A stretch of 64,000 nucleotides of DNA from positions 811,969 to 875,968 of the forward strand of contig CP011209.1 of the NCBI GenBank assembly GCA_001029635.1, in the 5' to 3' direction. Both the position numbers and the translations under genes were made by a program. How positions within the stretch are numbered: position 1 is the stretch's first letter; every line of letters starts with the position of its first letter. Under the pieces are notes generated by a model. It saw only the letters and a program-made list of their open reading frames with translations, did not search any database and was not told where the DNA came from. This document shows positions 1 to 64,000 of the stretch, in pieces. Source of the stretch: Candidatus Wolfebacteria bacterium GW2011_GWB1_47_1 (lineage in GTDB: Bacteria > Patescibacteriota > Minisyncoccia > UBA6257 > UBA9933).

Positions 1-670
1 TGTTCTTTGCATTGACTGATCCTCCGTACAGCACCCGAACCCCCGAAAGTTTATAATTCGCTTCTATAACCTCTTTTATGTATGCGATCACCTCCACCGC
101 CTGTTCCGGCGTTGCTGCTTTACCCGTTCCGATCGCCCAGATCGGCTCATATGCAAAGATCACTCGCTTATTCGTGACAACCTTGTCGGAGGTAAGGTTC
201 TTCATGGCACCTATAACCTGCTTTTTTATATGTTGCCGTATCGCGGCCTTGCCCTTGTTTCTGATCGTCAACGATTCCCCTACGCAAATGATCGGGGCCA
301 TAATCCCCGCGCCAAGTACCGCCTTCGCCTTTGCGTTGACCATTTCGTCGGTCTCGCCAAAATACGTCCTTCGCTCGCTATGCCCCACGATCACATAATC
401 GATGCCAAAATTCTTTCCCATCTCTGCCGACAGTTCCCCTGTTAATGCACCCTCGTGCTCCCATGAGCAGTTTTGCAATGCAAGACTGATATCTGCCTTG
501 AGTTCGTAAAATACGCTTGAAATAAGCGGCAAGTACACCGCAGGCGGAGCAATTGCTATCTCGTATGTATCCAAGTCAATATCGACTCCGTCAAACGCCA
601 TCAGAACTCCTTCGACGTCCTTTAGCTTGTTTGGGTGCATTTTCCAATTAAATGCGATCAGTTTTTTCAT
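1..670 (-). CDS. tpiA: Triosephosphate isomerase. The C-terminus is truncated by the window edge.
   Basis: Reverse-strand translation from the ATG at 668-670 gives MKKLIAFNWKMH...VGHSERR...YEPIWAIGTG...YGGSV, which are canonical TIM motifs. It runs off the window start. Confidence 0.85.
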   Translation of the reverse strand, partial: MKKLIAFNWKMHPNKLKDVEGVLMAFDGVDIDLDTYEIAIAPPAVYLPLISSVFYELKADISLALQNCSWEHEGALTGELSAEMGKNFGIDYVIVGHSERRTYFGETDEMVNAKAKAVLGAGIMAPIICVGESLTIRNKGKAAIRQHIKKQVIGAMKNLTSDKVVTNKRVIFAYEPIWAIGTGKAATPEQAVEVIAYIKEVIEANYKLSGVRVLYGGSVNAKN

Positions 671-704
671 AGAGTAATTACGAATAATTAAAATGCTTAG
701 TATA

Positions 705-1136
705 TCATCCCAAGGCGTCGAACCCGTCCAATACCTGCTTCGACGGGAAGTATAGCGGTTCGGGCAATTCGTCCAAATCGAACCACTGCCACTCGACGAT
801 CTCGTCGGGCTCTCGTACTTCCGCTTCACCAGTAAACGTTTCACACAGGTAGCCGAGCGTTACAAAATGGGCATTTTCGACAATATTATTTGTCGTACTA
901 ATATGGCGCAAACATGAACGATCAATCTCAATACCGGTCTCTTCCAACACCTCCCGATACGCGCCATCTTCGAAGGTTTCCTGATAATGTAGTTTTCCTC
1001 CCGGCATCGTCCACTTGCCCGCCCCCTCTAATTCGCTATCCGCTTTTTCAGGATCGTCGTGGCGCTTACCTAAAAGAACCTTGCCGTCCTTTAGAAGCAA
1101 TACACCAAAACCAACCCCTGGTTTTTTGGTTTCCAT
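705..1136 (-). CDS. NUDIX hydrolase
   Basis: 143 aa ORF carrying the Nudix box GGKLHYQETFEDGAYREVLEETGIEI (GX5EX7REVXEEXGI). Confidence 0.8.
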   Translation of the reverse strand: METKKPGVGFGVLLLKDGKVLLGKRHDDPEKADSELEGAGKWTMPGGKLHYQETFEDGAYREVLEETGIEIDRSCLRHISTTNNIVENAHFVTLGYLCETFTGEAEVREPDEIVEWQWFDLDELPEPLYFPSKQVLDGFDALG

Positions 1137-1207
1137 ACCTTGAAATTATACCGTAAAAACAAAAAAATTGCCCGCCGAAACGGGCAATTTACTAGCGGTC
1201 TGTGTTA

Positions 1208-1432
1208 TTACTTCTTCGTAAAACCGAGCAGACCCATGAGCGCGATACACGGCGCACCCAATACAATAAGCCCTGCAAAGCCCATCGCAGGCAGCATCGT
1301 CATCTCATGTGTCACCATAAGTTTCATAGCGACACCCCTAATATACTCGGCTCCTGTCGTGGCCTCGTGAACTACGAGTCCGAAATACGCGAGCGCCATC
1401 ACTACCCCAAATAATCTTATTACAGCGCTCAT
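1208..1432 (-). CDS. Small hypothetical membrane protein
   Basis: 74 aa ORF with two hydrophobic segments. No recognisable family. Confidence 0.35.
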   Translation of the reverse strand: MSAVIRLFGVVMALAYFGLVVHEATTGAEYIRGVAMKLMVTHEMTMLPAMGFAGLIVLGAPCIALMGLLGFTKK

Positions 1433-1524
1433 AGGCGCCTCCTTTTATGCGTGGCATAATATGCTATTTTAGTTAAAGCATATCTATTACATTGTGTCAA
1501 TTTTTTCAAAAAGTGCTGCTTTTT

Positions 1525-1850
1525 ATCTGCGAGCTGTAAAGAAGCGATCAGAATGAACGCAAAAAATTCCCACAGAATCCGAGGTGCGGGGACCCGTTAA
1601 AAAACGGGCGCACCCTCGGACTCGTAAGGAATTTTTAAGGCCATTCCGCTTTTTTAGTTTGCTCGCAAGCTTTTTGGTACTTTTTCTGGAAAAAGTACAG
1701 GAGGCTAGATTCAGTCCGCTTCGCAGGAAAATGGATGCTCTGCGGACACTCTGGCGCGCTACACACTCGCTCCGCTCGTTAGCAACGCCAAGTTGCGCCC
1801 TTCGCGGGAATGACACCCCAAGGGTGTCACCACTCCTCGATCATTAGCAT
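1525..1850. repeat. MITE-like interspersed repeat, family A, copy 1. It is rearranged: the 3' module is inverted and placed before the 5' module.
   Basis: It starts with tctgcgagctgtaaa, the reverse complement of the family 3' end tttacagctcgcaga. It contains the gtactttttctggaaaaagtac hairpin and the ttagcaacgccaag core shared with the copies at 11021, 15950 and 34665. Confidence 0.6.
1796..1832. repeat. REP-like palindromic element, family R
   Basis: cgcccttcgcgggaatgacacc followed by the hairpin gacaccccaagggtgtc. Same family as 24228, 37541 and 55636. Confidence 0.5.
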
Positions 1851-3965
1851 TTTACCATCGTTGCCGGGCAGATTGTCATACACCGTTTCGGTAACGAACG
1901 GCATAAACGGATGCAGGAACTTCAATGATCCCCGCAAAATCGTGTTGAGCACATGCTGCGCTGCATGCCTATCACTCTCATTTTCACTCTTTAGACGTTC
2001 CTTATTTTCTTCAATGATGACATCAGCAAAGGTATGCCAGAAATAATGATATGCGTTCTCTGCGGCCAAGTGGATCATGAACTTATCGAGCAGGTTCGTT
2101 ATGTTTTCCTTCATGTCAGAAAACTCCTTCAATACTTCTTTGTCCCGCTCGGTCAACTGTGGCTCGCGAGTATCGTCGAATCCTTCAGAATTCATCAATA
2201 CGAATCGAGTCGCCTGCCAAATCTTGTTGGCAAAATTGCGATACCCTTTCACTTTGCTTTCGGAGAATGATGTATCATTGCCCGGCGTATTGCCGACGAC
2301 AAGTGCCATGCGCAATGCATCGGTGCCAAACTTTTCAATAATGTCGATTGGGTTCACTACATTCCCCTTACTCTTACTCATCTTTTTCCCCTTCTCATCG
2401 TTCACCAATCCATGTAGATACACCGTCTTAAACGGTACTTCACCCGTGAGATATAGCCCGAATATCACCATGCGCGGGATCCATTTAAAAATCAGATCAT
2501 ACCCCGTCTCCATGACATCGGTCGGATAGAATTGCTTAAAATCCTTCCCGTCAGGGTAGTTCAACGTCAACAACGGCCACTGCCCCGATGAAAACCAGGT
2601 ATCAAACGTGTCAGTATCCTTGCGTAATTGCGATCCACACTTCGGGCAGATATCAATATCCTCCGCCGTGCCGAAATTACAGTCATCACAGACCTTCGCC
2701 GGAATCGGAATACCCCAGACGATCTGTCTTGATATGTTCCAGTCGATCGTATTATTCATCCAGTACAAAAATATCTTGCGATAGTTGTCGGGGATGAATT
2801 CGATGCGTCCGTCCTCGACGGCTTTTGCCGCTTTCTCTGCAAGTCCACCTTGGGCGGACATCTTCACGAACCACTGCGGTAATAAGCGCGGTTCTATGGT
2901 CGTGCCACACTTATAACAGGTCGGAACTACGTGCTTATATTCTTCGATCTTTTCGATCAGACCCATCGCCTCGAGATCCTCCACAACCTTCGTGCGCGCT
3001 TCCGCGATCTTCATGCCTGCGTATTTGCCGGTTCTCTCATTCAATTTTCCAAATTGGTCGATCACCACGACTGCCGGAAGCCCATGCTTCTGAGACATTG
3101 CAAAGTCATTATTGTCGTGGGCTGGGGTTATCTTCAATGCTCCTGTTCCAAATTCGATGTCCACCGCCTCATCGGCGATCACCTTTACCATTAACTTGCC
3201 ATTTGGGTTTTCGATCTCGATCTCCTGTCCGATGTATTGCGCATATCGCTCATCGTTCGGATTTACCGCGATCGCAACATCACCGAAGATCGTCTCCGGG
3301 CGAACAGTCGCCACCACAAATGGGCCATACTTTATATAGTACAGCTTGTCGATTTTTTCCACAGATTCCGTCTCCACATCAGACAATGACGTCTGATGCT
3401 TCGTACACCAATTAACCGTTCTTGATCCCCGATAGACGAGTTTGTCATCGAACATCTTCTTAAAGGTCTTTTGCACTTCCACTACGATATCTGGATCAAG
3501 TGTAAACCGTTCGCGCGACCAATCGCACGATGCGCCCACACGTTTCACCTCCTCTTCCATATACTTCTTATTCTCGAGCGTAAACGCCATGATTTCATCA
3601 TAGAGCTCCTTTGGATCCATTTTAAAGCGTGAACGGCCCTCCTTTTCGAGCTTCTTTTCATATACGATCTGCGTTTCAAACCCGGCATGGTCAGCTCCCG
3701 GCACCCATAATGCCCGGTACCCCTGCATGCGCTTATAGCGGGTCATGATATCTTCCAGCGTGATAAACACGGCATGCCCCGCATGCAAGTGCCCATTCGC
3801 ATTGGGAGGTGGCATGATGATCGTAAATGGCCCCTTGTCATGCCGACTCGGCAAATTATCCGGATTGAAATATCCGGATTCTTCCCATTGCCTATATATA
3901 TCCTGTTCAAATTCCTTCGCCTCGTATGGCTTATTAAAAATTTCGTTCATATAATTAACCAACAA
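1827..3965 (-). CDS. valS: Valyl-tRNA synthetase. Short form with no C-terminal coiled-coil region.
   Basis: HIGH motif PPPNANGHLHAGHA and KMSKS motif GKKMSKSKGNVV. VPGADHAGFETQ, CDWSRERFTLD, GTDALRMALV and NKIWQATRFVLMN match ValRS signatures. 712 aa. Confidence 0.85.
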   Translation of the reverse strand: MLVNYMNEIFNKPYEAKEFEQDIYRQWEESGYFNPDNLPSRHDKGPFTIIMPPPNANGHLHAGHAVFITLEDIMTRYKRMQGYRALWVPGADHAGFETQIVYEKKLEKEGRSRFKMDPKELYDEIMAFTLENKKYMEEEVKRVGASCDWSRERFTLDPDIVVEVQKTFKKMFDDKLVYRGSRTVNWCTKHQTSLSDVETESVEKIDKLYYIKYGPFVVATVRPETIFGDVAIAVNPNDERYAQYIGQEIEIENPNGKLMVKVIADEAVDIEFGTGALKITPAHDNNDFAMSQKHGLPAVVVIDQFGKLNERTGKYAGMKIAEARTKVVEDLEAMGLIEKIEEYKHVVPTCYKCGTTIEPRLLPQWFVKMSAQGGLAEKAAKAVEDGRIEFIPDNYRKIFLYWMNNTIDWNISRQIVWGIPIPAKVCDDCNFGTAEDIDICPKCGSQLRKDTDTFDTWFSSGQWPLLTLNYPDGKDFKQFYPTDVMETGYDLIFKWIPRMVIFGLYLTGEVPFKTVYLHGLVNDEKGKKMSKSKGNVVNPIDIIEKFGTDALRMALVVGNTPGNDTSFSESKVKGYRNFANKIWQATRFVLMNSEGFDDTREPQLTERDKEVLKEFSDMKENITNLLDKFMIHLAAENAYHYFWHTFADVIIEENKERLKSENESDRHAAQHVLNTILRGSLKFLHPFMPFVTETVYDNLPGNDGKMLMIEEW

Positions 3966-3992
3966 TCTACTCCCTACAACTTGTAGGTTGTT

Positions 3993-5036
3993 TTACTTTA
4001 TCGAGTCCACATACAACCTCGTCTTGCTCGTATCAACTCTGTCTATTGGCACCGTCTTTGGGAATAGTATCTTGAATATTCGCTCTTCCGCGCCCCGTAG
4101 ATTATCCAACTCCGTTTTCGATCCGCCAACTTGTATACCCATCGCATCATAGAGCAATCCTGTGATCACTACCTTCGAGGCATCGCTAATGTCATCGTTC
4201 TTTATATTCCCATTGATCGAAACCGAACCATCCGGGCTAATGATTGCCTTAGTCACCCGTTCGATATCTGCATTTACATTAGTCCTTGTCTCTGCATCAA
4301 AGATGCCACTTTCGGGCGATATATTATTCGCCTTCTGATACGCCGTCAACGCAATCTTTGTATCCAAATCGAATGTCTCGTCACTCAACTTCATGAAGAA
4401 TTGTTTTTTGTACAGGAACTCTTCCAGCTTCTGCACATCCTCTCCGGTCGCCTTCATCGCAAGGTCCTTTGTAAATACATACAGCGGTTCAGTCACTATT
4501 CTTACGCCTACAACATCCGTTGAAGACCGTTTGATATTAACCCGTGGCTCGATAAAATCTTCCCTCGCAACCACCTCCGGAGCAGAAAATGTCATTACAA
4601 GATCATCAATCTCTTCAATTCCTGCGTCAATCGTGGCAACAACATATCGCCCGATCTTTGACGACCGATCGTAGAGAAATATGTGATCACTTGACGCTTT
4701 AATCGTCATTCCATTTTTGTCCGTTGCCGTGATCGTATAGGTTACATCCTTAAACCCAAATTCCCGATTTGGGTTTTCAAGATATGCAACAACCACCGTT
4801 CGCGTATCTCCTGCTGCAAACCTTGCGATAGAATCAACCCCTATGTCCTGTGCATACTTTTGGCCGCAGGGGGCACATCCGCCGCCACAATCGATGCCTG
4901 TTTCTGTTCCATTCTGCCTCGCGTCAAAGCATGTTGGCATTGATCTAAACAGTAATACATATCCGCTAAATATAATCGCTCCCCAAAATGCCAAAAATCC
5001 CACCCCGTATGTGAATCGTTTTAGTCCTCTACTCAT
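3993..5036 (-). CDS. Hypothetical membrane-anchored protein
   Basis: 347 aa ORF with an N-terminal TM helix and a CGGGCAPCG motif. No family recognised. Confidence 0.55.
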   Translation of the reverse strand: MSRGLKRFTYGVGFLAFWGAIIFSGYVLLFRSMPTCFDARQNGTETGIDCGGGCAPCGQKYAQDIGVDSIARFAAGDTRTVVVAYLENPNREFGFKDVTYTITATDKNGMTIKASSDHIFLYDRSSKIGRYVVATIDAGIEEIDDLVMTFSAPEVVAREDFIEPRVNIKRSSTDVVGVRIVTEPLYVFTKDLAMKATGEDVQKLEEFLYKKQFFMKLSDETFDLDTKIALTAYQKANNISPESGIFDAETRTNVNADIERVTKAIISPDGSVSINGNIKNDDISDASKVVITGLLYDAMGIQVGGSKTELDNLRGAEERIFKILFPKTVPIDRVDTSKTRLYVDSIK

Positions 5037-5169
5037 TACATTTCAGTATACCCTGAAATTTCTTTATCACAAAATCTATTGACTTTTCTATAAAAAATGG
5101 CATAATTTATTCAGTAATTTTTATCTCATTTTAGTGCTTCTTACTTATCAGCAAGAAAAGGAGACTCAC

Positions 5170-5730
5170 GTGAAGATCAAACGAAGCGGGTTTGTATATC
5201 GTTGTGCTTACGGACTCATGGATAAAGACGCGCGCCCCAGCACGGTCAATCTCTGCCCGCTCTTCTGGAAATTCGTTTTTATGTTCTTGCTTGGATGGTG
5301 GTTTTTCTTCCTTAGCTACATGATCGGATGTGTCATAATCGTCATAATCTACGTTTTTGGCTTTTTCTTCGCTGCGCGTCCCACAATATTTAAAGGCGAA
5401 GAGAATATCCTATTCCCAATGATGCATTATACAACGTGGCCCACAACGCCGAACGGCAAGCGCATCTGGCCGATCTGGTTCGTCCTCGGCGGACTTGCAA
5501 TCTGGCTTGCCTACGCAAAGAGAAGCGTTGCCACCTCTGCTGTCATCGACTTGGCAGCATCGCTCGCCGCACCCACCGCCTTCTGGAATGGTTTCGGTAT
5601 GACCGCAACCTGCTTCATTCTTTTCTCTCTTGGATATAAATTTTTAAAATCCGAATCCTGGCTACTGTTCAGATTCTGGTGCCGAGCGAAGAAAGAGAAG
5701 GTCTGCCCAATCATTGAAGTCGTCGACTGA
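5170..5730 (+). CDS. Hypothetical integral membrane protein
   Basis: A GTG start lies 7 nt after AGGAG (aaaggagactcacGTG). Multiple hydrophobic helices. The six-frame ORF 5134-5730 is trimmed to this start. Confidence 0.55.
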   Translation: MKIKRSGFVYRCAYGLMDKDARPSTVNLCPLFWKFVFMFLLGWWFFFLSYMIGCVIIVIIYVFGFFFAARPTIFKGEENILFPMMHYTTWPTTPNGKRIWPIWFVLGGLAIWLAYAKRSVATSAVIDLAASLAAPTAFWNGFGMTATCFILFSLGYKFLKSESWLLFRFWCRAKKEKVCPIIEVVD

Positions 5731-5778
5731 CGACACCCATGCGCCCCATCCGGGGCGCATTTTTCGTCTTTCTTATTT

Positions 5779-5803
5779 ATGTACGTCATCGGATGACGTA
5801 CAT
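5779..5803. promoter_or_regulatory. Perfect 25 bp palindrome ATGTACGTCAT-CGG-ATGACGTACAT, copy 1 of 3
   Basis: Exact inverted repeat with 11 bp arms. The same element occurs at 6576-6600 and 35791-35815. It lies 10-15 nt past the minus-strand terminator hairpin at 5825-5843. Confidence 0.6.
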
Positions 5804-5812
5804 ATTATTTTA

Positions 5813-5848
5813 TCAACAAAAAAAGGACCGCATCATGCGGTCCTAAAG
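5813..5848 (-). terminator. Rho-independent terminator for the DUF218 gene
   Basis: Hairpin ggaccgcatcatgcggtcc followed on the minus strand by a T-run. Confidence 0.6.
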
Positions 5849-5850
5849 GA

Positions 5851-6501
5851 TCAGGCTATACAATACAGTTTGACAGTTTGTACTGCTGAGCGTATATGCG
5901 GAGGTATCTCTACTGTCTCAATATCACCTTTTTCCGCATACTGATCCAATCGGTCAACCTCTGCCACAATTCGCATGAGGCGATCCCAAGAAAACCACTC
6001 GTCCTCCCGCATCTTAAATGCGCTTCCGTGCACGACGGTATTAGGGCATTGCTTTCGCAATGTAGCGCACGACCTGCGCAGGAGTAGCGGAATTGAGCAT
6101 GCGATGATCGTTTTTGGATCAATTCCCGCCGCTTTCCAAACCTCCATCCCTTTCTGCACATTCTCTAGGGAATTAGTTGATGTCTTCTCGAGAAGTATCG
6201 CTTCTTTAGGTATGCCACGCCCAATCATCAGTGCGGCATAGAAATCTGCCTCCGTTTCATACTCTCTCGGAATCCCACTTCCTCCCTTGCCCGCAATGAT
6301 GATGTGCCGTGCCTTGCCCATCTGCCACAGATACGCTGCTTGTTGTGCGACTCGCTGATCATAGTGGCCGAACACAACGATAATATCGGCATCCGGCAAC
6401 TCTTCGAATCGAGTATGCTCTGTGAAAAATTCCAGCAATTTCTTTGTCGCCGATTCCACCTGCATATTCATGGTGCATACCCCCTTCTTCTTTTTCCTCA
6501 T
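5851..6501 (-). CDS. YdcF/DUF218-family protein
   Basis: 216 aa with the DUF218-like pattern IIVVFGHYDQR...IIIAGKGG...EADFYAALMIGRGIPKEAILLEKTSTNSLEN. Confidence 0.55.
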   Translation of the reverse strand: MRKKKKGVCTMNMQVESATKKLLEFFTEHTRFEELPDADIIVVFGHYDQRVAQQAAYLWQMGKARHIIIAGKGGSGIPREYETEADFYAALMIGRGIPKEAILLEKTSTNSLENVQKGMEVWKAAGIDPKTIIACSIPLLLRRSCATLRKQCPNTVVHGSAFKMREDEWFSWDRLMRIVAEVDRLDQYAEKGDIETVEIPPHIRSAVQTVKLYCIA

Positions 6502-6575
6502 TTAAATTTCTGCCTTTGTCATACCATATCCTTGCCTATAAATCAAAATTTCCCGCGAGACTCAAGCTGCGCGAT

Positions 6576-6600
6576 ATGTACGTCATCGAATGACGTACAT
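6576..6600. promoter_or_regulatory. Perfect 25 bp palindrome ATGTACGTCAT-CGA-ATGACGTACAT, copy 2
   Basis: Same 11 bp arms as 5779-5803. It sits between the start of the DUF218 gene and the terminator of the next minus-strand gene. Confidence 0.6.
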
Positions 6601-6606
6601 ATTTTG

Positions 6607-6640
6607 CAACAAAAAGGAGCCGCGCTTGCGCGGCCCTTGC
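6607..6640 (-). terminator. Rho-independent terminator for gene 6650-7279
   Basis: Hairpin ggagccgcgcttgcgcggccc with a T-run on the minus strand. Confidence 0.55.
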
Positions 6641-6649
6641 GAGTTCTCC

Positions 6650-7279
6650 TTACCCGTTGTTGCTCCAGAAGGCGGAGCTTTTCTGCGGATCGATGAAGTC
6701 GAATTCCGGGAGGAGTGTCCCATCGGGGCGGGCGATCAGCATGTAGAAGTTGACGATCTCCTCCGTCATACAGGAAAGCATTCCTCCTGACTCCAGTAGC
6801 TTCGCGTTTTTTGCGAACACCCGACTTATACCGACCGCTTTACAGAGGTTATTAATGCTTTCGATGAACTTCTGTCGCTCGGACCCGCCACAGCTATTAA
6901 TCTGGGGAAAGCTTCGTCCGCTCGGATCGCCGTCAAACACCAGAAACCGCGCACGAAATTCGTGCACTTTAATCGCGAGTTGACCTAAGTCGATGCCGAT
7001 CGGGCAACCCCAAAGCAAAACACCGCAGCTGCGAAGCTTGCCGGACTTGCTCGTTACTAAGGAAACATTAAGGTCGCCCTTTTCCCAAACTGAATAGACC
7101 TTGATGGTGGAGTAAAAACGAGCGACGTCCTTCAGGTACATTTCGTCGCATACCAGCATTTCGATTGCCTGCTTATTTCTCTCTATTTCAGCCTGCAGTT
7201 TGACCTCTATTGCAATCAAGCGTTTAAACTCCTCGATCATATCGCGCTCCACCATAGCATCCTCCCGTATTTTTTCCAT
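6650..7279 (-). CDS. Hypothetical protein
   Basis: 209 aa ORF with an N-terminal coiled-coil-like region. No family recognised. Confidence 0.5.
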   Translation of the reverse strand: MEKIREDAMVERDMIEEFKRLIAIEVKLQAEIERNKQAIEMLVCDEMYLKDVARFYSTIKVYSVWEKGDLNVSLVTSKSGKLRSCGVLLWGCPIGIDLGQLAIKVHEFRARFLVFDGDPSGRSFPQINSCGGSERQKFIESINNLCKAVGISRVFAKNAKLLESGGMLSCMTEEIVNFYMLIARPDGTLLPEFDFIDPQKSSAFWSNNG

Positions 7280-7351
7280 TAAACAGCTGCCCTTCTTTTA
7301 CCATTTAAAATTAATCCCGTCAAATTTCCCTTATCAGTATATAAAATCAAA

Positions 7352-7378
7352 ACACCCGCGAACGGGTGTTTTGAGTAT
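7352..7378 (-). terminator. Terminator after the 5S rRNA
   Basis: Hairpin aacacccgcgaacgggtgtt flanked by T-runs. Confidence 0.6.
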
Positions 7379-7421
7379 TGCCGATAGTCGCGGACGATTA
7401 TTGGCAATGAATTCCAGGCGA

Positions 7422-7535
7422 AGCCTACTTTCCCCACCGGCGAACCAGTTAGTATCATCGGCGCTTATCACTTTTACCTCCGAGTTCGGAATGGGATCGA
7501 GTAGATCATGATAAGCTAAATCACCAGGAAATCAT
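7422..7535 (-). rRNA. rrf: 5S ribosomal RNA
   Basis: The reverse complement contains CCGAACTCGGAGGTAAAAGTGATAAGCGCCGATGATACTAACTGG...GGAAAGTAGGCTTCGCCTGGAAT, collinear with the E. coli 5S rRNA. Confidence 0.75.
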
Positions 7536-7594
7536 TGACAACAATCGAAACGCATATACTATCACCAACCATTTTATTTTTTGGGTTACTTTGC

Positions 7595-10688
<3,094 letters not shown>

Positions 10689-11020
10689 CCCAAAAAATAA
10701 AATTGTTGATAATATTTTTTATACTATTTCTCTTGTTTGATTTCTATTCAATTATCAAGATACGGTCGGTTCTCGTAATGGAGAGTGTAAGATATTTTTC
10801 GAAAAAAATATCCGCTTTCACGGACACAACATTCGGGTCAAAGATTGAACCGTTTGTTATCCGCGTTGCCTCTTCTCTCTATTACTTAGCATGAAGATAA
10901 GTATATAGATTTATAAGTCCTTGTCAAGGGCTTTTTAATCCCTACGTAACAGCCCAAAACCCGCAGTAAAATTACCCCAATTACCTTCCCCATAGAGCCA
11001 GTAATTTATTTCAAATACTC

Positions 11021-11485
11021 CTTATTTCCGGCAGATGTCGAACTCATCTTTTTCGTACTTTTTTAATAAAGTACGGCAAAAATCGCGAGCGGAATAAAAA
11101 CGTGGGCTGAGTTCAAAAATTTCTTACAAAACGAGACATCGCCCATCTATTGATGGGACCCGGATGCCTCGTTTTTGAGGAAATTTTTATTACTCAGCTG
11201 ATCCACGTTTTTACATGCTCGCAGACTCGGATTGCGGGGGCATCTATTCATCCAGTGTACCCCTGTTCGCTGCCACAGGATGCGGGAATTTTTGCGCTCA
11301 TTCTGATCGCTTTTTTACAGCTCGCAGATTTAATAAGGCAAAAAATATCCCAGCCTAATCTTCTCTCTTGCCCTGCTTCGTCGGTGCCGTTGAATACATA
11401 CCGTCACCGACGCTCCGGCGCGTTGCACGCTCTCCCACTCTCCGAGTAAACGAATAGAGAGCGTTTCGCTAGCAACGCCTAGTTA
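11021..11485. repeat. MITE-like repeat, family A, copy 2. Composite or nested copy.
   Basis: Order of parts: the X-start hairpin gtacttttttaataaagtac, a Y-module (cgcgagcggaataaaaa...tttttacatgctcgcagac), a second partial Y end (ttttgcgctcattctgatcgcttttttacagctcgcagat), then the X-tail with cgctagcaacgcctag. Confidence 0.6.
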
Positions 11486-11486
11486 A

Positions 11487-11512
11487 AAAGGCACCCGTTT
11501 CCGGGTGCCTTA
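11487..11512 (-). terminator. Terminator for gene 11515-12129
   Basis: Hairpin ggcacccgtttccgggtgcc with a T-run on the minus strand. Confidence 0.55.
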
Positions 11513-11514
11513 GG

Positions 11515-12129
11515 CTACCATGAGTAGTGCTTTTCAATATACGCGACATCGCGCGCGATGTACGGTTGCATGAGTAGACCGATCCTGCTACACCACTCCA
11601 TTGCTCCTGCGTATACATCTACGCCCTGCTCTCCGAGAAACCGTATACTCTTCATTGCCATCTCGCGATGCGGAATGAATAGCGATCGCCCGCGTGCGAT
11701 CGCCGGATCATTCTCGATAAGCAGTTTTAGTTCCGACGTATACCCTTTTTCATCATGATCGGAGTGAAATGTATAATGCACAAATCGTTTCAGCAGCGCC
11801 CGTAATATACCTTCGGGCGTTGATCCATCGAATTTATTATGAAACACTTCCTCGCATGACTCGAGTATATCATTCAGCCGGTCTTGCCATCCGAAATCCT
11901 GGTTATATTCTTGGCCAGACCAATCATGACGCCCCGAGAAGAATGTTTTTGTTCCCGTAACATCCTCCCCTATTGCCGCGACCAATTCGCTCGATAGCCA
12001 CTCTTGTTCCGTTGGAATTTCAAACCTTCCCTCGTCGCATGCGTGCCACAGGATCAGTCGCCAAACCATGGCGGCCAACTTCATTTCCTCACACTCTTTC
12101 TTATATCGTTCCAGTGCGTTGGTCATCAC
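11515..12129 (-). CDS. Hypothetical protein
   Basis: 204 aa ORF. No confident family assignment. Confidence 0.5.
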   Translation of the reverse strand: MMTNALERYKKECEEMKLAAMVWRLILWHACDEGRFEIPTEQEWLSSELVAAIGEDVTGTKTFFSGRHDWSGQEYNQDFGWQDRLNDILESCEEVFHNKFDGSTPEGILRALLKRFVHYTFHSDHDEKGYTSELKLLIENDPAIARGRSLFIPHREMAMKSIRFLGEQGVDVYAGAMEWCSRIGLLMQPYIARDVAYIEKHYSW

Positions 12130-12234
12130 CCACTCCTCCTTTCCATCTTTTATTATTAGCTACTGTCGAAAGAATAGGTCTTGGGTATATAAATGTCAAT
12201 GAAAAAACGTACGCACAAGGAGTACGTTTTCTTC

Positions 12235-12864
12235 CTATATACCCCCCTCCTTCCGCCCGCTCTTGCGGCGGAAATGATCCCACACCCACCAACCAAAGCC
12301 AAGCAATATCAAGGCGACAATCGCATAATCAAACTTTCTATAGTATAGTTCAATACTTTGCCAATTCTCCCCCAATACAAACCCGATCTTTGCCAATACA
12401 TACGACCAGATGAACGCGCCTACAAATGTCAGCCAGGTAAATCGCCATACGGAATGCACTTTAATGACGCCTAGCGGAAACGAAATAAATGTGCGCACTA
12501 CCGGCAGCATGCGCGAGATCAAGATTGCCCAATCCCCGTATTTATCCATCCACACATGCGCCCGTGCTATTTCTGCCTGCACGCGTTCGCTTCGGCGCAT
12601 TGTGCGGCGTCCGCGCACCAAATATCCAATATAGTAGGAGATCAGCGAGCCGAGCACATTACCCATCGTCCCGGCAAGTACGACCCACCAAAAGCCAAAT
12701 ATGCTTTGCGAGGCAAGGAATCCGGAAAACGGCAGGATGACCTCCGACGGGATCGGGATGTTCATCGACTCAAGTGCCGATAACAATAAGATGCCCGCGT
12801 ATCCCATTTGCGTAATCACTGCAAGCACCCAGTTTGAAATTATTGCGAGAATTGTATGTATCAT
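12235..12864 (-). CDS. DedA/SNARE-associated (VTT domain) membrane protein
   Basis: 209 aa, multi-TM, with the typical DedA layout (GYAGILLLSALESMNIPIPSEVILPFSGFLAS...GNVLGSLISYYIGY). Confidence 0.7.
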   Translation of the reverse strand: MIHTILAIISNWVLAVITQMGYAGILLLSALESMNIPIPSEVILPFSGFLASQSIFGFWWVVLAGTMGNVLGSLISYYIGYLVRGRRTMRRSERVQAEIARAHVWMDKYGDWAILISRMLPVVRTFISFPLGVIKVHSVWRFTWLTFVGAFIWSYVLAKIGFVLGENWQSIELYYRKFDYAIVALILLGFGWWVWDHFRRKSGRKEGGI

Positions 12865-12909
12865 AAATTAGAGTTTAGAGGTTCGATAGCGAACCGATTA
12901 CCCACTTCT

Positions 12910-13938
12910 TTATATTGCATTTTTCTTACCTCTCATCTCTTTTTTCTTGTCCTCACCCCGCAACATCGCCACGGCATCGTCCGGATCTACAACATTAACT
13001 TCCACCCCCGTTCCCAATTCAAATCCTGCCGCAATACTTGTCTTCGGCTGGATCTCGATATGCCAATGGTAGTGGCCGTACTTTTCCTTATCCCGGATCG
13101 GAGCCGTATGGATAAAGAAATTGTAATCCGGATCGTGCAACTGCACTTCCAAAAGGAGAAGCGCCTTTTGTAATGCATCCACTATGTATTTCATCGTTCG
13201 TTCATCCGTATCCTCGAAATAGGGTAAGTGCTTCTTTGGGAAGACTCTCAATTCAAATGGCTCTCGTGACACAAATGGCGCAAACACGATCGCCTCCTTA
13301 TTCTCGTAGATCACCCGCAGTTTTTTCTTCTTTTCAAACCCAATCATCGTGCAATGTACGCAAGTGCCATGCTTTTCAAAATAACCAGCAGAACCGCGCA
13401 GCGACCGGAATACGTCAGGCGGAATGATCGGTAATGATAATATCTGAAAATGCGGGTGATAGATCGATGCTCCTGCGGATGCTCCCCAGTTGTGGAATAT
13501 GGATACATACTTCACACATGCGTCATGCATCATTGCCACATACCGCTCCTTAAATGCTTTAAACACTATATCCGCCATAAAGTCGCTCAAGTGTGCGAAA
13601 TTCGTATTGTGGTCGCGGGTAATGACGATATCGTGGTGTCCCACCCCCTCCATAACCTGATAGGGACCCTTTTCGGACTTTGCAGCGCATAGCTCGCGAT
13701 GCGCAAGCACGGGGAACTTATTAGGAATCACTTGCAGGGTCCACGTTTTTTCATCAGTATACAATAACACCGGCTCATCGTTTCCGTTCTTTTGCGGATC
13801 TTCAAATGGACATTTACTCTTTGAAATTCGTTTTCGTTTTGTCTTTGAAAAAAATTGCTCTGGGCGTGCGGCACGCTTGGGGGCAACGACCACCCAGTCG
13901 CCGGATACCATATCTTGTCGGAATTCGGAATTCTGCAT
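12910..13938 (-). CDS. galT: Galactose-1-phosphate uridylyltransferase (HIT superfamily, class I GalT)
   Basis: CPFE zinc-site region, HNWGASAGASIYHPHFQI aligning to GalT NKGAAMGCSNPHPHGQI, and a second half-site HYHWHIEIQPK. Confidence 0.75.
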   Translation of the reverse strand: MQNSEFRQDMVSGDWVVVAPKRAARPEQFFSKTKRKRISKSKCPFEDPQKNGNDEPVLLYTDEKTWTLQVIPNKFPVLAHRELCAAKSEKGPYQVMEGVGHHDIVITRDHNTNFAHLSDFMADIVFKAFKERYVAMMHDACVKYVSIFHNWGASAGASIYHPHFQILSLPIIPPDVFRSLRGSAGYFEKHGTCVHCTMIGFEKKKKLRVIYENKEAIVFAPFVSREPFELRVFPKKHLPYFEDTDERTMKYIVDALQKALLLLEVQLHDPDYNFFIHTAPIRDKEKYGHYHWHIEIQPKTSIAAGFELGTGVEVNVVDPDDAVAMLRGEDKKKEMRGKKNAI

Positions 13939-14008
13939 GCAAAATGAAAAACGGAATATGAAATATGGGAAGAGATTTTAGCGCACCCTTTTCCCTATTC
14001 CATTTTTC

Positions 14009-15883
14009 CTATTTCGATATTCTGTTTTCATAATACCATCTAAACACATCGTATGCCACCGGGACGGAATTACTTCCTCCCTCGCGCGCATCTTCGATTA
14101 ATACCAAAATTACGATCTTCTTTTCTTCTCCCACTGGACCGTATCCGGTAAAGAACGCGTTCGTTTTCTGCTTCATCGAAACCTGCGCGGACCCCGTCTT
14201 TCCCGCGACAACGAATGGCAGATTTTTTAATAGCTTCGCCGTACCATACTCCTTTTGCGTCGTTTCGATCATTCCTTTTTCCACCTCATTCATCGAACCC
14301 GCCAATTGTGAAATGTCGCGTAATATTTCCGGTTGCTGTTCCTTGATCGTCTCTCCTTTCTCATTTACCAACTTCTTCATAATGAAGGGTCTATACATCT
14401 TTCCTTTTGTCGAAATGGATGCAATGTAGTTTATCAGCTCGATCGGCGTTGTCGTCAGATCTCCCTGTCCGATACTTACGTTATAGGTATCACCGATGCG
14501 CCACGGCAATTTAGTTCGCTCTTCCTTTTCTTCGATACTCGGCAAAAATCCAACCTTTTCTCCCGGCATATCAATTCCCGTCTTTTCATCCAATCCGAAT
14601 GTATGCCAATACGAACGCAATCGTTCAATACCAAGCCCCTTGATATCCTCAAATCCCCCTCCGGTCGCATAAAAATAGATATTACTCGATCGCGCAAGCG
14701 CAGAATATACATTCACCCATCCGTGCGCCTTCCAATCAACAAACCGCGATGGTTGATCCGGATGATACGGATTGGGAATCTCGATATACCCCTTCGAATA
14801 GACGCTTTTATTCGTATCCACCACACCTTCATGCAATGCGGCGGTCGCAACCAACGGCTTAATGGTCGATGCGGGGTTATACAACCCCGAAACGACACGA
14901 TTAAACAACGGCCTATTGGGATTAACCAGATCTTCGCGCGTTATCTCATTATTATCAAATGTCGGCAAACTTACCATTGCCAATATCTCCCCCGTATCGG
15001 GATCCATGGCAATGCCCGCCCCCGCCGTCCGCCCCATATTTTCCAGCTGTTCCTTAAGGCGTCCATAAAAATAGGTCTGCAAACCTCCGTCGATTGTCAG
15101 GTACGCATTTCTTCCCCGCTCCGGCGCGATCTCCGTCTGTTGCCCTAAGCTTTCATTCTTTGCATTACGATAGTCTATCGTGGCACCGTTAGTGCCGCGC
15201 AATTCTTCGTCATATTGCAATTCAAGACCTGACTTTCCGATTAGGTCATTGAGCAGCAGATCAGAATCCTTTTCCATATCTTTGTCCGAAACCAGTCCAA
15301 CATATCCCGTAACATGGCTGAACATCCCCGGCTCTTCATATTGTCGCGTAAAATCATTTTCAATCTGGATATCGTCAAATGAGAGGTTTTTTATTATTGC
15401 TACTTGTTCGATACTCAGCTCGCGCGCGATTACGATGGCACTTTGCCGTTCAAGATTCACGTTCGCAAGCCATGACTGCATATCTTCCTTATTAATGGCA
15501 ACGATCTGCGCCAACTGATCCAATTCCTGCCCCTGCACATCAGCCGGCTTCTTCAAAAAATCCGAAAGATTCAGCACGACACGAAATGTTGCAATATTTC
15601 TTACGAGTGGCGTATCATTGCGATCAAAAAAGATCCCCCGCTCTGCGGGCCGAACGGTAACATCACTTACATTCGCGACCGCCCTATTTTTATAAAACGT
15701 CCCCGCATTGACGCCCAAGAAAAAAACCTTTCCGGATACTATCGCAACCACGATCGCAGCCATTGCTATTACTAGCGTAAATGTCCCTTTTGAGAGCGGT
15801 ATTTCCATGCAATCCAAACTAGACGTCATGTCGTCAAGCACCGATTCTTCCAAAAAAAGCTCCGAATCCTTTTGTCGCCACAT
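14009..15883 (-). CDS. mrdA: Penicillin-binding protein 2 / peptidoglycan D,D-transpeptidase
   Basis: N-terminal TM, SxxK (ASTIKP), SxN (SSN) and KTG (GKTGSAQV) motifs. 624 aa. Confidence 0.8.
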   Translation of the reverse strand: MWRQKDSELFLEESVLDDMTSSLDCMEIPLSKGTFTLVIAMAAIVVAIVSGKVFFLGVNAGTFYKNRAVANVSDVTVRPAERGIFFDRNDTPLVRNIATFRVVLNLSDFLKKPADVQGQELDQLAQIVAINKEDMQSWLANVNLERQSAIVIARELSIEQVAIIKNLSFDDIQIENDFTRQYEEPGMFSHVTGYVGLVSDKDMEKDSDLLLNDLIGKSGLELQYDEELRGTNGATIDYRNAKNESLGQQTEIAPERGRNAYLTIDGGLQTYFYGRLKEQLENMGRTAGAGIAMDPDTGEILAMVSLPTFDNNEITREDLVNPNRPLFNRVVSGLYNPASTIKPLVATAALHEGVVDTNKSVYSKGYIEIPNPYHPDQPSRFVDWKAHGWVNVYSALARSSNIYFYATGGGFEDIKGLGIERLRSYWHTFGLDEKTGIDMPGEKVGFLPSIEEKEERTKLPWRIGDTYNVSIGQGDLTTTPIELINYIASISTKGKMYRPFIMKKLVNEKGETIKEQQPEILRDISQLAGSMNEVEKGMIETTQKEYGTAKLLKNLPFVVAGKTGSAQVSMKQKTNAFFTGYGPVGEEKKIVILVLIEDAREGGSNSVPVAYDVFRWYYENRISK

Positions 15884-15949
15884 ATATTGGCTATAATATA
15901 CGAGAATTGTGGGGAAATCAAAAGGTTATTTTTATCCTCCCCATATCTC

Positions 15950-16155
15950 ACTCCCCGCAGATGCGGGATTTATCTTCTCCCTACTTTTTTAGTAGAAGTA
16001 GGGCAAAAAGCGCGAGCAAACTAAAAATAGGACTAGGCTCAAAAATCTCTGACAAAATTAAAAATCACCCGTTTAGCAACAGGACCCAGATTTTTAATTT
16101 TTATGGAGATTTTCTTCGCCCACTTAACCCTATTTTTTACAGCTCGCAAATGGAA
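15950..16155. repeat. MITE-like repeat, family A, copy 3. Short variant: X-start hairpin plus Y-module.
   Basis: cgcagatgcggg...ctacttttttagtagaagtaggg followed by gcgcgagcaaactaaaaatag...cccgttt...gacccagatttttaatttt...ttttcttcgccca...ttttttacagctcgcaaat. Confidence 0.6.
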
Positions 16156-16192
16156 TACAAAAAGAGGCGCGATGCGCCTCTTTCGCATTTTC

Positions 16193-17512
16193 TCACTCTT
16201 CACTGAATGACATTTCTTGTGGCGGAATGAGCGTCGGATCAGTCGGTATTGTGATATGAAACACACTTCCCCGATTCAGCTGCGACTCTGCCCAGATGTC
16301 TCCCCCGTGGCGCCGCACAATGTTTTTTGTGATATACAAGCCCAACCCAGTTCCATCGGCAACGGTCTTTTGTGCGTTATCCGCGCGGAAGAACTTCGTG
16401 AATAACCGCTGCATTTCCTCTGCCGGAATCCCGATTCCCGTATCCCTTATACTCATTTCCACATATGGTTTTTCTACCTGCTGTTCGATCTCGACAGTCA
16501 CCTCTCCGTTTTCGATATTATATTTAATCGCGTTCGATACCAGATTCGACAGCACAATACCAAGCTTTTGTGGATCTATGGATACGGGAATCGGGTTTGC
16601 CGATTTTTTCAAATACAATTTAATTCCCATTTCCTGCGCATACGGCATAATCTCACTTAATACCTGTTCCGCAAACACATTAATATCCATATCCTGGAAT
16701 TTGTACCCATAGCGGCCCTCCTCAATCTGCGACACATCGAGTAGGTCATTCACTGTCTTTAATATATTGCTCGCGGCCATAACCCCCATATCAACCATCT
16801 CCTTCTGACTCTCCGGCATCGTTTCCTTTGCTAGTGACTCGAATATCCAATTAATGGAAGTCAGCGGAGTGCGCAATTGGTGCGCTGCAACTTCGATAAA
16901 TTCGCTCTTTGACTTGAGCATCGACACCTCTCTGGTTCGGTTATGAATAATTTTCACAAATCCCAGTAGTACGCCATTGGGGTCGACGATCCGGTCTGTC
17001 GTAATTCGTAACTCCGTCGTTGGGTTTGTGAACGACATATCAACCACCTGCGGGTATGCGCCCCCCTCGGAACGGCGCACGACTGATGGCGCTATCGACG
17101 GGTACAATATCTGTGTTAGTACGGTAAATTTCGCATCCTTCGCGTACTCAGGAGTCATCATCTTACCAATCACATCCGCAGCCACAACGCCCGTCACTTG
17201 CTCGGCTGCCTTGTTTATCATCACAATCCGAAAATTCTGATCGTACGCGATCAATCCATCAAGCAGATTTGCCATAATACTCCCTAGCTCATTGCGCTCT
17301 ATCTTGATCTCTCCGTTGAGCCGCGCAATGCGGACACCATTCAGCAAGATAATAGACCCCATTACGATAAAGATACCTGCACTGATTACAATCCAGATCG
17401 GCTCCAAATAAAACGAGTTAATACCCAATACTACGATTGCAAGCGGCAAAAAATACCAGAAAGGACGCATTTCCGGCATTTTTAAATATGATGTTTTCAT
17501 TCCGCTTACCAT
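16193..17512 (-). CDS. Sensor histidine kinase (two TM, PAS-like, HisKA, HATPase_c)
   Basis: H-box AAHQLRTPLTSI, N-box LSNLVSNAIKY and G-box GTGLGLYITKNIV. Its start overlaps the stop of the upstream gene (ATGA). Confidence 0.85.
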   Translation of the reverse strand: MVSGMKTSYLKMPEMRPFWYFLPLAIVVLGINSFYLEPIWIVISAGIFIVMGSIILLNGVRIARLNGEIKIERNELGSIMANLLDGLIAYDQNFRIVMINKAAEQVTGVVAADVIGKMMTPEYAKDAKFTVLTQILYPSIAPSVVRRSEGGAYPQVVDMSFTNPTTELRITTDRIVDPNGVLLGFVKIIHNRTREVSMLKSKSEFIEVAAHQLRTPLTSINWIFESLAKETMPESQKEMVDMGVMAASNILKTVNDLLDVSQIEEGRYGYKFQDMDINVFAEQVLSEIMPYAQEMGIKLYLKKSANPIPVSIDPQKLGIVLSNLVSNAIKYNIENGEVTVEIEQQVEKPYVEMSIRDTGIGIPAEEMQRLFTKFFRADNAQKTVADGTGLGLYITKNIVRRHGGDIWAESQLNRGSVFHITIPTDPTLIPPQEMSFSEE

Positions 17513-18621
17513 TATTGCAATTGCAGACTGTAGAGTTTTCTATCGTATCGGTTTATAAACAGTATCTTGTCGTCCAATACGGTCAAATCGGTCGCATCGA
17601 TCTTTGGTTCTTCGTCCTCAAATATCGCACGAATGCCATTCGTTGTCAGATCGATCTGATATATTCCATCCTGGAAATATACGCTTCGCTTCAGATATTC
17701 ATCCGGAAGAACCATATGCGTCAATGCTTCCTGATCACGGGGAATAGCACAATACATTTGCGTCGATGTCGCCATAACACACTTATCGGGCAGGGTAATA
17801 AACCGCAAGGACATTGATTCCACTCCCTTATCGTCGATAACCGCCAATTTATGCCCCCTCCCTTCAGTGGTCGTGAACTTCAATGCCCGGTCTCCTAACG
17901 GAGACCACTGTACCATGAGACCACGTCCTGATAAAAACTTTGAGAGCTTCTTCGTCCCCAAATCAATCTTCCATAGGTCAGATACATATTCGGCCGATGG
18001 GGGTTGTGTTAAATAGAGCGATTCTTTTTGTGGCCATTGCAAGTCAAATCCTTTCACGTTTAAACTTATGATCTTCTGAGGAGCTGCTTGTTCATTTTTT
18101 ATATCTTGAACCATAATCTGCGGTACGATAGTTCCTGAGTCATTCCCCGCTATTATCATTGCTATTTTCCCATCCCCCCCCCATGCAACATTATCAACGC
18201 CAATAAAATCCCTAATACGATCAATACTTATTCCGTCATATATTACACCATCCCCATCTTGACCTAATTTCGAAAAAATCCATCTACCTGAAGATGATAC
18301 CTCAATATCAACCCCTTGCAGTCCACTTTCGCTAGTTATCTCTGTTCCGTTGCTTTCTATTTCCACAACTGATCCATTTTCTGCAATATATATAATCTTT
18401 GAAGATGTAGCTACTTCCTGCACCCAATATGTCTTCACTTGTCGAGAACTCATCATTAGCAACTTCTCCACTTTAGGTTCTATCGGAGTAATCCCCCCTC
18501 CTATTATCTCCGGAATTACTTCTATTATCTGCTTCCTATTTTGCCATGCGAAATACGCACCAACACCAAGTGCAACAACCCCTAAAATAATTCCAATTGT
18601 GATAAGCCACTTTTTATTCAT
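17512..18621 (-). CDS. Hypothetical membrane-anchored secreted protein with a beta-rich (propeller-like) domain
   Basis: 369 aa with an N-terminal TM. Translationally coupled to the histidine kinase. It is the last gene of the T4SS-like cluster. Confidence 0.55.
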   Translation of the reverse strand: MNKKWLITIGIILGVVALGVGAYFAWQNRKQIIEVIPEIIGGGITPIEPKVEKLLMMSSRQVKTYWVQEVATSSKIIYIAENGSVVEIESNGTEITSESGLQGVDIEVSSSGRWIFSKLGQDGDGVIYDGISIDRIRDFIGVDNVAWGGDGKIAMIIAGNDSGTIVPQIMVQDIKNEQAAPQKIISLNVKGFDLQWPQKESLYLTQPPSAEYVSDLWKIDLGTKKLSKFLSGRGLMVQWSPLGDRALKFTTTEGRGHKLAVIDDKGVESMSLRFITLPDKCVMATSTQMYCAIPRDQEALTHMVLPDEYLKRSVYFQDGIYQIDLTTNGIRAIFEDEEPKIDATDLTVLDDKILFINRYDRKLYSLQLQ

Positions 18622-18635
18622 TGCTCTTAGCCATA

Positions 18636-19643
18636 TTATAATCGTACATGCAGGTGCCCCCCGGTCGTCGTCGTAAATGATTGCGGATTGCTCCCCACTG
18701 AATACTCATTCACCACATTTAACCCCGCCGCTCGCGCAGCATTTATAAAAGCGTTCACTCTCGCTGCGGTTATACTCCCCATCAATCCAATATCGACACA
18801 TGTTCCATTAAAATGGCAACTCGACATATGATCCACCGTTGGTGGATACCCTTCAGTCATGCGCCATTGCAACCCAGCAGCTGTTGCTTTTGTCTGTAGC
18901 ACATTCAGGGCCGCTATCAAATTTCTATTAGTCTGGCACCCTGCCCCAAAACAGGCTCCTTGCTTTACAATAAACGTCCCTCCTCCTCCGAAACTAGGCG
19001 AAGCGCAATCTACGCATGACTGAAGTTTTGCCGCCAACTCGGGCTTCGCTCCTCCGTATAAATTCACCGCGCCTTGTATTGTCTGTGCCGCTGTTATCGC
19101 TGTCGACGTCGCACCTTCATCGGTCATCGATATACCTATCTCCGTAAACTGCCTTGGCGTTATCTTTTCCTTCGGTTGCAATGCACTTTGGATGCGTGAG
19201 ATGTTGATAATATTCGGGTTGATCGTATTAAAGATTACCTGAGCCCCAAACAATAGCACAATCCCTTTGAGCGCATTTTTTATATACTCATTGCTTTGTT
19301 TTATTTTACCAATATCGGCGGAAACAGTACGCAACACTCCTCCGTAGATAATCACCCCTACTGCCACAATCCCCACCAGCCCCATGAGGTACTTGTAGAT
19401 CAAAAAAACAAGGTCTGCAGGACCCATTGCCCCCTGTACGATCGGGGGTAGATACCTTGGCGTATATAATTCACCTCCGGTCTGCCCCGGGTTTGCGGCT
19501 GCTGTCGATTGCGCATTCACCAACTCCGGAACAAACAATACGCCGACACATACTAACGCAAAACAAATAACTACTTCTATTACTGCAGCCTGTGATCGAC
19601 GTACCATATGATTCATTATATCGAAAAATGTCTTGATTGTCAT
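18636..19643 (-). CDS. T4SS-associated fusion protein. N-terminal VirB2/TrbC-like pilin-type double-TM domain, C-terminal M15-type (LAS) zinc peptidase.
   Basis: N-terminal half: two hydrophobic helices (VICFALVCVGVLFV, LMGLVGIVAVGVIIYGG). C-terminal half: SCHFNGTCVDI (SxHxxGxAxD) and GGHLHV (HxH) motifs. Confidence 0.5.
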   Translation of the reverse strand: MTIKTFFDIMNHMVRRSQAAVIEVVICFALVCVGVLFVPELVNAQSTAAANPGQTGGELYTPRYLPPIVQGAMGPADLVFLIYKYLMGLVGIVAVGVIIYGGVLRTVSADIGKIKQSNEYIKNALKGIVLLFGAQVIFNTINPNIINISRIQSALQPKEKITPRQFTEIGISMTDEGATSTAITAAQTIQGAVNLYGGAKPELAAKLQSCVDCASPSFGGGGTFIVKQGACFGAGCQTNRNLIAALNVLQTKATAAGLQWRMTEGYPPTVDHMSSCHFNGTCVDIGLMGSITAARVNAFINAARAAGLNVVNEYSVGSNPQSFTTTTGGHLHVRL

Positions 19644-19666
19644 GCACTTATTGTGACCTTCCTCAT

Positions 19667-20374
19667 TTACGGCATCTCCACAAAAACCTTGTTTCTGACG
19701 TTTTCAATCGCCTTACGCTGATTAATGATGATCGCTTCTATCGTCGATCTCGATCCAGGCGGAATGTCGCTCCCTACAGTGAATAGCAATGCTGCCTCAT
19801 CCGCCTTCTTCGTATCAAGTGCCTTCCCGTCGATAGTCCACTGGAGATTCAGTGTGCGCACATCCGTCGTATTAAAAAAGAATGGCCATGCATACATTGC
19901 GTTCTCGCCCCGCTCGATGCCCTTTTTAAAATAGGGCACATCAATGACCACTTCCGGCTTTCGTATCGGAATATCGAATGTCTTTTCATACAGCTTCCCG
20001 TTGTAGCTGGGGATCGTTATCTTTATCGATGAGACTCCTCCGCCATACTTCTTATTCACGATAATAACCCTCTTTATTCCCAATCCATTTAGCTCGTTCT
20101 TTACCAGCTTACCGTCCACATACCATCTAACCCCGGTTTGAGACAAATCCGCTATCTTCCCATCTTCGATAAGTTCAAAAGTGATTGTTATCGCGCTTTC
20201 ATGCGTCGGGAATGCGCGACCTTCATACCACGCAGGTACATACGTACGCGTCTGCCAGTTTGTCATGAACTCGGTTTCCGCATGCGCATGCGCAACTCCA
20301 CCCAATAGCACCACCATAGCTCCAACGACACCATACCAATATTTTTTTATATTCCGACGGGTTTTTTTCATCAT
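19667..20374 (-). CDS. Hypothetical secreted protein
   Basis: 235 aa with a signal peptide (MVVLLGGVAHAHA). Confidence 0.5.
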   Translation of the reverse strand: MMKKTRRNIKKYWYGVVGAMVVLLGGVAHAHAETEFMTNWQTRTYVPAWYEGRAFPTHESAITITFELIEDGKIADLSQTGVRWYVDGKLVKNELNGLGIKRVIIVNKKYGGGVSSIKITIPSYNGKLYEKTFDIPIRKPEVVIDVPYFKKGIERGENAMYAWPFFFNTTDVRTLNLQWTIDGKALDTKKADEAALLFTVGSDIPPGSRSTIEAIIINQRKAIENVRNKVFVEMP

Positions 20375-20397
20375 GCTTTTATAGTTAGATGCATTTC

Positions 20398-21012
20398 TTA
20401 TTCTCCCATTGCTATTTTACGACGTAGCTCTGCTGCTCGAATCTCATTCGACTCTCTTCTTTCGGCCATACGATCACCCACTCCACTTACCCTGCGCTGC
20501 GTAGGCATCTCCATACGCTGTCCAACCGCCGATGCATTTACCGTTACCACTTCCCTTCTTGCCGTTTCTGCGGTCGTTGCCGCTGTCTGAGCGCTTGCCG
20601 CAACGGTCGCGTTTCGCGCCGTAGCAGTTACAGCCCCTTTTCCTCTAGTTGCAATGATCTGCCCTGCAGGTCCCACGATCTTCTCGATCTTTTCTGAATT
20701 GTTGATCATCCAAATTCCGATCATTGTTGATATGGTCTTAATGGGCAATATCGTCCCCAGTATGCCATCTAAAACCCCCCCCAATGGTTGCACAATCAAT
20801 CGCTTGATCCCGACACCTCCGCGGAATATCATGTACATTTCCAATAGCGCAACCATTCCAATATTCATTATCTCAACCACCCCTATACCAGCTCCGAGCG
20901 TAACCAACAAAATAGCGACCTCAACAAGTTCTTCGATTCCTACAAGGAGTACGAGGAATATTGTTTCTGCCAGCCCGACTGTTTTTGTCTTTATTTCTTC
21001 GTCCATAGTCAT
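20398..21012 (-). CDS. Hypothetical multi-TM membrane protein, in the position of VirB3 or another T4SS inner-membrane component
   Basis: 204 aa with three hydrophobic helices. Directly downstream of VirB4. Confidence 0.45.
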   Translation of the reverse strand: MTMDEEIKTKTVGLAETIFLVLLVGIEELVEVAILLVTLGAGIGVVEIMNIGMVALLEMYMIFRGGVGIKRLIVQPLGGVLDGILGTILPIKTISTMIGIWMINNSEKIEKIVGPAGQIIATRGKGAVTATARNATVAASAQTAATTAETARREVVTVNASAVGQRMEMPTQRRVSGVGDRMAERRESNEIRAAELRRKIAMGE

Positions 21013-21027
21013 CGTTCGCTCCAGTCA

Positions 21028-22800
21028 TTACAATTTTCCTTCTTCCGCTATTTCCAATAGTTGCTCCGGATTTGTCGTTATGATCCGGTCCTCGAAATAG
21101 GACGGGATGATCTTGATCGCCACGTGCTTCATCCCCACAAGGAAAATCCCCTCTCCCACTCCCGCCGACAACACAAGACTCTTTTCCGCTTCACTGAGCG
21201 AAAAAGTCTTTGCAAGTGTTTCAATGCTCGATGGAGCCTGCTTCAATAGCAGCTGCAGCGACGAGTTCGATACAATCGGTACACCAAACGGCGAGTTCAT
21301 AAAGTCATCCACGTTCTGCGTAATCGTGGTCATTCCCAAGTAATATTTACGACATCGTTTTGCGAGTGCAAACAAGAACGACGCACTGTCTGCGTGCTTC
21401 ATCAAGACCCAAGCCTCATCGATGATCAGGATGCGCTTTTTCATCTCTGCGCGGATCAAATTCCAAATATAGCTCAGCATCATGTACATTGCGATTGGCC
21501 GTAACTCCTCTTCAAGATCGCGTGTCGAAAAGATCACCAACCGATTGTTGACATCCACATTCGTTGCCCGATTGGCAAACCCCGCATAAGTACCTTGGGT
21601 AAATTTGTACAGCTTCGCCGCCATACTCTTCCCTCCTTCCATGTTTTCCAAGACTGTCTGCAAATCGCTCAGTAATGGCGCTTCCAATGTCGAGAAATCC
21701 TTAATGTCACTCGTGATACCGCGCGATGCGTATGTTTCATTGATTGCTCGATCCAGCAGCGCATCTTCTTCCGGTGTGATCGCCCCCATCATCAGCTTGA
21801 GTAGGCCAACGATGTTCAAAATATGCGACTTGTACACATCGGCAGGGTCTTCTCCTTGCGGTACGACAGGGATATCCAACGGATTGATTGCCGTATCGGA
21901 TGTCAGCGATATCTTCAACAAGCTTCCTCCAACCGCATCGGCCAACTTTTGGTACTCGTTTTCCGGATCGATGACGATGACGTCAATGCCCATCATTAAC
22001 GAACGCAAAATTTCCAATTTTGTACCATACGATTTACCGGCACCGGATTTTGCGAATACCACCTGGTTCGCGTTTTCCAATGAGAATCGGTCAAAAATAA
22101 TCAACGAATTGTTATGCTGATTAATACCGTACAATACACCCTTATCTGACGTGAGGTCTTCCGATACGAATGGAAAAAATGACGAGATCGGACTCGTATT
22201 CAATGCAGTGTGGATCTGCAATTTGTCCTGCGCAATTGGTAATGTCGAAATAAATCCTTCAATATGTTGAAAGATCGACGGCTTCACATACACCATCTGA
22301 CTATCCAGCATTGACGTGATACGATCTTCCGCCCGCGCAAGCTCATCGACAGAATTCGCGTAGATCGTTATATATACCCCCACATCAAATAACTTCTCTT
22401 CCGCCTGCTGCAATTGATCGCGCAGGGCTTCGATATCCTGATATGCCGTTTCCAATGCCGGGTCTCGGACCAATCCTTTTTCATCACGCTCCGAAAGCTG
22501 CGCCTCTACCTGAGTCACTTTTCTTCGCAACTTCGATAGCGCCGCCGATGTATCGATCGGATGCACAAAAATGGAAATGTCTAGAAGATTTGGCAAATTA
22601 ATGATCACGTCAAACCACCCGGTCGACAGATATCGCGGATAGGTGAACACGAAAATCGTCTTTGCGTACGTATCTCCGAGTCTTATGTAATTAGGATTTG
22701 CTTCAAGCGCAGCAGGAGCGATGACATTCTTTACGTCGTCCCCCTCCTCATATGCCTGCGGTACGGTTATTTTTTCCATTTTTGTAGTTAGTGTTGTCAT
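21028..22800 (-). CDS. virB4: VirB4/TrbE/CagE-family type IV secretion ATPase, catalytic portion
   Basis: Walker A FAKSGAGKSYGT and Walker B LIIDEAW. 590-614 aa depending on start. Listed ORF reaches 22872 via GTG; the more plausible start is ATG 22798-22800 (MTTLTTK). A REP-like insertion lies at 22791-22875. Confidence 0.8.
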   Translation of the reverse strand: MTTLTTKMEKITVPQAYEEGDDVKNVIAPAALEANPNYIRLGDTYAKTIFVFTYPRYLSTGWFDVIINLPNLLDISIFVHPIDTSAALSKLRRKVTQVEAQLSERDEKGLVRDPALETAYQDIEALRDQLQQAEEKLFDVGVYITIYANSVDELARAEDRITSMLDSQMVYVKPSIFQHIEGFISTLPIAQDKLQIHTALNTSPISSFFPFVSEDLTSDKGVLYGINQHNNSLIIFDRFSLENANQVVFAKSGAGKSYGTKLEILRSLMMGIDVIVIDPENEYQKLADAVGGSLLKISLTSDTAINPLDIPVVPQGEDPADVYKSHILNIVGLLKLMMGAITPEEDALLDRAINETYASRGITSDIKDFSTLEAPLLSDLQTVLENMEGGKSMAAKLYKFTQGTYAGFANRATNVDVNNRLVIFSTRDLEEELRPIAMYMMLSYIWNLIRAEMKKRILIIDEAWVLMKHADSASFLFALAKRCRKYYLGMTTITQNVDDFMNSPFGVPIVSNSSLQLLLKQAPSSIETLAKTFSLSEAEKSLVLSAGVGEGIFLVGMKHVAIKIIPSYFEDRIITTNPEQLLEIAEEGKL

Positions 22801-22830
22801 TCCGTGCTTGACACGGAATCTTATTATTAG
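22791..22830. repeat. REP-like element, family R, at the VirB4 split site
   Basis: gtcattccgtgcttgacacggaatc hairpin, then caggatgacac at 22860-22870. Confidence 0.5.
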
Positions 22831-22875
22831 CCTTCCGATACGAGATTCTGAAACAAGTTCAGGATGACACACTTA

Positions 22876-23526
22876 TTATTTCTGTTTCGCGATTCCTATT
22901 CCCTTCTTCTCGGTTGCCGCAGGATTATATAAATTATAAAATAGTTCGATCAGCTCGGCATCATTTAATGTGACTGCGCGCAATCCGATTCCTGAAAGTC
23001 CCGTCGCAACGTGGTCGGCGCGCTGATTCAACTGTTCTATCTGTTCATTTAATGTCTTTTCGTCCTCCGTTTTCGTATCCTTTTTCTTTCCAAAAAATGG
23101 AATGCCGCTCATTATTCCTCCCGATGTCGGTAATCCAGCAGTGTCGTACGAAACCACAACAAAGAACGACTTGCCCATGATGTCGCTTTGTTCGACGAAT
23201 GACTTGATGAATTCGCCATATTCGGCGATCTGCTCTCGAAGCAATTCATTTTCCTCGTGTTCCTTGCGTTGTTCCAGCCCCTCCAAGTAGCCCTGAATAT
23301 TGAGTCTTCTCGAATGGACAATAATCTGCAGCGAAAAATCGAGTGAGTTTAAAAAGCTCTGGTATGCCTGTAAAATAATATTTTTATCCTCTTCGGATTT
23401 TAACGCAAAATTGATCCCACTTACCAGTAAGATCTTGCGCAATGAACCTCCCTTAAGAATCACCGTTCCCCTCTGTACCCGTTCTACATCTACAAATTGT
23501 TGCGTTGCCTGTGCTTCTACTGCCAT
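22876..23526 (-). CDS. VirB4 N-terminal-domain-like protein. It is in the same frame as virB4 and separated from it only by tandem TAA TAA.
   Basis: 216 aa, soluble. It ends AKQK with stop codon 22876-22878; the next codon 22873-22875 is also TAA; GTG at 22870-22872 is the listed virB4 ORF start. Confidence 0.5.
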   Translation of the reverse strand: MAVEAQATQQFVDVERVQRGTVILKGGSLRKILLVSGINFALKSEEDKNIILQAYQSFLNSLDFSLQIIVHSRRLNIQGYLEGLEQRKEHEENELLREQIAEYGEFIKSFVEQSDIMGKSFFVVVSYDTAGLPTSGGIMSGIPFFGKKKDTKTEDEKTLNEQIEQLNQRADHVATGLSGIGLRAVTLNDAELIELFYNLYNPAATEKKGIGIAKQK

Positions 23527-23624
23527 ATATCACGTATTATACACTAAGATTTGCCCTTTTGCATTCTCCCCATCCTTCTTTCTATCGATTAATTTTGCAA
23601 TTGATCAATCGTCCAATCAACTCT

Positions 23625-24175
23625 CTACCTAAAATCCACCCGTTTCGCCACCTCCTGCTCACCTGTCTGCCTTCTAAATATGCTCAGCTTTTCCGCAACT
23701 GCCGCAGGGATTGCCTTCTCGCGTTGCGGGATTGGATTCTTTCTTGTCGTAAGATCCGATGACAGCTTATTAATCGATGGCATTTGGGCAGTAAATTGCT
23801 TCAGCGTGTTTCTTTGGTCGATAATCTTTTCTTCAGGAACCGGTGCTGTTGTCGGTTTAATGTTTGCAAATTCCGGCACTTCAATCACGCGCTCCTTTAT
23901 TTCCCGCTTCCATAGATATAACCTTGGCTTCCAGAAGAATCCTACAGCCGCAAATGCAATGCGTGTCAGGGGCTGTCCGTTAACCTTTACCAGCGCCAAT
24001 GCAAGCGCCCCTCCGAGCGATATAAGCGCAACTATCGCACCTGCCAAAAAAGGCATCGTTGTAAACGCTAAAAATGCCACTACTCCTCCTCCAACCACGT
24101 ACAGCAACTGTCGTAACGAAAAAGGACCGGCGATTTTGTCTTCTATTTCAATAAATTGAGGTATTTGGAATTGCA
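23625..24175 (-). CDS. T4SS-associated small membrane protein (two TM)
   Basis: Start taken as MQFQIPQFIEIEDKIAGPFSLRQLLYVVGG. The longer listed ORF 23625-24350 begins inside REP copies. Confidence 0.45.
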
Positions 24176-24227
24176 TGGGTAGCTCGATAGCAAATAGCTT
24201 ATTAGCTCGTTGGTGGCATGTGGATAT

Positions 24228-24300
24228 TTTGTCATTCCGGCGGAGGCCGGAATTTATTTTGATCTGGACCCCGGCCTCCGCCGGGGTGACAATTTGGTCC
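24228..24300. repeat. REP-like elements, family R, tandem inverted pair
   Basis: tgtcattccggcggaggccggaat ... ccccggcctccgccggggtgacaa. Confidence 0.6.
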
Positions 24301-24306
24301 GATTTA

Positions 24307-25464
24307 TTACTTCTTATCCTGTACCCGCTCCAGCATCCGCAGGTCGACAATGTCGTCGTTTACCGGAATCTGCGCAAGTTGTGGTTCCTTCGCTGCGGGC
24401 GCTTGCTGAGCAACTACACCAACCCGTTGCGGCGTCTTCATTATCGTAGCTTCAGGAATCTTTGGCATCGATGCCATCGGCTTGCCCTCCTCCGGCATTG
24501 CCGGTACGGGAATGGCAACGGATGAGATCACTTCATTCTGCGCGCCAAGATCAACAACCCTTGGCTCAAAGTCTACCACATGCTCCTGCTTTGTCGTAGG
24601 GACGAATATCGGCTCTATACCCTTTTGTTGTGCCTGCTCTTGCTGGCCAAACATATCCTGAGGAGCCTTTGCACTCGTATAATGGACCACTTTCACCTCC
24701 TGTTGCGGTGTTTTTGCCACCTCCTCCGACTTCTTCCCCAACCCCTCAATCATACTTATCTGAGCCGTTACGGCAGGGCCTGCGGATTTTTGCTCCTGAT
24801 TACGCTTAAATCCAAATACTCCTCCAAATGAACTCAGCGGTCTTCTCTTTTGTGTCACCGGCACAAGATCAGCTTCGGCATGTATAATTGTCGGGGCCGG
24901 CATACCGACTCCATCTTCCGCTGCCCCCGTTGGGACACTTACATTCCTACCCATATCCCCTTCGATTCGCACCTTTCTTATTTCCACAGATGCTTCCTGC
25001 TCTTCCGTTACTATCGCAGGATTTATACGATCAGTCGCGATCATTGCAGGGGTTTGCGCAGTCGCCTCCCCGCTCGTTTGCGCTGCATTCTGCTCTCGTG
25101 CGGGCCCCTCCTCCGCCATAATAGCCGGACTTTCTCCTGATACATCCGCGCGTAACTTCAAAATTAACCCTTTAACCGGATCGAATATCCGTTTATCAAT
25201 TTGAAAAATGATCGGGTCGATCGCCTTTTGATCCATCCCCGGGATGGATTGCAATTCCTTTGCTAAGTCGTTGATATGAGTAAATCCAAGCAGTATGTTA
25301 CCCATAACTATCAATACCACATCAATAATTTCTTCCGACAATCCAGCGTCCTCGCATGCCTTCCATATAATTTCCCCATTATCCACAGAGAAAAAGGCCT
25401 CCTTAAGCTCGTCAGGCACCTGTCCCCATCGGTCATAGATTTGTTCGTTGGTCACTGTTTGCAT
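24307..25464 (-). CDS. Hypothetical protein with a low-complexity C-terminal half
   Basis: 385 aa. Lies between the VirB6-like gene and the small membrane protein. Confidence 0.45.
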   Translation of the reverse strand: MQTVTNEQIYDRWGQVPDELKEAFFSVDNGEIIWKACEDAGLSEEIIDVVLIVMGNILLGFTHINDLAKELQSIPGMDQKAIDPIIFQIDKRIFDPVKGLILKLRADVSGESPAIMAEEGPAREQNAAQTSGEATAQTPAMIATDRINPAIVTEEQEASVEIRKVRIEGDMGRNVSVPTGAAEDGVGMPAPTIIHAEADLVPVTQKRRPLSSFGGVFGFKRNQEQKSAGPAVTAQISMIEGLGKKSEEVAKTPQQEVKVVHYTSAKAPQDMFGQQEQAQQKGIEPIFVPTTKQEHVVDFEPRVVDLGAQNEVISSVAIPVPAMPEEGKPMASMPKIPEATIMKTPQRVGVVAQQAPAAKEPQLAQIPVNDDIVDLRMLERVQDKK

Positions 25465-25479
25465 TGCCGTTACTTTTGG

Positions 25480-27771
25480 TTATGCTTTTTTCTCTTCTTC
25501 CTTACTTGCCGTATACAAACGACTTGCCCCCGACTTTCTCATTGAATCCTGCATGCGCACTATATGTTGATAATCCTCAGACTCCTTCTTCATCGATGAG
25601 AAGTCCGCACTGTCCCGTGCATGCAACATCTTCATCTGCGCTTCGATATCATTTAGTACGCGTTCTCCTCCGAGATTCTTATATGCCTTTGCATCATGTT
25701 CTTCGATCCATGTCAGCATTTCCTTAATATCTTTTGTTTTCGCTATATCCTCATTTGTTGCCTTAAGCTCTTTCATAACCGAAACCAATTCTTTATTGGT
25801 TGCTCCGGCGATCTCAGCACCCTTCGTCGCCTTGATTCCGTCGATCACTCCCTGCTTTATTTCGGCACCAATCCCTTCTATCTTACCCATGAATTTTTTC
25901 ACCTCCGGACCCTTACCAATACCTTTCGTAAGAGAAGCGAGGGCACGTGGATCGTTCATCATTAATGACTGTAGCGCTTCCTTACCGTATTTGCCTTTAT
26001 CATAGAAATCAAATCCCAGAGCAACGCGATCCTTTTCGGCAAATGAATCAAAGAACTTCTTCGCCTCCTCCTGATACTTCTTCTTTGCACTTACAATAGC
26101 ATCTGTCTTGGCCACGCCTGGTGGCAATGCATTTGCTGCGTCAACGCCCTTTTGTGCGGTCAGCATCTCGGCATTCCTTCCTGCTGCCTTAGTTAGCTTT
26201 GCATATGCTCCTGCGCCACCAATGCCATCGAACTGCCCCTTAATGCCAGTCGCACCCGTGCTCATAATATCCGCATCAAGGATCTTTTCGTTGATCTTCC
26301 CTAGGTTGCCACCCTTAGCGAGCTGCTGTTGCGCAAAGAACTTCTCGTCGGTAGCCATGGTCGCATAGCGGCCGGCCAAGCTGTCGTCGGACATTCCCTT
26401 GAACTTCTCGTCGAATGCCTTCTTAAGCGCTGCCTGCTGCGATTGCGATATCGCCTGCCCTGCGCGTCCCAAAGCACCAGCAGTCCTCCCTTTGGCCCAA
26501 CCCATAACACCCGGCTTACGCTCCGCCTCCATCTTGCGTAGATCGGCCGCACTTACGCCATACTTCTTGGCAACATAGCCTGCCCCAGCAATGCCTGCTG
26601 CCGCGCCCCGCGCACCCATGCGGCGCGCTCCGCGTTCAGTCTCTCTGCGCACATATGCCTGCGTGCCCTTGCCCATCTTTTCGAGCCTCGCCTTACTCCA
26701 GCCAGACATATTACTGATCATGTCCTTGCTTCCTTTTGCTCCCTTCAAGCTGATGCTATTTGCCGCGATCAACGACATCATCATGAACATGATCGCCATG
26801 GCGGCCTGCACAACGGAACTCATCGTAAACAGAAGGCCATCTCCAAACGCATACGTTGCGTTGCCACCGCTACCGGCAGCTGTCGGAGCGGGATTATCGA
26901 ATGCATTTAGCGATGTTAGTGACAGCCACATGAAAAATATCATGACCGGTGGGAACATCGTCCATCGCACAAAGTCATTCCACCATTTGTCCCAATGACT
27001 ACGCGTTGACGGAAATATCCTGGAAACGAATACGATCGGTGTAAGCACCAGCAAAAATGTCAACGTAAAATACCGGATGAATAACATCGCCGCGATCGTC
27101 ATCATAATGACCGATGCGATAAGCGTGAAGATGATAATGAACACCATACTTCCGATAATGCTCAATATCCCTGATCCGAATTTGTCCATTGCTCCCGCAA
27201 TGCTTGTAGCTCCGCTTTTTGTACTCAAAAATCCTGAAATATCAAACCCACTCGCGAGCGCAGACGTTATATTCCCTCCCGACAATCCAGACTGCTGTAC
27301 AAAAAACTCGGTCACCATTCCTGAAAAATCAATCAGCACTCCAGGAATCACCAAACTGAAGTTCACAAGAAGTGAAATGACGATCAGAGGCACTAATGCC
27401 TTCTTCATGCCGTATGACTCAAAATTCAGCATCGTCGCAAATGCGATGACGATCAACGCTATTACGAGCGCCAGATCTGCTACGTTTACGAATACCGTCC
27501 ACCCCTTAAAGAGAAATACGTTCTTTGCCGGATCCAATATTGTATTATTCAGATTCATGCCCAGTTCGATGAACGAACCTCCAAGCATAAAGAACTTCTG
27601 GGCAACCCAAGTAAAAATTACTAAAATAGCCTGACTCGCCTTGGTGATTACGGACGTCCCTAAAGAATCAATATATCCCGCCACCTGTGCGTATGTAAAC
27701 TGCGTAAGCGCGATTTCAAAAATCGCGCTTACAAGTCCGATTAAAAGAATTTTTTTATAGATCGATTTCAT
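25480..27771 (-). CDS. VirB6/TrbL-like polytopic membrane protein with a long hydrophilic C-terminal tail
   Basis: 763 aa. At least 6 TM helices in the N-terminal 350 aa, then a charged Ala/Lys/Gly-rich tail, typical of TrbL/VirB6-type components. Confidence 0.6.
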   Translation of the reverse strand: MKSIYKKILLIGLVSAIFEIALTQFTYAQVAGYIDSLGTSVITKASQAILVIFTWVAQKFFMLGGSFIELGMNLNNTILDPAKNVFLFKGWTVFVNVADLALVIALIVIAFATMLNFESYGMKKALVPLIVISLLVNFSLVIPGVLIDFSGMVTEFFVQQSGLSGGNITSALASGFDISGFLSTKSGATSIAGAMDKFGSGILSIIGSMVFIIIFTLIASVIMMTIAAMLFIRYFTLTFLLVLTPIVFVSRIFPSTRSHWDKWWNDFVRWTMFPPVMIFFMWLSLTSLNAFDNPAPTAAGSGGNATYAFGDGLLFTMSSVVQAAMAIMFMMMSLIAANSISLKGAKGSKDMISNMSGWSKARLEKMGKGTQAYVRRETERGARRMGARGAAAGIAGAGYVAKKYGVSAADLRKMEAERKPGVMGWAKGRTAGALGRAGQAISQSQQAALKKAFDEKFKGMSDDSLAGRYATMATDEKFFAQQQLAKGGNLGKINEKILDADIMSTGATGIKGQFDGIGGAGAYAKLTKAAGRNAEMLTAQKGVDAANALPPGVAKTDAIVSAKKKYQEEAKKFFDSFAEKDRVALGFDFYDKGKYGKEALQSLMMNDPRALASLTKGIGKGPEVKKFMGKIEGIGAEIKQGVIDGIKATKGAEIAGATNKELVSVMKELKATNEDIAKTKDIKEMLTWIEEHDAKAYKNLGGERVLNDIEAQMKMLHARDSADFSSMKKESEDYQHIVRMQDSMRKSGASRLYTASKEEEKKA

Positions 27772-27816
27772 GTGGCGATAGCACCAATTCCAGTCTCACT
27801 TTTTCTTCCTAGACTC

Positions 27817-29334
27817 CTATGGAGTTGCAGGCGTCCCAGCTCCCTGCACAGTCCTGCATGTTTGCAGTCGTGTTAAAACAAGATCCAGCTCTCCTTTCCA
27901 TGCAACAGACTGATCCTTCGCATCTTGCAGTTGTTGTGGGTATGCTGTGGTTGGATCAGTAATCAAGGCGCCGCGCGCGTACTTGTCCATGAAGTCCTTC
28001 ACGGCATTTGTTGCCAGAATAGCCTCTCTCGTATTAAGCATATTCGCCCCTTCAACCCTGCTAATAGCCCCCTGCGCCTCATCGAGTTTCGCCTGCAGGT
28101 CCGCCAGTTCCGTTGTAAGTAATCCGCCGCGCGCCGTCACTTCTGCAATCTCATTTTCCGTAACTTGTGGCGGACATAGCACACCCGCCTCCTGGATCCC
28201 TTTGATCGCGCTGAGGTTTGCCGTTATTTGCTCGCTATAAGTTACCGATAAGCGCTTTTGCGCAACCAATGCACTCCACTGATCTTTAAACGGCTTTACT
28301 TGATCCGTCAGATCCTTCTTGTCGTCATTCGTAAGTGCGTCGATCTCCGGAGCGAGTTGCGTTGATGGATTAAACCCATTCTGAGGGTTCTCATTTCCCG
28401 TCATCAGTGCTAGTCCTTCGCTCATCATGCGATTGATTCCCGCATTGATCGCAGCCGAAATAATGCTCTGTACTCCCGATACATAGATATTGTCAGATCC
28501 GATCATATTTTTCACCGCCCCCGCGACAGCGTCTCCTGGTGTCTGGACCTGTTCCTTCGTACATGTCGCTGCCTCCGTGGCATAGTCGTAACAATAGTTT
28601 GGATCGCCCGTATCAAAATAATTATTTGCGACACAGTAATCGTACATTTCCTGCGAGTTGTCCTCGATACACTTACTCACCGACAAGAATCCACTACCTG
28701 CACCCGCTTCCTGCTTCTTTTTCTCTGCGCTCACGGTCGATCGCGTCTTCATGTCGTCATCAAACATAACCAACTGCATGTAGAGATTGTTCTCCGGCTT
28801 TATCGAGGCGCCATACGCAAGCCATCCTCCATTTTCAAAATTTTCATAAAAATCCTCCACATTCGCCACGATATCCGAAATGGTACAGCTTGCCTGTTGG
28901 CTTACCGGCTGCTCTTCCGGGATCATTGCGATCTTCAGCTGTAATGCGAATGGCGTACACAGGTTCGCGAGCTGCGTCTGGCTTATCGTTTGGTTGACTC
29001 CTTCCATTGCGGCATCCTTCAGGAGCCCTCCCCAATCGCTAACAAATTTCGGCTTTCCGTTCCCTTGGATCCACGCAACCGTCTGCTTGTTGATCTCGTT
29101 AACGATTGCCTTTACAACCTGATCGCGCAACGTATTCCATAATTCGGTCTTCGCCCACTGCGCAACTTGCGTCACCCAATTCATACTGTTCGCAGCCGAG
29201 CCAATCGCCGTCAATGCGTTAAGCGGTCCATCAATGACTGGAATCGCGTATGACTTCTGTGGCGTCGCTAATCCAACCATAAGCACAGCAACGCACATCA
29301 TCGAAACGATAATTTTTTTCACTGTAGTATGCAT
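27817..29334 (-). CDS. Secreted T4SS-associated protein, possibly a VirB5/TrbJ-like minor pilin or adhesin
   Basis: 505 aa with a signal peptide (MCVAVLMVGLATPQKSYA) and coiled-coil-prone segments. Confidence 0.45.
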   Translation of the reverse strand: MHTTVKKIIVSMMCVAVLMVGLATPQKSYAIPVIDGPLNALTAIGSAANSMNWVTQVAQWAKTELWNTLRDQVVKAIVNEINKQTVAWIQGNGKPKFVSDWGGLLKDAAMEGVNQTISQTQLANLCTPFALQLKIAMIPEEQPVSQQASCTISDIVANVEDFYENFENGGWLAYGASIKPENNLYMQLVMFDDDMKTRSTVSAEKKKQEAGAGSGFLSVSKCIEDNSQEMYDYCVANNYFDTGDPNYCYDYATEAATCTKEQVQTPGDAVAGAVKNMIGSDNIYVSGVQSIISAAINAGINRMMSEGLALMTGNENPQNGFNPSTQLAPEIDALTNDDKKDLTDQVKPFKDQWSALVAQKRLSVTYSEQITANLSAIKGIQEAGVLCPPQVTENEIAEVTARGGLLTTELADLQAKLDEAQGAISRVEGANMLNTREAILATNAVKDFMDKYARGALITDPTTAYPQQLQDAKDQSVAWKGELDLVLTRLQTCRTVQGAGTPATP

Positions 29335-29338
29335 GAAA

Positions 29339-30160
29339 TTATAATCCTACTTCAGTATACATTTTTTGCAGCAACTTTTGTAGTAGCGATGAATTTTGAC
29401 CAAACTCAGACAAGGACTGAGCAACCGAATATCCTTTCAATGGATCGGCCGCGCATCCCGCTATCCCGGAAAAAATAACGCTTCCTTGTAAATAATGCGT
29501 GATCCCTTGCTTGTGAAACACCACCCATTGCGATGGCGTTTGTATCTTCATCATATCCCTTGCGATTGCAGTATAGTCATCAGACAATTCTTTGCTGATA
29601 TTCGTCTGTTGACCCGCGCAGGATTGCTCTATCAATCCCTCCAATCCTCCGGGGATATTTTTATATGATTCCTTTACCGGATGGCGCGCCAGCATCGCTT
29701 CAAGGTCCTTCAAATACCGCCGCTTCGCATCCCGCGTGTTGTTCATAATCGTCTTTAAATCGGAATTCTTTACCACGATTCCTTCAAATACCGCATTGGT
29801 CGATTCAGCAACTGACCGCTCGACTGCATTGCGCACCTCTGCCGTATCACTGTTCTTTTCATCAAACGGACTCTTCCCTTGCTGATCAAGTGTCTTCATT
29901 TGTTCGAACGTTGCGCGCGCGATCACCTTTGTCATGTTTGCGCCATCATCCCCTTTACCCTCGCTCAACAAATCCGCACCCATCAGCCCCGCTCCCAATC
30001 CCTCCAGTTCAGTCAATGCGGATGTTCCGTCGAGCGTTGCATTGCCTCTACCCTCCAGCTTGTCCACTTGACCGGCCTCATTTCTACTTGCGACTCCATA
30101 TGCGGCAAAAAGTACCGCCGCAAGTCCTATAAACATAATTGCTATTCCTTTTTTCTCCAT
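29339..30160 (-). CDS. Secreted or membrane-anchored hypothetical protein. First gene of the cluster.
   Basis: 273 aa with an N-terminal signal/anchor (IAIMFIGLAAVLFAAYGVAS). Confidence 0.45.
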   Translation of the reverse strand: MEKKGIAIMFIGLAAVLFAAYGVASRNEAGQVDKLEGRGNATLDGTSALTELEGLGAGLMGADLLSEGKGDDGANMTKVIARATFEQMKTLDQQGKSPFDEKNSDTAEVRNAVERSVAESTNAVFEGIVVKNSDLKTIMNNTRDAKRRYLKDLEAMLARHPVKESYKNIPGGLEGLIEQSCAGQQTNISKELSDDYTAIARDMMKIQTPSQWVVFHKQGITHYLQGSVIFSGIAGCAADPLKGYSVAQSLSEFGQNSSLLQKLLQKMYTEVGL

Positions 30161-30215
30161 ACTATTTTTATAGTATAGCCGTAAACATAATTAACGGCAA
30201 ACGTTTTTCATTGCG

Positions 30216-31757
30216 TTATTGAGCCAATACCATTCCGTAATAGAATGCCATGTTCCTCGCAAAATATTCGTTCATCAATGGACTCATAAGTCGCTCCACA
30301 GGCGCATATGTATCCGTCAGAATAATGGTATCTTCATCCGTCATGGACCGATCAATACTTCGCTTTGCGAGAAATGCCCCATTTTCCCCTCGCAGTATCT
30401 TTGTTCGCAGTTCCTGCACACCAATGGGTATTTTCGTATTCACCCCCACTAGTACGATATTCTGCGCATCATATGCATCCGCACCAAAGGCAAAAACGTA
30501 ATAGTTTTCAAATACCAACCCGAATGTCTTTTCCATACTTTTAAAAAACTCTTCCCCCGCTCCTTTTCGTACCGAACTGAAGTTTACCGCAAATACTCCC
30601 CCTTCGTTTAGACGTGCTTTTGCTTCCTCAAAAAATTCTTTCGTCGCCATATGCCATGGTACTGAAATGAACGAATTATACGCATCAGAAAAAATGAGAT
30701 CATACCGTCTGTCCGTCTGACGCAAAAAATTTCTCCCGTCTCCCACTCTTTGCCGTACCGGATAGTCATTTAATTGAAAATACTCATCGGCGACCCGCTG
30801 TACCTTCGGATCAATCTCAACGGTCGTCACGTCAGCTCCTTTATAAAAATCGGCTAATTTTTTTGATAAGTCATACGACCCCCCGCCTATCACCAACATA
30901 TCCTGCATTCTCTCATGTATCGCGCCGAAGATCGGATATATTTCCGGATATGTCCCCAGATGCTGCCCCTCAACCCCCTCAACACTATGGGAATCCGTGT
31001 CGAGCAACAACATTCTTACCCTACCTCTATCTCCCAACTCTCTATCAATAATCCTGATCTTATAATATTCACTCTCCGCGGCAAACACGACCCCTCGTAC
31101 ATCCGCAAACAAATACATCGCGTAGGTCATCATCCCCACTATTGAGAACAGTAAACCGATCAATCCTATCGTCGTTTTTTTGATCCGAGCCAATACCATT
31201 GCATTGGTCAATACAAGCAGAGCCATCAGCAGTATCGTCGTCACGCTGCCGATATATCCGATAAAATAGAACCCCGTTAAAAATGTCCCCGCAATACTTC
31301 CCAACGACCATGCCGCCGATATCTGGCCTGATCGAATTCCTGTCGCATCGATGGTTTGCAAATGCAACTTCAGTATCCCCGGATAGAGCGTCCCGAAGAA
31401 CACTGCCGGAATAAAAAACAAAAGGAACGCCAACAAGATCGTTGTCATTGACATCGACAACCCCGAAAGTGCAACAATGGGGGAAAAATATGAGAACAGC
31501 GGTATAAAAAACGTTGCAACTGATGCCGCAATAAACAGCATTGCCAATGACCGATGAGACTTCTTTCGATCGATATACACTCCTCCTGCATAGTTCCCTA
31601 CCGCCATACCAAGTAGAATCACGCCAATAACCGACGTCCACGTATAGATGGACGATCCTACATATGGCGCCATCAGACGGGTAGCAATCAATTCGATCGT
31701 CATCAGCGCGAAACCCGCTATAAACGCCGATACAATCAATATATTTAACTTCTTCAT
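30216..31757 (-). CDS. speE: Polyamine aminopropyltransferase (spermidine synthase domain) fused to an N-terminal polytopic membrane domain
   Basis: C-terminal MLVIGGGSYDL...VTTVEIDPKV...DLIFSDAYN...GGVFAVNF are SpeE/class I methyltransferase-fold motifs. The N-terminal roughly 220 aa carries more than 6 TM helices. Confidence 0.7.
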   Translation of the reverse strand: MKKLNILIVSAFIAGFALMTIELIATRLMAPYVGSSIYTWTSVIGVILLGMAVGNYAGGVYIDRKKSHRSLAMLFIAASVATFFIPLFSYFSPIVALSGLSMSMTTILLAFLLFFIPAVFFGTLYPGILKLHLQTIDATGIRSGQISAAWSLGSIAGTFLTGFYFIGYIGSVTTILLMALLVLTNAMVLARIKKTTIGLIGLLFSIVGMMTYAMYLFADVRGVVFAAESEYYKIRIIDRELGDRGRVRMLLLDTDSHSVEGVEGQHLGTYPEIYPIFGAIHERMQDMLVIGGGSYDLSKKLADFYKGADVTTVEIDPKVQRVADEYFQLNDYPVRQRVGDGRNFLRQTDRRYDLIFSDAYNSFISVPWHMATKEFFEEAKARLNEGGVFAVNFSSVRKGAGEEFFKSMEKTFGLVFENYYVFAFGADAYDAQNIVLVGVNTKIPIGVQELRTKILRGENGAFLAKRSIDRSMTDEDTIILTDTYAPVERLMSPLMNEYFARNMAFYYGMVLAQ

Positions 31758-32551
31758 GAAAAAATCACCATTAGCTTGTAAATATCTTCCATAGAAAGAT
31801 CATGCGATCGCATCTTCGCGTCAAACCCAGCACGCTGCAGTGCTTCTATGATTACTTCTTTATCCCCGTCCTTTCCCGCAAGATTATTTATGATCGTCTT
31901 ACGCGGCTGTGAGAACAACTGTCTGATAAACGCATAGTACCGGATACTATCTCCTTCAGTCGGATGCACATCCAATCGAATGGTCGCACTATCAATCTTC
32001 GGTGGCGGATTAAAATCCTTCTTCGGTACAATATCGATAATCGATGCTGTCGCCCAATACTGCACACTTGCGGCGAGCAGGTTCATCTTCGGCGACTGTG
32101 CGCAAATGCGTTCGGCAACCTCTTTCTGAATCGTCATCACGACACGCATCGGCTTATGTTCCAATTCTTCGATCACCCGCAACAGGTATCCTGTTATATA
32201 GTAGGGAATATTTCCTGCGATCATGTAAGGCTCCCCTTGTCGCTCCAACTCTTCTACTACCATCGGCAACAATTCCAACGCGTTTCCTTCGATGACTTCA
32301 AACCCGGGGTGGATTCCCGCCTCCGCGGGAATGACAAAAGAAGCGAATTTTTCCTTCAATGGTTCGATCAGTGCCTTATCGCGCTCAAGTGCCGTCACTC
32401 GCGCTCCAGCTTCTAAAAGATATTGTGTCAGCTCGCCATGACCTGGACCAACTTCAATAACAACACTGTCCCTTGTTATTTCAAGTGCATCCGATACCTT
32501 CTTTAACTTCTCCAAATTGATCAAAAAATGTTGTCCAAGCTTTTGTCCCAT
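31754..32551 (-). CDS. rsmA: 16S rRNA (adenine1518/1519-N6)-dimethyltransferase
   Basis: QHFLIN, VIEVGPGHGELT and GNIPYYIT motifs. It carries an in-frame REP-like insertion encoding IPAEAGIH at 32322-32348. Confidence 0.85.
   Translation of the reverse strand: MGQKLGQHFLINLEKLKKVSDALEITRDSVVIEVGPGHGELTQYLLEAGARVTALERDKALIEPLKEKFASFVIPAEAGIHPGFEVIEGNALELLPMVVEELERQGEPYMIAGNIPYYITGYLLRVIEELEHKPMRVVMTIQKEVAERICAQSPKMNLLAASVQYWATASIIDIVPKKDFNPPPKIDSATIRLDVHPTEGDSIRYYAFIRQLFSQPRKTIINNLAGKDGDKEVIIEALQRAGFDAKMRSHDLSMEDIYKLMVIFS
32322..32348. repeat. REP-like element, family R, embedded in-frame in the ksgA/rsmA coding sequence
   Basis: ggattcccgcctccgcgggaatgacaaaag, translated as IPAEAGIH. The same peptide appears when the intergenic copies are translated. 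Confidence 0.55.
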
Positions 32552-32591
32552 ATCAGGACAGTATACAGGTAATCAGTAATATGCGACAAGG

Positions 32592-32720
32592 AGCACCTGT
32601 ATACAACGTTTGTCCGCCGACTGGCGGACAAACGTTGTATGTTTTTTATCAGGCAATCCCAATTATCTCTGCACCTATTCGGCAATAAAAATTCGGCAGA
32701 TGCCTGCCGAATTTTTATTG
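32592..32720. promoter_or_regulatory. Two long perfect hairpins between pcrA and ksgA
   Basis: atacaacgtttgtccgcc-gact-ggcggacaaacgttgtat followed by a T-run, and ttcggcaataaaaattcggcag-atg-cctgccgaatttttattgccgaa with a 22 bp stem. Confidence 0.5.
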
Positions 32721-32763
32721 CCGAACTCCATATTCCCTTTTTCCTTTTCCTTTTTCCACCCTC

Positions 32764-34557
32764 TTAATCCATATCAATATATCGCTCTTCATCATCAAAT
32801 CCCCTCCCTCCTTCAAATTCCATCAATCCCGATGGGATTTCGCTCAAAAATCGTGATGGCAAATGATAGAAGGTCAGATACAGTTCCTTACGCGCACGAG
32901 TCATCGCCACGTACATCAAGCGCCGTTCTTCTTCTATCTCATTTTCATTATGATACGACATCTGGTGCGGCAGCAATCCATCATTCACACCGATCACGAA
33001 TACCGCATCGAATTCCAAACCTTTTGCCATATGGATGGTCATCAAGTTCACGACACTGTCCTGCACCTTCTTGAGATCCTTCTTCTTTACCGTATCAGTT
33101 GATTCGAGCAGCGAGATACGCTCCAAGAAGTCTTCCATCTTCTCGAATCCGCTCGCAAACTCGATAAGCTCCTTGATGTTTTCAATGCGTTCGGTCGAAT
33201 TAGTCTGCGTGCGCTCGATATAATTGAAGTAATCGGTCGTCATCAAGATGTATCCGATCAACTCCACCGGTCGCAGTACCGCCGCTTTACTCGGCAGCTC
33301 CTCCTTGAGTTGTGTATACGGCTTCTTGAGGAAGCTCTTTTTGAGACGATCGAGACTTACGCTGTCCTGCGGATTGGACCCATATCGCAATGCGGCCACG
33401 ATATCCTTGATCTCCTTGCGTTCGTAGAACTTCAACCCTCCAAATATCCGATATGATAGTCCCCGCTCGATCAGCGCCTGCTCAATAGCACGTGACTGCG
33501 CGTTTGTGCGATAGAGAATCGCAATCGAGCCATAATCCGAGAACATGCGAATCGTATCAATGTGCCCGGCTATCCATTCCGCTTCTCCGTCAGCCGTATA
33601 TTGTTCAACTACCTTCACGCGCCCTCCTTCGGGGTTGTTCGTCCACAGCGTCTTCGACTTCTGTAAATGATTATGCGCGATGACCGCCGATGCCGCTTTA
33701 ATGATGTTTTGCGTCGAACGATAATTCTCTTCGAGTAATACCACTTTCGCATCCGGCCAATCCTTTTCGAAGTTCAAGAAGTTTCGGAAGTCCGACCCAC
33801 GAAATTTGAAGATTGATTGTTGGTCGTCTCCCACTACACTCAGATTACGATATTTATTTGCCAACAATTTAATAAGCGTATATTGAGCTGTGTTGGTGTC
33901 CTGGTATTCGTCTACCAAGATGTAGCGGAATTTTTCCTGATACTGGTCCAATATCTCCGGGTTGCCCAAAAACAACATTCCCGGTTTTTGGATTAGGTCG
34001 TCAAAGTCGAATGCATTGTTCGCCTGCAGTGCCTGCTCGTAGAGTTTAAATAGCTTATAGACGGTTTCATCTTCCGCCGCTTCCGGGTCGATCATCTCGT
34101 CCTTGATCTTTGAGAACTCGCGCCGTAAGACCAATGGCGTTAACCGCTTTACATCGCGCTCAGAAAGTCCCGCCCCGGCAGCCACCTTTTTGATCAATGA
34201 CTTACTGTCGTCCGCATCGAAGATGGTGTAGTTCGAGTTTCTCCCGAATAGCCGCGCCTCCTTCTTCAATATCCGCGCTCCAAATGAGTGGAACGTGCCC
34301 AAGAACATCGCCTTAAACGATTCCTTGTCCTGCGCAAGCAGCTTTTCCGTGCGCTCCTTCATTTCTCCCGCCGCCTTGTTCGTAAAGGTGATGGCGACGA
34401 TATTCTCCGGCTTCACGCCGCTGTGCAACAAAGCAGCCAACCGGCTCGTCAGTGTCTTAGTCTTCCCCGATCCTGCACCCGCAACGATCAAGAGCGGGCC
34501 TTCGCCATGTTCCACCGCCGCGCGTTGTTTATCATTCAATTCTTCAAAATGTATCAT
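32764..34557 (-). CDS. pcrA: UvrD/PcrA-family ATP-dependent DNA helicase. Short form, 597 aa.
   Basis: Walker A AGAGSGKTKTLTSR and the UvrD helicase motif series. It lacks the extended C-terminal domain. Confidence 0.8.
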   Translation of the reverse strand: MIHFEELNDKQRAAVEHGEGPLLIVAGAGSGKTKTLTSRLAALLHSGVKPENIVAITFTNKAAGEMKERTEKLLAQDKESFKAMFLGTFHSFGARILKKEARLFGRNSNYTIFDADDSKSLIKKVAAGAGLSERDVKRLTPLVLRREFSKIKDEMIDPEAAEDETVYKLFKLYEQALQANNAFDFDDLIQKPGMLFLGNPEILDQYQEKFRYILVDEYQDTNTAQYTLIKLLANKYRNLSVVGDDQQSIFKFRGSDFRNFLNFEKDWPDAKVVLLEENYRSTQNIIKAASAVIAHNHLQKSKTLWTNNPEGGRVKVVEQYTADGEAEWIAGHIDTIRMFSDYGSIAILYRTNAQSRAIEQALIERGLSYRIFGGLKFYERKEIKDIVAALRYGSNPQDSVSLDRLKKSFLKKPYTQLKEELPSKAAVLRPVELIGYILMTTDYFNYIERTQTNSTERIENIKELIEFASGFEKMEDFLERISLLESTDTVKKKDLKKVQDSVVNLMTIHMAKGLEFDAVFVIGVNDGLLPHQMSYHNENEIEEERRLMYVAMTRARKELYLTFYHLPSRFLSEIPSGLMEFEGGRGFDDEERYIDMD

Positions 34558-34664
34558 AAGTATGGTATCGCTTTCTCTTTTGTGTTCTCTATCTTACCTA
34601 ACTATTACTCCGTTGTCATCCTTCATGATTACTATTCAACCTCAACTGCGCTAACGCTATTATG

Positions 34665-34975
34665 CCCGCAGATGCGAGCTCATCTTTTTCGTACTTTTTT
34701 AGTAAAAGTACGGCCGTCGGCTCCGTGCAGGAAAAAATACTACGCCGACATGCCGGCACGTTGCATGCGATCCGTCAGCTCGCGGATCGCTAGCAACGCC
34801 AAGGCTCAAAGCGCGAGCAAAGTAAAAATAGAGAGTGGACTCTAAAATTTCTTACAAAACTAAAAATTACCCGTTTTCCCAACGGGACCCAGATTTTTAG
34901 TTTTTGATGAAATTTTCTTCGCCCATCTAATCTCTATTTTTACAGCTCGCAGATAAAATGCGCTTCAGCACTTTC
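34665..34975. repeat. MITE-like repeat, family A, copy 4. Most complete, taken as the canonical copy.
   Basis: gcagatgcgagctcatc...gtacttttttagtaaaagtac...cgctagcaacgccaagg...gcgcgagcaaagtaaaaatag...cccgttttcccaacgggacccagatttttag...ttttcttcgccca...tttttacagctcgcagata. The ends are imperfect inverted repeats (cagatgcgagct / agctcgcagat). Confidence 0.65.
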
Positions 34976-35119
34976 AATATAAAAATAAAAGCCATATCCA
35001 ACATGCGTGGTACAGCTTTATTGCTTGCGGATATCCCTCCGCTGAGTCCTACCTAATTTACCTTTCTACTGCTTTACATCATCAATGACTAAGAGGTGGC
35101 GTTTTATGGTACAGCCTTA

Positions 35120-35584
35120 CTACTTAACAAATAGTACGTTGGACGAGAGCCATACCGCATTCTCGCTCCAATACTCCTCAAATGCTTCTTGAGACTCGGT
35201 CCACTCGTCCATCGCCTGCATGTACTCTTCTTCGAGTTCTCCCATGAGCGCAAGTAGGGCCTTGTCTCTGGCGTGAAACCTGATCGCATTCCCCGCCTCT
35301 TCCACAACGATCCCGTTTGGGAGTAATACGAACAGGCTTGAATTAAAGAGTACTCCTGGGAGAGCGTTTTCGACCTCCGCTGCTACTTCGTCGAAGTAGC
35401 CGTCTTCATTTACTTCCAGAATCTCGTACGCCTTTTTATTGAGGTACGAGCGCTCCGCCTGGGTGATATTCCCAAACAAGAGTTTCTTCCCAATCCCACA
35501 TAATCTCCTGATCTTTTCCTGGATTGCGGCTGGTGCGTCTTCAAACTTCCTATCACTCCTAAAATATTCCTCAAACGTTTTCAT
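35120..35584 (-). CDS. Hypothetical protein
   Basis: 154 aa acidic ORF. No family recognised. Confidence 0.45.
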   Translation of the reverse strand: MKTFEEYFRSDRKFEDAPAAIQEKIRRLCGIGKKLLFGNITQAERSYLNKKAYEILEVNEDGYFDEVAAEVENALPGVLFNSSLFVLLPNGIVVEEAGNAIRFHARDKALLALMGELEEEYMQAMDEWTESQEAFEEYWSENAVWLSSNVLFVK

Positions 35585-35790
35585 ACTGCCTCCTCTTTCC
35601 TTTAAGATTTAACAGCGCATTTCTCTGCTGCTCCCAATGAGCAGCAGAGAAAATGACTGCCAAATCCCGCATGTGGTTTTCAATGTTCTTGTTATATTTA
35701 TATCATAATTATTATAAATTGTCAATGTCTTCGCTTGAAGGGGGTGCCCTGGACCTCATCCTTCGCCGAAATGAAATGACAGATAAAAAA

Positions 35791-35815
35791 ATGTACGTCA
35801 TCGGATGACGTACAT
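35791..35815. promoter_or_regulatory. Perfect 25 bp palindrome ATGTACGTCAT-CGG-ATGACGTACAT, copy 3
   Basis: Identical to the 5779-5803 copy. Intergenic, between a hypothetical gene and comM. Confidence 0.6.
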
Positions 35816-35985
35816 TTTAAACTATAGATCCCTCGGTTCCGTTCCACTCCGCTTCACTCGAGATGACACACTCCGTCATTCCGAGCTCGGCCCTCGGCGT
35901 TACTAGCGAGTGCAGCGAGTATGCAACGTGCCAAAATACTCGAGGCACATAAGGTCCCGCGCTTCGCATGTCGAGGAATCTGCTT

Positions 35986-37518
35986 TTATATTTCCCTTAT
36001 CCTATATTGAAATGCTTCGCTCAGGTGGTTATTAGTAACCTTGTCGGACCCTTCGAGGTCCGCTATCGTGCGCGCCGTCTTGAGCATGCGGTAATAGCCA
36101 CGAGCGGAGATGAACGATTTTTCGAGCATCCTTTTTACAAATTGTTTTCCTGCATCATCCAATTGCACTACCTTATCCGCCAATTTCGATGGCATCTCGG
36201 CATTTGTATAGATCCTTGGTATTATATCCGTAAAACGACGAGCCTGTATCAGGCGGGCGTTTAGTACCTGTTCGCGGACCGCGTCACTTTCATCTGATTC
36301 CTTTTCCTTGGATAATTCCTCTATCTTTACCCTTGGCACTTTTATCTGTATATCTATGCGATCGAGCAATGGCCCGGAAAGCTTACGCTGATAGCGTGCG
36401 ATTTCGTGTGCGCCACACTGACACGTCTTTTCTTCGTCACCGTAGTATCCGCATGGGCATGGGTTCATTGCCGCGACTAATGTAAATCGAGCCGGAAACT
36501 TCAATACGCTCTTTGCACGCGCGACGCATACATCCCCATTTTCGAGTGGCTGTCGTAATGATTCGAGCAGATCCCGCCGGAACTCCGGTAACTCATCCAA
36601 AAACAATACACCCCGGTGCGCAAGCGATATCTCTCCCGGGCGCGGATTTGCACCGCCCCCAATGACCGATGCCGGCGATGCGCTGTGATGTGGCGCTCGA
36701 AACGGGCGCGTCATTGCAAGCACATCGCTATTAGCGATCCCCGCCGCACTATATATCTGCATCACCTCCATAGCCTCGTCCACCACTAGCGGAGGCAAAA
36801 TAGAAACCAATGCTTGTGCCAGCATTGTCTTTCCCGCTCCCGGTGAACCACTCATCAGTAGATTGTGCCCACCCGCCGCTGCGATCATCAGCGCACGTTT
36901 TGCATTCATTTGTCCTTTTATCTCGGAAATGTCAGTGCTATATCTTGCCGTATCCCACTCCAGCTTCGTCAGTGGATACGGTTCGATCAGCACACGCCCT
37001 TCCAGATGATCGATTAATGTCACCATATCAGTAATTGGGATCACATCAACTCCACTCACAATCGCAGCTTCTTGCGCATTTTCTACGGGAATAAATACCT
37101 TGGCTATATGCAACTCCTTTGCGAGACGAGCAATCGCGAGCGCACCTTTTATCGAACGTGCCTTCCCATCAAGCGATAACTCGCCAATAAAGAGCTTATC
37201 AGCCGTTTCGAATTCCTTAATCTGCTTGGTTGCCAACAAATATCCCATCGCTATTGCGAGATCATATTGCGACCCCGCCTTTTTGATATCCGCCGGGGCA
37301 AGATTTACCGTAATTCTTCTATTTTCTCGATTGGGCGGTTTTATATTCGAGTTCTTCAATGCGGCGTTGACCCGCTCCTTTGCCTCGTTTAGTGCCTTGT
37401 CGGCAAGACCCACAATTGTAAACGAATGAAGACCGACGTTTATGTCGGTCTCCACTTCGATTAATTTTGCTTCAATCCCCTCAAGTTCTGCCGAGTATAC
37501 CTTTGAGAAGTGTTCCAT
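35986..37518 (-). CDS. comM: Mg-chelatase-like AAA+ ATPase, YifB/ComM family
   Basis: Walker A LMSGSPGAGKTMLAQA and conserved ComM/YifB blocks (NRENRRITVNLAPADIKKAGSQYDLAIAMG...). Confidence 0.8.
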   Translation of the reverse strand: MEHFSKVYSAELEGIEAKLIEVETDINVGLHSFTIVGLADKALNEAKERVNAALKNSNIKPPNRENRRITVNLAPADIKKAGSQYDLAIAMGYLLATKQIKEFETADKLFIGELSLDGKARSIKGALAIARLAKELHIAKVFIPVENAQEAAIVSGVDVIPITDMVTLIDHLEGRVLIEPYPLTKLEWDTARYSTDISEIKGQMNAKRALMIAAAGGHNLLMSGSPGAGKTMLAQALVSILPPLVVDEAMEVMQIYSAAGIANSDVLAMTRPFRAPHHSASPASVIGGGANPRPGEISLAHRGVLFLDELPEFRRDLLESLRQPLENGDVCVARAKSVLKFPARFTLVAAMNPCPCGYYGDEEKTCQCGAHEIARYQRKLSGPLLDRIDIQIKVPRVKIEELSKEKESDESDAVREQVLNARLIQARRFTDIIPRIYTNAEMPSKLADKVVQLDDAGKQFVKRMLEKSFISARGYYRMLKTARTIADLEGSDKVTNNHLSEAFQYRIREI

Positions 37519-37540
37519 GAAATTTATGCAAAGTACAAAT

Positions 37541-37572
37541 TAGAAAAACTGGATTCCGGCCTCCGCCGGAAT
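37541..37572. repeat. REP-like element, family R
   Basis: ctggattccggcctccgccggaatgacacagaaaac. Confidence 0.6.
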
Positions 37573-37586
37573 GACACAGAAAACTC

Positions 37587-37937
37587 TTAAGCGTTTTCTT
37601 CCTCACGAGCTAATTTTTTGCACGAGCGACACAACTTCGATGTACTGTTTACCTGCAACATGTCCATGCCAATATCCTCTCCGCATTCCTCGCATTTACC
37701 AAAAGTCCCTTTCTCCATACGCGCCAGTGCGGAATCGATATCGGCTAGTCGTTCACGTAAAACCTGGGATGCCGCTGTTTGATTTTGCCATTCGGTCGAT
37801 TCATCCGCCTCTTCTTCGAGCGAATCAATATCATCCCCAAAATCTTCCCCCTGCTCCAGGGTATCAATCTTTACTTCAAGCATCGCTTTTTCATCCTCAA
37901 GCTCATTTTTTATTGATTCCAATTTTTCTTTGTTCAT
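37587..37937 (-). CDS. DksA/TraR-family C4 zinc-finger protein
   Basis: 116 aa with an N-terminal coiled coil and a C-terminal CxxC...CxxC (GKCEECGEDI...KLCRSCKKL). Confidence 0.6.
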   Translation of the reverse strand: MNKEKLESIKNELEDEKAMLEVKIDTLEQGEDFGDDIDSLEEEADESTEWQNQTAASQVLRERLADIDSALARMEKGTFGKCEECGEDIGMDMLQVNSTSKLCRSCKKLAREEENA

Positions 37938-37940
37938 ATA

Positions 37941-38402
37941 TTAGCCAATTAATTTAAATATGTACGGGAACACTACGAAATATCCCAATAATCCAAGACC
38001 AACAATACCTATAACAATACCTATTGTTATCAATACCATGTTCATCGTTCCGGACGATGTTTGCCCTTGCGGAGCTTTTTGAATTGGTACCGTAGGCATT
38101 TGCGGAGCCATAGGCGTTTCAAACAGCGGTTTCTCCGGTCCCGTGTATGCCGGGGCTTGCGGAGCGGCATCACGCTGCGATGCAAACGCTTCCTGCGCTC
38201 CCTGGGTCGGAACTTCTCCTCCACCTTCTCTGAAAGCCTTGAGGTCTGATTCCATAGTTCGGATATCGATCTCCAGCGCGGGCGGCTCGGGAACTTTCTT
38301 TTCCGGAGCTGCCGGATCTTGTGTCGGATTTGTCTGATTATCCATATGAATAGTATAAAGGAAAAAGGAAAAAGGAAAAAGGGGGATGCATTGACATGAC
38401 AA
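37941..38402 (-). CDS. Hypothetical Pro-rich protein with a C-terminal TM anchor
   Basis: 153 aa, low complexity, with one C-terminal hydrophobic helix. Confidence 0.4.
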   Translation of the reverse strand: MSCQCIPLFPFSFFLYTIHMDNQTNPTQDPAAPEKKVPEPPALEIDIRTMESDLKAFREGGGEVPTQGAQEAFASQRDAAPQAPAYTGPEKPLFETPMAPQMPTVPIQKAPQGQTSSGTMNMVLITIGIVIGIVGLGLLGYFVVFPYIFKLIG

Positions 38403-38466
38403 ATAAAAAGTGGTTACGTTATTCCAGTACTACAAAATCGAATATCTTAACTAAAGGAGAGAACAT

Positions 38467-39169
38467 TATGCCGTGTATCATTTGGTTAGTCCTGTGCATC
38501 TTCGGAGCCGCCATCTGCGCAATCGTGTATCCCTACAAAGACGGGACCGGAGCGAAAGCAGAATTCTGGGCGACAAAAAAGCCGCGGGTAAAAACCTGCG
38601 CCAAATACATGATCTTTGCATCTTTCGGTACCATCTTCCTCTCGCCCGTCTACTATGAATTCCCGGGGTCAGATTCAACCGTCGTTACGTTTGAGGGCGC
38701 CAAGGCGATCAAGCATCCTTTTGGGGCGTTCTGCTGGGAATGGTCAGAATATTCAAACCTCCCTACCGGAGCGATCAACGTTTCAAGTGGCGTAACATTC
38801 CTCACGGAAAATCCAAAGGTTCGCCACTTAAAGTACAGAGTCGGCTCACAAATTTCCGATCCGGAACTTTTCTACCGCAACAAAGGACGACGGATCCACT
38901 CTTCCGAGATGGACAGTAACTCCGGCGGCGCGGATACGAGGACCTTTATTCACTCTTCCGGATACTCGGTCAAAAACGAAACTCAGGCAATTGTCGCTTC
39001 GCAGCTGTTCGAATTCAACAATCGGTTTTCGAAGCAGCTGGCGCAGCTCTACAATCCGCTTGAAGCGAATCAGCAACGCGAGTTCCGATCGTTGATCGAG
39101 CCGTGGCTAAATGCTCAGCTCGCAAAGGATGGCATTGCAGTTGTGGTCGGAAACTTCTCGATCGAGTGA
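38467..39169 (+). CDS. Hypothetical membrane-anchored protein
   Basis: ATG preceded by AGGAG (ctaaaggagagaacattATG), then an N-terminal TM helix. The six-frame ORF 38396-39169 has an upstream alternative start. Confidence 0.5.
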
Positions 39170-39187
39170 CTTTCCCTGTGCTCCCTA

Positions 39188-39218
39188 TCAATCGCCGACC
39201 ATCATGGTCGGCTTTTTT
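39188..39218 (+). terminator. Rho-independent terminator
   Basis: cgccgaccatcatggtcggc followed by ttttttg. Confidence 0.6.
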
Positions 39219-39382
39219 GTTGGTTGGATTGGGGAGTAAATACGGGGATGTTTATATTCTTTCCCTCTGTTCGTAGTCTGCCGTGCCCACAGCCGAATCG
39301 CGCCGCCTACTAGCGGCTGCGATTCTATGAGGCACACAAACGCAAAACCGACATTCATTCGAATGTCGGTTTTGCGTTTGTG

Positions 39383-39454
39383 TGCCCCCAAGGAGAATCG
39401 GACTCCTCTTTACAGGATGAAAACCTGTTGTCCTGACCACTAGACGATGGGGGC
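39383..39454 (-). tRNA. tRNA-Glu (anticodon UUC)
   Basis: GCCCCCATCGTCTAGTGGTCAGGACAACAGGTTTTCATCCTGTAAAGAGGAGTCCGATTCTCCTTGGGGGCA. It has a 7 bp acceptor stem, a TTTTCAT anticodon loop and a GTCCGATTC T-loop. Confidence 0.8.
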
Positions 39455-39463
39455 GCATGTAAT

Positions 39464-39718
39464 TTACTTTATATCAAATCCTAGCTTAGTTAGCAATTCT
39501 TTTCTCGTTTGATAGCTTCTTTTTAATTGCAATTCCCGTTTTCTTGCCTCTGATTTTATGACGTAGTTTTCTGTATACTTCAAAATAAACAGGATTCTAT
39601 GTTTTATTGACTTAGTCTTTCCCGAATTATGCTCCTTTAACCTTTTATCAACATTATCGGTTATGCCAATATAATACCCAAAATCAATCGTGCTTTGCAA
39701 AATGTATAGAAAATACAT
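39464..39718 (-). CDS. GIY-YIG nuclease-domain protein (YhbQ/UPF0213-like)
   Basis: 84 aa: MYFLYILQS...GYYIGITDNVDKRLKEHNSG, which is the GIY...YIG...R...E...N catalytic motif series. No strong SD. Confidence 0.7.
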   Translation of the reverse strand: MYFLYILQSTIDFGYYIGITDNVDKRLKEHNSGKTKSIKHRILFILKYTENYVIKSEARKRELQLKRSYQTRKELLTKLGFDIK

Positions 39719-39766
39719 AAATGATTTTAAAGGATGCCCGCCGAAGGCGGGTCCGCTCTCTGGCGG

Positions 39767-39803
39767 AAAAACCTGTTGTCCTAACCATTAGACGATGGGA
39801 GCT
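39767..39803 (-). pseudogene. 5' half-copy of tRNA-Glu, ending in the anticodon loop
   Basis: GCTCCCATCGTCTAATGGTTAGGACAACAGGTTTT matches positions 1-35 of the adjacent tRNA-Glu, with 3 mismatches in the first 35 nt. It then diverges into the hairpin ccgccagagagcggacccgccttcggcgggc. Confidence 0.6.
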
Positions 39804-40114
39804 TACGTATTTATAAGCGTTTTAAATCATACACGACCCACCCAAAAAAATCAACCAAAAATAAGGGGTATTTGCGCACCCCTTATTAATTGCCACACCG
39901 ACAACCCAACTTATTTTCAACACAAGTCAGGACATTTGCCTATCGACTCAGATTCCGCAAGTATTCTTTCTGCAATAGCCCCGAAATAGATTCTTTGCTT
40001 CTTAGGATGGTGCCCTTAGCTTATCCGATTCGGCCCTTCCGAAACCATTCCTAATATCTTTTCCAGCCTCCCTACCTTTCTTTTTTCTTTCCTTTCCCCC
40101 TATAATTACCCTAT

Positions 40115-41617
40115 ATGAGCCAACAGAGATTTTTTGAGATCCTTCCGGGAGTTCTTTCCTGGTCTACATTACTTGCCATCGTTATATTGTCTTGGATCTA
40201 TCCGGTCTTTATGGCGGTATTCATCATTTTCTTCGATATTTATTGGTTCCTTAAAACCCTCTACCTATCCATCCACCTCCGCATTAGTTACCACCGAATG
40301 AATACCAATATGAAGGTTGATTGGCTCGCAAAACTGAAGGCAGACCCGACAACCAATACCTGGGACCAATTCTATCATGTTCTGATCTTTCCCTTCTATA
40401 AAGAGCCGTACGAGGTCATCAGGGAAACCTTTGATGCCCTTATTAAGGGTAACTACCCGATGGATAAATTTATCGTCGTTCTTGCTGCCGAAGGACGCGC
40501 CGGTGACCAGGCACAGACCGTAGCAAAACAACTCGAACAGGAGTTTGCGAACCATTTCTTTAAATTCCTAATTACCACACACCCGCAAGACCTGCCCGGC
40601 GAAATTCCCGGGAAGGGCTCAAATGAAACGTGGTCCATCAAGCAGACTAAGGAATTAATCATTGATCCGCTCGCCATTGATTATAACAAAATCCTGGTAT
40701 CTATTTTTGATTGCGACACGCAGATCTTCCCGAACTACTTCGGCATATTGACGCACACCTTCCTGACAACCGAGGACAATCTGCACGCCAGCTACCTACC
40801 TGTGCCGTTCTTCCTGAACAACATCTTCCAGGCTCCGGCACTGGCACGCGTCATTTCCTTCTCCGCATCGGTCTACCATATGATGCAGCAGGCGCGCCCG
40901 CATCGACTCACCACCTTCTCCTCGCACACCATCCCCTTCAAGGTACTTGTCGACGTTGGTTATTATAAAACGAATATCGTGAACGAGGATTCTCATATTT
41001 TTTGGCAATCCTATATTCACTACAACGGCAACTATCGCACCATCCCGCTAAACTACCCCGTCTCCATGGATGCGAACGTAGCTCCGACATTCTGGCGTAC
41101 TATGGTTAATCAGTACAAGCAACAGCAACGCTGGGCATGGGGTGGTGTCGAGAATATTCCGTTCTTTATGCGGGGGTTTATTAAGAACAAAAAGATCCCC
41201 TTCAAGCGTCGCTTCTCCTGGGCGTTCTTCTACATTGAAGGTTTTCACTCCTGGGCGACTAATGCCCTAATTATCTTCACTCTTTCTTGGCTCCCTATCG
41301 CTATTGGCGGGCCGGAATTCCGATTCTCGCTTCTTTCCTACTCCCTGCCAAAGGTGACTAATATGATTATGAACTTTGCGGCCATTGGTATCCTTACCTC
41401 TGCATTCCTTGGTATCGTATTACTCCCGCCAAAGCCGATCTGGTTCAAAAAGTACCACTACATCTGGTATGTTCTCCAATGGATGTTCCTTCCTATCACC
41501 ATGATTATATTCGGATCCATTCCCGCATTGGATTCGCAGACTCGTGGAATCTTGGGTGGCAAATATCGTCTTGGGTTTTGGGTCACACCAAAGCATCGAG
41601 AATCAAAAAATCCCTAA
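40115..41617 (+). CDS. Family 2 glycosyltransferase, membrane-embedded processive type (cellulose-synthase-like)
   Basis: 500 aa. DCD motif (SIFDCDTQ) and QxxRW motif (QQQRWAWG). TM helices flank the catalytic domain. Confidence 0.7.
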   Translation: MSQQRFFEILPGVLSWSTLLAIVILSWIYPVFMAVFIIFFDIYWFLKTLYLSIHLRISYHRMNTNMKVDWLAKLKADPTTNTWDQFYHVLIFPFYKEPYEVIRETFDALIKGNYPMDKFIVVLAAEGRAGDQAQTVAKQLEQEFANHFFKFLITTHPQDLPGEIPGKGSNETWSIKQTKELIIDPLAIDYNKILVSIFDCDTQIFPNYFGILTHTFLTTEDNLHASYLPVPFFLNNIFQAPALARVISFSASVYHMMQQARPHRLTTFSSHTIPFKVLVDVGYYKTNIVNEDSHIFWQSYIHYNGNYRTIPLNYPVSMDANVAPTFWRTMVNQYKQQQRWAWGGVENIPFFMRGFIKNKKIPFKRRFSWAFFYIEGFHSWATNALIIFTLSWLPIAIGGPEFRFSLLSYSLPKVTNMIMNFAAIGILTSAFLGIVLLPPKPIWFKKYHYIWYVLQWMFLPITMIIFGSIPALDSQTRGILGGKYRLGFWVTPKHRESKNP

Positions 41618-41632
41618 CGGGATTTTTTGATT
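41603..41632. terminator. Bidirectional terminator between convergent genes
   Basis: aaaaatccctaacgggattttttg. Confidence 0.6.
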
Positions 41633-41656
41633 CTCGATGCAATTTCAAATTTTAAA

Positions 41657-43834
41657 TTACTCAAGATGCACCTTGTCGTGAAATTTTCTCACGATGTCTT
41701 TTAGCTGAGGATGACTTGTTAGATCAGGATCCATCCCCAGAATACCCTCAGCAGCCTCACGGGCGCTCTTGACGAGCTTCAGATCGTGCAGAGAGCGCAT
41801 CGCCAAATCAGGCAACCCCGTCTGCGATTGCCCCATGAATTCGCCGGGGCCACGCAGCTGCAAGTCTTTCTCCGCAAGCTCGAATCCATTCTTCGCACCT
41901 ACCAATGCTTCAAGCCTATCCTTGGTTGTTTGCGCCGATGAATCAGTGAACAGCAGACAAAATGACTGATGCTCCCCGCGCCCAACGCGCCCTTTAAATT
42001 GATATAATTGCGACAATCCAAATCGATCCGACCCTTCGATCATCATGATGCTTGCATTAGGAATATCAACACCGACCTCTATCACCGAAGTTGCCACAAG
42101 CACATCAATATCGCCCTTCTTCATCGATTGCATGATCGCATCTTTTTCTGCCGGCTTTAGCTTGCCGTGCAACATCGCAACCCGCATATCGGGAAAGATC
42201 TTCTTGGAGAGCTTCTCGTATTCCTCCTTAACCGTCTTCGTATCGACCGCGAACCAATTCTTTTTATCTTCATCCTCTTCAGCCTTTTCAATGCGTGGAC
42301 AAATAACGAAGACCTGCCTCCCTTTTTTCACCTGACCCCGAATGAATGCGTATGCGTCCGTCCTACTCGCCGGAGGGACGATCTTTGTAATGATTTCCTT
42401 TCGCCCCTTTGGCAGCTCTCCTATGACCGAAATATCAAGATCACCGAACAAGGTCAGCGACAGCGTACGCGGTATCGGCGTCGCCGACATTGACAAAAAA
42501 TGCGGCAAATACTCCCCGTCGCCTTTCTTGTGCCCCGCAAGCGCCTGACGTTGACGCACACCGAAACGATGCTGTTCATCGATGACCACCAATGCTAGAT
42601 TCGCAAACTCCACTCCTTTCTGTATCAGCGCATGCGTTCCGATCGCTATCTTTATTTCCCCCTTCGCCAATTTTTTTATGACCTCGGGCTTCTTCGCCTC
42701 ACTTTCCAATCCTTCTCCATAGAATACCTTTGCGCCCGAAGCCGTCAGTAACGCCACTCCTTTTTCATAATTGCCGAATATCTTCTTAAACGTTTGATAA
42801 TGCTGATTCGCAAGAATCTCCGTTGGCGCCATAAACGAGGCTTGTAGGCCATTTTCTGCAGCAATAATTGCCGCCATGATCGCCACGATCGTCTTTCCTG
42901 AGCCGACATCCCCTTGAAGTAACCGGTTCATCGGATGCGGTTTTGCCAGGTCAAGCACAATCTCATCTACCGTTTTTCTTTGTCCATCCGTCAGTTCGAA
43001 TGGCAGGCGTTCCAATAATTCCTTGAACCATTTCTGATCGATCCCGCACGCATGTGCGTTTTCTTTTGCCAAGCGGGAGCGCTCGAGTATGTTTACTAAC
43101 TGCAAATAAAAAATATCCTCAAATGCGAACCGGCGGCGTGCATACAACACATCATCCATTGTGTCCGGGAAGTGTATCTTGCGGAGCGCATCGTTTATCT
43201 CCGCGACGCCTGCGCGCACAAGCATGCCTTCCGGGAGTGTCTCCGGCAATCGCTCCATCTCATCCAGTAACGGCTTTATTAGAAAGCGCAATCCCTTCGA
43301 TGTTACGCCACGTGTTTCCGGATATACTGGCACCAGGCGCCCCGTATGCTTAAATGATTCAATCTCCTCGCGATATTCAGCCGCATCCTCCATGAACTGT
43401 TCCTCGTCTTCTGAAAATCCCACAATCTCGTAGGACGGATGCGAAAAACTCAACCCATTCTTCCCGTCGCTTATTTTCCCCGCAAGATTAATCACCATAC
43501 CTTTTTTCAGCATCGCGACTAGAAACTTTTGGTTAAACCAAGTCGCCCGGATACTTCCCGTATTATCCACCACGGTCGCCTGTATAATAAACATCTTTTT
43601 CCTAAACGACCTCAGTATTTTAATATCATGAATTACCCCCTGAATAGTCGCCGGCTCCCCCGGGATCAGATCAGCAATATTAGTAATCTTCGAAAAATCC
43701 TCGTATCGGGACGGGAAGTGCCATAATAGATCCTTGACCGTCTTAAGACCAAGTTTCTCGAGGCGAGTCGCAAAAGCCAGGCCGATGCCTTTCACGTACC
43801 GCAATTCCGTTTCGAGTCGTACTCCTTGGGACAT
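41657..43834 (-). CDS. recG: ATP-dependent DNA helicase RecG
   Basis: 725 aa with a wedge-domain N-terminus, Walker A GDVGSGKTIVA, DEQHRFGV and helicase C motifs. Confidence 0.9.
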   Translation of the reverse strand: MSQGVRLETELRYVKGIGLAFATRLEKLGLKTVKDLLWHFPSRYEDFSKITNIADLIPGEPATIQGVIHDIKILRSFRKKMFIIQATVVDNTGSIRATWFNQKFLVAMLKKGMVINLAGKISDGKNGLSFSHPSYEIVGFSEDEEQFMEDAAEYREEIESFKHTGRLVPVYPETRGVTSKGLRFLIKPLLDEMERLPETLPEGMLVRAGVAEINDALRKIHFPDTMDDVLYARRRFAFEDIFYLQLVNILERSRLAKENAHACGIDQKWFKELLERLPFELTDGQRKTVDEIVLDLAKPHPMNRLLQGDVGSGKTIVAIMAAIIAAENGLQASFMAPTEILANQHYQTFKKIFGNYEKGVALLTASGAKVFYGEGLESEAKKPEVIKKLAKGEIKIAIGTHALIQKGVEFANLALVVIDEQHRFGVRQRQALAGHKKGDGEYLPHFLSMSATPIPRTLSLTLFGDLDISVIGELPKGRKEIITKIVPPASRTDAYAFIRGQVKKGRQVFVICPRIEKAEEDEDKKNWFAVDTKTVKEEYEKLSKKIFPDMRVAMLHGKLKPAEKDAIMQSMKKGDIDVLVATSVIEVGVDIPNASIMMIEGSDRFGLSQLYQFKGRVGRGEHQSFCLLFTDSSAQTTKDRLEALVGAKNGFELAEKDLQLRGPGEFMGQSQTGLPDLAMRSLHDLKLVKSAREAAEGILGMDPDLTSHPQLKDIVRKFHDKVHLE

Positions 43835-43914
43835 ATCTGTTTATTGTACGCAAAAATAATCCCCTTCGCCACCGCAAATAGAAATGCCACGCATAATGCA
43901 TGGCATTTCTATTG

Positions 43915-43930
43915 TATGTGCCCCTGTGTG
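43915..43930. repeat. Direct repeat of the 3' terminal 16 nt of tRNA-Arg(GCG), possibly an att-like scar
   Basis: atgtgcccctgtgtgg recurs at 44060-44075, which is the tRNA 3' end. Both copies are preceded by long perfect hairpins. Confidence 0.5.
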
Positions 43931-44063
43931 GCACCCGCTTCGCACTTCTCCACTTCGTTCCGCAGTGCTCGGGGGTGGGCTCAATTGAACCATAGCTCCG
44001 CTGGTTCGATCCCACGATACATAAAAGAATACCCAGGCCGATTGGCCTGGGTATTCTTTTATG

Positions 44064-44135
44064 TGCCCCTGTGTGGAATCGAACCACAATTTTAACTTCC
44101 GCAAAGTCATGTCCTATCCATTGAACGACAAGGGC
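44064..44135 (-). tRNA. tRNA-Arg (anticodon GCG as read; the D-arm is identical to the other Arg tRNAs)
   Basis: GCCCTTGTCGTTCAATGGATAGGACATGACTTTGCGGAAGTTAAAATTGTGGTTCGATTCCACACAGGGGCA, with anticodon loop TTGCGGA. Confidence 0.65.
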
Positions 44136-44232
44136 AAAATGACAAATAACAGGTAACCAATAACTTATAACGGGATACCCATTAGCGTCATTCAGTTATA
44201 GCAAATCCTATTTCATTTTACAATAATCCCCC

Positions 44233-44824
44233 CTAGAATCCGACCCAGCGCTCCAGTAGCTCCATAAATGTCACTTCAATCTCGCCTCGCTCTACCCGCC
44301 CTTCCAAGAGATCCTCGATAGCATCCACGTCTTCGGCGGGTACGAATATCTTTATGTAGTGAGTCATCTTTGACCTTGTCTTTAATAGCAACTCGTAATA
44401 TTCATCTGAGAATTCATGGATGTCATACAATACGACATCCTTATATCGGTAGGTTTTATGCTTTTCGATCGTAATACCCTTATCGTCAATGGCAAACCTC
44501 CACATCTTTGGCTTTTCTCCCGCAAACATAAATATGGCAAGCTCCGCCACCACTATAAACACAGCGAATAGAAAGTTCTTTTGCCACAGCGCTATCGCGA
44601 TAAGAACAATGGCGATCGCCATACTGCTCCAATACCATGTAGTGCTTTTTTCGATATGCTCAAACTCCGGAGCTTCCCAGGTAATCCCGTTCTGTATCGG
44701 CATTTCAAGTTCCTCCTCTTCATCGGTCACCTCATCCGAAACTTCCTGATCTTCGTCTCCATATTCTTCCCGATTCATATCTTCGTCGGTTTTTGTAAGA
44801 AAAACATCGTTTTCTTGTTCCATG
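44233..44824 (-). CDS. Hypothetical membrane protein with an acidic N-terminus
   Basis: Start taken as MEQENDVF. Two TM helices in the middle. Confidence 0.45.
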
Positions 44825-44901
44825 GTTTTATTATACCTTAAAAATCTAAGAAACGGTATATTACTTTTATTAACACACCAACAGAAGCATATCACTCCTT
44901 C

Positions 44902-45111
44902 TTAGGGATGCTTTGTCTGTGTTGCAACAATGCGCCACGCTGTAATTATCAAGAATACAACAATAAGATATATGGTGAAATTTTCGACTATGCCCACCCC
45001 ATTTGCATACGTCCCCTGCTGAATATCTGGGTAGTAGATTCCATCATTCACTTGGATTGCATGCATTGAAAATCCGTAATCAATAGATAGAATGTACCGG
45101 AGCGCAATCAC
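44902..45111 (-). CDS. Small hypothetical membrane protein
   Basis: 69 aa ORF. Confidence 0.25.
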   Translation of the reverse strand: MIALRYILSIDYGFSMHAIQVNDGIYYPDIQQGTYANGVGIVENFTIYLIVVFLIITAWRIVATQTKHP

Positions 45112-45362
45112 TACCTGGGACTATATTATTTGCGAGGCATTCGGTGGCATCTGTTTTTCCTGGAAACACAACACTATTAGGATACGTTTGCGCCGGGCTT
45201 TTAATATACGTCTATACAATTGTAAGTAATCCACTAGCTACTACAATGATGCCAATCTTATAGTATTTCATTTATTTTAATAATAGCACATCACTATACA
45301 GCCCTTTGTAATCCGCCAGCCGACTGTTATACGAGCTTAAGATGCTCTTTTGTTATTTTAAA

Positions 45363-45396
45363 AAAATGACATCGGCTTTGATGTCATTTTTTCGGC
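45363..45396. terminator. Bidirectional terminator downstream of the minus-strand tRNA cluster
   Basis: aaaaaaatgacatcggctttgatgtcattttttcgg. Confidence 0.55.
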
Positions 45397-45431
45397 TATA
45401 AACTCTCTACTTATCATTATTCCATCCACTG

Positions 45432-45516
45432 AGGAGGCGAGAGGATTCGAACCTCCGATGCCTTGCGGCATACTTGTTTTCAAGACAAGCCGTTTCAACC
45501 GCTCACGCACGCCTCC
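45432..45516 (-). tRNA. tRNA-Ser (UGA), type II with a long variable arm
   Basis: GGAGGCGTGCGTGAGCGGTTGAAACGGCTTGTCTTGAAAACAAGTATGCCGCAAGGCATCGGAGGTTCGAATCCTCTCGCCTCCT. Confidence 0.8.
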
Positions 45517-45566
45517 CTCCTATTTCTTACCGTAAACTACCCAGCTACAGGTTGTATTCAATAAGG

Positions 45567-45639
45567 TGGACCTTACCGGGATCGAACCGGTCACCTCTTC
45601 CATGCCATGGAAGCGCTCTACCAAATGAGCTAAAGGCCC
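45567..45639 (-). tRNA. tRNA-Ala (GGC)
   Basis: GGGCCTTTAGCTCATTTGGTAGAGCGCTTCCATGGCATGGAAGAGGTGACCGGTTCGATCCCGGTAAGGTCCA, with G3:U70 present. Confidence 0.8.
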
Positions 45640-45726
45640 TACAGATGACACTTATCTTATCTAAAAAATGTCTCCTTGGCAAGAATCCCGGTACAAAAAC
45701 CACCCCTTGCGGGGCGGTTTTTATTT

Positions 45727-45800
45727 GTGGACCTTACCGGGCTCGAACCGGTCACCTCTACATTGCAAATGTAGCGCTCTACCAGATGAGCTAAAGGCCC
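45727..45800 (-). tRNA. tRNA-Ala (UGC)
   Basis: GGGCCTTTAGCTCATCTGGTAGAGCGCTACATTTGCAATGTAGAGGTGACCGGTTCGAGCCCGGTAAGGTCCA, with G3:U70 present. Confidence 0.8.
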
Positions 45801-45813
45801 TGGTAGTTTTTTT

Positions 45814-45865
45814 ATTCTATAGAACTTTTTAAAAACTTGCAACCCACCTTTCCCTACTTTATCAT
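45814..45865. promoter_or_regulatory. Putative divergent promoters sharing a palindromic -35 TTGCAA
   Basis: Minus strand: TTGCAA, 17 nt, TAGAAT, pointing at the tRNA-Ala/Ser cluster. Plus strand: TTGCAA, 17 nt, TATCAT, pointing at the LAGLIDADG-like ORF. Confidence 0.35.
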
Positions 45866-45940
45866 ATTTTTATATATTAGTACTTATAATTATATATTTG
45901 GGACTTATTTATTCGATCCATAGAATGTATTTCATTATAT

Positions 45941-46573
45941 ATGCGTATTTATTCCGACGAAACAATTGCCAATCTTAAGAAACGTCGCAAGGCTGGGCGG
46001 AGTATACAAGAGCTGATGCAAGAATTTTCAATGCCAAAAACAACCATCTGGCATCATATTCAAGACATAACATTATCCGAAGAACAGGCCGCAACCATTA
46101 GAGCAAAACAAGGCGGGAGTAAAATAAGAAGCCAAAAAGATTGGGCTAAAGCCGAGGAGTGCGCGCGCGAGCTATTAAATGGACCAAGCAAATACCCCTG
46201 TTCTCTCGTTGCTATGCTGTATTGGGCCGAAGGAAGCCAACGACAATTTACATTCACCAACACAAACGGGCAAATGATCCACTTATTTTTGGATATCCTT
46301 AAAAATCACTTCGGCGTTGAAGAAAGTCGCATTAAAATAACAGTACGGATCTTTTCGAATCTGAATCTAACAAAAGCGGAATGTATACAATACTGGACTC
46401 ATTCTACCGGACTACCTAAAGATACTTTTAAAGTATACCTTGACGATGGCGGAACCAAAGGAAAGGCAGCGCACGGAATATGCAGAATTATTGTCCAAAA
46501 AAGCGGCTATCTTCATAAATTGATTACATCCTTGATAAAAATCATTCCTCATGAAATAATGGACGGGCAATGA
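45941..46573 (+). CDS. LAGLIDADG-family homing-endonuclease-like protein with an N-terminal HTH
   Basis: 210 aa. HTH-like AGRSIQELMQEFSMPKTTIWHHI. LAGLIDADG-like block SLVAMLYWAEGSQ. The C-terminal region is typical of single-motif LAGLIDADG enzymes. Free-standing between tRNA genes. Confidence 0.45.
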   Translation: MRIYSDETIANLKKRRKAGRSIQELMQEFSMPKTTIWHHIQDITLSEEQAATIRAKQGGSKIRSQKDWAKAEECARELLNGPSKYPCSLVAMLYWAEGSQRQFTFTNTNGQMIHLFLDILKNHFGVEESRIKITVRIFSNLNLTKAECIQYWTHSTGLPKDTFKVYLDDGGTKGKAAHGICRIIVQKSGYLHKLITSLIKIIPHEIMDGQ

Positions 46574-46580
46574 TAGTAAA

Positions 46581-46652
46581 GCTCTCGTCGTTCAACGGAT
46601 AGGACTACGCATTCCTAATGCGTCAATGGGGGTTCGATTCCCTCCGAGAGCA
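46581..46652 (+). tRNA. tRNA-Arg (CCU)
   Basis: GCTCTCGTCGTTCAACGGATAGGACTACGCATTCCTAATGCGTCAATGGGGGTTCGATTCCCTCCGAGAGCA. Confidence 0.8.
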
Positions 46653-46716
46653 CATCCGTATTTCTTGAAAAACATAGGGTTTTCTGCTACCTTCTATAGG
46701 TGTCTTTGATACGACC

Positions 46717-46788
46717 GTCCTCGTCGTTCAACGGATAGGACGCAAGGTTCCGAACTTTGTAATGGAGGTTCGATTCCTCCCGGGGGCA
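46717..46788 (+). tRNA. tRNA-Arg (CCG)
   Basis: GTCCTCGTCGTTCAACGGATAGGACGCAAGGTTCCGAACTTTGTAATGGAGGTTCGATTCCTCCCGGGGGCA. Confidence 0.8.
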
Positions 46789-46892
46789 CACGCTAGTGAG
46801 ACCGACCGAAAGGCCTGTTTCATGAATATTTTTAGAAAAGCAGTTTTAGTCTAAGACCCTCCGGGGAGACCGAAGGAGCCGTATCAAGCGAA

Positions 46893-46922
46893 ACAAAAGC
46901 CCGCTATCAAATAGCGGGCTTT
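46893..46922. terminator. Bidirectional terminator
   Basis: aaaagcccgctatcaaatagcgggcttttgttt. Confidence 0.6.
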
Positions 46923-46925
46923 TGT

Positions 46926-47918
46926 TTAAGTAATTTTATATGCGCCGACCGCTTTTTGCAGGTTATGCGTATTGCCGTGTTTCAGTAATCCTAAATATGA
47001 GCCCATTATTTCTTCGCTATTATTTTCAACTAACCGCTTCATCATACGCTGCTTTGTTGTAGTGCGTAATATCCTATGATCGATAAAATTAATCCAACCT
47101 AAAAAATCAACGCCCGTCGCAACCGTCTTTATATATAGTTTATCCGGATGCAATTCCAACCTAAGCTTTTCATATAAGAAATTTTTAACAGCAGGGATAT
47201 ATCCCTCTAATATACTTCTATCGTCAGCGAAAAACACAAAGTCATCGCTGTATCTAATATAGTATTTATTTTTTAATTCATGCTTCACATATTGATCGAA
47301 CTCATTCATATATATGTTGACCAATAATTGCGATGTAAGATTGCCCAACGGTAGCCCTACCCCACTCCGAGCGACTGAAAAACTTCCAACCACCTCGCCA
47401 AGCAGAATGAGCAATTCCCTATCGTCAATATATTCCCTTAATATCGCCAGTAAAATACTATGGTCAATATTGGCAAAGAATTTTCTGATGTCGCACTTTA
47501 ATACCCAGCAGGTCCGCGTATTGTTCTTGCTCACGCGATATGAAAAATCCCTAAATCGATCTATCACCTTATAGGTACCCTTCCCGATCCGGCACGAATA
47601 CGAATCGGCAATAAATTTTTTGTCAAAAAACGGGCACAAAACCCGATGAATCGCATGATGCAGCAGCCGATCGCGAACGCTCGCTTTGTGGATATCTCTC
47701 GGCTTCGGATCATCTACCTTAAATGCTTCATACCCGCCATGCCGATACGCATGATTGGCAAGGTCATCATGCAATGCTATGATATTATCCATCAGGCGCA
47801 ACGAAAACTCCTGCACATCCAATTTATTTCGCTTGCCCCTCACAAATTCCTCCCATGCGCACAGTAGATTCTCGACAGAAATTATTTCTTCATAACTATG
47901 GCACAATCTGATTTTCAT
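46926..47918 (-). CDS. Reverse transcriptase of a diversity-generating retroelement
   Basis: 330 aa. RT motifs GLPLGNLTSQLLVNIYMNEFD (motif 4/B') and YIRYSDDFVFF (YxDD). GAGGAA RBS. TR, Avd and VR lie adjacent. Confidence 0.85.
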   Translation of the reverse strand: MKIRLCHSYEEIISVENLLCAWEEFVRGKRNKLDVQEFSLRLMDNIIALHDDLANHAYRHGGYEAFKVDDPKPRDIHKASVRDRLLHHAIHRVLCPFFDKKFIADSYSCRIGKGTYKVIDRFRDFSYRVSKNNTRTCWVLKCDIRKFFANIDHSILLAILREYIDDRELLILLGEVVGSFSVARSGVGLPLGNLTSQLLVNIYMNEFDQYVKHELKNKYYIRYSDDFVFFADDRSILEGYIPAVKNFLYEKLRLELHPDKLYIKTVATGVDFLGWINFIDHRILRTTTKQRMMKRLVENNSEEIMGSYLGLLKHGNTHNLQKAVGAYKIT

Positions 47919-47929
47919 AATTCCTCGTA

Positions 47930-47943
47930 CCCCCCCCCCCCCC
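47930..47943. repeat. Homopolymeric C14 tract (G14 on the minus strand) in the divergent intergenic region between RT and avd
   Basis: cccccccccccccc lies immediately upstream of the RT RBS. Confidence 0.7.
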
Positions 47944-48007
47944 GATCAATAATGTAACCATTATTGATCATACGGTACGACTATACAAGCTTTGGCAAGA
48001 GTACCTG

Positions 48008-48313
48008 TTGCAATTTCCAAAGACATCGCGATATTCCCTCGGGATAAAAATCGACAATCTTCTGCTTGAAATTGCCACATTGTTTTTTACCGCAAGCTAC
48101 GCCCCCAAAGACCCGAAGTTGATCTGCCTCATCCAAGCAAGCAAAAGGCTCGACACGCTTAAATTTCTCATAAAAGTTGCATGGGAGATAAAGTCGCTTG
48201 ACAACAATCGCTACGCCGAGCTCTCAAAAAAACTGGATGCCATCGGTAAAATGCTCGGAGGATGGCAAAAACAAGTGGAAAAACAAAACCCCGCACCAAC
48301 GGCGGGGAAATGA
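48008..48313 (+). CDS. avd: Avd-like accessory variability determinant (four-helix-bundle DGR protein). TTG start as listed.
   Basis: The C-terminal LDAIGKMLGGWQKQVEKQ resembles Bordetella phage bAvd IAEVGRILGSWIARVNRK. The central region also aligns loosely. No in-frame ATG upstream. Confidence 0.55.
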   Translation: MQFPKTSRYSLGIKIDNLLLEIATLFFTASYAPKDPKLICLIQASKRLDTLKFLIKVAWEIKSLDNNRYAELSKKLDAIGKMLGGWQKQVEKQNPAPTAGK

Positions 48314-48323
48314 AGAGATTTTC

Positions 48324-48446
48324 GCACAAACGCGAACCGACACCGCTGATTCCAACTGTCATCGAAGTAGTTCAGGTTCAGGTTGCGGTTCCTGTCATCG
48401 CAGTTGAGTACCAGCACGTTCAGGTTGCCGTTCGGGTTCTGCCATT
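48324..48446 (-). repeat. DGR template repeat (TR)
   Basis: 123 bp repeated at 48824-48946 (the VR). About 23 mismatches, every one at a position that is A on the minus (sense) strand of the TR. The minus-strand TR codes ...NCDDRNRNLNLNYFDDSWNQRCRFAFVRK and is rich in AAC codons. Confidence 0.85.
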
Positions 48447-48737
48447 ATGCATGCGATATCATCCAATCCACCACCCCTCGTCCGCCCCTGGCGGACTCGG
48501 AGTTGTATCGTATTTGTGAGCAAGACTCATCCAATACCACATACCAAGTATCTTCATTTTTTGAAGTTCCTACCCGCAATACTACGTATAGCGTTGCAGA
48601 CGGGTCTGCATATATCACTCTATCCCAAGCCGTAACCAAAGATATTCTCGACATATGGATACTGGATTCGGCAGCGGGAAGCCGTAACCGCCCGCATATT
48701 CACCTACTACCACATACAGCATAACATAAAAAATTAA

Positions 48738-48762
48738 GCCCCTCGCATAGCGAGGGGTTTTG
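48738..48762. terminator. Bidirectional terminator downstream of the DGR target gene
   Basis: aagcccctcgcatagcgaggggttt. Confidence 0.55.
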
Positions 48763-48815
48763 AAGGTTCCAAGGGTTCAAGCGCCCAACAAGGCACGAGA
48801 TCCCCAGAACCCAAG

Positions 48816-49400
48816 TTACTTGCGCACAAACGCGAACCGACACCGCTGAAACCAACTGACATCGAAGTAGTACAGGAACAGGCGGCGGTGCCTGCCATCG
48901 CAGCCGAGCACCAGCACGAACAGGAAGCCGCCCGGGCTCTGCCAAGGTTTGTGCAGGAACACGATCGGAGCATTGCGCTGTTCCTCGGGATACTGCTCAC
49001 CAAAGAATAGCGCATCTTCGTACAGAGGGCGCTCCAATCCCTGGCGCTGTGCTTCGACGAGTACTTCTTCGGACCCGGGATCATGATCGAATTCCAGGAA
49101 CACGATCTCGCGGGGTCCTTCGGGCATGGGCCGCATCGGGAAGTTCTTGCCGTTGACCATGTCATTCGTCCAGCCATAGTTGCCGGCTTCAATGACTTCG
49201 TCGGTTGTGCGGGTACCCCCGGTCATGATACGAAATGCATTCCTAGCCTGCTGGAGACACATCATAAAAGCATCGACGAACATACCGACTGCCGACACTC
49301 CGCCTTTTTCGATGACCGATTCGATATCCGCCTCGGTCACGCCTTTTTTCTCCAGTTCCGGACCAACATGCTCATCGATGAACGCTCCAAGCTTTGCCAT
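48816..49400 (-). CDS. DGR target protein; the last 41 codons are the variable repeat (48824-48946)
   Basis: 194 aa. AAGGAG RBS. C-terminus ...VLVLGCDGRHRRLFLYYFDVSWFQRCRFAFVRK, versus ...LVLNCDDRNRNLNLNYFDDSWNQRCRFAFVRK in the TR. The IMH-like invariant 27 nt cgcacaaacgcgaaccgacaccgctga is at its 3' end. Confidence 0.75.
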   Translation of the reverse strand: MAKLGAFIDEHVGPELEKKGVTEADIESVIEKGGVSAVGMFVDAFMMCLQQARNAFRIMTGGTRTTDEVIEAGNYGWTNDMVNGKNFPMRPMPEGPREIVFLEFDHDPGSEEVLVEAQRQGLERPLYEDALFFGEQYPEEQRNAPIVFLHKPWQSPGGFLFVLVLGCDGRHRRLFLYYFDVSWFQRCRFAFVRK

Positions 49401-49702
49401 GACTTACATCTCCTTTCTGCGGTTTGATCACAAATATTCTATGGGATTTTTAAAGCAAATTCTAGTTTTACTATATACTTTTATATTAGATATGTCAAGT
49501 TTTCTAAAAGCCTCTTTCCTTTAAAGTAGCACGTCTGCGTATGTCATTTGTTATTTTATGTAGGTTTTTAGCCCTGACCGAGGTGCCTCAAATAGAATCT
49601 TGAAAGAGGGCTGGAAAACCCTTATACTGCTTGCACGTCCCAATTCTGAGACCGTGAGGGGGCACTTGAAGTCTGTTTCTGTATATTGTTATAGGTTATC
49701 AT

Positions 49703-49791
49703 GGAGGCGTGCCAGAGCGGTTGAATGGGACGCACTCGAAATGCGTTATACTGGTCAAACAGTATCGGAGGTTCGAATCCTCTCGCCTCCT
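49703..49791 (+). tRNA. tRNA-Ser (CGA), type II
   Basis: GGAGGCGTGCCAGAGCGGTTGAATGGGACGCACTCGAAATGCGTTATACTGGTCAAACAGTATCGGAGGTTCGAATCCTCTCGCCTCCT. Confidence 0.8.
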
Positions 49792-49813
49792 CATTAAGCG
49801 AAGTGACTACACA

Positions 49814-49842
49814 AAAAATCGCCATCATGGCGATTTTTTGTT
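49814..49842. terminator. Terminator
   Basis: aaaaatcgccatcatggcgattttttg. Confidence 0.6.
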
Positions 49843-50105
49843 TAGTGCGTACTCTCCTTTATTTGTTTATGGTCTCGCTCAAGCACCACAAAATCTCCCC
49901 TATTCACAACGATCCATCCCTCCTTCTCGAACTTTTTAACATGCTCGGTAAGTCCGGGCATATCCGCTTTGAATGTCCTTAAATCATACTCCGATCCCTC
50001 TCCACGATGCACAACAATATCTTCTTCGGGAGTATGCTTCACCGTATCCCATGAAAATTTTTTTACAGGATCACTTGCCTGCTCCTGCTGAAATGATTCG
50101 TTCAT
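49842..50105 (-). CDS. Hypothetical small protein
   Basis: 87 aa ORF. No family recognised. Confidence 0.35.
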   Translation of the reverse strand: MNESFQQEQASDPVKKFSWDTVKHTPEEDIVVHRGEGSEYDLRTFKADMPGLTEHVKKFEKEGWIVVNRGDFVVLERDHKQIKESTH

Positions 50106-50193
50106 ATTCGTTTGCGTTATTACCCCATTATATGCTGATTTTTCTCACCGAACAACATCCCCCTACACGGGGGGATGTTTTGTGTTTATGTTC

Positions 50194-51201
50194 TTAGTCG
50201 AGCTTGATCTCCTTCCGCGCGGCCAACTGTCCGCACGCGCCATCGATATCCTCTCCAAACGTATAACGCTGCACTACGGTAATGTGTCCATCTTCAAGAA
50301 TCTTTTTAAATGCCTCTATACGCTCCCGTGTCGATGATTCAAACACATCGGTCTGGTTATAGTTAATCAAATTCACGTATCCCAACCACCCAGACAGTAG
50401 CTTTACCAACTCGTGCGCCTGCTCCGGGCCGTCGGTAACACCCTTAATCATGATGTATTCGAACATGATCTTTCGATTAGTCAACTGTACGTATTCCGCC
50501 AATGCTTCCATAACGCTCTCCAGCGAGTGATGCGTACTAACTGGCATTATCTTGCACCTCAGCTCATTATTGGGCGCGTGCAGGGAAAGTGCCAGGTTCA
50601 CCTCCAACCCCTCTCGGGCAAATTTTCGAATTCCATCCGGAATGCCAGATGTCGAAACAGATATGCGCCGAGCACCCAAGTTGAATCCTTTTGGATTATT
50701 TAAGGTTCGAATGGCGGTCATTACATTGTCATAATTTATCATCGGTTCCCCCATTCCCATAAACACGACGTTTGTCACCCTTTTATGTTCTTTCTTAAGT
50801 TGTCTGGCAAAATAAAGCACCTGCTCGACGATCTCATCTGCGGTCAAGCTTCGCTTAAGTCCCAGACGCCCCGTTGCGCAGAATGCACACTTCATCGGGC
50901 ATCCTACCTGCGAAGACACGCATACCGTATTGCGGTCGCCCTGATGCATCATAAGCACCGCTTCAATCTTAAGCCCATCCTCTAGTACAATCAGTGCCTT
51001 ACGGCTATCACCTCCAGAAATCGTGTCATCGGCCCGTATCTCCAGTGGACACGCCTCGGCGAGCCTCCTGCGCAACTCTTCCGGCAATGCAATTACTTGC
51101 GACCAATCTTCTATTTGATCGCCATAAAGAGCCTTCTCGACCTGCTGTTGTCGATAGTTTGGTTGTCCTGTCAATATTTCTTTTAGTGCCGAAATATTCA
51201 T
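50194..51201 (-). CDS. rlmN: 23S rRNA/tRNA m2A methyltransferase, radical SAM, RlmN/Cfr family
   Basis: CPMKCAFCATG (CxxxCxxC) and other RlmN family blocks. 335 aa. Confidence 0.85.
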   Translation of the reverse strand: MNISALKEILTGQPNYRQQQVEKALYGDQIEDWSQVIALPEELRRRLAEACPLEIRADDTISGGDSRKALIVLEDGLKIEAVLMMHQGDRNTVCVSSQVGCPMKCAFCATGRLGLKRSLTADEIVEQVLYFARQLKKEHKRVTNVVFMGMGEPMINYDNVMTAIRTLNNPKGFNLGARRISVSTSGIPDGIRKFAREGLEVNLALSLHAPNNELRCKIMPVSTHHSLESVMEALAEYVQLTNRKIMFEYIMIKGVTDGPEQAHELVKLLSGWLGYVNLINYNQTDVFESSTRERIEAFKKILEDGHITVVQRYTFGEDIDGACGQLAARKEIKLD

Positions 51202-51302
51202 AGTAGTTTGCCTCGTATATCATGTAATACCTTTTTTTTACCGAAATGTCCAGTACTCCGCTAATGCGTTTACCTTTCTGCGTTCTCGGCTTATAATTTC
51301 TT

Positions 51303-51779
51303 ATGGCTTTAATTTATGAAACTAAAAACTTTATTGTTGAATCACACGAAAAACCCTTTCTTCCCCGAACAGATGGTGGGCATATTAGAATAAAGGTAAC
51401 GGATACTTCAATTACTGACCGGACGAAACTTGATGCAAAAACTGCCATCGAGCTAATGCGCTTAACGATGATCGTCGGGGAAGCATTTGAGATTGCAATG
51501 AACAATCGTGGCATCCCTGTAATAAAAATCAACTACCAAGATATGGGAAACTGGGCTTTTAAAACCGGAAGTGCCCCATTTCTTCACGTGCATGTCTTTG
51601 GACGTGCCATAAACGCCGTGCATCAGCTTTGGCCAGAAAGTATGTATTTACCCGATAGAGGCACTGGTTTTTATGAAGGATTTGAAGCACTTGATCAAGA
51701 AGACATTAGAGAAATACGCGAACAGATTGATATAATTTCGGCAAAAGAAAAGTATGCGGAGGGAAAATGGTGCCTATAG
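51303..51779 (+). CDS. HIT-like hydrolase-fold protein
   Basis: 158 aa with PFLHVHVFGR resembling a histidine-triad motif. No SD. Confidence 0.4.
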   Translation: MALIYETKNFIVESHEKPFLPRTDGGHIRIKVTDTSITDRTKLDAKTAIELMRLTMIVGEAFEIAMNNRGIPVIKINYQDMGNWAFKTGSAPFLHVHVFGRAINAVHQLWPESMYLPDRGTGFYEGFEALDQEDIREIREQIDIISAKEKYAEGKWCL

Positions 51780-51902
51780 GCACCATTTTTATTATATACA
51801 GAGGCTATAGCGTAGTCAGGCACCGTTAATTAATACGATTTCGAGAGCATAAATAGACACCCATCAGTATAGCCTTCGGCCGTTCGATTGATCCCCCGTG
51901 AG

Positions 51903-51943
51903 GCAAAAGAAATAGCCACCCAAATGGGTGGCTATTTCTTTTT
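51903..51943 (-). promoter_or_regulatory. Long perfect hairpin abutting the 3' end of tRNA-Glu(CUC)
   Basis: aaagaaatagccaccc-aaat-gggtggctatttcttt. The flanks gcctcacgg / ccgtgagggc extend the pairing with the tRNA acceptor 3' strand. Confidence 0.5.
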
Positions 51944-51944
51944 G

Positions 51945-52016
51945 TGCCCTCACGGAGAATCGAACTCCGATTTATAGGATGAGAACCTATTGTCCTAACC
52001 ATTAGACGATGAGGGC
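51945..52016 (-). tRNA. tRNA-Glu (CUC)
   Basis: GCCCTCATCGTCTAATGGTTAGGACAATAGGTTCTCATCCTATAAATCGGAGTTCGATTCTCCGTGAGGGCA. Confidence 0.8.
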
Positions 52017-52162
52017 GTTGCACGAAACATGGGACACGGAAAATGAAAAATGGCCCCAAAATGCCTTTCTACATTATCGTATCAGGATAAAAAAATCAAC
52101 ATTTTTATAGGCTCTGGATCCCCCCCACACCGGAGATGGCGCGGGGACATACTTGTGGACTG

Positions 52163-52200
52163 GAATGACGGGATACTGGATTTCCGCCTTCGCGAGAATG
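52163..52200. repeat. REP-like element, family R
   Basis: actggatttccgccttcgcgagaatgacaaaacgg. Confidence 0.5.
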
Positions 52201-52226
52201 ACAAAACGGCATAATGATGATGACAT

Positions 52227-53537
52227 TTATGCCATCTCGCGAATTTCTTCAACTACCCTATCCAATGCCATAGCTCTCGATGCCTTTACCAACACTAGAT
52301 CGCCTTTTGTCACCGTATTCTGTATCTCTGGCAACATTTCATCCGCCGTATCAAATATCCGTACATTTGCCTTACTCATGCCGTTTTTGATCGCCGATTC
52401 GGCGATAAACTTCCCTCGCGGCCCTACCGTAAACAGGACGTCGATAACTCCCGGAACCATTTTTCCGATACTCTCGTGCGCCTCAACGGACAACTTACCT
52501 AATTCCAACATATCTCCCAATACGGCGATCTTTCGCGTCGCAGCGAGGTCTTTTACGGTCAGTAGGGCTTCTTTTACCGACAGCGGTGCCGCATTGTAGC
52601 TATCGTCGATAATCCAGCATCCCTTGATACCCTCAACAAGGTTCATGCGTCGCTTTGCGGGAATATAATATCGTTCTACCAGCTCTGCTATCTCTACCAA
52701 ATTCAAGCCGAATGTCAGCCCCACTGCAAAAGCAATGGCAATGCTATAGCCTTGCGCACGCCCGAATACATTCTTGATCGTTACCGGAACAAAGCTTCCT
52801 TCGTGCTCGATCTTGAAGGCGATACCCTCGGGCCGTCCATCGACGGATTGATTTTCGAACTGTGAAATCCGCACATCGGCTCCTTCTCCAAATCCGAATG
52901 TCTTTACCCGTGCGCGGGTCTTTTCTTTCATACCGATAACCAGATCATCATCATAATTCAATATCGCCCACCCTCCCGCAGGCAACGACTCCACTAGCTT
53001 TCCCTTCTCTCGCGCCACTGCTTCGGTATCCGGATAATATTCCCCATGCGAAGGCGTTTCTCCTATCGCAGTGACGATGCCTATCTTTGGACGGGCGATG
53101 CCCAAGAGATATTTTATATCGCCTTGCCTATCCGCCCCATATTCAAGCACCAATACCTGCGGATAGCGCTTGCTTCTCGGCAATATGACATGCGCTACGG
53201 CTACAGATAACACACGCAGCCAAAATGCCGCCTTCTGTACTCGTTTTGTCCCTGCCGGAGTTTCTCGACTAACCAACTTCAAATCATCTTCCGTCCAATT
53301 TCCGATGATATTGAGCGGGGTCCCGATCTCGTTGTTGAAATTTCCTTTTGACTTTCGAACGCGCCATCGCTCCTTCTCGCTCAAACTTGATTCCCCTTTT
53401 TTTGAGAGCACCGCAAAGATAGCATCCTTTGCAGACGTCTTTCCTACGCTTCCGGTGATTGCCACCACCTCCGGCTTATAGTTCCAGATAATCATTCGCG
53501 CGCACCTTCGTAATAGTTTTCTCAATAATCGTATCAT
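52227..53537 (-). CDS. murF: UDP-N-acetylmuramoyl-tripeptide--D-alanyl-D-alanine ligase
   Basis: Mur ligase P-loop ITGSVGKTSAKD and NFNNEIGTPLNIIG, as in MurF. 436 aa. Sits in the dcw cluster. Confidence 0.75.
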   Translation of the reverse strand: MIRLLRKLLRRCARMIIWNYKPEVVAITGSVGKTSAKDAIFAVLSKKGESSLSEKERWRVRKSKGNFNNEIGTPLNIIGNWTEDDLKLVSRETPAGTKRVQKAAFWLRVLSVAVAHVILPRSKRYPQVLVLEYGADRQGDIKYLLGIARPKIGIVTAIGETPSHGEYYPDTEAVAREKGKLVESLPAGGWAILNYDDDLVIGMKEKTRARVKTFGFGEGADVRISQFENQSVDGRPEGIAFKIEHEGSFVPVTIKNVFGRAQGYSIAIAFAVGLTFGLNLVEIAELVERYYIPAKRRMNLVEGIKGCWIIDDSYNAAPLSVKEALLTVKDLAATRKIAVLGDMLELGKLSVEAHESIGKMVPGVIDVLFTVGPRGKFIAESAIKNGMSKANVRIFDTADEMLPEIQNTVTKGDLVLVKASRAMALDRVVEEIREMA

Positions 53538-53543
53538 ATCGTT

Positions 53544-55199
53544 TTATCGTTCACTCGGCTTGTCAGGGGCTATGTTGTAATAATTCAGGATGAATTGCGA
53601 AAGCTCCTTAAATGCCGGCACTACCGTCTGTCCCGCCAATGGAGCCCCCTTTGGGCGCTCTACCTTGATCAGAATGACGAACTTGGGGTCATACGCCGGA
53701 GCAAATCCTTCATACGTGTTTACTACGTCATCACTGTATCCCCTCCCTCCGAAGTTTGGCACATACGCGGTTCCCGTCTTTCCCGCAACTTGGTATTTTG
53801 GTATTTCTGCCAACTTATTTACATATACCGCACTTACCATCATTTCCGCAACTTTTCGGGCCGCGTCTTCTGATATTACCCTGCGCACTTCTTGCGGTTC
53901 TTCGTCCGCAAGAATCAACGGCTTCATTAGTACTCCGTGGTTTGCAATTGCCGACATCACAGACACCATCTTCAATGGCGTCACTGCAATACCCTGTCCG
54001 AATGCCGCCGTTGCATAGTTTACTGCCTGCCCACTTTTAAGCGGCGACACGTTGCCATCGCGCTCACCCGGCAGCGCGATACCCGTCTTTTCTCCAAATG
54101 TATATCGATTCAAAAAATAGTCCTTAAATATCTCATCTCCCATCTGCTGCTGAGCAAATACCGTTCCTACATTTAGTGAATGCTCAATAACTCCGGTCAT
54201 TGTCGTACGTCCATACGCCTTCAGGTCCCAATTTTTAATCGTGCGCTTATTCAGCGTCACCGACCCGGTATCGTTATATGCTGTATCCGGAGTTATCTTC
54301 CCCGAATCGATCCCCGCAGACATAGTAATCGGCTTCATGACCGAGCCCGGCTCGTACAGTGACTGGACAGCGATATTTATAAAATCCTTCATCTCCGCCT
54401 CCTTATAATTATTCGGATCGAATGTAGGGTAGTTTCCCATCGCGAGAATTTTCCCCGTCTTCGGCTCTTGTACGATTACTGTGCCACTTTCCGCCCCCCA
54501 CTTTTCAACGAGATTGCGAATGATTTCCTCTCCCTGCGCCTGAATGTTTCGATCGATCGTCAATACAATATCTCGACCATCCTGCGGATAGACAATACGG
54601 TCCCCTTTGACCTTACCCATGCTACCCATAAGTTCTTCATTGAACTGTTTTTCGATCCCATACATTCCTTTTTCGCTATATCCACCCTCTTTCTTCTCTT
54701 CTTCGTTTACCGGCCCCACATATCCCAATACATGGCTTACCAATGTGCCAAGCGGATAAAATCTCCCCTGCTGCTTCTTGATATAAATACCCCGTGCGTC
54801 CAGTTTTTTTATCGCATCAACTTCTTCGTTGGTCGCCTTAAACTTCAACAATTCGTATTGATCATTAGTCTTTACCAGCATTGCTTTCACGTCCGGTTGT
54901 GACAATCCCAATATCTTACTTACGTTCAATGCAACAACATCCGGATCGGAAACTTCTTTCGGTACGGCATAGATCAGGCTGAATTCCTTATTCATAATCG
55001 CCTGAATGCGATTCCCATTCTTGTCCGTCACATACACATTCCCGCGATTCGGCTGCAAAACACCCGATGCAACCTGTTGCGATTCCGCCTTTGCCTCATA
55101 CAATGCATTCTTCTTGAACTGCAAATTATACAGTTGAAAAACCAGCGCAATATACAATACGCCGAAGAATGAGATTAATGATCCAATGCGCCACTTCAT
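53544..55199 (-). CDS. ftsI: Peptidoglycan transpeptidase FtsI/PBP3
   Basis: N-terminal TM, SxxK (GSVMKP), SxN (HSLN) and KTG (GKTGTA). In the dcw cluster after ftsL. Confidence 0.85.
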   Translation of the reverse strand: MKWRIGSLISFFGVLYIALVFQLYNLQFKKNALYEAKAESQQVASGVLQPNRGNVYVTDKNGNRIQAIMNKEFSLIYAVPKEVSDPDVVALNVSKILGLSQPDVKAMLVKTNDQYELLKFKATNEEVDAIKKLDARGIYIKKQQGRFYPLGTLVSHVLGYVGPVNEEEKKEGGYSEKGMYGIEKQFNEELMGSMGKVKGDRIVYPQDGRDIVLTIDRNIQAQGEEIIRNLVEKWGAESGTVIVQEPKTGKILAMGNYPTFDPNNYKEAEMKDFINIAVQSLYEPGSVMKPITMSAGIDSGKITPDTAYNDTGSVTLNKRTIKNWDLKAYGRTTMTGVIEHSLNVGTVFAQQQMGDEIFKDYFLNRYTFGEKTGIALPGERDGNVSPLKSGQAVNYATAAFGQGIAVTPLKMVSVMSAIANHGVLMKPLILADEEPQEVRRVISEDAARKVAEMMVSAVYVNKLAEIPKYQVAGKTGTAYVPNFGGRGYSDDVVNTYEGFAPAYDPKFVILIKVERPKGAPLAGQTVVPAFKELSQFILNYYNIAPDKPSER

Positions 55200-55277
55200 G
55201 TCGTTACAAGATGTTCATATTATTTTACACAACAATTTTTCTATTATAACCGATTATTAAAAAAACAAAAATCATTT

Positions 55278-55586
55278 TTATAAATTAATACTTACAACCT
55301 GCCTCTTTACATAGTTTGGATTTTTTTCAACGATCAAATTATTCTTTACCGCAAACTCCTGTACGCGCTGCGCTTCGGTCAGCTCATACAATTTACCCTT
55401 CAGCTCCGCATTTTTCACCTCAACATCCCGAAGATCCCCTTTTCGTTGTGTCATCTCATGGCTGTTATTGACCACAAGGTTATATGAAAATATTCCTGCG
55501 ATCGCTACGCATGCAACAGTGATTGACAATACCGTCCCCCACACCTTTAGTAAATCAATATCCTTTTTTTGTCTGATGATGGTCAT
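55278..55586 (-). CDS. ftsL: Cell division protein FtsL-like
   Basis: 102 aa with a single TM then a coiled coil. Lies between rsmH and ftsI. Confidence 0.55.
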   Translation of the reverse strand: MTIIRQKKDIDLLKVWGTVLSITVACVAIAGIFSYNLVVNNSHEMTQRKGDLRDVEVKNAELKGKLYELTEAQRVQEFAVKNNLIVEKNPNYVKRQVVSINL

Positions 55587-55635
55587 ATATTGGTGTCTAA
55601 AATTTGTTAGTTGATAATCGTTACTTTAGTCACTA

Positions 55636-55670
55636 TCACTGGTAGATCCCCGCCTTCGCGGGGATGACAC
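55636..55670. repeat. REP-like element, family R
   Basis: ggtagatccccgccttcgcggggatgacactccgtg. Confidence 0.55.
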
Positions 55671-55702
55671 TCCGTGTCGATTATTATAGGTTTGTATTCT
55701 GA

Positions 55703-56599
55703 TTAGTTAGATGCTATTTCGAAGCCTCGGAGTTTTGCGGAGCGAGAACGGGGGTTTTGACGAATTTCTTCCTCCGTTGCGATGATCGGTTTTTTGGTCA
55801 GAATGCGGCCTTTCTTTGTTTTTTCCATCTCTCTAAAACGCGTTTTTACGATTCGATCCTCCAGTGAATGAAACGAGATAATCGCTATCCTTCCTCCCGG
55901 CTTTATGATTGCATCGCATTCACTCAATATCTTTTCGAGATTCTCAAGCTCTTTGTTTACATAGATGCGTAACGCCTGGAATACGCGCGTTGCGGGATGA
56001 ATCCTTCCTTTTTCATATCCCCTTCCGACCGCGCCAACCACGGCATCGGCAAGTTCTTTGGTCGTGGTTATACGCTTACGTTTTCGTTCTTCAACGATAC
56101 GCTTTGCTATTCTCCTCGACATGCGTTCTTCTCCGTATTGAAATATCACATTTGCGAGTTCCTCCTCAGTCAAGCCATTAACCACGTCCGCAGCCGTCGG
56201 TAGATCTCCCGTGAGATCATATCGCATATCCAACAGCTCATCCTTCTGAAAGCTCATTCCTCGCTCTTGTTCTAGCTGTGTCGATGAAAATCCAAGATCA
56301 AGCAACAGTCCATCCGCCTTGGGTAGCCCCAATCGCTCCATAACCTCCTTTACTTCAGCATAGTTGGAATATTCGAGCATGATCTTACCCTTCTTTCCAC
56401 TAAACGTTTCCTTGAGTCGCTCTACCATCCCCTTGTCCCAATCAAGACCCAAGAACATCCCTTTTTCTCCTATTCGTTCAATCACCGCCGCCGCATGCCC
56501 TCCTCCATCCGTCGTACCATCGATGAAGAACCCTTCCGGTTTGGGGTCAAGCAGTTGTAGCACTTCATTTAGGAGTACTGAGATGTGAGGCGTTTGCAT
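55703..56599 (-). CDS. rsmH: 16S rRNA m4C1402 methyltransferase RsmH/MraW
   Basis: MQTPHISVLLNEVL...FIDGTTDGGGHAAAV N-terminal signature. 298 aa. Confidence 0.85.
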   Translation of the reverse strand: MQTPHISVLLNEVLQLLDPKPEGFFIDGTTDGGGHAAAVIERIGEKGMFLGLDWDKGMVERLKETFSGKKGKIMLEYSNYAEVKEVMERLGLPKADGLLLDLGFSSTQLEQERGMSFQKDELLDMRYDLTGDLPTAADVVNGLTEEELANVIFQYGEERMSRRIAKRIVEERKRKRITTTKELADAVVGAVGRGYEKGRIHPATRVFQALRIYVNKELENLEKILSECDAIIKPGGRIAIISFHSLEDRIVKTRFREMEKTKKGRILTKKPIIATEEEIRQNPRSRSAKLRGFEIASN

Positions 56600-56658
56600 T
56601 TCGGTGGATTGGTTATTCTTCGTATTCCGATGTTGTTGGTTATTGGTTGTCGGTTATT

Positions 56659-57090
56659 CTATATGCCGAGATCGGAAAGCTTTTCCGCTATCTCATCGGA
56701 AGAAGCCTCTGTTTTTGTTTTATATGCCTTCCACTGTTCGCTATCCCACAGTTCGATTCTGTTATACAATCCCGTAACCACAACACCTTTTGTCAGTCCT
56801 GCGTATTCGCGCAAATAGTCGGGGACCAATATTCTCCCCTGTTTATCGATTTCCACATCCATTGCGCCCGCAAGCATCAACCGCGTAAATGCACGCGAGT
56901 TTGCCTGTGTGATCGGCAACGACACTAATTTCTCCGCAAGCTTTTCCCACTCTTCGGCTGTGAACACAAATAAACATGCATCAAGACCACGCGTAATGAT
57001 CGCACTCCCCCGAAGCTTTGAGCGAAATTTCGCAGGCAATGCCATGCGTCCTTTATCGTCCAGATTGTGCGTATATTCGCCGATGAACAT
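56659..57090 (-). CDS. mraZ: Transcriptional regulator MraZ
   Basis: Starts MFIGEYTHNLDDKGRMALPAKFR with the duplicated MraZ/SpoVT-AbrB fold. 143 aa. The longer listed ORF to 57246 is an unsupported N-terminal extension. Confidence 0.8.
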   Translation of the reverse strand: MFIGEYTHNLDDKGRMALPAKFRSKLRGSAIITRGLDACLFVFTAEEWEKLAEKLVSLPITQANSRAFTRLMLAGAMDVEIDKQGRILVPDYLREYAGLTKGVVVTGLYNRIELWDSEQWKAYKTKTEASSDEIAEKLSDLGI

Positions 57091-57289
57091 ATTGATTAGA
57101 GGTTGGAGACTTGAGATTAGAGGCAAGAGAGGTTCGGATATGGCTTTTGCTTTCTCCTCCCCACTTTTCCCCATTTTACACCATTCGCAATAACAATGCA
57201 ATAAAAAAGCCGTCGATACATGATCGACGGCTTTCAAATGAGCCAATATCTATACGGTTATTTTATACCCGCAAAAAGTTATCCACTTT

Positions 57290-57550
57290 TTATTTTTCCG
57301 TTAACAAGTCGAGTTCGATATCTAGATCGTCCATGCGCTCCTTTAATAACTTTTTCACATCGCCAACCGCTTTTTTATATACATCATCCCCTATCGTCTG
57401 TAAAAAGAAATCCAATATTTCTTCCGCGGCAATAATGCCGATTTTCTCGCCCCGTTCATCTTGAAAGAAGGCGATGATGCTATCAATCGCCTCGTTATGC
57501 CTCTCCTTTGTTAAAAAATCGAATTTTGAGCTTTTATTTTTGATCATCAC
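57290..57550 (-). CDS. Hypothetical small protein
   Basis: 86 aa. No SD. Confidence 0.35.
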   Translation of the reverse strand: MMIKNKSSKFDFLTKERHNEAIDSIIAFFQDERGEKIGIIAAEEILDFFLQTIGDDVYKKAVGDVKKLLKERMDDLDIELDLLTEK

Positions 57551-57584
57551 TTATACATAAAACGCAAAGGATTTAGTGAAATAC

Positions 57585-57672
57585 GATGCGCGAAAACGGC
57601 ACGAGGAAGCCGTACTAAGCTGTACGGCGACTGAAGTGCCGAGGGTCCGCAACGAAGTAGTTCGCAAATCTT
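57585..57672. repeat. Family B roughly 100 bp 3'-UTR repeat, copy 1 (downstream of the ABC permease)
   Basis: gcgcgaaaacggcacgaggaagccgtactaagctgtacggcgactgaagtgccgagggtccgcaacgaagtagttcgcaaatc. Confidence 0.55.
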
Positions 57673-57679
57673 TTGCGTT

Positions 57680-58909
57680 TTATCTTGTTTTGAATGCTTC
57701 TTTAGGGGATAGTGTCGTCGACCGATGCGCCGGCCAGAATCCTGCGATCAAGCCGATCATCGAGGACAGGATGAGCGTAGTCACCACAAACCACCCTGGC
57801 GTGATGAACAGTCTGATCGGATCTCCACCCAGGCGCTGTGCGAGAATACTCAAGATGAAGTTCACCGATTTACCGGCGACAATACCAAGTGTTACACCTC
57901 CCAACCCTCCGGACAATCCCATAAGCAGCGATTCCATCAGAAAGAGGTTTTTTACATCACGGTCCGTTGCTCCAAGCGATTTCATAATACCCACCTCATA
58001 GATACGTTCCAAAAATCCGACAATCATCGTATTGAACATTCCGATCGCGGAAACGATGAGCGCTGCGATGCCAAACACACCAAGAATGGTCGTAATGATA
58101 TTCATAACCTTTTTTGCCTGATTCACAAGATCAAGTCGCGCAGAAATAATAAACCCCTGCTCGATCAATTCATCCCTTAGTGCTTCCACAAAATCGATAT
58201 TGGTCGCCTTAAGCAATACTTCCTTATAAAAGGGTGGTTTTTTACCAATCGCCACAGCCGATACGAACGCAAATGGTGCTTGCGTATCATCCGCAATGAT
58301 CCCACTCAACTTGATCGGCTCCCCCAATACAATCTCCTCTCCCGCCCCCTCCTGGTCGTTCATCCCCTGATAGGTCAGTTTAAGACCGATCTCCTTACCG
58401 ATCGATGTTTGATCAGGAGGCAAGTTCAGCAGCTTCGCCGCCTGACTCGACAATACAATTCCCCTTTCTCCCGCCTCGAATGCCTTTCCCGTGTCCGGAA
58501 TCAGCCCCGACAATCTGAAGTAGCTCGGCTCGATCACCTTTGCAACGATCAATCCCGTAGACCCCTCCACCTTGATTTCCGCAGGGAATTCCGCCATCGG
58601 ACTAATCTCCCCCACATTCGGCATGTCGGTGATCGCTTGGACCGTCTGTGGATTGATATTCAATTCACTCTCAGCCGGATAGCTAACCCCAAGCGCCATT
58701 AGTGAATCTTCGGTCGTCACCAGCTTACCAATCAAAATGAATTGCAATCCGTATCCCATGGAAATAAGAAACATAACCGTTCCGATGCCTACCGACATAC
58801 CCATGATCGTCAAAAACGTACGGATCGGTTTTGTCTTAAATACGCGCAACGAAAGACGCAACAAGTCTGTTGCCGCTAGATGTTTCAATTGTTGCGCTTG
58901 TTCCTCCAT
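57680..58909 (-). CDS. ABC transporter permease, MacB/FtsX fold
   Basis: 409 aa. TM1, then a large extracytoplasmic domain, then three C-terminal TM helices. Downstream of the ATPase. Confidence 0.75.
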   Translation of the reverse strand: MEEQAQQLKHLAATDLLRLSLRVFKTKPIRTFLTIMGMSVGIGTVMFLISMGYGLQFILIGKLVTTEDSLMALGVSYPAESELNINPQTVQAITDMPNVGEISPMAEFPAEIKVEGSTGLIVAKVIEPSYFRLSGLIPDTGKAFEAGERGIVLSSQAAKLLNLPPDQTSIGKEIGLKLTYQGMNDQEGAGEEIVLGEPIKLSGIIADDTQAPFAFVSAVAIGKKPPFYKEVLLKATNIDFVEALRDELIEQGFIISARLDLVNQAKKVMNIITTILGVFGIAALIVSAIGMFNTMIVGFLERIYEVGIMKSLGATDRDVKNLFLMESLLMGLSGGLGGVTLGIVAGKSVNFILSILAQRLGGDPIRLFITPGWFVVTTLILSSMIGLIAGFWPAHRSTTLSPKEAFKTR

Positions 58910-58927
58910 AGTTATCTTTACTTCTGA

Positions 58928-60235
58928 TTACAATTTCATTGACTTTGCCACTCCCTCCGATCCTCCCAATATTGACTCCAGCTTCTCAGCCATGCGGTTC
59001 GATGAGCGCATTGAGATGCCCAACCCAAATTTACCCTTTGATAGATTTAGTATCTGCTCGAAATTTTGCGGCGTAATGATGTTTCGCACGCGTTCTCCAA
59101 TCAACTCATCTAAACGCAGTATCTGCTGTTCATCCATCTTGCCCTTGTATTCTTCCAAGAGCCATCTGCGCACCTTTTGAATTTCTTCGGCGAGCGGAGC
59201 CTCAGGATTCTTTTCCAATACTTCGTGCACTTGTTCGATTGTATGGCGCTGACTCATAACCCCCTCTACAAGGAAGCTTATCTTCGCAGCCTTCCCCTTC
59301 CAGAGTCCAACACCGCCATTGCGGTATGCCCGGTCGAGCACTTCGCGAAATACGTCCTCATCAATATTACCCGAAAGACGCTGTAGCAAAAAGAATTCAA
59401 ACCGCTTCACTTCGCTTGCTGAGTATCCTCTTAAGAGCAGATCCGCCAAGGACTTTGCCATAATCTGATTCTCTCCCATATTTGGGTTTAGCTGCTTGTA
59501 CATCAGCTTGGATACCGCCTGGGCAACGTCACCACTTTCCTTTGGCTCTTCCACCTTCAATATCTTCCCGTCCTTCATATAGAAGATCTTACGCGCATCG
59601 CGCAAGCTCCACGCTTCATGAGTAACCATAATAACGGTCCTTCCATCCTTGGTATTCAACTCCTTCATAAACTCCAGCACCTTGTTCGCATTCTCAGAAT
59701 CGAGGTTCCCTAGCGGTTCATCACAGATAATGATTGGAGGGTTGTTAGCAAGCGCCCGGGCGATACCCACGCGCTGTTGTTGTCCTCCCGAAAGTTCTGA
59801 CGGCAACCGATTTGCGTAGGGAGCGATGTTTAACCGCTCGAGTAGCTTTTGTGCCTCCGCACGACGACGCTCAAGGGAAATACCCAAAAATGCCATCGGT
59901 AGCGCGACATTGTCCAGTACCGAAATAGATGGAATAAGGTTAAATTGTTGGAACACGATACCTACACCGATCTGACGAAAGACCGCAAGTTCACGCTTCG
60001 TGAATTTTGCAATATCGCGTCCGTTGATCAGTACCTGTCCACTCGATACACGCTCTGATTCCATGCCGCTCAATACATACAGTATAGTCGTTTTACCGCA
60101 GCCAGATGGACCAAAGAAGGCGCAATATTCGCCTTTGTTTATTTCAAGAGCAACATCCTTCAGCGCCCATACTTCGGTCGGCTTCCCCTTATCATAATAC
60201 AGATTAATACCTTCCAGTTTGATAATCGGTTCCAT
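58928..60235 (-). CDS. ABC transporter ATP-binding protein with a roughly 200 aa C-terminal extension
   Basis: Walker A GPSGCGKTT, signature LSGGQQQRVGIARAL, Walker B IIICDE. 435 aa. Confidence 0.85.
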   Translation of the reverse strand: MEPIIKLEGINLYYDKGKPTEVWALKDVALEINKGEYCAFFGPSGCGKTTILYVLSGMESERVSSGQVLINGRDIAKFTKRELAVFRQIGVGIVFQQFNLIPSISVLDNVALPMAFLGISLERRRAEAQKLLERLNIAPYANRLPSELSGGQQQRVGIARALANNPPIIICDEPLGNLDSENANKVLEFMKELNTKDGRTVIMVTHEAWSLRDARKIFYMKDGKILKVEEPKESGDVAQAVSKLMYKQLNPNMGENQIMAKSLADLLLRGYSASEVKRFEFFLLQRLSGNIDEDVFREVLDRAYRNGGVGLWKGKAAKISFLVEGVMSQRHTIEQVHEVLEKNPEAPLAEEIQKVRRWLLEEYKGKMDEQQILRLDELIGERVRNIITPQNFEQILNLSKGKFGLGISMRSSNRMAEKLESILGGSEGVAKSMKL

Positions 60236-60240
60236 ACTCC

Positions 60241-60690
60241 TTATTTAGAAAATTGATAGAGCGAGCCGTCTTTCTTTGCTAATCCGTCAAATATCCTGAT
60301 GAGATCTTGCGGCAAGTGTTCTTCTTTTGCTAAATACATATCCGCCCCACTCTTTTTTGCCTCCTCGATATCCTTCTTGTCGGTATAGCCAGAAAAAACG
60401 ATCACCTTGATGTGCTTCATAGTTGCATCGCTCTTTATTGTTCGCAACACACTCAGCCCTGCTTCGGACGTCGTAATTTCCTTCCCATCTTTTTTCAAGG
60501 GCATCACGAGATCCAAAAATACGACGTCGATCTTTTTCTCCGGATCCCGCACAATCGCCAACGCTTCATCAACGCCTGACGCTATTTCCAAATGAAATTG
60601 GTTTCCCAACCCATGGAGCCAAAAAATGTCTTTAAAAAAGATTCTGATCACCTCATTATCGTCAACGAGGAGAATGTTTATTTTATCCAT
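60241..60690 (-). CDS. Single-domain response regulator (CheY-like receiver)
   Basis: MDKINILLVDDNEVIR...DVVFLDLVMP...KVIVFSGY. Start trimmed to the conserved N-terminus. Confidence 0.7.
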   Translation of the reverse strand: MDKINILLVDDNEVIRIFFKDIFWLHGLGNQFHLEIASGVDEALAIVRDPEKKIDVVFLDLVMPLKKDGKEITTSEAGLSVLRTIKSDATMKHIKVIVFSGYTDKKDIEEAKKSGADMYLAKEEHLPQDLIRIFDGLAKKDGSLYQFSK

Positions 60691-60886
60691 AGATACAATG
60701 CGTACTTTGCTATTACTATCATTATACAATATTCCCCTTTTTTTTGCACCCTCGGCAAACATAAAAGACGCTCCGTGCGTCTCTTTCTGTCCCCTTATCG
60801 ATCACAATACTACCGAGCAACGACATCAACACGTTGTTACACATCACCAAAAACGTCTACAGTAAACTAACTAATTTCTAACGAGG

Positions 60887-60960
60887 TGGACCCAACAGGA
60901 TTCGAACCTGTGACCTCTCGAATGTGAATCGAACGCTCTAACCAACTGAGCTATGAGTCC
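60887..60960 (-). tRNA. tRNA-Val (CAC)
   Basis: GGACTCATAGCTCAGTTGGTTAGAGCGTTCGATTCACATTCGAGAGGTCACAGGTTCGAATCCTGTTGGGTCCA. Confidence 0.75.
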
Positions 60961-61285
60961 TTTTGCTATGTATTTTTAAAACCGCCTCAACCTACGCTAC
61001 CCGCAGGGTTCTAACTACCGCCTCGCTTTTGAACATATGCTCGGCGGCATCCCGGCACGTTGCACGTTCGTTTCACTCACTAGGCAGCGCGCGCGGAAAA
61101 ATAATGCGCGCCCTGCATTTCGTCGCGTTGCACACTCTCCGCCTATGGCGGATCCTTAGCAACGACACAAAGTCACAACGCCGAGGGTCAACTGAGCTAA
61201 GCGACCTCTTTATTCGTGTTTCCAGTATATACGATTTTCTTATATTTTCAACAAAAAAGAGGGCGGATTCCCGCCCCCCGCTGTG

Positions 61286-61693
61286 TTACGAAAGAAATTC
61301 ACTTCGCTCCCTTTCCGACAGAAAACCGTCGAACTGGCGCCAGAGGCGATTCGCTATCCCCTCGTCGTTCGTCAGATCCCATTCGTCTCTACTTCCATAC
61401 ATACACCAGGTATACTTCCCCCGATGCACGCAAAATACCGCGTCGTATCGCTTGCTCCCATCTCCAGCCGATACCTTCCATACTCTGATCGATATTTTAT
61501 GCTTCTTTGCCTTTTTCAGAATAAATGCGACGCCTTCCTTTTTTGACACGATCTTATGCCATATTTTTTCCTTGCGAGAACATACACCCTGAATCATGGC
61601 GACCATCGCCAACACCAGCATTACTGCCATCAGAAGTAATCCTTCTTTTTCTTCCGGCTGCTCATCGAACTCAGACTGCAATTCCTTCGCCAT
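61286..61693 (-). CDS. Hypothetical protein with one TM
   Basis: AGGAGG RBS. 135 aa. Confidence 0.5.
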   Translation of the reverse strand: MAKELQSEFDEQPEEKEGLLLMAVMLVLAMVAMIQGVCSRKEKIWHKIVSKKEGVAFILKKAKKHKISIRVWKVSAGDGSKRYDAVFCVHRGKYTWCMYGSRDEWDLTNDEGIANRLWRQFDGFLSERERSEFLS

Positions 61694-61764
61694 AGCAAAC
61701 CTCCTATTTTATATAAGCTACTGGCAATACTATATCTATATTCTTTATATTTAGTCAAACAAAA

Positions 61765-61790
61765 AAACGACCCCAATGGGTCGTTTTTTT
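61765..61790 (-). terminator. Terminator of the rplJL operon
   Basis: aaaacgaccccaatgggtcgttttttt. Confidence 0.6.
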
Positions 61791-61814
61791 GTTGTAACGG
61801 TTATGCATTCGGAT

Positions 61815-61905
61815 GAAATGCGAGGCGCGGGGAAATTGCCGAGGAAGATGTGCGGTAGCACTTCGACCGAGACAATAGGGTCCCGCAACACAGCAATTCG
61901 CCGAA
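61815..61905. repeat. Family B 3'-UTR repeat, copy 2 (between the rplL stop and the terminator)
   Basis: gcgaggcgcggggaaattgccgaggaagatgtgcggtagcacttcgaccgagacaatagggtcccgcaacacagcaattcgccgaatcc. Confidence 0.55.
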
Positions 61906-61921
61906 TCCATAGACGTTGAGC

Positions 61922-62278
61922 TTATTTCAACTCAACCACTGCTCCTGCATCCTCCAACTGCTTCTTCAAAGCTTCGGCATCTTCCTTCTTCATGCCTTCC
62001 TTGATTGCCTTCGGTGCTCCATCGACAAGGTCCTTTGCTTCCTTAAGACCCAATCCGGTTGCTTCCTTTACAACCTTGATGACATTGATCTTCTGCTCTC
62101 CCGCTGCCTTCAAGACAACGTCGAATGCAGACTTTTCTTCTGCCTCAACTGCTCCAGCACCTGCTCCAGCTGCTGCCGGCATTGCTGCTGATACGCCAAA
62201 CTTTTCTTCCAATGCGTGTACCAATTCCGCCAATTCAACGACGGTCATGGTTTCAATTTTTGCGATAATATCTTTCAT
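61922..62278 (-). CDS. rplL: 50S ribosomal protein L7/L12
   Basis: [29 protein letters not shown]...[25 protein letters not shown]. Confidence 0.9.
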
Positions 62279-62329
62279 AATAGTTTACATTAAATAATTA
62301 TTTTCACGGTAAGATTTTTATATTTAGAT

Positions 62330-62425
62330 GGAGTGCGAGGCGCGGGAATGTCGACGAGGAGGGCGTACTAGACAGTACGACGACCGAGGCGACAAGGGCC
62401 CGCAACACAGCAATCCGCCAAATAT
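62330..62425. repeat. Family B 3'-UTR repeat, copy 3 (between rplJ and rplL)
   Basis: gcgaggcgcgggaatgtcgacgaggagggcgtactagacagtacgacgaccgaggcgacaagggcccgcaacacagcaatccgccaaat. Confidence 0.55.
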
Positions 62426-62431
62426 ATAATC

Positions 62432-62935
62432 TTACTTTGCTTCGACCATCTTACCTCTCTCAGTCAAGATATAGAGGAACATGCTGATTGGTGCTGAAAG
62501 CACGCCAACGAGCTGTGAAAGAAGTACTTCACGTGACGGCAACTGACCGATCTTCTTGGTCGTAACCGCATCCATGAACACCTTTCCTTCCATGTCGTAT
62601 GCTCCGTAGATATTGAATCCTTTCTTTTCCTTCGATTTGAAGAATTTAAAGACCGGACCAGCAACTTCAGAGATATCGGCGGTTGAGAAGATAGTTGCGA
62701 GTTGTGTCTCAAACTGCTCCGGATTGCATGCAACCCCGGCCTTTTCGAGCGACACGCGCAACAGCTTCTTGTTCACGACTCGCACAGTCGATCCGAGCGG
62801 ACGCAAGGTCTTTTTCAATTCCTTGATATCCTCCACGCCAGTTCCTGTGAAGTTGACGAACATCATATTCTTACTATTCTTGATCAGTTCCTGCGTTTCC
62901 GCAATGATCACTTTCTTTTGATCTCTTGTTTTCAT
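62432..62935 (-). CDS. rplJ: 50S ribosomal protein L10
   Basis: 167 aa, MKTRDQKKVIIAETQELIKNSKNMMFVNFTGTGVEDIKELKKTLRP. Confidence 0.9.
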   Translation of the reverse strand: MKTRDQKKVIIAETQELIKNSKNMMFVNFTGTGVEDIKELKKTLRPLGSTVRVVNKKLLRVSLEKAGVACNPEQFETQLATIFSTADISEVAGPVFKFFKSKEKKGFNIYGAYDMEGKVFMDAVTTKKIGQLPSREVLLSQLVGVLSAPISMFLYILTERGKMVEAK

Positions 62936-63105
62936 TGTGTTCTGCTTTTTGTTTTTTATCCTCGACCTTTTAAGCCATTTTTTTATTAAAAAAACGGCAT
63001 ACCGCCGCAGAATAGTCCCTTTAGCGGGCTCAGGGCAAGCCCTAACCCACGCTGGGAGTTTCCTCGGTAGGGCTTACAAATGCCTACTGTCTACGGTATT
63101 GGGTT
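62936..63105 (-). ncRNA. Possible ribosomal protein L10 leader (autoregulatory 5' UTR)
   Basis: A roughly 170 nt GC-rich structured region between the putative promoter at 63126-63143 and the rplJ start. Placement and function inferred by analogy only. Confidence 0.3.
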
Positions 63106-63170
63106 TATATTAGCAGAATAACCAAATATGTCAATTGACATATTTAGCTTCCGAGGTATATAACCAATAC
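63100..63170. promoter_or_regulatory. Divergent promoters built around the perfect 18 bp palindrome ATATGTCAATTGACATAT
   Basis: TTGACA occurs on both strands. Plus strand: TTGACA, 18 nt, TATAAC, toward ORF 63215. Minus strand: TTGACA, 16-17 nt, TAATAT, toward the rplJ leader. Confidence 0.45.
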
Positions 63171-63214
63171 AGATTCATCACAATTTCACATACCATTATT
63201 GGAAGGAGCTACCC

Positions 63215-63739
63215 ATGGCCACAAGTCACGACGTAGTAAAACTACATCAACGCGGTATTCGTAAGATCTGCGATATGGTCGGTCAAGCCATCGGCCTCGC
63301 AACGCGATCACTGGCCGATCCCACCAAAACCGGCGGATATTTCTGCCTCATGGATCTGCAAACCGGCGCAATTCTGACTACGACGATCATCGGCTCCGTA
63401 ACTCCCGAAAAGGCAATCAGATACAAATGGCTTGCGGAAGAAAAGGCTCTTCGCCTCTTCCGCCTCCATACCCTGTCCGATTCTCCTCATATCTCAAGCT
63501 ACCAAAGCAAGGATGAGAAAGAGGACAAATGGGGAGGCTCCGTCTTAGGGAACCGTTTCATCTATTCGTTTTCCGGCTTCCCGCAGATCATCGACGAGAT
63601 AGCCATGCTCGCCACGGCTCTTAACTTTGGCGACATGCCACTCGACAGAGCCCAGGAGATCATGCTCATTTCCAAAGCTCAAACACTCACGGCAGACGAA
63701 GCCAGAGCCAGGGACGCTATCCTACAGATAACAGTGTAG
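63215..63739 (+). CDS. Hypothetical protein
   Basis: GGAGG RBS. 174 aa. Followed by the terminator at 63757. Confidence 0.5.
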   Translation: MATSHDVVKLHQRGIRKICDMVGQAIGLATRSLADPTKTGGYFCLMDLQTGAILTTTIIGSVTPEKAIRYKWLAEEKALRLFRLHTLSDSPHISSYQSKDEKEDKWGGSVLGNRFIYSFSGFPQIIDEIAMLATALNFGDMPLDRAQEIMLISKAQTLTADEARARDAILQITV

Positions 63740-63756
63740 TATGAACCTTCCCAAAT

Positions 63757-63785
63757 CAATCCCCGCATTACTGCGGGGTTTTTTA
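63757..63785. terminator. Bidirectional terminator
   Basis: aatccccgcattactgcggggtttttt. Confidence 0.6.
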
Positions 63786-64000
63786 TTCCCTCCAATCTTC
63801 CATTTCGCGAATGATCTCTGCCGGTAGCGGCTCTCCCGGTACTGTCTTCCCTGGATAGCGCCATGCCGAGATAACTCTTCGCTCGCTCGGCGTTTCCACA
63901 AGCATGACCCAGATTTCCTGATTCCAATCTTCGGCGCCTTTGATCGTGCTTATCATCGACACCGGTTGCATTATAGCGATCGTATTTTCAGCAACACCCT
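63783..64000 (-). CDS. Hypothetical protein, probably partial
   Basis: ORF running toward the window end. The true start may lie beyond 64000. Confidence 0.3.
   Translation of the reverse strand, partial: GVAENTIAIMQPVSMISTIKGAEDWNQEIWVMLVETPSERRVISAWRYPGKTVPGEPLPAEIIREMEDWRE

Follow-up and report, generated by a model that had tools for sequence, protein, structure and literature searches.

Short palindromic repeats with a CGTC tag have been described as a class of REPs, among which family CGTC-1 is defined by an unpaired 5′ tag CGTC, often TGTC, an 8-bp stem with complementary A-T at its first and second positions, a loop of 4 nt and a short unpaired 3′ tail of consensus CCA, and corresponds to the dRS3/NTS repeats of Neisseria and to RPE-6 of Rickettsia (R. 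conorii) (Di Nocera, De Gregorio & Rocco 2013, BMC Genomics 14:522; PMC3733652). The same study detected no transposase associated with these repeats and tabulated, in its supplement, peptides encoded by in-frame CGTC-1 copies (VIPAKAGI, SFPRKRES, DSRLRGND, WIPAFTGMT, VMPAEAGI). More recently, NTS and other hairpins carrying the Ssn-related motif (SRM) were connected with the Ssn GIY-YIG ssDNA nucleases (Chenal et al. 2025, Nat Commun 16:2388). Ssn is a 94-aa nuclease encoded between inverted copies of its cognate hairpins, which it binds as single-stranded DNA and cuts a few nucleotides upstream; recognition depends critically on GTC at the head and on the C that follows the palindrome, the RNA form does not interact with SsnA, and 2% of NTS lie inside genes (Chenal et al. 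2025). How the hairpin family multiplies is addressed there at the level of hypothesis.

Here we analyze hairpin repeats in a stretch of 64,000 nucleotides from a Candidatus Wolfebacteria genome (the window). Sequence comparison and structure prediction suggest, with a probability that we put at about 0.85, that these hairpins are members of CGTC-1 (NTS/SRM; dRS3/RPE-6) and that one of them was fixed in rsmA as a tolerated, translated passenger.

Anatomy and distribution of the hairpin family

A structure-aware scan of the window (GTCA head, 8-bp stem, 4-6 nt loop) returned six perfect copies and none in 30 shuffles, bearing out an earlier sequence-only reading that had proposed a dispersed REP-like hairpin family; the 26-mer put forward in that reading, allowing up to three mismatches, matched three sites in the window and none in 100 dinucleotide shuffles. 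Overall, the window holds about ten copies (one per 6 kb), six of them with a perfect 8-bp stem, which occur singly or as inverted pairs (Table 1), and syntenic contigs of relatives contain 1-4 copies per 5-20 kb. All the sites listed in the sequence-only reading exist, each 6-15 nt away from the position assigned to it, and its interval for the rsmA copy (32322-32348) overlaps the true element while covering only half of it. That reading did not mention the family described in 2013 and 2025.

Table 1 Hairpin copies and associated features in the window
Feature	Positions	Strand	Description
rsmA/ksgA, host gene of the insert, 265 aa	31754..32551	-	Pfam RrnaAD, E = 5e-42; PDB KsgA matches
30-nt in-frame insert, FVIPAEAGIH, residues 72-81	32309..32338	-	Compared codon by codon with L001, whose allele is empty
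rsmA copy, element proper	32309-32336	-	TGTC head, stem ATTCCCGC/GCGGGAAT, loop GGAG, tail CCA; from sequence and RNA fold of the 8-bp hairpin
Half-decayed copy	1788-1815	-	Retains head and 5′ arm; 12 nt 3′ of the leuS stop
Tail-to-tail dimer, 5-nt-loop variant	22795-22869		Spacer between TraC-like and VirB4 P-loop genes; ATTCCGTG-CTTGA-CACGGAAT and ATCCTGAA-CTTGT-TTCAGAAT
Dimer half, 5-nt loop	22795-22823	+	From the 22795..22869 pair
Dimer half, one stem mismatch	22841-22869	-	Absent from the sequence-only reading
Dimer half	24230-24257	+	Tail-to-tail with 24264-24291
Dimer half	24264-24291	-	Stem ACCCCGGC/GCCGGGGT; compensatory TT>CC, AA>GG
Degenerate composite	35825-35982	-	Two related GTCAT-headed hairpins, CAGATTCCTCGAC...GCTCGGAATGAC then TGTCATCTCGAG...CCGAGGGATCTA; directly 3′ of comM
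Perfect copy	37549-37576	-	TGTC-ATTCCGGC-GGAG-GCCGGAAT-CCAG, then TTTTT; 11 nt 3′ of the stop of a dksA-type zinc-finger gene, upstream of comM
Decaying copy, two stem mismatches	52176-52203	-	24 nt 3′ of the stop of a Mur ligase gene
Copy TGTC-ATCCCCGC-GAAG-GCGGGGAT-CTA	55642-55669	-	34 nt 3′ of the rsmH (mraW) stop

In the consensus unit of 28 nt, an unpaired head, (C/T)GTC, precedes an 8-bp stem (7 bp in the sequence-only reading) whose first pair is A-T; the loop has 4 nt and the tail is CCA. Its stem reads ATTCCSGC/GCSGGAAT, and three copies (32309-36, 37549-76, 24230-57) conform to ATTCCSGC-GRAG-GCSGGAAT. TGTC precedes the stem in every window copy, and the CCA tail is present in four of the eight copies with a 4-nt loop (24264-91, 32309-36, 37549-76, 52176-203), the others ending in CTA or TTA. 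Stem variants ACCCCGGC and ATCCCCGC still pair through compensatory changes, which within the window replace TT/AA by CC/GG and C-G by G-C. Both copies of the 22795-22869 dimer have a 5-nt loop and on this account resemble family CGTC-2. The unit is free of stop codons in five of its six frames, and the peptides attributed to intergenic copies, VTPAEAGVQ and VIPAEAGIY, are correct by sequence. The half-decayed copy at 1788-1815 adjoins another hairpin, GACACCC..GGGTGTC.

The motif is present in more than 15 phyla in a sampled genome scan. Among 171 copies from over 100 species, the stem pair left unconstrained by the search is complementary in 169 (C-G 126, G-C 20, T-A 19, A-T 4), GTC is preceded by C in 115 and by T in 47, and CA follows GGAATC in 131.

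At orthologous intergenic spacers, the presence of copies varies among relatives. The 24230..24291 dimer, placed between the stop of a 385-aa gene (24307) and a PrgI-family gene, folds as a single long hairpin (-46 kcal/mol, z = -8); at the same site one relative (L001) has a single palindromic copy and another (L008) none, and the spacer of L001 orthologous to that of copy 37549-37576 likewise has no such copy. These differences fit mobility or turnover and are consistent with the mobile hairpin proposed earlier. The same cannot be said of the suggestion that virB4 was split by the element: in each of the four syntenic genomes compared (L001, L004, L008 and the window) the gene for the TraC-like N-terminal piece (216 aa) is separate from that for the P-loop piece (~584 aa), and the 22795-22869 dimer lies between the stop of the former (22876) and the true ATG of the latter (22779).

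An in-frame copy in a variable loop of RsmA

The copy within rsmA is in frame, as previously read, and the gene that hosts it retains the conserved RsmA motifs GPGHGELT, ALERD, GNALE and GNIPYYIT. Relative to the nearest RsmA orthologues (74-78% identical, 255 aa), from which it is absent, the insert adds exactly ten codons (TTT GTC ATT CCC GCG GAG GCG GGA ATC CAC) and not the approximately eight residues estimated before. It had also been located between methyltransferase motif I and the following helix; it actually follows the helix after motif II/beta2 (ALERD...) and precedes strand beta3 (FEVIEGN). For this placement we did not use the HMMER alignment to B. subtilis KsgA, which wrongly pairs the insert residues IH with the native VIHQ. 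In an AlphaFold2 (AF2) model of the protein (pLDDT 92 overall and ~76 across the insert), the insert is predicted to form a small beta-hairpin (residues 73-82) within a loop flanked by helix 59-68 and strand 84-88, and the model otherwise shows a canonical KsgA fold (TM 0.84 against B. subtilis KsgA). Orthologue alignment and structure modelling had both been proposed as checks, and their outcome agrees with the original expectation: the insert is lineage-specific and in frame, lies in a predicted surface loop and, in the model, leaves the KsgA fold preserved.

The most likely course of events is that rsmA acquired and fixed one CGTC-1/SRM copy as 30 nt of additional sequence, that this copy fell in the loop preceding strand beta3, where the Rossmann fold faces away from the SAM pocket, and that it is translated as VIPAEAGIH and tolerated as a passenger. 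With five of six frames open and a loop directed away from the SAM pocket, such an insert may simply be translated and tolerated.

Comparison with related lineages reveals at least five states of this same loop: other relatives have hairpins of another variant there, a pair of hairpins or an 8-mer in tandem. In all filled alleles the two loop residues that precede the insert are the same ([AS]-S), and so is the reading frame. This regularity would also be expected if a single ancestral insertion had been followed by repeated deletion or gene-conversion overwriting, so that the window would represent retention and not a fresh hop. Palindromes are deletion-prone, and two further observations lend weight to an old insertion: a basal clade (P0024/P0014/P0021, 76% bootstrap) combines hairpin, decayed-hairpin and remnant states, with an apparent decayed half copy in P0015, and the GGAG loop of the window allele is common to the intergenic copies of the same genome, as under concerted evolution. 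Against it, the topology of a single-gene neighbor-joining (NJ) tree, in which the relevant hairpin-type nodes have bootstrap values of just 34-62%, calls for at least ten independent clean losses versus three to four gains, and empty alleles retain the canonical 4-residue length found in B. subtilis and the outgroups. Moreover, two well-supported sister pairs, P0006/P0009 (98%) and P0017/P0023 (97%), differ in the state of the 8-mer insert at this very site, which implies that the loop gains or loses inserts over short times. We give an ancient insertion with repeated loss a fairly low, though appreciable, probability.

Host function, transposase or nuclease

The genomic placement of the copies also invites a functional interpretation, in which the hairpins would be RNA elements of the host, acting as terminators, 3′-end stabilisers or, in the rsmA mRNA, a regulatory or pausing hairpin, and their position would have been selected and not parasitic. 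Seven of the approximately ten window copies are located within 40 nt 3′ of a stop codon, in sense orientation for the most part, a position at which REPs have been suggested to work as RNA elements (PMC3733652), and the 37549-37576 copy, with its TTTTT, was caught by a terminator scan. This copy is nevertheless the only one with a U-tract in sense orientation, the terminator-like hairpins of this genome are of other sequence types, and orthologous spacers of relatives lack the copies. In addition, the local RNA fold of the rsmA copy is no more stable than that of shuffled sequences (z = -0.08), Rfam at gathering thresholds matched only rRNA and tRNA in the window and nothing at the hairpins, and the reported lack of interaction between SsnA and RNA (Chenal et al. 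2025) points in the same direction. We consider a host RNA function improbable. An intrinsic terminator reading was rejected because just one in ten copies has a U-tract in sense.

Classical GTAG REPs or REPINs, mobilised by RAYT (an IS200/IS605-like Y1 transposase), share with the window copies a general likeness in their short GC-rich palindromes, inverted dimers and sites 3′ of genes, yet they make a very improbable source: the head is (C/T)GTC instead of GTAG, CGTC repeats have no linked transposase (PMC3733652), and the gene that is linked to them encodes a GIY-YIG nuclease. A Pfam scan of ~50 window ORFs identified no Y1_Tnp, RAYT, IS110 or other transposase.

The association with the nuclease is apparent in a set of 72 GIY-YIG homologues chosen on protein similarity alone, which have a hairpin within 150 nt upstream in 58 cases, downstream in 55 and on both sides in 47, with the heads pointing outward and against a background of 59 hairpins per 144 kb. 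In A. lipoferum, S. meliloti and N. aromaticivorans the gene is flanked by the host's own hairpin variant, and flanked GIY-YIG genes were also detected in Moranbacteria, Bacteroidota, Planctomycetes and Nitrospirota; N. gonorrhoeae departs from this layout, its gene being differently arranged inside a dRS3 cluster. The occurrence of a GIY-YIG gene between inverted hairpins is an independent re-derivation that corroborates published work, and it is not new, since exactly the same arrangement was reported by Chenal et al. 2025.

Among relatives of the window, a Wolfebacteria genome (contigs L210/L009) has an ssnA-type GIY-YIG gene between hairpins directly 3′ of comM, and at the corresponding site of the window (35825..35982) the hairpins are kept and the gene is missing. 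The Ssn homologue of the relatives, hairpin-flanked and 93 aa long, conserves Y6, Y17 and E64 and is 51% identical to a Methylotenera Ssn homologue (L063) that is in turn 58% identical to the N. gonorrhoeae ORF in the dRS3 cluster. No ssnA-type gene (single-domain GIY-YIG, cd10448) was found in the 64-kb window, whose only GIY-YIG ORF (39464..39718) belongs to another subfamily and has no flanking hairpins.

At the level of the hairpin itself, the rsmA copy TGTCATTCCCGCGGAGGCGGGAATCCAC matches the NTS consensus CGTCATTCCCGCGMAVGCGGGAATCYRG at 25 of 28 positions and retains the GTC of the head as well as the post-palindrome C. The literal SRM pattern, HGTCWYN(0-2)YYVSBRHN(0-5)WNVSBRGN(0-2)RNCYNB, matches only 55642-55669 among the ~10 window copies (1 versus 0.08 in shuffles), the copies with a GGAG loop missing it at one position, where they have G and the pattern demands H; because it recovers a single window copy, the pattern was not used for counting. 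Multiplication of the hairpins might proceed via a cognate Ssn nuclease or via an IS200-like single-strand route.

Finally, a chance palindrome or assembly artefact inside rsmA, favored by nothing other than the window being probably a metagenome assembly, has a negligible likelihood in view of the absence of matches in 100 shuffles, the record of the identical protein, insert included, on two independent contigs (P0001) and the hairpins at the same site of related alleles from other samples.

Relation to known palindromic repeat systems

The element reported here is no new kind and points to no new mechanism, and the rsmA insert adds one more case to a phenomenon already known; the novelty lies in finding the family in Patescibacteria and in an RsmA loop that has been colonised repeatedly. 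The results extend to the candidate phyla radiation (CPR) a repeat family of Neisseria (dRS3/NTS), Rickettsia (RPE-6) and alphaproteobacteria, and provide a compact case of hairpins giving essential enzymes extra peptide loops. They are also of use for annotation, accounting for recurrent spurious peptides (VIPAKAGIQ, DSRLRGND, WIPAFAGMT) and for length variation in CPR proteins. More tentatively, the Ssn/SRM system may now be active in Patescibacteria, and the RsmA loop before beta3, together with a second one before beta4, may be a hot spot at which SRM hairpins, hairpin dimers and further small repeats have inserted on several independent occasions in close Wolfebacteria-like lineages. Were this so, pairs of filled and empty alleles in nuclease-poor genomes of ~1 Mb would offer a good setting for the study of hairpin multiplication. 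If, moreover, the rsmA sense strand carries a site that Ssn can cleave, this might influence how organisms reliant on DNA import take up or recombine such an essential gene.

Among described systems, CGTC-1 is matched point by point in head, stem, loop and CCA tail. Both sets of repeats lie mostly directly 3′ of ORFs and form inverted dimers, and published in-frame peptides (VIPAKAGI, DSRLRGND, SFPRKRES, WIPAFAGMT) match those of the window type. The host differs, being a member of the Patescibacteria/CPR here and of the Proteobacteria, Chlorobi, Bacteroidetes, Spirochaetes or Thermotogae in the original description (PMC3733652), and the window lineage favors a GGAG loop and a TGTC head. In that description CGTC dimers are mainly head-to-head (PMC3733652), whereas both window dimers are tail-to-tail, with heads outward, under a head/tail convention that may differ from the published one; heads point outward also in nearly all hairpin pairs of the genome scan. 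With respect to the NTS/SRM-Ssn system, the differences are that the window has no ssnA, that most of its copies fall narrowly outside the hand-made SRM pattern and that Patescibacteria are not mentioned in Chenal et al. 2025.

REP/REPIN-RAYT systems are alike in combining short hairpin repeats with a low-copy nuclease gene flanked by its own inverted repeat, and in having an enzyme that recognises the single-stranded hairpin. They differ in the head tetranucleotide and in the enzyme, which is an HUH Y1 transposase there and a GIY-YIG nuclease here, and Ssn is not known to carry out strand transfer. Rickettsia palindromic elements were reportedly found by Ogata, Claverie and co-workers to be inserted in protein-coding genes, and the likeness to the rsmA copy is close: a palindrome in frame within a housekeeping gene, orthologues without it, a surface loop and an undisturbed fold. 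RPE-1 is, however, ~100-150 nt long, compared with 30 nt here, and belongs to a different phylum, and the RsmA case departs from the Rickettsia elements in that one loop bears several unlike inserts across close relatives.

Hairpin family of the window and its copy in rsmA

The sequence-only reading had described a family of REP-like hairpins with one member in frame in rsmA, and this main interpretation is borne out, with coordinates and sizes corrected. Its 26-mer occurs at three sites of the window at up to 3 mismatches, compared with none in 100 dinucleotide-preserving shuffles, and six copies carry a perfect 8-bp stem (not 7 bp, as first described), compared with none in 30 shuffles; the family is real, and the positions first assigned to it were 6-15 nt off. 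Fuzzy and structure-aware scans bring the membership to about ten. In the head-bearing orientation the unit reads (T)GTC-ATTCCSGC-GRAG-GCSGGAAT-CCA(G), and stem changes are paired: ATTCC../..GGAAT becomes ACCCC../..GGGGT in one copy, another has ATCCCCGC/GCGGGGAT, and the rsmA copy has C-G for G-C at stem position 6, with pairing kept in each. Seven copies lie within 40 nt past a stop codon. Rfam returned no match at the hairpin sites of the window, and a Pfam scan of about 50 window ORFs found no encoded transposase. Window genes are nearly all on the minus strand, which is also the forward (head-bearing) strand of most copies, that of rsmA included. GC skew is negative across the whole window, by which the minus strand is leading-strand sequence and therefore lagging-strand template; this bias would be in keeping with a process that depends on single strands, a tentative reading, as copies are few and the effect is confounded with gene orientation.

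The host gene is identified as RsmA/KsgA by a Pfam RrnaAD match (5e-42) and by resemblance to KsgA structures in both sequence and fold (TM 0.84). Protein searches place the organism in Patescibacteria/Parcubacteria, with Candidatus Wolfebacteria, Jorgensenbacteria and Paceibacteria as named relatives, and an identical RsmA (P0001) is recorded from two contigs. In an alignment of the 25 closest RsmA homologues and outgroups (A1), the insert is missing from the nearest proteins (P0003, P0004, P0005 and P0007; 255 aa; 74-75% identity by BLASTP, 77-78% in A1), which have a four-residue loop at this site (K-K-F-G-D-E-N-F-E-V), the canonical length, seen likewise in B. subtilis KsgA. Codon-by-codon comparison of the DNA of eight rsmA alleles gives the window gene exactly 30 nt more than an empty allele, and the hairpin is in frame (TTT GTC ATT CCC GCG GAG GCG GGA ATC CAC = FVIPAEAGIH), as had been proposed. 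An AF2 model (pLDDT 92, pTM 0.88; about 76 over the insert) predicts a small beta-hairpin, residues 73-76 and 79-82, between helix 59-68 and strand 84-88. By the codon-level comparison, the alignment and this model, it was inexact to give the insert about 8 residues and to put it between motif I and the helix after it. By class I methyltransferase topology, the loops that lead into beta3 and beta4 are across the fold from the SAM-binding edge.

The uvrD-to-rsmA spacer holds further hairpin types, an A/T-flanked TTCGGCAGGCATCTGCCGAA with the look of a bidirectional terminator and a hairpin with a 20-bp stem around TGTCCGCCAGTCGGCGGACA; TTCGGCA-rich repeats are found again in this spacer of the related contigs L001 and L004.

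Loop inserts and hairpin turnover in relatives

The loop before beta3 takes several other states among RsmA homologues: P0002 has a hairpin whose loop is expanded, P0013 a full VIPAKAGIQ copy next to a half copy, P0021 a decayed one (YGIPTKDGIQ), P0024 two in opposite orientation (VIPVKTGI...DSRLRGND), and P0006, P0010 and P0017 have four tandem 8-mers [ATG]ACGAGCT, 32 nt in frame (ANELTSLRADEL). In relatives the loop ahead of strand beta4 (YMIAGN) may be another insertion hot spot, with two further insert types: an in-frame element of 117 nt, bounded by terminal inverted repeats of 16 nt, AGGCGCC(T/A)CTGTTTGA, whose roughly 39 residues are conserved in five relatives (P0014, P0021, P0024, P0025, P0026), and an in-frame 115-nt pair of GTCAT-headed hairpins (P0015).

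On a neighbor-joining tree of this single gene, built from gap-free columns, filled alleles turn up dispersed through the empty ones. Sister alleles differ in the 8-mer insert with high bootstrap (P0006/P0009, 98%; P0017/P0023, 97%), and since these supported pairs differ, the state of the loop must shift within short times. P0014 and P0021 are joined at 93%, and these two with P0024 at 76%; the nodes parting hairpin-bearing P0002 from empty P0004 and P0005 reach only 34-62%, and the window protein is equidistant from both kinds. The hairpin alleles may represent several separate hits or, less probably in our view, one old hit followed by losses and conversion.

Intergenic spacers of relatives likewise show hairpin turnover. 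Between dksA and comM the window has one copy, L001 none and L004 a dimer; between a 385-aa gene and PrgI the window has a dimer, L001 one palindromic copy, L004 a copy whose loop is enlarged by a 70-nt insertion and L008 none. The same holds where a hairpin had been thought to have split virB4. The window, L001, L004 and L008 all encode the VirB4/TraC homologue as separate genes of 216 aa and about 584 aa, a split that characterizes the clade. In each genome another mobile item fills the spacer: a hairpin dimer in the window, a long hairpin pair in L001, a decayed copy in L008 and a GIY-YIG gene in L004; the window hairpin is a spacer occupant, not a demonstrated cause of the split.

Ssn nucleases and further features of the window

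A GIY-YIG gene of 93-94 aa lies exactly between inverted hairpins in a Methylotenera genome (L063) and also in L009, a Wolfebacteria-like contig whose rsmA is 3.5 kb away. Among JGI metagenome homologues chosen by protein patterns alone, 72 with enough flank, a hairpin lies within 150 nt upstream in 58, downstream in 55 and on both sides in 47, against a background of 59 hairpins in 144 kb. In 40 two-sided units, from 32 distinct genomic contexts, heads point outward, about 18 nt separate the stem end from the ATG and likewise from the stop, the median length is 376 nt, and 24 carry the identical stem variant on both sides. Hosts use their own hairpin type in A. lipoferum (pAZO_p3, L228, between sufB and sufC), S. 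meliloti (9-bp stem, 5-nt loop) and N. aromaticivorans, and flanked genes also occur in Bacteroidota, Planctomycetes and Nitrospirota. Genes of the ssnA type lie within essential operons in A. lipoferum and in Moranbacteria (L217, ATP synthase, between atpF and atpH). The N. gonorrhoeae gene sits in a dRS3 cluster, an arrangement that differs because the copy right after the stop has its head toward the gene.

This association is already published: the hairpin is the NTS/SRM of Chenal et al. 2025 and the protein their SsnA (cd10448), which binds the forward single strand only and cleaves a few nucleotides upstream, GTC before and C after the palindrome being critical and mutants Y6A, Y17A and E64A inactive; SRM lies near 71% of homologues and on both sides in 42% (PMC11893778). 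Our counts are an independent replication, and Y6, Y17 and E64 are invariant between the L063 and L009 proteins. The word 'Patescibacteria' does not occur in that paper (PMC11893778), to which our data add CPR examples.

In L210/L009 the gene right past comM, framed by related GTCAT-headed hairpins, is an ssnA homologue (P0241, which is annotated in Ca. Wolfebacteria RIFOXYD12_FULL_48_21). The corresponding window spacer aligns with the outer hairpins and is without the gene and one hairpin copy, a state consistent with an unfilled site as well as with deletion between the two hairpin copies in direct orientation. The sole GIY-YIG ORF of the window belongs to another subfamily than Ssn, with no hairpins beside it; its place between partial and intact tRNA-Glu suggests an insertion at or within the tRNA gene.

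Elsewhere, the window holds a diversity-generating retroelement, the 132-nt template and variable repeats of which are 82% identical, with 22 of 24 mismatches at template adenines. Rfam found no 16S rRNA gene in the 64 kb, and with none beside 23S and 5S the rRNA operon appears unlinked. About 215 residues past ABC_tran in the MacB-type ORF have no Pfam match, and the MraZ start is probably over-extended, since the ORF runs from a TTG.

Coordinates of features in the window and in compared loci
Feature	Positions	Remarks
23S and 5S rRNA genes	7413-10666	
VirB4/TraC homologue, two genes	21028-23526	in type IV secretion-like cluster (PrgI, TraC-like, P-loop TraG/VirB4)
VirB4 P-loop gene	real start 22779	~584 aa
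Inverted hairpin pair	22795-22869	heads outward, 5-nt loop
TraC-like gene	22876..23526	216 aa
Inverted hairpin pair	24230-24291	heads outward
ACCCC/GGGGT stem variant	24264-24291	
RsmA/KsgA ORF	31754..32551 (-)	265 aa
Hairpin in rsmA	32309-32336	
uvrD-to-rsmA spacer	32552-32763	
comM-downstream spacer	35825-35982	
tRNA-Glu region	39382-39830 (-)	
Intact tRNA-Glu(TTC)	39382-39454	
GIY-YIG ORF	39464..39718 (-)	84 aa
tRNA-Glu 5'-half duplicate	39767-39802	36 nt
Diversity-generating retroelement	46926-49400 (-)	
Reverse transcriptase gene	46926..47918	Pfam RVT_1
Template repeat	48313-48444	
Variable repeat	48813-48944	3' end of ORF 48816..49400
ATCCCCGC/GCGGGGAT stem variant	55642-55669	
MraZ ORF	56659-57246 (-)	195 aa
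MacB-type ABC ATPase ORF	58928-60235 (-)	435 aa
ssnA-type unit, Moranbacteria	L217 1451-1816	hairpin-flanked
8-mer array, P0006 rsmA	L006 298-330	
beta4-loop insert, rsmA	L004 4880-5015	
beta4-loop insert, rsmA	L008	
beta4-loop insert, rsmA	L009 4240-4370	

Identity of the family and comparison with known systems

The matches listed from a scan with GTCATTCCNGCNNNNGCNGGAATC of one genome per GTDB species include Bacteroidota, Chloroflexota, Nitrospirota, Planctomycetota, Zixibacteria, Latescibacterota, Vampirovibrionales, Saccharibacteria, Paceibacteria, Parcubacteria and all proteobacterial classes, often as inverted pairs 35-100 nt apart. Among the 171 copies in these listed matches, 169 keep complementarity at the free stem pair, GTC is preceded by C in 115 and by T in 47, the tail is CA in 131, and 16 lie inside long ORFs, some possibly spurious.

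CGTC-tagged REP family 1 of Di Nocera et al. 2013, equated there with Neisseria dRS3 and R. conorii RPE-6, has the head CGTC (TGTC in many copies), a CCA tail, 4-nt loops and stems of 8 bp whose first positions are A-T; CGTC repeats were reported from five phyla, no CPR among them, with 'no dedicated transposase', and the tabulated intragenic peptides are VIPAKAGI, SFPRKRES, DSRLRGND, CHSRESGNP, WIPAFTGMT and VMPAEAGI (PMC3733652). The window element thus belongs to a hairpin family described in 2013, the associated nuclease of which was characterized in 2025, and earlier work on Rickettsia already records in-frame copies that encode these peptides. The novelty is modest: the occurrence in Patescibacteria and two loops of an essential rRNA methyltransferase that have been colonized repeatedly. 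These lineages might help show how the family multiplies. Only one window copy matches the literal SRM pattern, most falling outside because the GGAG loop breaks one degenerate position. The rsmA copy shares 25 of its 28 positions with the NTS consensus, keeping both critical determinants, and the head, stem, loop and tail described for CGTC-1 (PMC3733652) fit the window hairpins.

What the first reader, a model, noticed from the sequence alone, without database searches (positions are those of the whole stretch)
34665..34975. MITE-like roughly 300 bp interspersed repeat, family A: at least 4 copies plus fragments, all intergenic
Copies occur at 34665-34975 (canonical), 1525-1850, 11021-11485 and 15950-16155, with fragments at about 61040-61200. 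They share an imperfect terminal inverted repeat (cagatgcgagct ... agctcgcagat). There is an internal hairpin gtacttttttagtaaaagtac and a core cgctagcaacgcc. A second module runs from gcgcgagcaaa(c/g)taaaaa through cccgtt..gggacccagatttttag and ttttcttcgccca to tttttacagctcgcag. No transposase is present. Copies sit next to terminators and gene ends, and all overlapping ORFs look spurious. These could be non-autonomous elements or a structured sRNA family.
Basis: seen in the sequence. Interest (0 to 1): 0.6.

Follow-up and report, generated by a model that had tools for sequence, protein, structure and literature searches.

The report
Mosaic of mobile hairpin repeats
The "300 bp repeat" is real, but it is a patchwork of at least two unrelated small hairpin-forming, gene-less DNA elements that have inserted next to and into each other between the genes of a tiny-genome groundwater bacterium (Candidatus Wolfebacteria); this is a new family of a well-known kind of selfish repeat.

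Summary
The repeats exist at the stated coordinates and far exceed chance (covariance-model E 1e-26 to 1e-31). They are not copies of one ~300 bp unit bounded by the proposed inverted repeat. They are a mosaic:

- **LH:** a 21-nt mini-hairpin plus a ~140-nt long hairpin, usually preceded by a small GTCATTCC-type palindrome.
- **X:** an independent ~92-105-nt two-hairpin element that carries the "cgctagcaacgcc core".

The "canonical" copy is an LH element with an X inserted in its linker.

Both kinds behave as mobile DNA. The orthologous gaps at 15.9-16.2 kb and 11.0-11.5 kb lack LH and X in close relatives. LH copies about 90% identical lie in unrelated contexts, one about 270 kb away on the same contig. 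One X sits precisely inside another X with no target duplication, and strains differ at that site.

X lies after ..TTG, inside loops of other hairpins. Five of six independent insertions share one orientation, with the target strand on the inferred lagging-strand template. This pattern resembles IS200/IS605-type single-strand transposition, but no transposase was found in ~124 kb.

LH shows strong covariation (24 of 50 pairs compensated). No Rfam family, promoter or terminator matches. Verdict: a new family of a known kind; moderate interest.

The parts
34665..34686 (+). Copy A: small 5' hairpin (P, a degenerate S-type palindrome), cccgcAGATGcgagctCATCT
   Evidence: Read directly; aligned with the equivalent pieces of copies B and C.
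34691..34711 (+). Copy A: mini-hairpin hp (gtacttttttagtaaaagtac)
   Evidence: A motif scan of ~230 kb found hp only beside LH, although it recovered only part of the known hp.
34714..34806 (+). Copy A: X element nested in the hp-LH linker. Its left-end-first strand is the window - strand. Left flank on that strand is ..GCTTTG^
   Evidence: Alignment A1 shows ~100 extra nt in A only; X HMM hit 34708-34810, E 1.5e-21; flanks.
34812..34951 (+). Copy A: long hairpin LH (GCGAGCAAAGTAAAAA ... TTTTTACAGCTCGCA)
   Evidence: CM R1 135.6 bits, E 4.9e-29; fold z-score about -7.5 for the whole copy on either strand.
15926..16159 (+). Copy B: the complete block (S/P hairpin 15953-15967, hp 15981-16002, LH 16011-16148, tail aaatggaataca). 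It is missing from the gaps of relatives and is flanked by CAAAAG (15919-15924) and CAAAAAG (16158-16164)
   Evidence: Comparison with L018, which also carries an LH, and with LH-free L019, L020 and L142; CM 124.9 bits.
11031..11223 (+). Copy C: P hairpin (11031-11049), hp (11055-11074), LH subtype C1 (11084-11223)
   Evidence: 144.3 bits. The whole cluster is absent between the same gene and the rRNA promoter in L020 and L019.
11226..11329 (+). Copy C: leftover 3' arm of a D-type LH, interrupted by 48 unrelated nt at 11234-11281, directly 3' of the complete C1 hairpin
   Evidence: 92% identity to 1525-1574; partial HMM hit covering model positions 100-149.
11380..11484 (+). Separate X element next to the terminator of the 204-aa gene
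   Evidence: X HMM E 4.8e-19; sequence.
1528..1698 (-). Copy D: hp (1677-1698) plus LH of subtype D (1528-1667), inverted relative to copies A-C
   Evidence: CM 142.5 bits; about 90% identical to L136/L008 and L010 copies in unrelated contexts.
1714..1794 (+). X element inserted into an S-type palindrome (remnant gcgcccttcgcgggaatgac, 1795-1814) downstream of valS
   Evidence: X HMM E 2e-21; flanks.
61017..61188 (+). Site E: X element E1 (61017-61083 plus 61176-61188) with a second X (E2, 61084-61175) inserted exactly at GGCGTTG^CTAG (read on the - strand), with no target duplication
   Evidence: The strain variant L024/L025 carries an uninterrupted E1 copy; X HMM hits.
61189..61199 (+). Direct repeat of the tRNA-Val D-arm segment (caactgagcta). 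The other copy is 60943-60953, inside the tRNA-Val gene at 60885-60960(-). Strains L024/L025 carry one extra 155-bp unit between such repeats
35889..35984 (-). X element F, the only X in the opposite orientation, inserted in an S-type palindrome just after the yifB stop codon
   Evidence: X HMM E 1.4e-19; sequence.

Best explanation
The region holds a mosaic of independently inserting, non-autonomous, hairpin-forming DNA repeats in Candidatus Wolfebacteria bacterium GW2011_GWE1_48_7.

**Element LH.** An AT-rich 21-nt mini-hairpin (hp) and an A-rich linker (consensus CAAAAAGC) are followed by a ~140-nt imperfect hairpin. The hairpin has invariant islands:
- the GCGAGC/GCTCGC base;
- TAAAAA/TTTTTA;
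- AAAATTYCTTAC / GRRAWATTTT;
- the apical CCCRT..AYGGG stem with an ACCC bulge.

Between these islands the helices co-vary. LH usually sits just 3' of a small GTCATTCC-type palindrome (S or P), in the gap between a terminator and the next promoter. New LH copies tend to land in or beside resident ones and leave a stranded 3' arm.

**Element X.** X is 92-105 nt, with a conserved palindromic core (GGCGTTGCTAG..hairpin..TGCAACGYGCC) near one end and a variable hairpin with a T-rich loop at the other. It inserts without target duplication immediately 3' of ..TTG, preferentially into loops of other hairpins. These include S palindromes, a tRNA D-arm-like sequence, another X, and the LH linker.

**Inferred mechanism.** Both are moved in trans by an enzyme encoded elsewhere in the ~1 Mb genome. 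For X this is most likely a single-strand-specific HUH/Y1 transposase of the IS200/IS605-RAYT type, acting on hairpins at the replication fork. For LH the hairpin itself is the recognised or propagated structure, which would explain arm-to-arm covariation.

**Shown versus inferred.** Shown: repeat families, structures, presence/absence in relatives, nested insertion, absence of a target duplication at E2, orientation bias. Inferred: the enzyme, the single-stranded intermediate, and present-day activity.
For: **Family and structure.**
- LH has 9 distinct loci with CM E 1e-25 to 1e-31.
- Of 50 consensus pairs, 93.7% of cells are paired and 24 pairs show changes on both sides. None of 500 shuffles reached this. 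Register-slid controls reach at most 54% paired (7-sequence version).
- Within the D subtype, a G-C pair appears as T.C in one copy and T-A in another.

**Mobility of LH.**
- The HK-PBP2 gap is 309 bp with LH in the window and 366 bp in L018 (90% PBP2), where the LH is a different subtype plus a stranded B-type 3' arm.
- The same gap is 72, 78 and 157 bp, with no LH, in L019, L020 and L142.
- The whole 11021-11484 cluster is absent upstream of the 23S promoter in L020 and L019.
- The yifB-pcrA gap is 66 bp in L012 against 1428 bp here.
- D-type copies ~90% identical lie after valS (window), after ftsH (L136/L008), after rpoC (L140, same contig, ~270 kb away) and in L010.
- Three independent cases show hp, a complete LH, then the 3' arm of another subtype (window C, L010, L018).

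**Mobility of X.**
- There are 7 copies (E1 and its nested E2 counted separately) in the ~84 kb of contiguous sequence, and one in relative L015 at a position that has no X in the window.
- E2 interrupts E1 exactly between G and C of GGCGTTG^CTAG. An uninterrupted E1 is present in strains L024/L025, which are 99.97% identical in the flanks.
- The left flank ends in TTG in 6 of 8 copies and in G in all 8. The hosts are hairpin loops.
- Five of six independent insertions (six of seven copies counting E1 and E2 separately) have the target-bearing strand on the window - strand. That strand is G-rich (GC skew -0.18 on +) and carries most genes, so it is the inferred lagging-strand template.

**Negative evidence for a gene-like RNA.**
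- No Rfam hit even at E<=10 on the isolated elements.
- No internal sigma-70-like promoter or terminator.
- LH occurs in both orientations relative to neighbouring genes.
Against: - No transposase, RAYT, TnpB or integrase was seen in the Pfam tables for most of the ~124 kb of this organism or close strains, or among ten unannotated ORFs. Window 44.6-53.4 kb has no Pfam table, and the rest of the genome could not be searched.
- Only one X insertion (E2) has boundaries fixed by an empty allele. The TTG rule rests on 8 copies whose left ends are partly ambiguous: H, D and C share AACT(T/A)G, which could belong to the element.
- The LH block at site B is flanked by CAAAAG/CAAAAAG. This could be a 6-bp target duplication, and its ends show a weak 11-nt inverted repeat. 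That fits a classical DDE-type MITE better than an HUH mechanism.
- Whole-length covariation with conserved internal loops is more than a transposase footprint normally requires. It would also fit a functional RNA.
- Exact-pattern scans found no LH in 185,579 GTDB species representatives, so the family looks narrow. This limits comparative power.
Confidence: 0.62

Rival explanations
1. The LH composite (S/P + hp + LH + tail) is a conventional MITE: a deletion derivative of an insertion sequence, cut and pasted by a DDE transposase that recognises short terminal inverted repeats and makes a ~6-bp target duplication. The long hairpin would be internal cargo.
For: - At site B the inserted block is flanked by CAAAAG and CAAAAAG, where empty alleles have a single copy.
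- Its ends (GTTATTTTTATCC ... GGAATACAAAAAG) form a weak 11-nt inverted repeat.
- L140 is bounded by CTTTTG ... CTTTTTG, with TGTATTC / GGAATGC-type ends that resemble the S half-site TGTCATTCC.
Against: - This rests on one clean and one suggestive case. Copies A and D lack the GGAATACA tail.
- The repeat CTTTTG is also simply the end of a terminator T-tract.
- A DDE footprint does not explain compensatory change along all ~65 bp of both arms, or the repeated pattern of a complete LH plus a stranded 3' arm.
- No parent IS with these ends was found.
Confidence: 0.2
2. LH and/or X are functional RNA modules, such as RNase III or stability elements in read-through transcripts, or small RNAs. They spread by duplication and are kept for their RNA structure, so mobility is secondary.
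For: - Fold z-scores are -6 to -8.
- 24 of 50 pairs co-vary, and conserved unpaired islands are shared by all subtypes.
- The X core helix is conserved with two compensated positions.
- The gene-sense strand folds slightly better in most copies.
Against: - No Rfam family matches.
- There is no internal promoter or terminator, and the elements sit between a terminator and the next promoter.
- LH occurs in both orientations relative to genes.
- Orthologous positions in close relatives do without them.
- Truncated and nested copies are common.
- The strand asymmetry of folding is small (0-12 kcal/mol, with a tie for D). It is expected anyway from the strong GC skew, because G.U pairs accumulate on the G-rich strand.
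Confidence: 0.13
3. The copies arose by local segmental duplication and gene conversion of intergenic DNA, not by transposition.
For: Four LH loci cluster within 35 kb of the window, while the next ~50 kb has none. Strains differ by a 155-bp tandem duplication at site E.
Against: - Flanks of the copies share no similarity.
- One copy is ~270 kb away on the same contig, and others are in different genomic contexts.
- Insertions have sharp edges against empty alleles.
Confidence: 0.04

Closest known systems
IS200/IS605-derived palindrome-associated transposable elements (PATEs) and the related REP/REPIN-RAYT system
   Same: For X:
- about 100 nt, with no ORF and no terminal inverted repeat;
- an imperfect hairpin near each end;
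- insertion without target duplication 3' of a short specific sequence (..TTG);
- strong orientation bias, with the target strand on the inferred lagging-strand template;
- preference for single-stranded or hairpin DNA.

For S and LH: extragenic palindromes, doublets that form longer hairpins (an S doublet in L141), and arms that co-evolve.
   Different: - No Y1/HUH transposase or RAYT gene was found in the ~124 kb examined.
- There is no conserved GTAG-type 5' tetranucleotide.
- The right-end hairpin of X abuts the end, rather than lying ~10 nt inside as in IS608.
- LH is a single 140-nt hairpin with conserved internal loops, not two short REPs.
- There is no sequence similarity to any described family.
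BIMEs (bacterial interspersed mosaic elements) of enterobacteria
   Same: The clusters are built from a small set of short extragenic palindromic modules in variable order and orientation, located between a terminator and the next promoter. The mosaic differs between close relatives.
   Different: - The modules, and the phylum (Patescibacteria/CPR), are unrelated.
- One module here (LH) is four times longer than a REP.
- Nesting of one module inside another is demonstrable here.
- Binding of IHF, gyrase or Pol I, which is part of the BIME description, is untested.
Long-palindrome bacterial MITEs: Correia elements (Neisseria), ERIC/IRU (enterobacteria), RUP/BOX (Streptococcus)
   Same: These are 100-150-nt imperfect palindromes, non-coding and intergenic. 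They are polymorphic between strains and able to fold as long RNA or DNA hairpins.
   Different: - Correia elements have 26-bp terminal repeats and a TA duplication. LH has no fixed duplication and heterogeneous outer ends.
- There is no sequence similarity.
- LH shows subtype-level compensatory change along the whole stem.
- Copy number appears modest (4 loci in 84 kb).
Integron attC sites
   Same: Imperfect palindromes of 60-140 nt whose structure, not sequence, is conserved, and which are recombined as folded single strands. A 154-aa ORF plus element is present here but absent in relative L012.
   Different: - There are no R''/R' boxes (RYYYAAC/GTTRRRY).
- There is no cassette array and no intI nearby.
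- Elements are dispersed and occur in both orientations.
- This option was considered and rejected.

Membership tests
MITE (generic bacterial miniature inverted-repeat transposable element) | Small (<~500 bp), with no coding capacity | tested here: met
   The LH block is ~235 bp and X is 92-105 nt. Only stop-interrupted or spurious frames cross them. Two spurious ORFs over LH copies exist in public annotation (P0241, P0242).
MITE (generic bacterial miniature inverted-repeat transposable element) | Multiple interspersed copies with unrelated flanks, and presence/absence polymorphism at orthologous sites | tested here: met
   There are 9 LH loci and 8 or more X copies. Sites B and C lack LH and X in relatives, site A lacks the whole 1.4-kb variable segment in L012, and an X in L015 has no counterpart in the window.
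MITE (generic bacterial miniature inverted-repeat transposable element) | Terminal inverted repeats that coincide with the ends of the inserted DNA | tested here: inconclusive
MITE (generic bacterial miniature inverted-repeat transposable element) | Target-site duplication of fixed length | tested here: inconclusive
   LH site B shows CAAAAG/CAAAAAG, a possible 6-bp duplication that is also a terminator T-tract. X at E2 shows none.
MITE (generic bacterial miniature inverted-repeat transposable element) | A cognate autonomous IS with the same ends in the genome or in relatives | not testable with these tools
   No transposase was found in the parts of the ~124 kb that have annotation. The rest of the 984-kb genome could not be fetched.
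IS200/IS605-type PATE (for element X) | Subterminal imperfect hairpins at both ends, with no terminal inverted repeat | tested here: met
   The core hairpin GGCGTTGC..GCAACGYGCC lies 5-9 nt from one end, and a variable second hairpin lies at the other end, in all 8 copies.
IS200/IS605-type PATE (for element X) | Insertion 3' of a specific tetra- or pentanucleotide without target duplication | tested here: met
   E2 gives the exact junction GGCGTTG^...^CTAG with no duplication. Left flanks are CTTTG, CGTTG, AGTTG, CGTTG, ACTTG and ACTTG in 6 of 8 copies, and the other two end in G. The sample is small, and the boundaries of three copies are ambiguous.
IS200/IS605-type PATE (for element X) | Orientation bias: active strand on the lagging-strand template | tested here: met
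   Five of six independent insertions (six of seven copies counting E1 and E2 separately) are in one orientation. GC skew is -0.15 to -0.22 across the window and most genes are on the - strand. The replication direction is inferred from skew, not known.
IS200/IS605-type PATE (for element X) | A Y1 (HUH) TnpA in the same genome that recognises the hairpins | not testable with these tools
   None was found in the sequence held. The scans of the genome and metagenome collections were already spent on DNA patterns.
REP / REPIN-RAYT | Palindromes of 20-40 nt with a conserved GTAG-type 5' motif, often as inverted doublets, and a RAYT gene flanked by REPs | tested here: inconclusive
   S palindromes of 26 nt exist: GTCATTCC occurs 11 times against 2.5 expected, and there is an inverted doublet in L141. 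There is no GTAG motif, and no RAYT was seen.
Any Rfam RNA family | Covariance-model score at or above the family's gathering threshold | tested here: not met
   There is no hit in the element regions at gathering threshold or at E<=1 on the whole window. Only noise (at most 16.7 bits, E of 5 or more) appears on the isolated elements.
Integron attC | R''-L''...L'-R' boxes with GTTRRRY, cassette arrays, and a neighbouring intI | tested here: not met
   LH ends are GCGAGC../..GCTCGC, with no GTT/AAC boxes. The copies are dispersed, and no integrase appears in the Pfam tables.

The most novel reading that the evidence does not exclude
The 140-nt LH hairpin is not just cargo. It could be a functional single-stranded nucleic-acid module specific to these CPR bacteria. 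Its invariant internal loops and apical CCCRT..AYGGG-ACCC motif sit between co-varying helices. One possibility is an RNA or ssDNA guide or handle for a so far unrecognised recombinase that mobilises it, analogous to bridge, seek or omega RNAs. Another is a domesticated RNA element that shapes transcript processing in a genome with few classical regulators.
Probability: 0.1. Interest if true: 0.8.

Novelty: new member of a known kind. Interest (0 to 1): 0.4.

Why it matters
Candidate Phyla Radiation bacteria have ~1 Mb genomes. Showing that one carries at least three families of small hairpin repeats gives concrete markers for strain typing and assembly checking in groundwater metagenomes. These repeats are gained, lost, nested and replaced between strains and sister species.

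It also offers a natural test case for single-strand (replication-coupled) transposition in an uncultivated lineage.

For annotation, public records already carry 'hypothetical proteins' (P0241, P0242) that are merely translations of these repeats.

The unusually complete covariation of the long hairpin is worth one follow-up experiment or transcriptome check. Otherwise the finding belongs to the familiar MITE/REP/BIME class.

Tried and rejected
- **Rfam.** Searches at gathering threshold, at E<=1 on the whole window, and at E<=10 on isolated elements found nothing.
- **LH pattern scans.** The pattern GCGAGCNNANTAAAAN{95,125}ACAGCTCGC gave only 4 chance hits in GTDB species genomes. It gave 2 real hits (L008, L010) and 2 chance hits in JGI metagenomes, and none in IMG/VR.
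- **X-core pattern scan.** A scan of IMG/VR gave 109 chance hits, none confirmed by HMM.
- **Pseudo-protein searches.** A pseudo-protein translated from copy C gave no hit in the 5.8-billion-protein index. The same trick with copy D against 1.84 billion representatives did work.
- **Literature.** Two full-text searches for MITEs or repeats in CPR/Patescibacteria found nothing relevant.
- **Strand of function.** I counted G.T against A.C mismatches and compared RNA folding energies of the two strands. The differences are small, subtype-dependent and explained by GC skew.
- **Internal signals.** No internal promoter or terminator was found. The U-tract after the reverse-complemented LH is separated from the stem, and its orientation relative to genes is inconsistent.
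- **Neighbouring ORFs as possible transposases.** The 154-aa, 135-aa, 204-aa, 74-aa and other ORFs have no Pfam or NCBIfam domains.
- **Rejected identities.** I considered integron attC, retron msd, SRP/6S-like RNA and CRISPR, and rejected them on anatomy.
- **valS disruption.** I considered that the valS ORF was truncated by copy D. The 707-aa ValS ends with its anticodon-binding domain and is called intact in all strains.
Full report
**Context**

The window is dense bacterial DNA with 46.5% G+C. Most genes lie on the - strand, and GC skew on the + strand is uniformly -0.15 to -0.22. It carries a 23S-5S pair without 16S and ten scattered tRNAs.

Proteins identify the organism as Candidatus Wolfebacteria bacterium GW2011_GWE1_48_7, a member of the Candidate Phyla Radiation. 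Its longest public contig is 984 kb. Near-identical contigs (>=99.9% at the loci compared) occur in several groundwater metagenomes.

Yes, in substance. Profile and covariance models give E-values of 1e-19 to 1e-31.

Reading and aligning the loci shows that they are not four copies of one 300-bp unit. There are four recurrent modules:

| Module | Description |
|---|---|
| P/S | A small hairpin. It is a degenerate form of a 26-nt palindrome GTCATTCC(C/G)G..C(G/C)GGAATCC that also occurs on its own. |
| hp | A 21-nt AT-rich mini-hairpin, GTACTTTTT..AAAAAGTAC. |
| LH | A ~140-nt long hairpin, from GCGAGCAAASTAAAAA to TTTTTACAGCTCGCA. |
| X | A 92-105-nt element holding the 'cgctagcaacgcc core'. 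|

A motif scan of the ~230 kb held found hp only next to LH, although it recovered only part of the known hp. I therefore treat hp and LH as one element.

X is separate:
- It is missing from copy B.
- It sits inside the hp-LH linker in copy A.
- It sits 55 nt outside the hairpin cluster in copy C.
- It is inverted relative to LH in copy D.
- It stands alone at 61017-61188 and 35889-35984.

At the one site with clean empty alleles it is not the edge of the insertion.

**LH is a structurally constrained hairpin**

Nine distinct LH loci were assembled:
- A, B, C1 and D in the window;
- L140 on the same JGI contig, ~270 kb away;
- two on L136/L008, whose LH-derived pseudo-ORF carries the same organism name in public records as that of L140;
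- L010;
- L018, from a sister species.

They fall into subtypes that differ extensively in the middle of both arms, yet 93.7% of pair cells remain Watson-Crick or G.U. Twenty-four of 50 pairs show changes on both sides. No shuffle of 500 reaches the observed values, and sliding the partner by one to three columns drops pairing to 32-54% (seven-sequence version).

Conserved islands shared by all subtypes:
- the GCGAGC/GCTCGC base;
- TAAAAA/TTTTTA;
- AAAATTYCTTAC opposite GRRAWATTTT;
- the apical CCCRT..AYGGG stem with a 3' ACCC bulge.

Within the closely related D subtype, one pair is G-C in the window copy, T.C in L010 and T-A in L136.

Neither strand is clearly favoured. G.T exceeds A.C in the D subtype only. 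RNA folding energies differ by 0-12 kcal/mol, in a direction that simply follows the G-rich strand.

**LH comes and goes between relatives**

*Site B.* This is the gap between the histidine kinase (16193-17512) and PBP2 (14009-15883).

| Source | PBP2 identity | Gap | Content |
|---|---|---|---|
| Window | - | 309 bp | Terminator, LH, hp, P, promoter |
| L018 | 90% | 366 bp | Insertion at the same position; a different LH subtype followed by the stranded 3' arm of a B-type LH |
| L019 | 87% | 72 bp | No LH |
| L020 | 80% | 78 bp | No LH |
| L142 | 81% | 157 bp | No LH |

In L020 the terminator T-tract runs straight into the TTGATT -35 box. The inserted block (15926-16159) is flanked by CAAAAG and CAAAAAG. 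This may be a 6-bp target duplication or just the terminator tail.

*Site C.* The whole cluster 11021-11484 is missing in L020 and L019. Their sequence rejoins the window at the rRNA promoter at 96% identity.

*Site A.* L012 (91% PcrA) has 66 bp between yifB and pcrA, against 1428 bp here. L141 (92%) has the 154-aa ORF homologue but carries an inverted doublet of S palindromes where the window has LH-X-hp-P.

No LH was detected in the 11-22 kb stretches examined from each of L012, L015, L019, L020, L141 and L142.

In three independent places (window C, L010, L018) a complete hp-LH is followed directly by the 3' arm of a different subtype. At site B the window still holds the intact older copy, so the L018 state looks like replacement. 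The simplest reading is insertion of a new element into a resident LH, followed by loss of the duplicated 5' part. This is inference.

**X behaves like a target-specific insertion element**

Eight copies were aligned in a common orientation. Each has three parts:
- a 5-9-nt leader;
- a conserved palindromic core (GGCGTTGCTAG .. TGCAACGYGCC) enclosing an optional inner hairpin;
- a second hairpin of free sequence with a T-rich loop, which reaches the other end.

*Exact boundaries.* At site E, strains L024/L025 are 99.97% identical in the flanks and carry an uninterrupted element E1. The window's E1 is split exactly at GGCGTTG^CTAG by a 92-nt X (E2, 61084-61175), with no duplicated base. The same strains also differ by one 155-bp unit bounded by repeats of the tRNA-Val D-arm segment. 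Rearrangement at this site is therefore recent.

*Target.* The flank preceding the leader ends in TTG in six of eight copies and in G in all eight. Three boundaries are ambiguous, because AACT(T/A)G could belong to the element.

*Hosts.* These are loops of other hairpins:
- S palindromes (copies D and F, and H in L015, where the window has an intact S);
- a tRNA D-arm-like sequence (E1);
- the X core itself (E2);
- a CCAGTG..CACTGG hairpin (G);
- the LH linker (A).

*Orientation.* Five of six independent insertions (E1 and its nested E2 counted once) have the target-bearing strand on the - strand. This is the G-rich strand that carries most genes, and hence the inferred lagging-strand template.

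Absence of duplication, a short specific 5' target, hairpins at both ends, no inverted termini, and a replication-linked orientation are the hallmarks of IS200/IS605-type single-strand transposition and its non-autonomous derivatives. This comparison rests on established knowledge of IS608 and ISDra2.

**What is missing**

No transposase or recombinase of any class appears in the precomputed Pfam tables for most of the ~124 kb of this organism or close strains, or in direct scans of unannotated neighbours. Window 44.6-53.4 kb has no Pfam table.

The remaining ~860 kb could not be retrieved. The enzyme is therefore inferred.

**RNA alternative**

- Rfam has nothing.
- No promoter or terminator lies inside the elements, and they occupy the transcriptionally quiet gap between a terminator and the next promoter.
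- LH is found in both orientations relative to neighbouring genes: reverse-complement in sense for A, B, C1 and L018, and forward in sense for D, L140 and L136a.
- Sister species lack the elements at the same positions.

I therefore rank an RNA-gene reading low. The completeness of the covariation keeps a structural function of the folded strand (DNA or RNA) open.

**Comparison with known systems**

Functionally, the ensemble is closest to enterobacterial BIME mosaics built from REP-like modules. X is closest to IS200/IS605-derived PATEs and REP/RAYT substrates. LH is closest to long-palindrome MITEs such as Correia or ERIC elements.

Membership in any named family fails on sequence. Several defining features (cognate enzyme, fixed duplication, terminal repeats) are untested or inconclusive. 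I file it as a new family of a known kind, in a phylum where full-text searches found no such description.

**Verdict**

- The interpretation 'MITE-like, non-autonomous' is partly supported.
- The 'one family with terminal inverted repeats' part is not supported.
- Interest is moderate (0.4). The behaviour is expected for bacterial selfish repeats. The setting is a ~1 Mb CPR genome. The precise X-in-X insertion and the fully co-varying 140-nt hairpin make it a good small system for follow-up.

Noticed in passing
window 37553-37576(-), 24230-24253(+), 1795-1814, 35875-35882, 52162-52169; also L020 15013-15038, L015 6860-7130, L141 ~2075-2140: A third repeat family (S): ~26-nt palindromes GTCATTCC(C/G)G..C(G/C)GGAATCC. 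GTCATTCC occurs 11 times in the window against 2.5 expected. S is found in several Wolfebacteria relatives, sometimes as inverted doublets (L141). It serves as an insertion target for X and, in L015, for a further 36-nt hairpin. It resembles REP/REPIN or Neisseria dRS3-type repeats.
   Followed up: partly
window 60943-61090 versus L024/L025 7574-7876: Strain polymorphism: otherwise 99.97% identical strains carry an extra 155-bp tandem unit. The unit comprises the 5' 18 nt of tRNA-Val, ~95 nt, and an uninterrupted X. It is bounded by repeats of the tRNA D-arm segment CAACTGAGCTA. Upstream of tRNA-Val lies a pseudo-5' tRNA fragment, GGTCGCTTAGCTCAGTTG.
   Followed up: partly
window 39382-39800: An 84-aa GIY-YIG ORF (39464-39718, - strand) sits between tRNA-Glu(ttc) (39382-39454) and a 32-nt repeat of part of that tRNA (39768-39799, 94% identical to 39420-39451). 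A similar segment occurs in tRNA-Glu(ctc) at 51984-52011. This looks like a small homing-endonuclease-type insertion beside a tRNA gene. A GIY-YIG ORF also sits inside the type IV secretion cluster of relative L142.
   Followed up: no
window 35788-35818(-), 5778-5814, 6575-6603; L015 8681-8712: A 29-36-nt hairpin, AAAATGTACGTCATCCGATGACGTACATTTT, recurs as a terminator-like element after several genes and is conserved after yifB in relative L015. It is either a shared terminator motif or another small repeat.
   Followed up: no
window 34558-35985: The yifB-pcrA gap is a variable hotspot. It is 66 bp in L012. In the window it is 1428 bp, with a 154-aa ORF of unknown function (35120-35584, no Pfam or NCBIfam hit) plus repeats. 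L015 has a different 231-aa ORF on the other strand. L141 has two ORFs, one homologous to the 154-aa ORF.
   Followed up: partly
window 7413-10666: The 23S (7685-10666) and 5S (7413-7528) rRNA genes are on the - strand, with a strong TTGACA-N16-TATACT promoter at 10927-10900. There is no 16S gene upstream, so the rRNA operon is split. The pre-23S leader is 96% identical in relative L020.
   Followed up: no
window 48320-48444 and 48820-48944: A 125-bp direct repeat (83% identity), 500 bp apart, in a region of short overlapping ORFs. It is unrelated to LH or X.
   Followed up: no
L136 10001-10243 and L140 10001-10177 (public proteins KKU36726.1 etc. and KKU42500.1 etc.): Two 'hypothetical proteins' (80 and 58 aa) in public Wolfebacteria annotations are translations across LH repeats, so they are annotation artefacts.
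   Followed up: yes
window 19667-27771: A type IV secretion / conjugation-like cluster (PrgI, TraC-like, VirB4/TraG-type ATPase, TrbL-like) is conserved in order in all relatives examined.
   Followed up: no

Follow-up and report, generated by a model that had tools for sequence, protein, structure and literature searches.

A putative homing-type GIY-YIG nuclease cassette in a tRNA-Glu gene of Candidatus Wolfebacteria bacterium GW2011_GWB1_47_1

A GIY-YIG nuclease gene of Candidatus Wolfebacteria bacterium GW2011_GWB1_47_1 stands between an intact tRNA-Glu(UUC) gene and a displaced 5' fragment of the same tRNA, and we consider it probable that this locus is a small mobile cassette of the homing type that entered the tRNA-Glu(UUC) gene in its anticodon loop, separating nt 35 from nt 36. 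A layout in which a cassette splits a tRNA gene and stands beside the rebuilt tRNA is new as far as the literature shows: the initial annotation of this DNA knew of no precedent, and full-text literature searches agree, returning no described case of a half-tRNA, a GIY-YIG gene, and a tRNA in this arrangement, with close analogues known in SegB and the mobile ORFs of mitochondria.

Organization of the tRNA-Glu Locus

The window is the whole stretch of DNA that was analyzed, 64 kb of contig CP011209.1. The features of the locus, all on the minus strand, are given from upstream to downstream.

39860..39887, minus strand: intrinsic-terminator-like hairpin (11-bp stem, then a T run) at the end of the preceding transcription unit, immediately 5' of the tRNA promoter
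39826..39854, minus strand: sigma-70-like promoter (TTGATT, 17 nt, TATGAT), homologous to the promoter of an uninterrupted tRNA-Glu gene in the relatives L089 and L091
39768..39802, minus strand: displaced ("outer") 5' fragment, tRNA-Glu nt 1–35, by alignment to the intact copy
39737..39767, minus strand: double-hairpin module, 31 nt, exactly between tRNA nt 35 and 36, by covariance model R1 and homologous instances
39767–39752, minus strand: first GC hairpin of the module (hp1), TCCGCCAGAGAGCGGA
39751–39737, minus strand: second GC hairpin of the module (hp2), CCCGCCTTCGGCGGG
39725..39736, minus strand: short arm CATCCTTTAAAA, remnant of tRNA nt 36–47, 10/12 identical to the intact tRNA
39464..39718, minus strand: GIY-YIG nuclease gene, 84 aa, Slx1/UPF0213 clade, stop included, by Pfam PF01541 and PDB profile matches
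39383..39454, minus strand: intact ("inner") tRNA-Glu(UUC), 72 nt, by ARAGORN and Rfam
39335..39382, minus strand: long hairpin directly 3' of the inner tRNA, with spurious miRNA-model matches only in Rfam

The tRNA-Glu that the initial annotation had placed at 39383–39454 on the minus strand is borne out by both ARAGORN and Rfam (39382/3–39454; 59.2 bits), and it starts 9 nt past the stop codon of the nuclease gene. The half-copy of tRNA nt 1–35 is likewise real (blastn-short E ~1e-8 against the intact tRNA within the window), and the three mismatches counted across these 35 nt are all transitions (C3>T, G15>A, and C20>T); however, its coordinates had been given one base off, the copy occupying 39802–39768 rather than 39803–39769, with A39803 outside it. 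The breakpoint does fall in the anticodon loop, at nt 35|36. It had also been thought that the copy diverges for good after nt 35 into an unrelated GC hairpin; instead, past the 31-nt insert the tRNA resumes for 12 nt (CATCCTtTAAAa at 39736–39725), matching nt 36–47 at 10 of 12 positions, and the hairpins are part of the element, as a module that is conserved and covaries. The equivalent short arm measures 8–21 nt in homologous loci. The intact tRNA lies downstream, 313 nt from the outer fragment, and no 3' half with a matching acceptor strand occurs elsewhere in the 64-kb window. A candidate displaced 3' fragment downstream of the inner tRNA (39317–39284) was rejected, as it matches tRNA nt 57–73 at just 12 of 17 positions and we estimate that chance would produce around a dozen matches like it in the window.

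Judging from its counterpart in the relatives, the promoter at 39826..39854 is the native tRNA-Glu promoter, which would now drive the outer fragment together with the nuclease ORF and the inner tRNA. The long hairpin at 39335..39382 may mark the 3' end of the transcript, and it is unlike the terminator found at the empty site described below.

An Empty Site in Syntenic Relatives

The syntenic relatives L089 and L091 share approximately 74% nucleotide identity with the window on both flanks. In these relatives, the same promoter is followed directly by an uninterrupted tRNA-Glu gene identical in sequence to the inner tRNA of the window, and the ORF, the hairpin, and the fragment are all absent from the tRNA-Glu locus (positions 39768–39832 of the window and 5410–5474 of L089 are 87.7% identical). 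Because a syntenic relative has a plain tRNA-Glu gene behind the same promoter, this comparison shows that the window carries a 348-nt insertion in its tRNA-Glu gene; that the nuclease cleaves the gene and that the hairpins have a role in the element is what we infer. The insert consists, in order, of the double hairpin, the 12-nt remnant of nt 36–47, the nuclease gene with 9 nt of spacer behind it, and a new copy of tRNA nt 1–35, which together with the resident nt 36–72 makes up the intact tRNA. The initial annotation had suggested looking for an empty site among related genomes, and its first reading, in which insertion or homing partly duplicated the target, is upheld both by this empty syntenic site and by the same architecture across dozens of unrelated genomes.

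All 24 contigs of the population, which were chosen by an identical neighboring 500-aa gene, carry the cassette, and no filled/empty pair within the species occurs among those 24. Together with the strong conservation of the nuclease gene, this distribution would also fit a function that benefits the host.

The Double-Hairpin Module

The pattern of covariation identifies the double hairpin as a conserved component of the element that is under selection and always marks the break. Covariance model R1, built from anticodon-loop copies of the module only, scores the window module at 35.1 bits (E=1.8e-7) and detects the module at three tRNA positions (35/36, 56/57, and 22/23). Across approximately 50 homologous instances the stems covary; they are 99% paired and show compensatory changes in 11 of 17 pairs, values that were reached by none of 500 shuffles. 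Each hairpin is self-complementary, with no pairing across the junction. The hairpin as an operator for a dimeric protein was rejected as the main reading, since intrastrand pairing predicts compensatory changes in both arms and two independent half-sites do not.

The module lies upstream of the ORF in some cassette types and downstream in others, and thus tracks the tRNA break rather than the gene; at D-arm sites (L039, L066, and L079) its orientation is inverted. The full module occurs once in the 64-kb window, which elsewhere contains only three single TCCGCC..GGCGGA hairpins, and REP/MITE-like dispersal is not seen within this window. All instances seen lie in tRNA fragments by a GIY-YIG gene or its arrays, and none is in an otherwise intact gene or intergenic site. 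We speculate that the module may serve a structure-specific Slx1-like nuclease as a handle, or else act as a spacer that protects the scar against renewed cutting. It counts against the model of a homing-type cassette that it assigns the hairpins no necessary role, though they are clearly selected.

Recurrence of the Cassette across Genomes

Seventy-four loci, spanning CPR/Patescibacteria, Bacteroidota, and others, were collected by protein patterns alone, using a pattern derived from a 12-sequence alignment. At 59 of the 74, a tRNA lies within 200 nt of the homologous nuclease gene, always on the same strand (59/59), and the spacing from the nuclease stop to the tRNA is 0–15 nt. The neighboring tRNA is tRNA-Glu in 41 of those 59; more distant proteins neighbor Gln, Met, Pro, Val, Lys, and other tRNAs. 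Loci without a called tRNA mostly retain tRNA fragments or are truncated by the contig end. Most loci have partial tRNA copies capped by the same hairpin module; the fragments are of arbitrary extent, and their breakpoints cluster after nt 35 (49 fragment ends), 55/56 (~22), and 22 (11), with the nt 35|36 junction of tRNA-Glu common to ~50 copies across phyla. Homologues at 70% identity are found in other neighborhoods, yet they adjoin tRNA-Glu with the same fragment and hairpin, so the layout recurs independently of gene neighborhood. The module is also common to CPR and Bacteroidota, whose proteins are 52–58% identical.

At some loci, a complete foreign tRNA splits the resident tRNA. The outer 5' and 3' fragments of L032, and likewise those of L053, add up to one coherent tRNA (GGCCCGT/ACGGGyy), which is unlike the complete inner one (GCCGCCA/TGGCGGT). 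In L026, L032, and L053, which represent few independent events, the outer and inner copies differ at 4–5 of acceptor nt 1–7 and are identical over nt 8–35, and those of L032 and L053 are also identical 3' of the break. This identity around the break is suggestive of the co-conversion pattern expected of double-strand-break repair. Sequence comparison indicates that the cassette has moved between lineages. Tandem arrays occur in Marivirga, with 3–5 units of 383–384 nt, and at L018, L030, L014, and L059; in L018 and L059, hairpin-containing repeat units that lack the nuclease gene are amplified (three copies each).

The Nuclease Protein

The 84-aa ORF that the initial annotation had recognized as a GIY-YIG nuclease matches Pfam PF01541 over residues 1–73 (E=4.5e-12, at 39718–39464). 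The conserved Tyr, Tyr-x-Gly, Arg, His, and Glu set of GIY-YIG proteins is present, and Y5, Y16, G18, R26, H30, and E62 are invariant across 19 homologues. Profile comparison with the PDB gives the UPF0213 structures 1ywl and 1zg2 at E ~2e-15, SLX1 at 7e-5, and I-TevI at 6e-3, and a single-sequence comparison aligns over residues 2–79. On these similarities we assign the nuclease to the GIY-YIG superfamily and to its minimal Slx1/UPF0213 clade, closer to UPF0213 and SLX1 than to the I-TevI type; the nuclease family is large (~15,000 50%-identity clusters at E<=1e-3). The dN/dS values against homologues (0.05–0.2, with saturated synonymous sites) indicate strong purifying selection on the cassette gene.

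The catalytic domain fills the whole 84 aa, and no separate DNA-binding domain is found by Pfam or PDB comparison. Sequence-specific recognition of the tRNA gene by such a protein is therefore hard to picture, which argues against the homing-type reading. A phage origin was considered and rejected: the nuclease matches no PHROG family, and no relative or copy was found among IMG/VR viral contigs. This absence of a viral vector also counts against a mobile cassette. A role as a defense system was likewise rejected, PADLOC giving weak partial matches only, to the GIY-YIG part of one candidate family.

Proposed Route of Invasion

By analogy with free-standing homing endonucleases, we propose that the nuclease would cleave an uninterrupted tRNA gene in the loop or close to it and that repair would then copy the cassette-bearing allele, with the tRNA halves serving as homology arms. 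The cassette would supply a working tRNA or tRNA part, so that the host keeps the gene, and renewed cutting of the rebuilt tRNA could give rise to tandem arrays such as those in other genomes. In the window, the original 5' half would have been left behind the native promoter as a dead, hairpin-capped fragment, and transcription of both the nuclease gene and the essential tRNA most likely starts from that single promoter.

Two features typical of homing-type elements, presence or absence at one site and the same target in unrelated genomes, are found here (L089/L091; ~50 copies); the combination of a catalytic and a separate DNA-binding domain seen in I-TevI and Seg proteins is not. Also against the model is the identity of the inner tRNA with the empty-site tRNA: it has no protective changes, and a nuclease that recognizes the tRNA gene should keep cutting it. 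The differences from relatives sit in the outer fragment of the window rather than in the inner tRNA, and the model accommodates them only given a closely related donor, or else co-conversion or decay of the fragment.

It is conceivable, although we think it rather unlikely, that mobility is guided by structure, given a nuclease without a DNA-binding domain and a double hairpin at the break. Such a nuclease would recognize folded nucleic acid, either the module or cloverleaf arms extruded by a transcribed tRNA gene, or both, rather than sequence. One minimal family could then invade many tRNA loops (22/23, 35/36, and 56/57) in either orientation and swap whole tRNA genes between phyla.

Alternative Explanations

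The module itself might be what moves, as a miniature palindromic element that targets the loops of tRNA genes, with the Slx1-like GIY-YIG protein as its trans-acting, structure-specific nuclease (compare REP elements and RAYT transposases), in which case the gene, the tRNA duplications, and the arrays would be by-products of hairpin breaks. Detection at three tRNA positions by a model trained at one of them, inversion at the D-arm sites, amplification of nuclease-free hairpin units in L018 and L059, the structure-specific SLX1 nucleases as nearest characterized protein relatives, and compensatory stem changes that favor intrastrand pairing over a dimer-binding palindrome all point this way. 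However, the module is not dispersed in the window, every instance is tied to tRNA fragments by a GIY-YIG gene or arrays, and a GIY-YIG protein, as a hydrolase, has no means of joining strands by itself and would depend on host repair; we regard this explanation as unlikely. Less plausible still is a retained operon of use to the host, in which a tRNA-like hairpin leader controls or stabilizes the transcript for tRNA-Glu and for an RNA-acting nuclease engaged in tRNA processing or surveillance. The strict same-strand linkage and short stop-to-tRNA spacing, the purifying selection and fixation in the population, and the wobble pairs of the hairpins, which are few (three G.U/U.G on the sense strand), are consistent with it, as is the finding that bacterial Slx1-like proteins are fused to or in operons with methyltransferases, one of them a TrmH-like tRNA enzyme, from which Dunin-Horkawicz et al. 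suggested a link to RNA metabolism (PMC1564403). Against it stand close relatives with a plain tRNA-Glu and no cassette, a patchy distribution across phyla, foreign inner tRNAs, tandem arrays, a hairpin that follows the tRNA break and not the gene, and a predicted leader RNA fold whose stability does not significantly exceed that of shuffled sequence (z = -1.83).

The initial annotation had also raised an intron-like or split arrangement. The tRNA gene would then contain an intron, of group I or another type, in its anticodon loop, or its 5' half would be united in trans with a 3' half. The position of the break suits this idea, and all three substitutions in the fragment would remain compatible with base pairing to the 3' half downstream (C3>T yields G.U, and two lie in the D loop), but the Rfam covariance models, including the group I intron model that had been proposed as a check, give no intron match at E<=10 (39100–40100). 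The insert is too small, and the 3' exon that follows its 31 nt extends for only 12 nt, so neither the ribozyme core nor the completing 3' exon of a group I intron is found; an intact tRNA lies downstream, and homologous loci have fragments of arbitrary extent. Nor does the locus resemble an archaeal split tRNA or BHB intron: the window has no separate 3' half, the hairpins are self-complementary, and no archaeal-type splicing endonuclease is to be expected in a genome that its 23S/5S rRNA marks as bacterial. The locus is neither an intron nor a split tRNA, and we give this reading almost no credence. Rfam searches for other structured RNAs, at E<=10 for this locus and at E<=1 for 19 related ones, returned nothing but tRNA matches and spurious miRNA/sRNA matches on hairpins. 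A "COG2827 RNA motif" was discarded as an identity, as no such Rfam family matched and a literature search returned nothing relevant on COG2827.

If the locus is a tRNA-invading cassette, a large and unstudied family of ~85-aa GIY-YIG proteins would include widespread parasites of tRNA genes in CPR, Bacteroidota, and other phyla, and the stray "tRNA pseudogene" fragments and GC-rich hairpins by tRNA genes in such genomes would be explained. The cassette would let a complete tRNA gene of foreign origin replace a resident one, and it would give a bacterial counterpart of the old idea that ties interrupted tRNA genes to mobile elements. It would also extend the recently documented link between tRNAs and GIY-YIG proteins of phages (SegB) to cellular chromosomes, and the minimal nuclease and its defined 30-nt DNA/RNA structure would form a testable pair for target choice without a DNA-binding domain.

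Comparison with Known Systems

Integrase-driven tRNA islands also target tRNA genes and carry a tRNA part that keeps the gene intact and leaves a partial repeat; in contrast, the window element is only 348 nt long, duplicates the 5' half, breaks the gene in a hairpin-capped loop, and contains a single 84-aa ORF with no tyrosine or serine integrase gene. Group I introns also interrupt the anticodon loop of bacterial tRNA genes, and a homing endonuclease gene accompanies some of them, whereas the window cassette has no ribozyme core, downstream exon, or splicing, and a second, intact tRNA copy keeps function. The Slx1-like/UPF0213 proteins (PDB 1zg2 and 1ywl; PMC1564403) resemble the nuclease over its full length, with the same Tyr/Tyr/Arg/His/Glu set and the same size; the literature consulted on this family assigns it no function or mobility and makes no mention of tRNA-gene linkage, partial tRNA copies, or hairpins.

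The closest known systems are the mobile ORFs (mORFs) of fungal mitochondria, which have duplicated gene ends, and the association of phage SegB with tRNA genes. The mORFs carry a duplicated gene end in Allomyces atp6 and in Glomus atp6, atp9, cox2, and nad3 (PMC3630166). In these systems, an endonuclease gene (GIY-YIG in atp9) enters an essential gene and supplies a substitute, which can be foreign, for the part displaced, while the native part stays downstream as an unexpressed duplicate. Their targets are organelle protein-coding genes whose 3' end is replaced, whereas the bacterial cassettes target a tRNA gene, supply a 5' part, a 3' part, or a whole tRNA, and have a conserved double hairpin at the junction. 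SegB, a free-standing GIY-YIG homing endonuclease of T4/T6-like phages, is statistically tied to phage tRNA genes, cuts inside them, and drives recombination-dependent tandem amplification (PMC2330249; PMC13096335). Like the cassette nuclease, it is encoded among tRNA genes and associated with them across many genomes, and its spread and tandem amplification through repair of breaks by homologous recombination are documented, where for the window cassette we propose them. SegB is a two-domain, I-TevI-type protein encoded in phage genomes between intact genes, in contrast to the 84-aa, single-domain Slx1/UPF0213-type protein of a cellular chromosome, whose cassette splits the tRNA gene and leaves partial copies with a hairpin module at the break.

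An Insertion That Rebuilds the tRNA-Glu Gene

The tRNA-Glu(UUC) gene of the window was interrupted between nt 35 and 36 by a 348-nt cassette, and the gene was rebuilt beside it. The locus, which lies in a window that also encodes bacterial 23S and 5S rRNA (7413-10666), is composed of the following features.

Features of the tRNA-Glu locus
39854-39826, minus: sigma-70-like promoter (TTGATT, 17 nt, TATGAT) just upstream of the outer fragment, with a terminator before it
39802-39768, minus: outer tRNA-Glu fragment, nt 1-35, a second copy (E about 1e-8 within the window)
39767-39752, minus: hairpin 1 of the 31-nt insert, TCCGCCAGAGAGCGGA, a GC hairpin right after tRNA nt 35
39751-39737, minus: hairpin 2 of the 31-nt insert, CCCGCCTTCGGCGGG, a GC hairpin
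39736-39725, minus: short arm, CATCCTtTAAAa, matching tRNA nt 36-47 at 10/12 positions
39718-39464, minus: 84-aa GIY-YIG ORF between both tRNA-Glu copies (PF01541, E=4.5e-12)
39454-39383, minus: intact inner tRNA-Glu(UUC) (ARAGORN and Rfam, 59.2 bits)

The initial annotation had described the intact tRNA, a half-copy of nt 1-35 with three mismatches, and the 84-aa GIY-YIG ORF between them. The tRNA and the ORF were recovered as described; the half-copy and its mismatches (the transitions C3>T, G15>A, and C20>T) also stand, with coordinates corrected by one base. It had further supposed that the half-copy diverges past nt 35 into an unrelated hairpin, which is incorrect: the double hairpin is a recurring module, after which the tRNA sequence resumes as the short arm. 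The ORF starts six bases past the short arm, its stop codon lies 9 nt ahead of nt 1 of the inner tRNA, and a promoter scan found no promoter immediately ahead of that tRNA. At T-loop position 55 (TCCGATT) the inner tRNA carries C where U is nearly universal, as do the tRNAs of loci L016 and L037; this is a lineage trait rather than damage, because empty-site relatives share it.

When metagenome contigs were searched with the 3' half of the inner tRNA-Glu, four loci emerged that have this tRNA but lack a nuclease gene. Two of these (L089 and L091) align collinearly to either side of the tRNA locus (window 34001-38359 and 40075-42940; about 74% nucleotide identity), and in both a homologous promoter is followed at once by an uninterrupted tRNA-Glu identical to the rebuilt inner tRNA, relative to which the window has 348 extra bases. 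The insertion into tRNA-Glu that the initial annotation had considered is thus borne out by the empty sites found among related loci, a comparison it had proposed. The 35-nt repeat allows the insertion to be represented as hairpins, nt 36-47 remnant, ORF, spacer, and nt 1-35, all placed between nt 35 and 36. The other suggestion of the initial annotation, an intron or a split tRNA, is rejected, as both readings failed their defining tests and no Rfam family matches the inserted sequence. A covariance model of the hairpins has no match in the empty loci. Contigs identical to the window derive from Rifle groundwater metagenomes (PRJNA268031), an origin that suggests an organism of the CPR/Patescibacteria type. 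The cassette is present in 24/24 contigs having the identical neighboring gene; it is therefore fixed in this population.

Further features surround the inner tRNA. A 48-nt near-perfect hairpin (39335-39382, minus), unlike the empty-site terminator, abuts its 3' side; several sub-threshold Rfam matches of this hairpin to miRNA families are spurious. Farther on (39284-39317, minus), hairpin GCCGCTAGTAGGCGGC precedes GATTCGGCTGTGGGCA, a sequence that agrees with tRNA-Glu nt 57-73 at 12/17 positions and may be a decayed, displaced 3' fragment of an older T-loop insertion, a match that alone is not significant. The stretch of about 1 kb just downstream of the tRNA (38360-39376) is absent from syntenic L089, which has 140 nt there, and is a second indel at this locus; it includes a 257-aa ORF (38396-39169, plus) with neither a Pfam nor a PADLOC match. 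Another empty site with an identical tRNA-Glu (L088/L090, on the 893-kb contig Ga0208375_1000002) has the tRNA segment inverted relative to the same two flanking genes, and the locus is therefore a rearrangement hot spot.

Recurrence across Phyla and tRNA Types

The same cassette design recurs across phyla and tRNA types. Homologs at 70% identity occur in very different neighborhoods (H+-PPase/L32, or TsaD); they too directly adjoin tRNA-Glu(UUC) on its upstream side and follow a tRNA-Glu fragment with the same insert past nt 35. A survey of one genome per species, which was blind to tRNAs because only protein patterns were used, yielded 74 loci from Patescibacteria, Bacteroidota (cultured Marivirga among them), Thermodesulfobacteriota, Elusimicrobia, and others. 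A tRNA lies at most 200 nt from the ORF in 59/74 loci, on the same strand in 59/59, often 0-15 nt past the stop codon; 41 of these 59 are tRNA-Glu, and more distant proteins adjoin tRNAs for Gln, Met, Pro, Val, Lys, Ser, Asp, Leu, Ala, Tyr, and Phe. Loci with no tRNA nearby are mostly truncated by contig ends or still bear tRNA fragments. Partial tRNA copies, mostly 100% identical to the adjoining intact tRNA, are found in nearly all loci, with breaks clustered after nt 35 (49 fragment ends), 55/56 (about 22), and 22 (11).

Two polarities are observed: fragment(1-35), hairpins, short arm, ORF, and tRNA, as in the window; and tRNA, terminator, ORF, short arm, hairpins, and fragment(57-73), as in Marivirga, where the unit is repeated 3-5 times with a period of 383-384 nt. 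Scars (broken tRNA copies with hairpins) flank both sides of the ORF-tRNA pair in L010, L017, L018, L032, L047, L053, and L057. Displaced tRNA fragments in L005 (2810-2987 and 3287-3376) have hairpin inserts at two D-arm places and the anticodon loop, and L017 (~1880-2004) and L031 (~1880-2009) have GC-rich T-loop inserts of 110-130 nt (GGGATTCGAACGGG...GAAAATCC).

The Double-Hairpin Module and the Nuclease

About 50 copies of the module lie exactly between T35 and C36 of tRNA-Glu fragments, with the consensus TC-xy-CC, loop, GG-y'x'-GA, then (C/T)C-xy-CC, loop, GG-y'x'-G(G/A). In a 40-sequence alignment both helices are 99% paired, with two-sided changes in 11/17 pairs (CCGCC/GGCGG, CAGCC/GGCTG, CACCC/GGGTG, CAACC/GGTTG, CACTC/GAGTG, and CGCCC/GGGCG), and neither any of 500 shuffles nor any slid register comes near the observed pairing. 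Since compensatory changes affect both arms, the alignment favors pairing within one strand (RNA or single-stranded DNA) over a palindrome bound by a dimer; three wobble pairs, all on the sense strand, are weak evidence as to which strand folds. The covariance model, built from anticodon-loop copies only, matches the window copy at 35.1 bits (E=1.8e-7), its sole strong match in 64 kb, and scores about 49 bits on inserts in the T-loop, in Marivirga among others; nt 56/57 thus receives the same module. The module's orientation is direct in the anticodon loop and at most T-loop sites and inverted at D-arm sites (nt 22/23; L039 1453-1484, L066 1445-1474, and L079 1403-1431) and in one T-loop scar (L057 2005-2034). 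Other subfamilies, beside Pro, Val, and Met tRNAs, have a different perfect palindrome, CCTGCCTGCCGGCAGGCAGG. No Rfam family matches the modules or the palindrome.

Both the module and the ORF are under selection, the former because, across the same loci, the adjacent gene is saturated at synonymous sites, and the latter with dN/dS of 0.05-0.2. The 84-aa protein is a GIY-YIG domain end to end (PF01541), has no DNA-binding domain, and aligns over its full length with the UPF0213 proteins BH0048 and EF2693 (PDB 1zg2 and 1ywl); its next nearest relatives are SLX1 structure-specific endonucleases, with I-TevI far more distant. Residues Y5, Y16, G18, R26, H30, and E62 are invariant in homologs. No PHROG family matches the nuclease, a search of viral contigs found no relative, and defense systems provide no convincing match. 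A 2006 superfamily survey reported bacterial Slx1-like domains fused with methyltransferases, one a TrmH-like tRNA enzyme, and suggested a link to RNA metabolism with no mention of tRNA-gene linkage (PMC1564403). Among 1.84 billion cluster representatives, the family numbers 14,877 at E<=1e-3 and 2,728 at E<=1e-10, most of 80-120 aa. Since the 2006 survey, COG4123 has been characterized as a tRNA m6A37 methyltransferase, which we regard only as a lead.

Elsewhere in the window, outside the cassette, there are three exact occurrences of TCCGCC-N3-5-GGCGGA (32613-32628, 48481-48495, and 61138-61152; 0.00 expected from shuffles), the first at the tip of a long terminator-like hairpin; this hairpin sequence seems to be employed repeatedly in the genome, in differing contexts. 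Upstream of tRNA-Val(CAC) (60887-60960, minus), a terminator and promoter precede an 18-nt tRNA 5' fragment, GGTCGCTTAGCTCAGTTG (61189-61206), of which 11 nt agree exactly with the D-arm of that tRNA-Val; between this fragment and the intact gene lie about 225 nt of non-coding, GC-rich sequence that includes hairpin TCCGCCATAGGCGGA (61138-61152). This upstream region has no GIY-YIG ORF and resembles a relic of such an insertion, or a relative that lacks the ORF. Within 46926-48313, a reverse transcriptase gene (RVT_1, E=1.8e-21) adjoins a bAvd-like four-helix-bundle gene (E=1.7e-14), a pair typical of diversity-generating retroelements, among tRNA genes and near hairpin TCCGCCCCTGGCGGA (48481-48495).

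Transfer and Proposed Mechanism

The tRNA inside some cassettes is foreign. In each of L032 and L053, the 5' and 3' outer fragments pair with one another (GGCCCGT with ACGGGyy) and the complete inner tRNA differs from them (GCCGCCA with TGGCGGT), yet to either side of the break they match the inner tRNA exactly over nt 8 to about 63, in L053 even in rare variants (CATTCT, for example). It follows that a cassette with a complete tRNA of its own split a resident tRNA; the sequence adjacent to the break was probably converted. L026 has a conversion-like pattern on its 5' side, and 21/25 outer/inner differences in informative loci fall in nt 1-7, whereas natural variation among the same tRNAs is split about evenly between nt 1-7 and nt 8-35. 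Because independent events are few, these patterns are only suggestive of co-conversion around the break. Tandem arrays exist with and without the ORF and would match the expected result of repeated cutting of the rebuilt tRNA and repair from a neighboring scar, as documented experimentally for SegB (PMC13096335).

We propose that the nuclease breaks uninterrupted tRNA genes and that repair would copy the cassette from a carrier, in which the tRNA halves would serve as homology arms. Fragment, ORF, and tRNA would be transcribed together from the native tRNA promoter, so that silencing of the ORF would cost the host its tRNA. The simple form in the window has two possible origins: a direct one, if the right-hand end pairs with the donor's inner tRNA, and a deletion between 37-nt repeats in a form with two scars. 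The main rival holds that the hairpin module is the primary mobile unit and the nuclease its structure-specific partner. The empty sites, foreign tRNAs, and arrays make a domesticated function at the RNA level less likely.

Comparison with Known Systems

The initial annotation knew of no description of this layout, and full-text literature likewise yielded none, an absence that is not proof of novelty because most subscription journals were outside the scope searched. The closest documented systems are phage SegB, a tRNA-associated GIY-YIG enzyme that cuts in tRNA genes and drives amplification (PMC2330249; PMC13096335), and mitochondrial mobile ORFs, which insert into a gene along with a replacement gene end (PMC3630166). 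The cassette would work like these systems, yet is a member of neither group: its nuclease belongs to a different clade and lacks a binding domain, it resides in bacterial chromosomes and targets the tRNA gene itself, and its constant junction hairpin module has no counterpart found in either.
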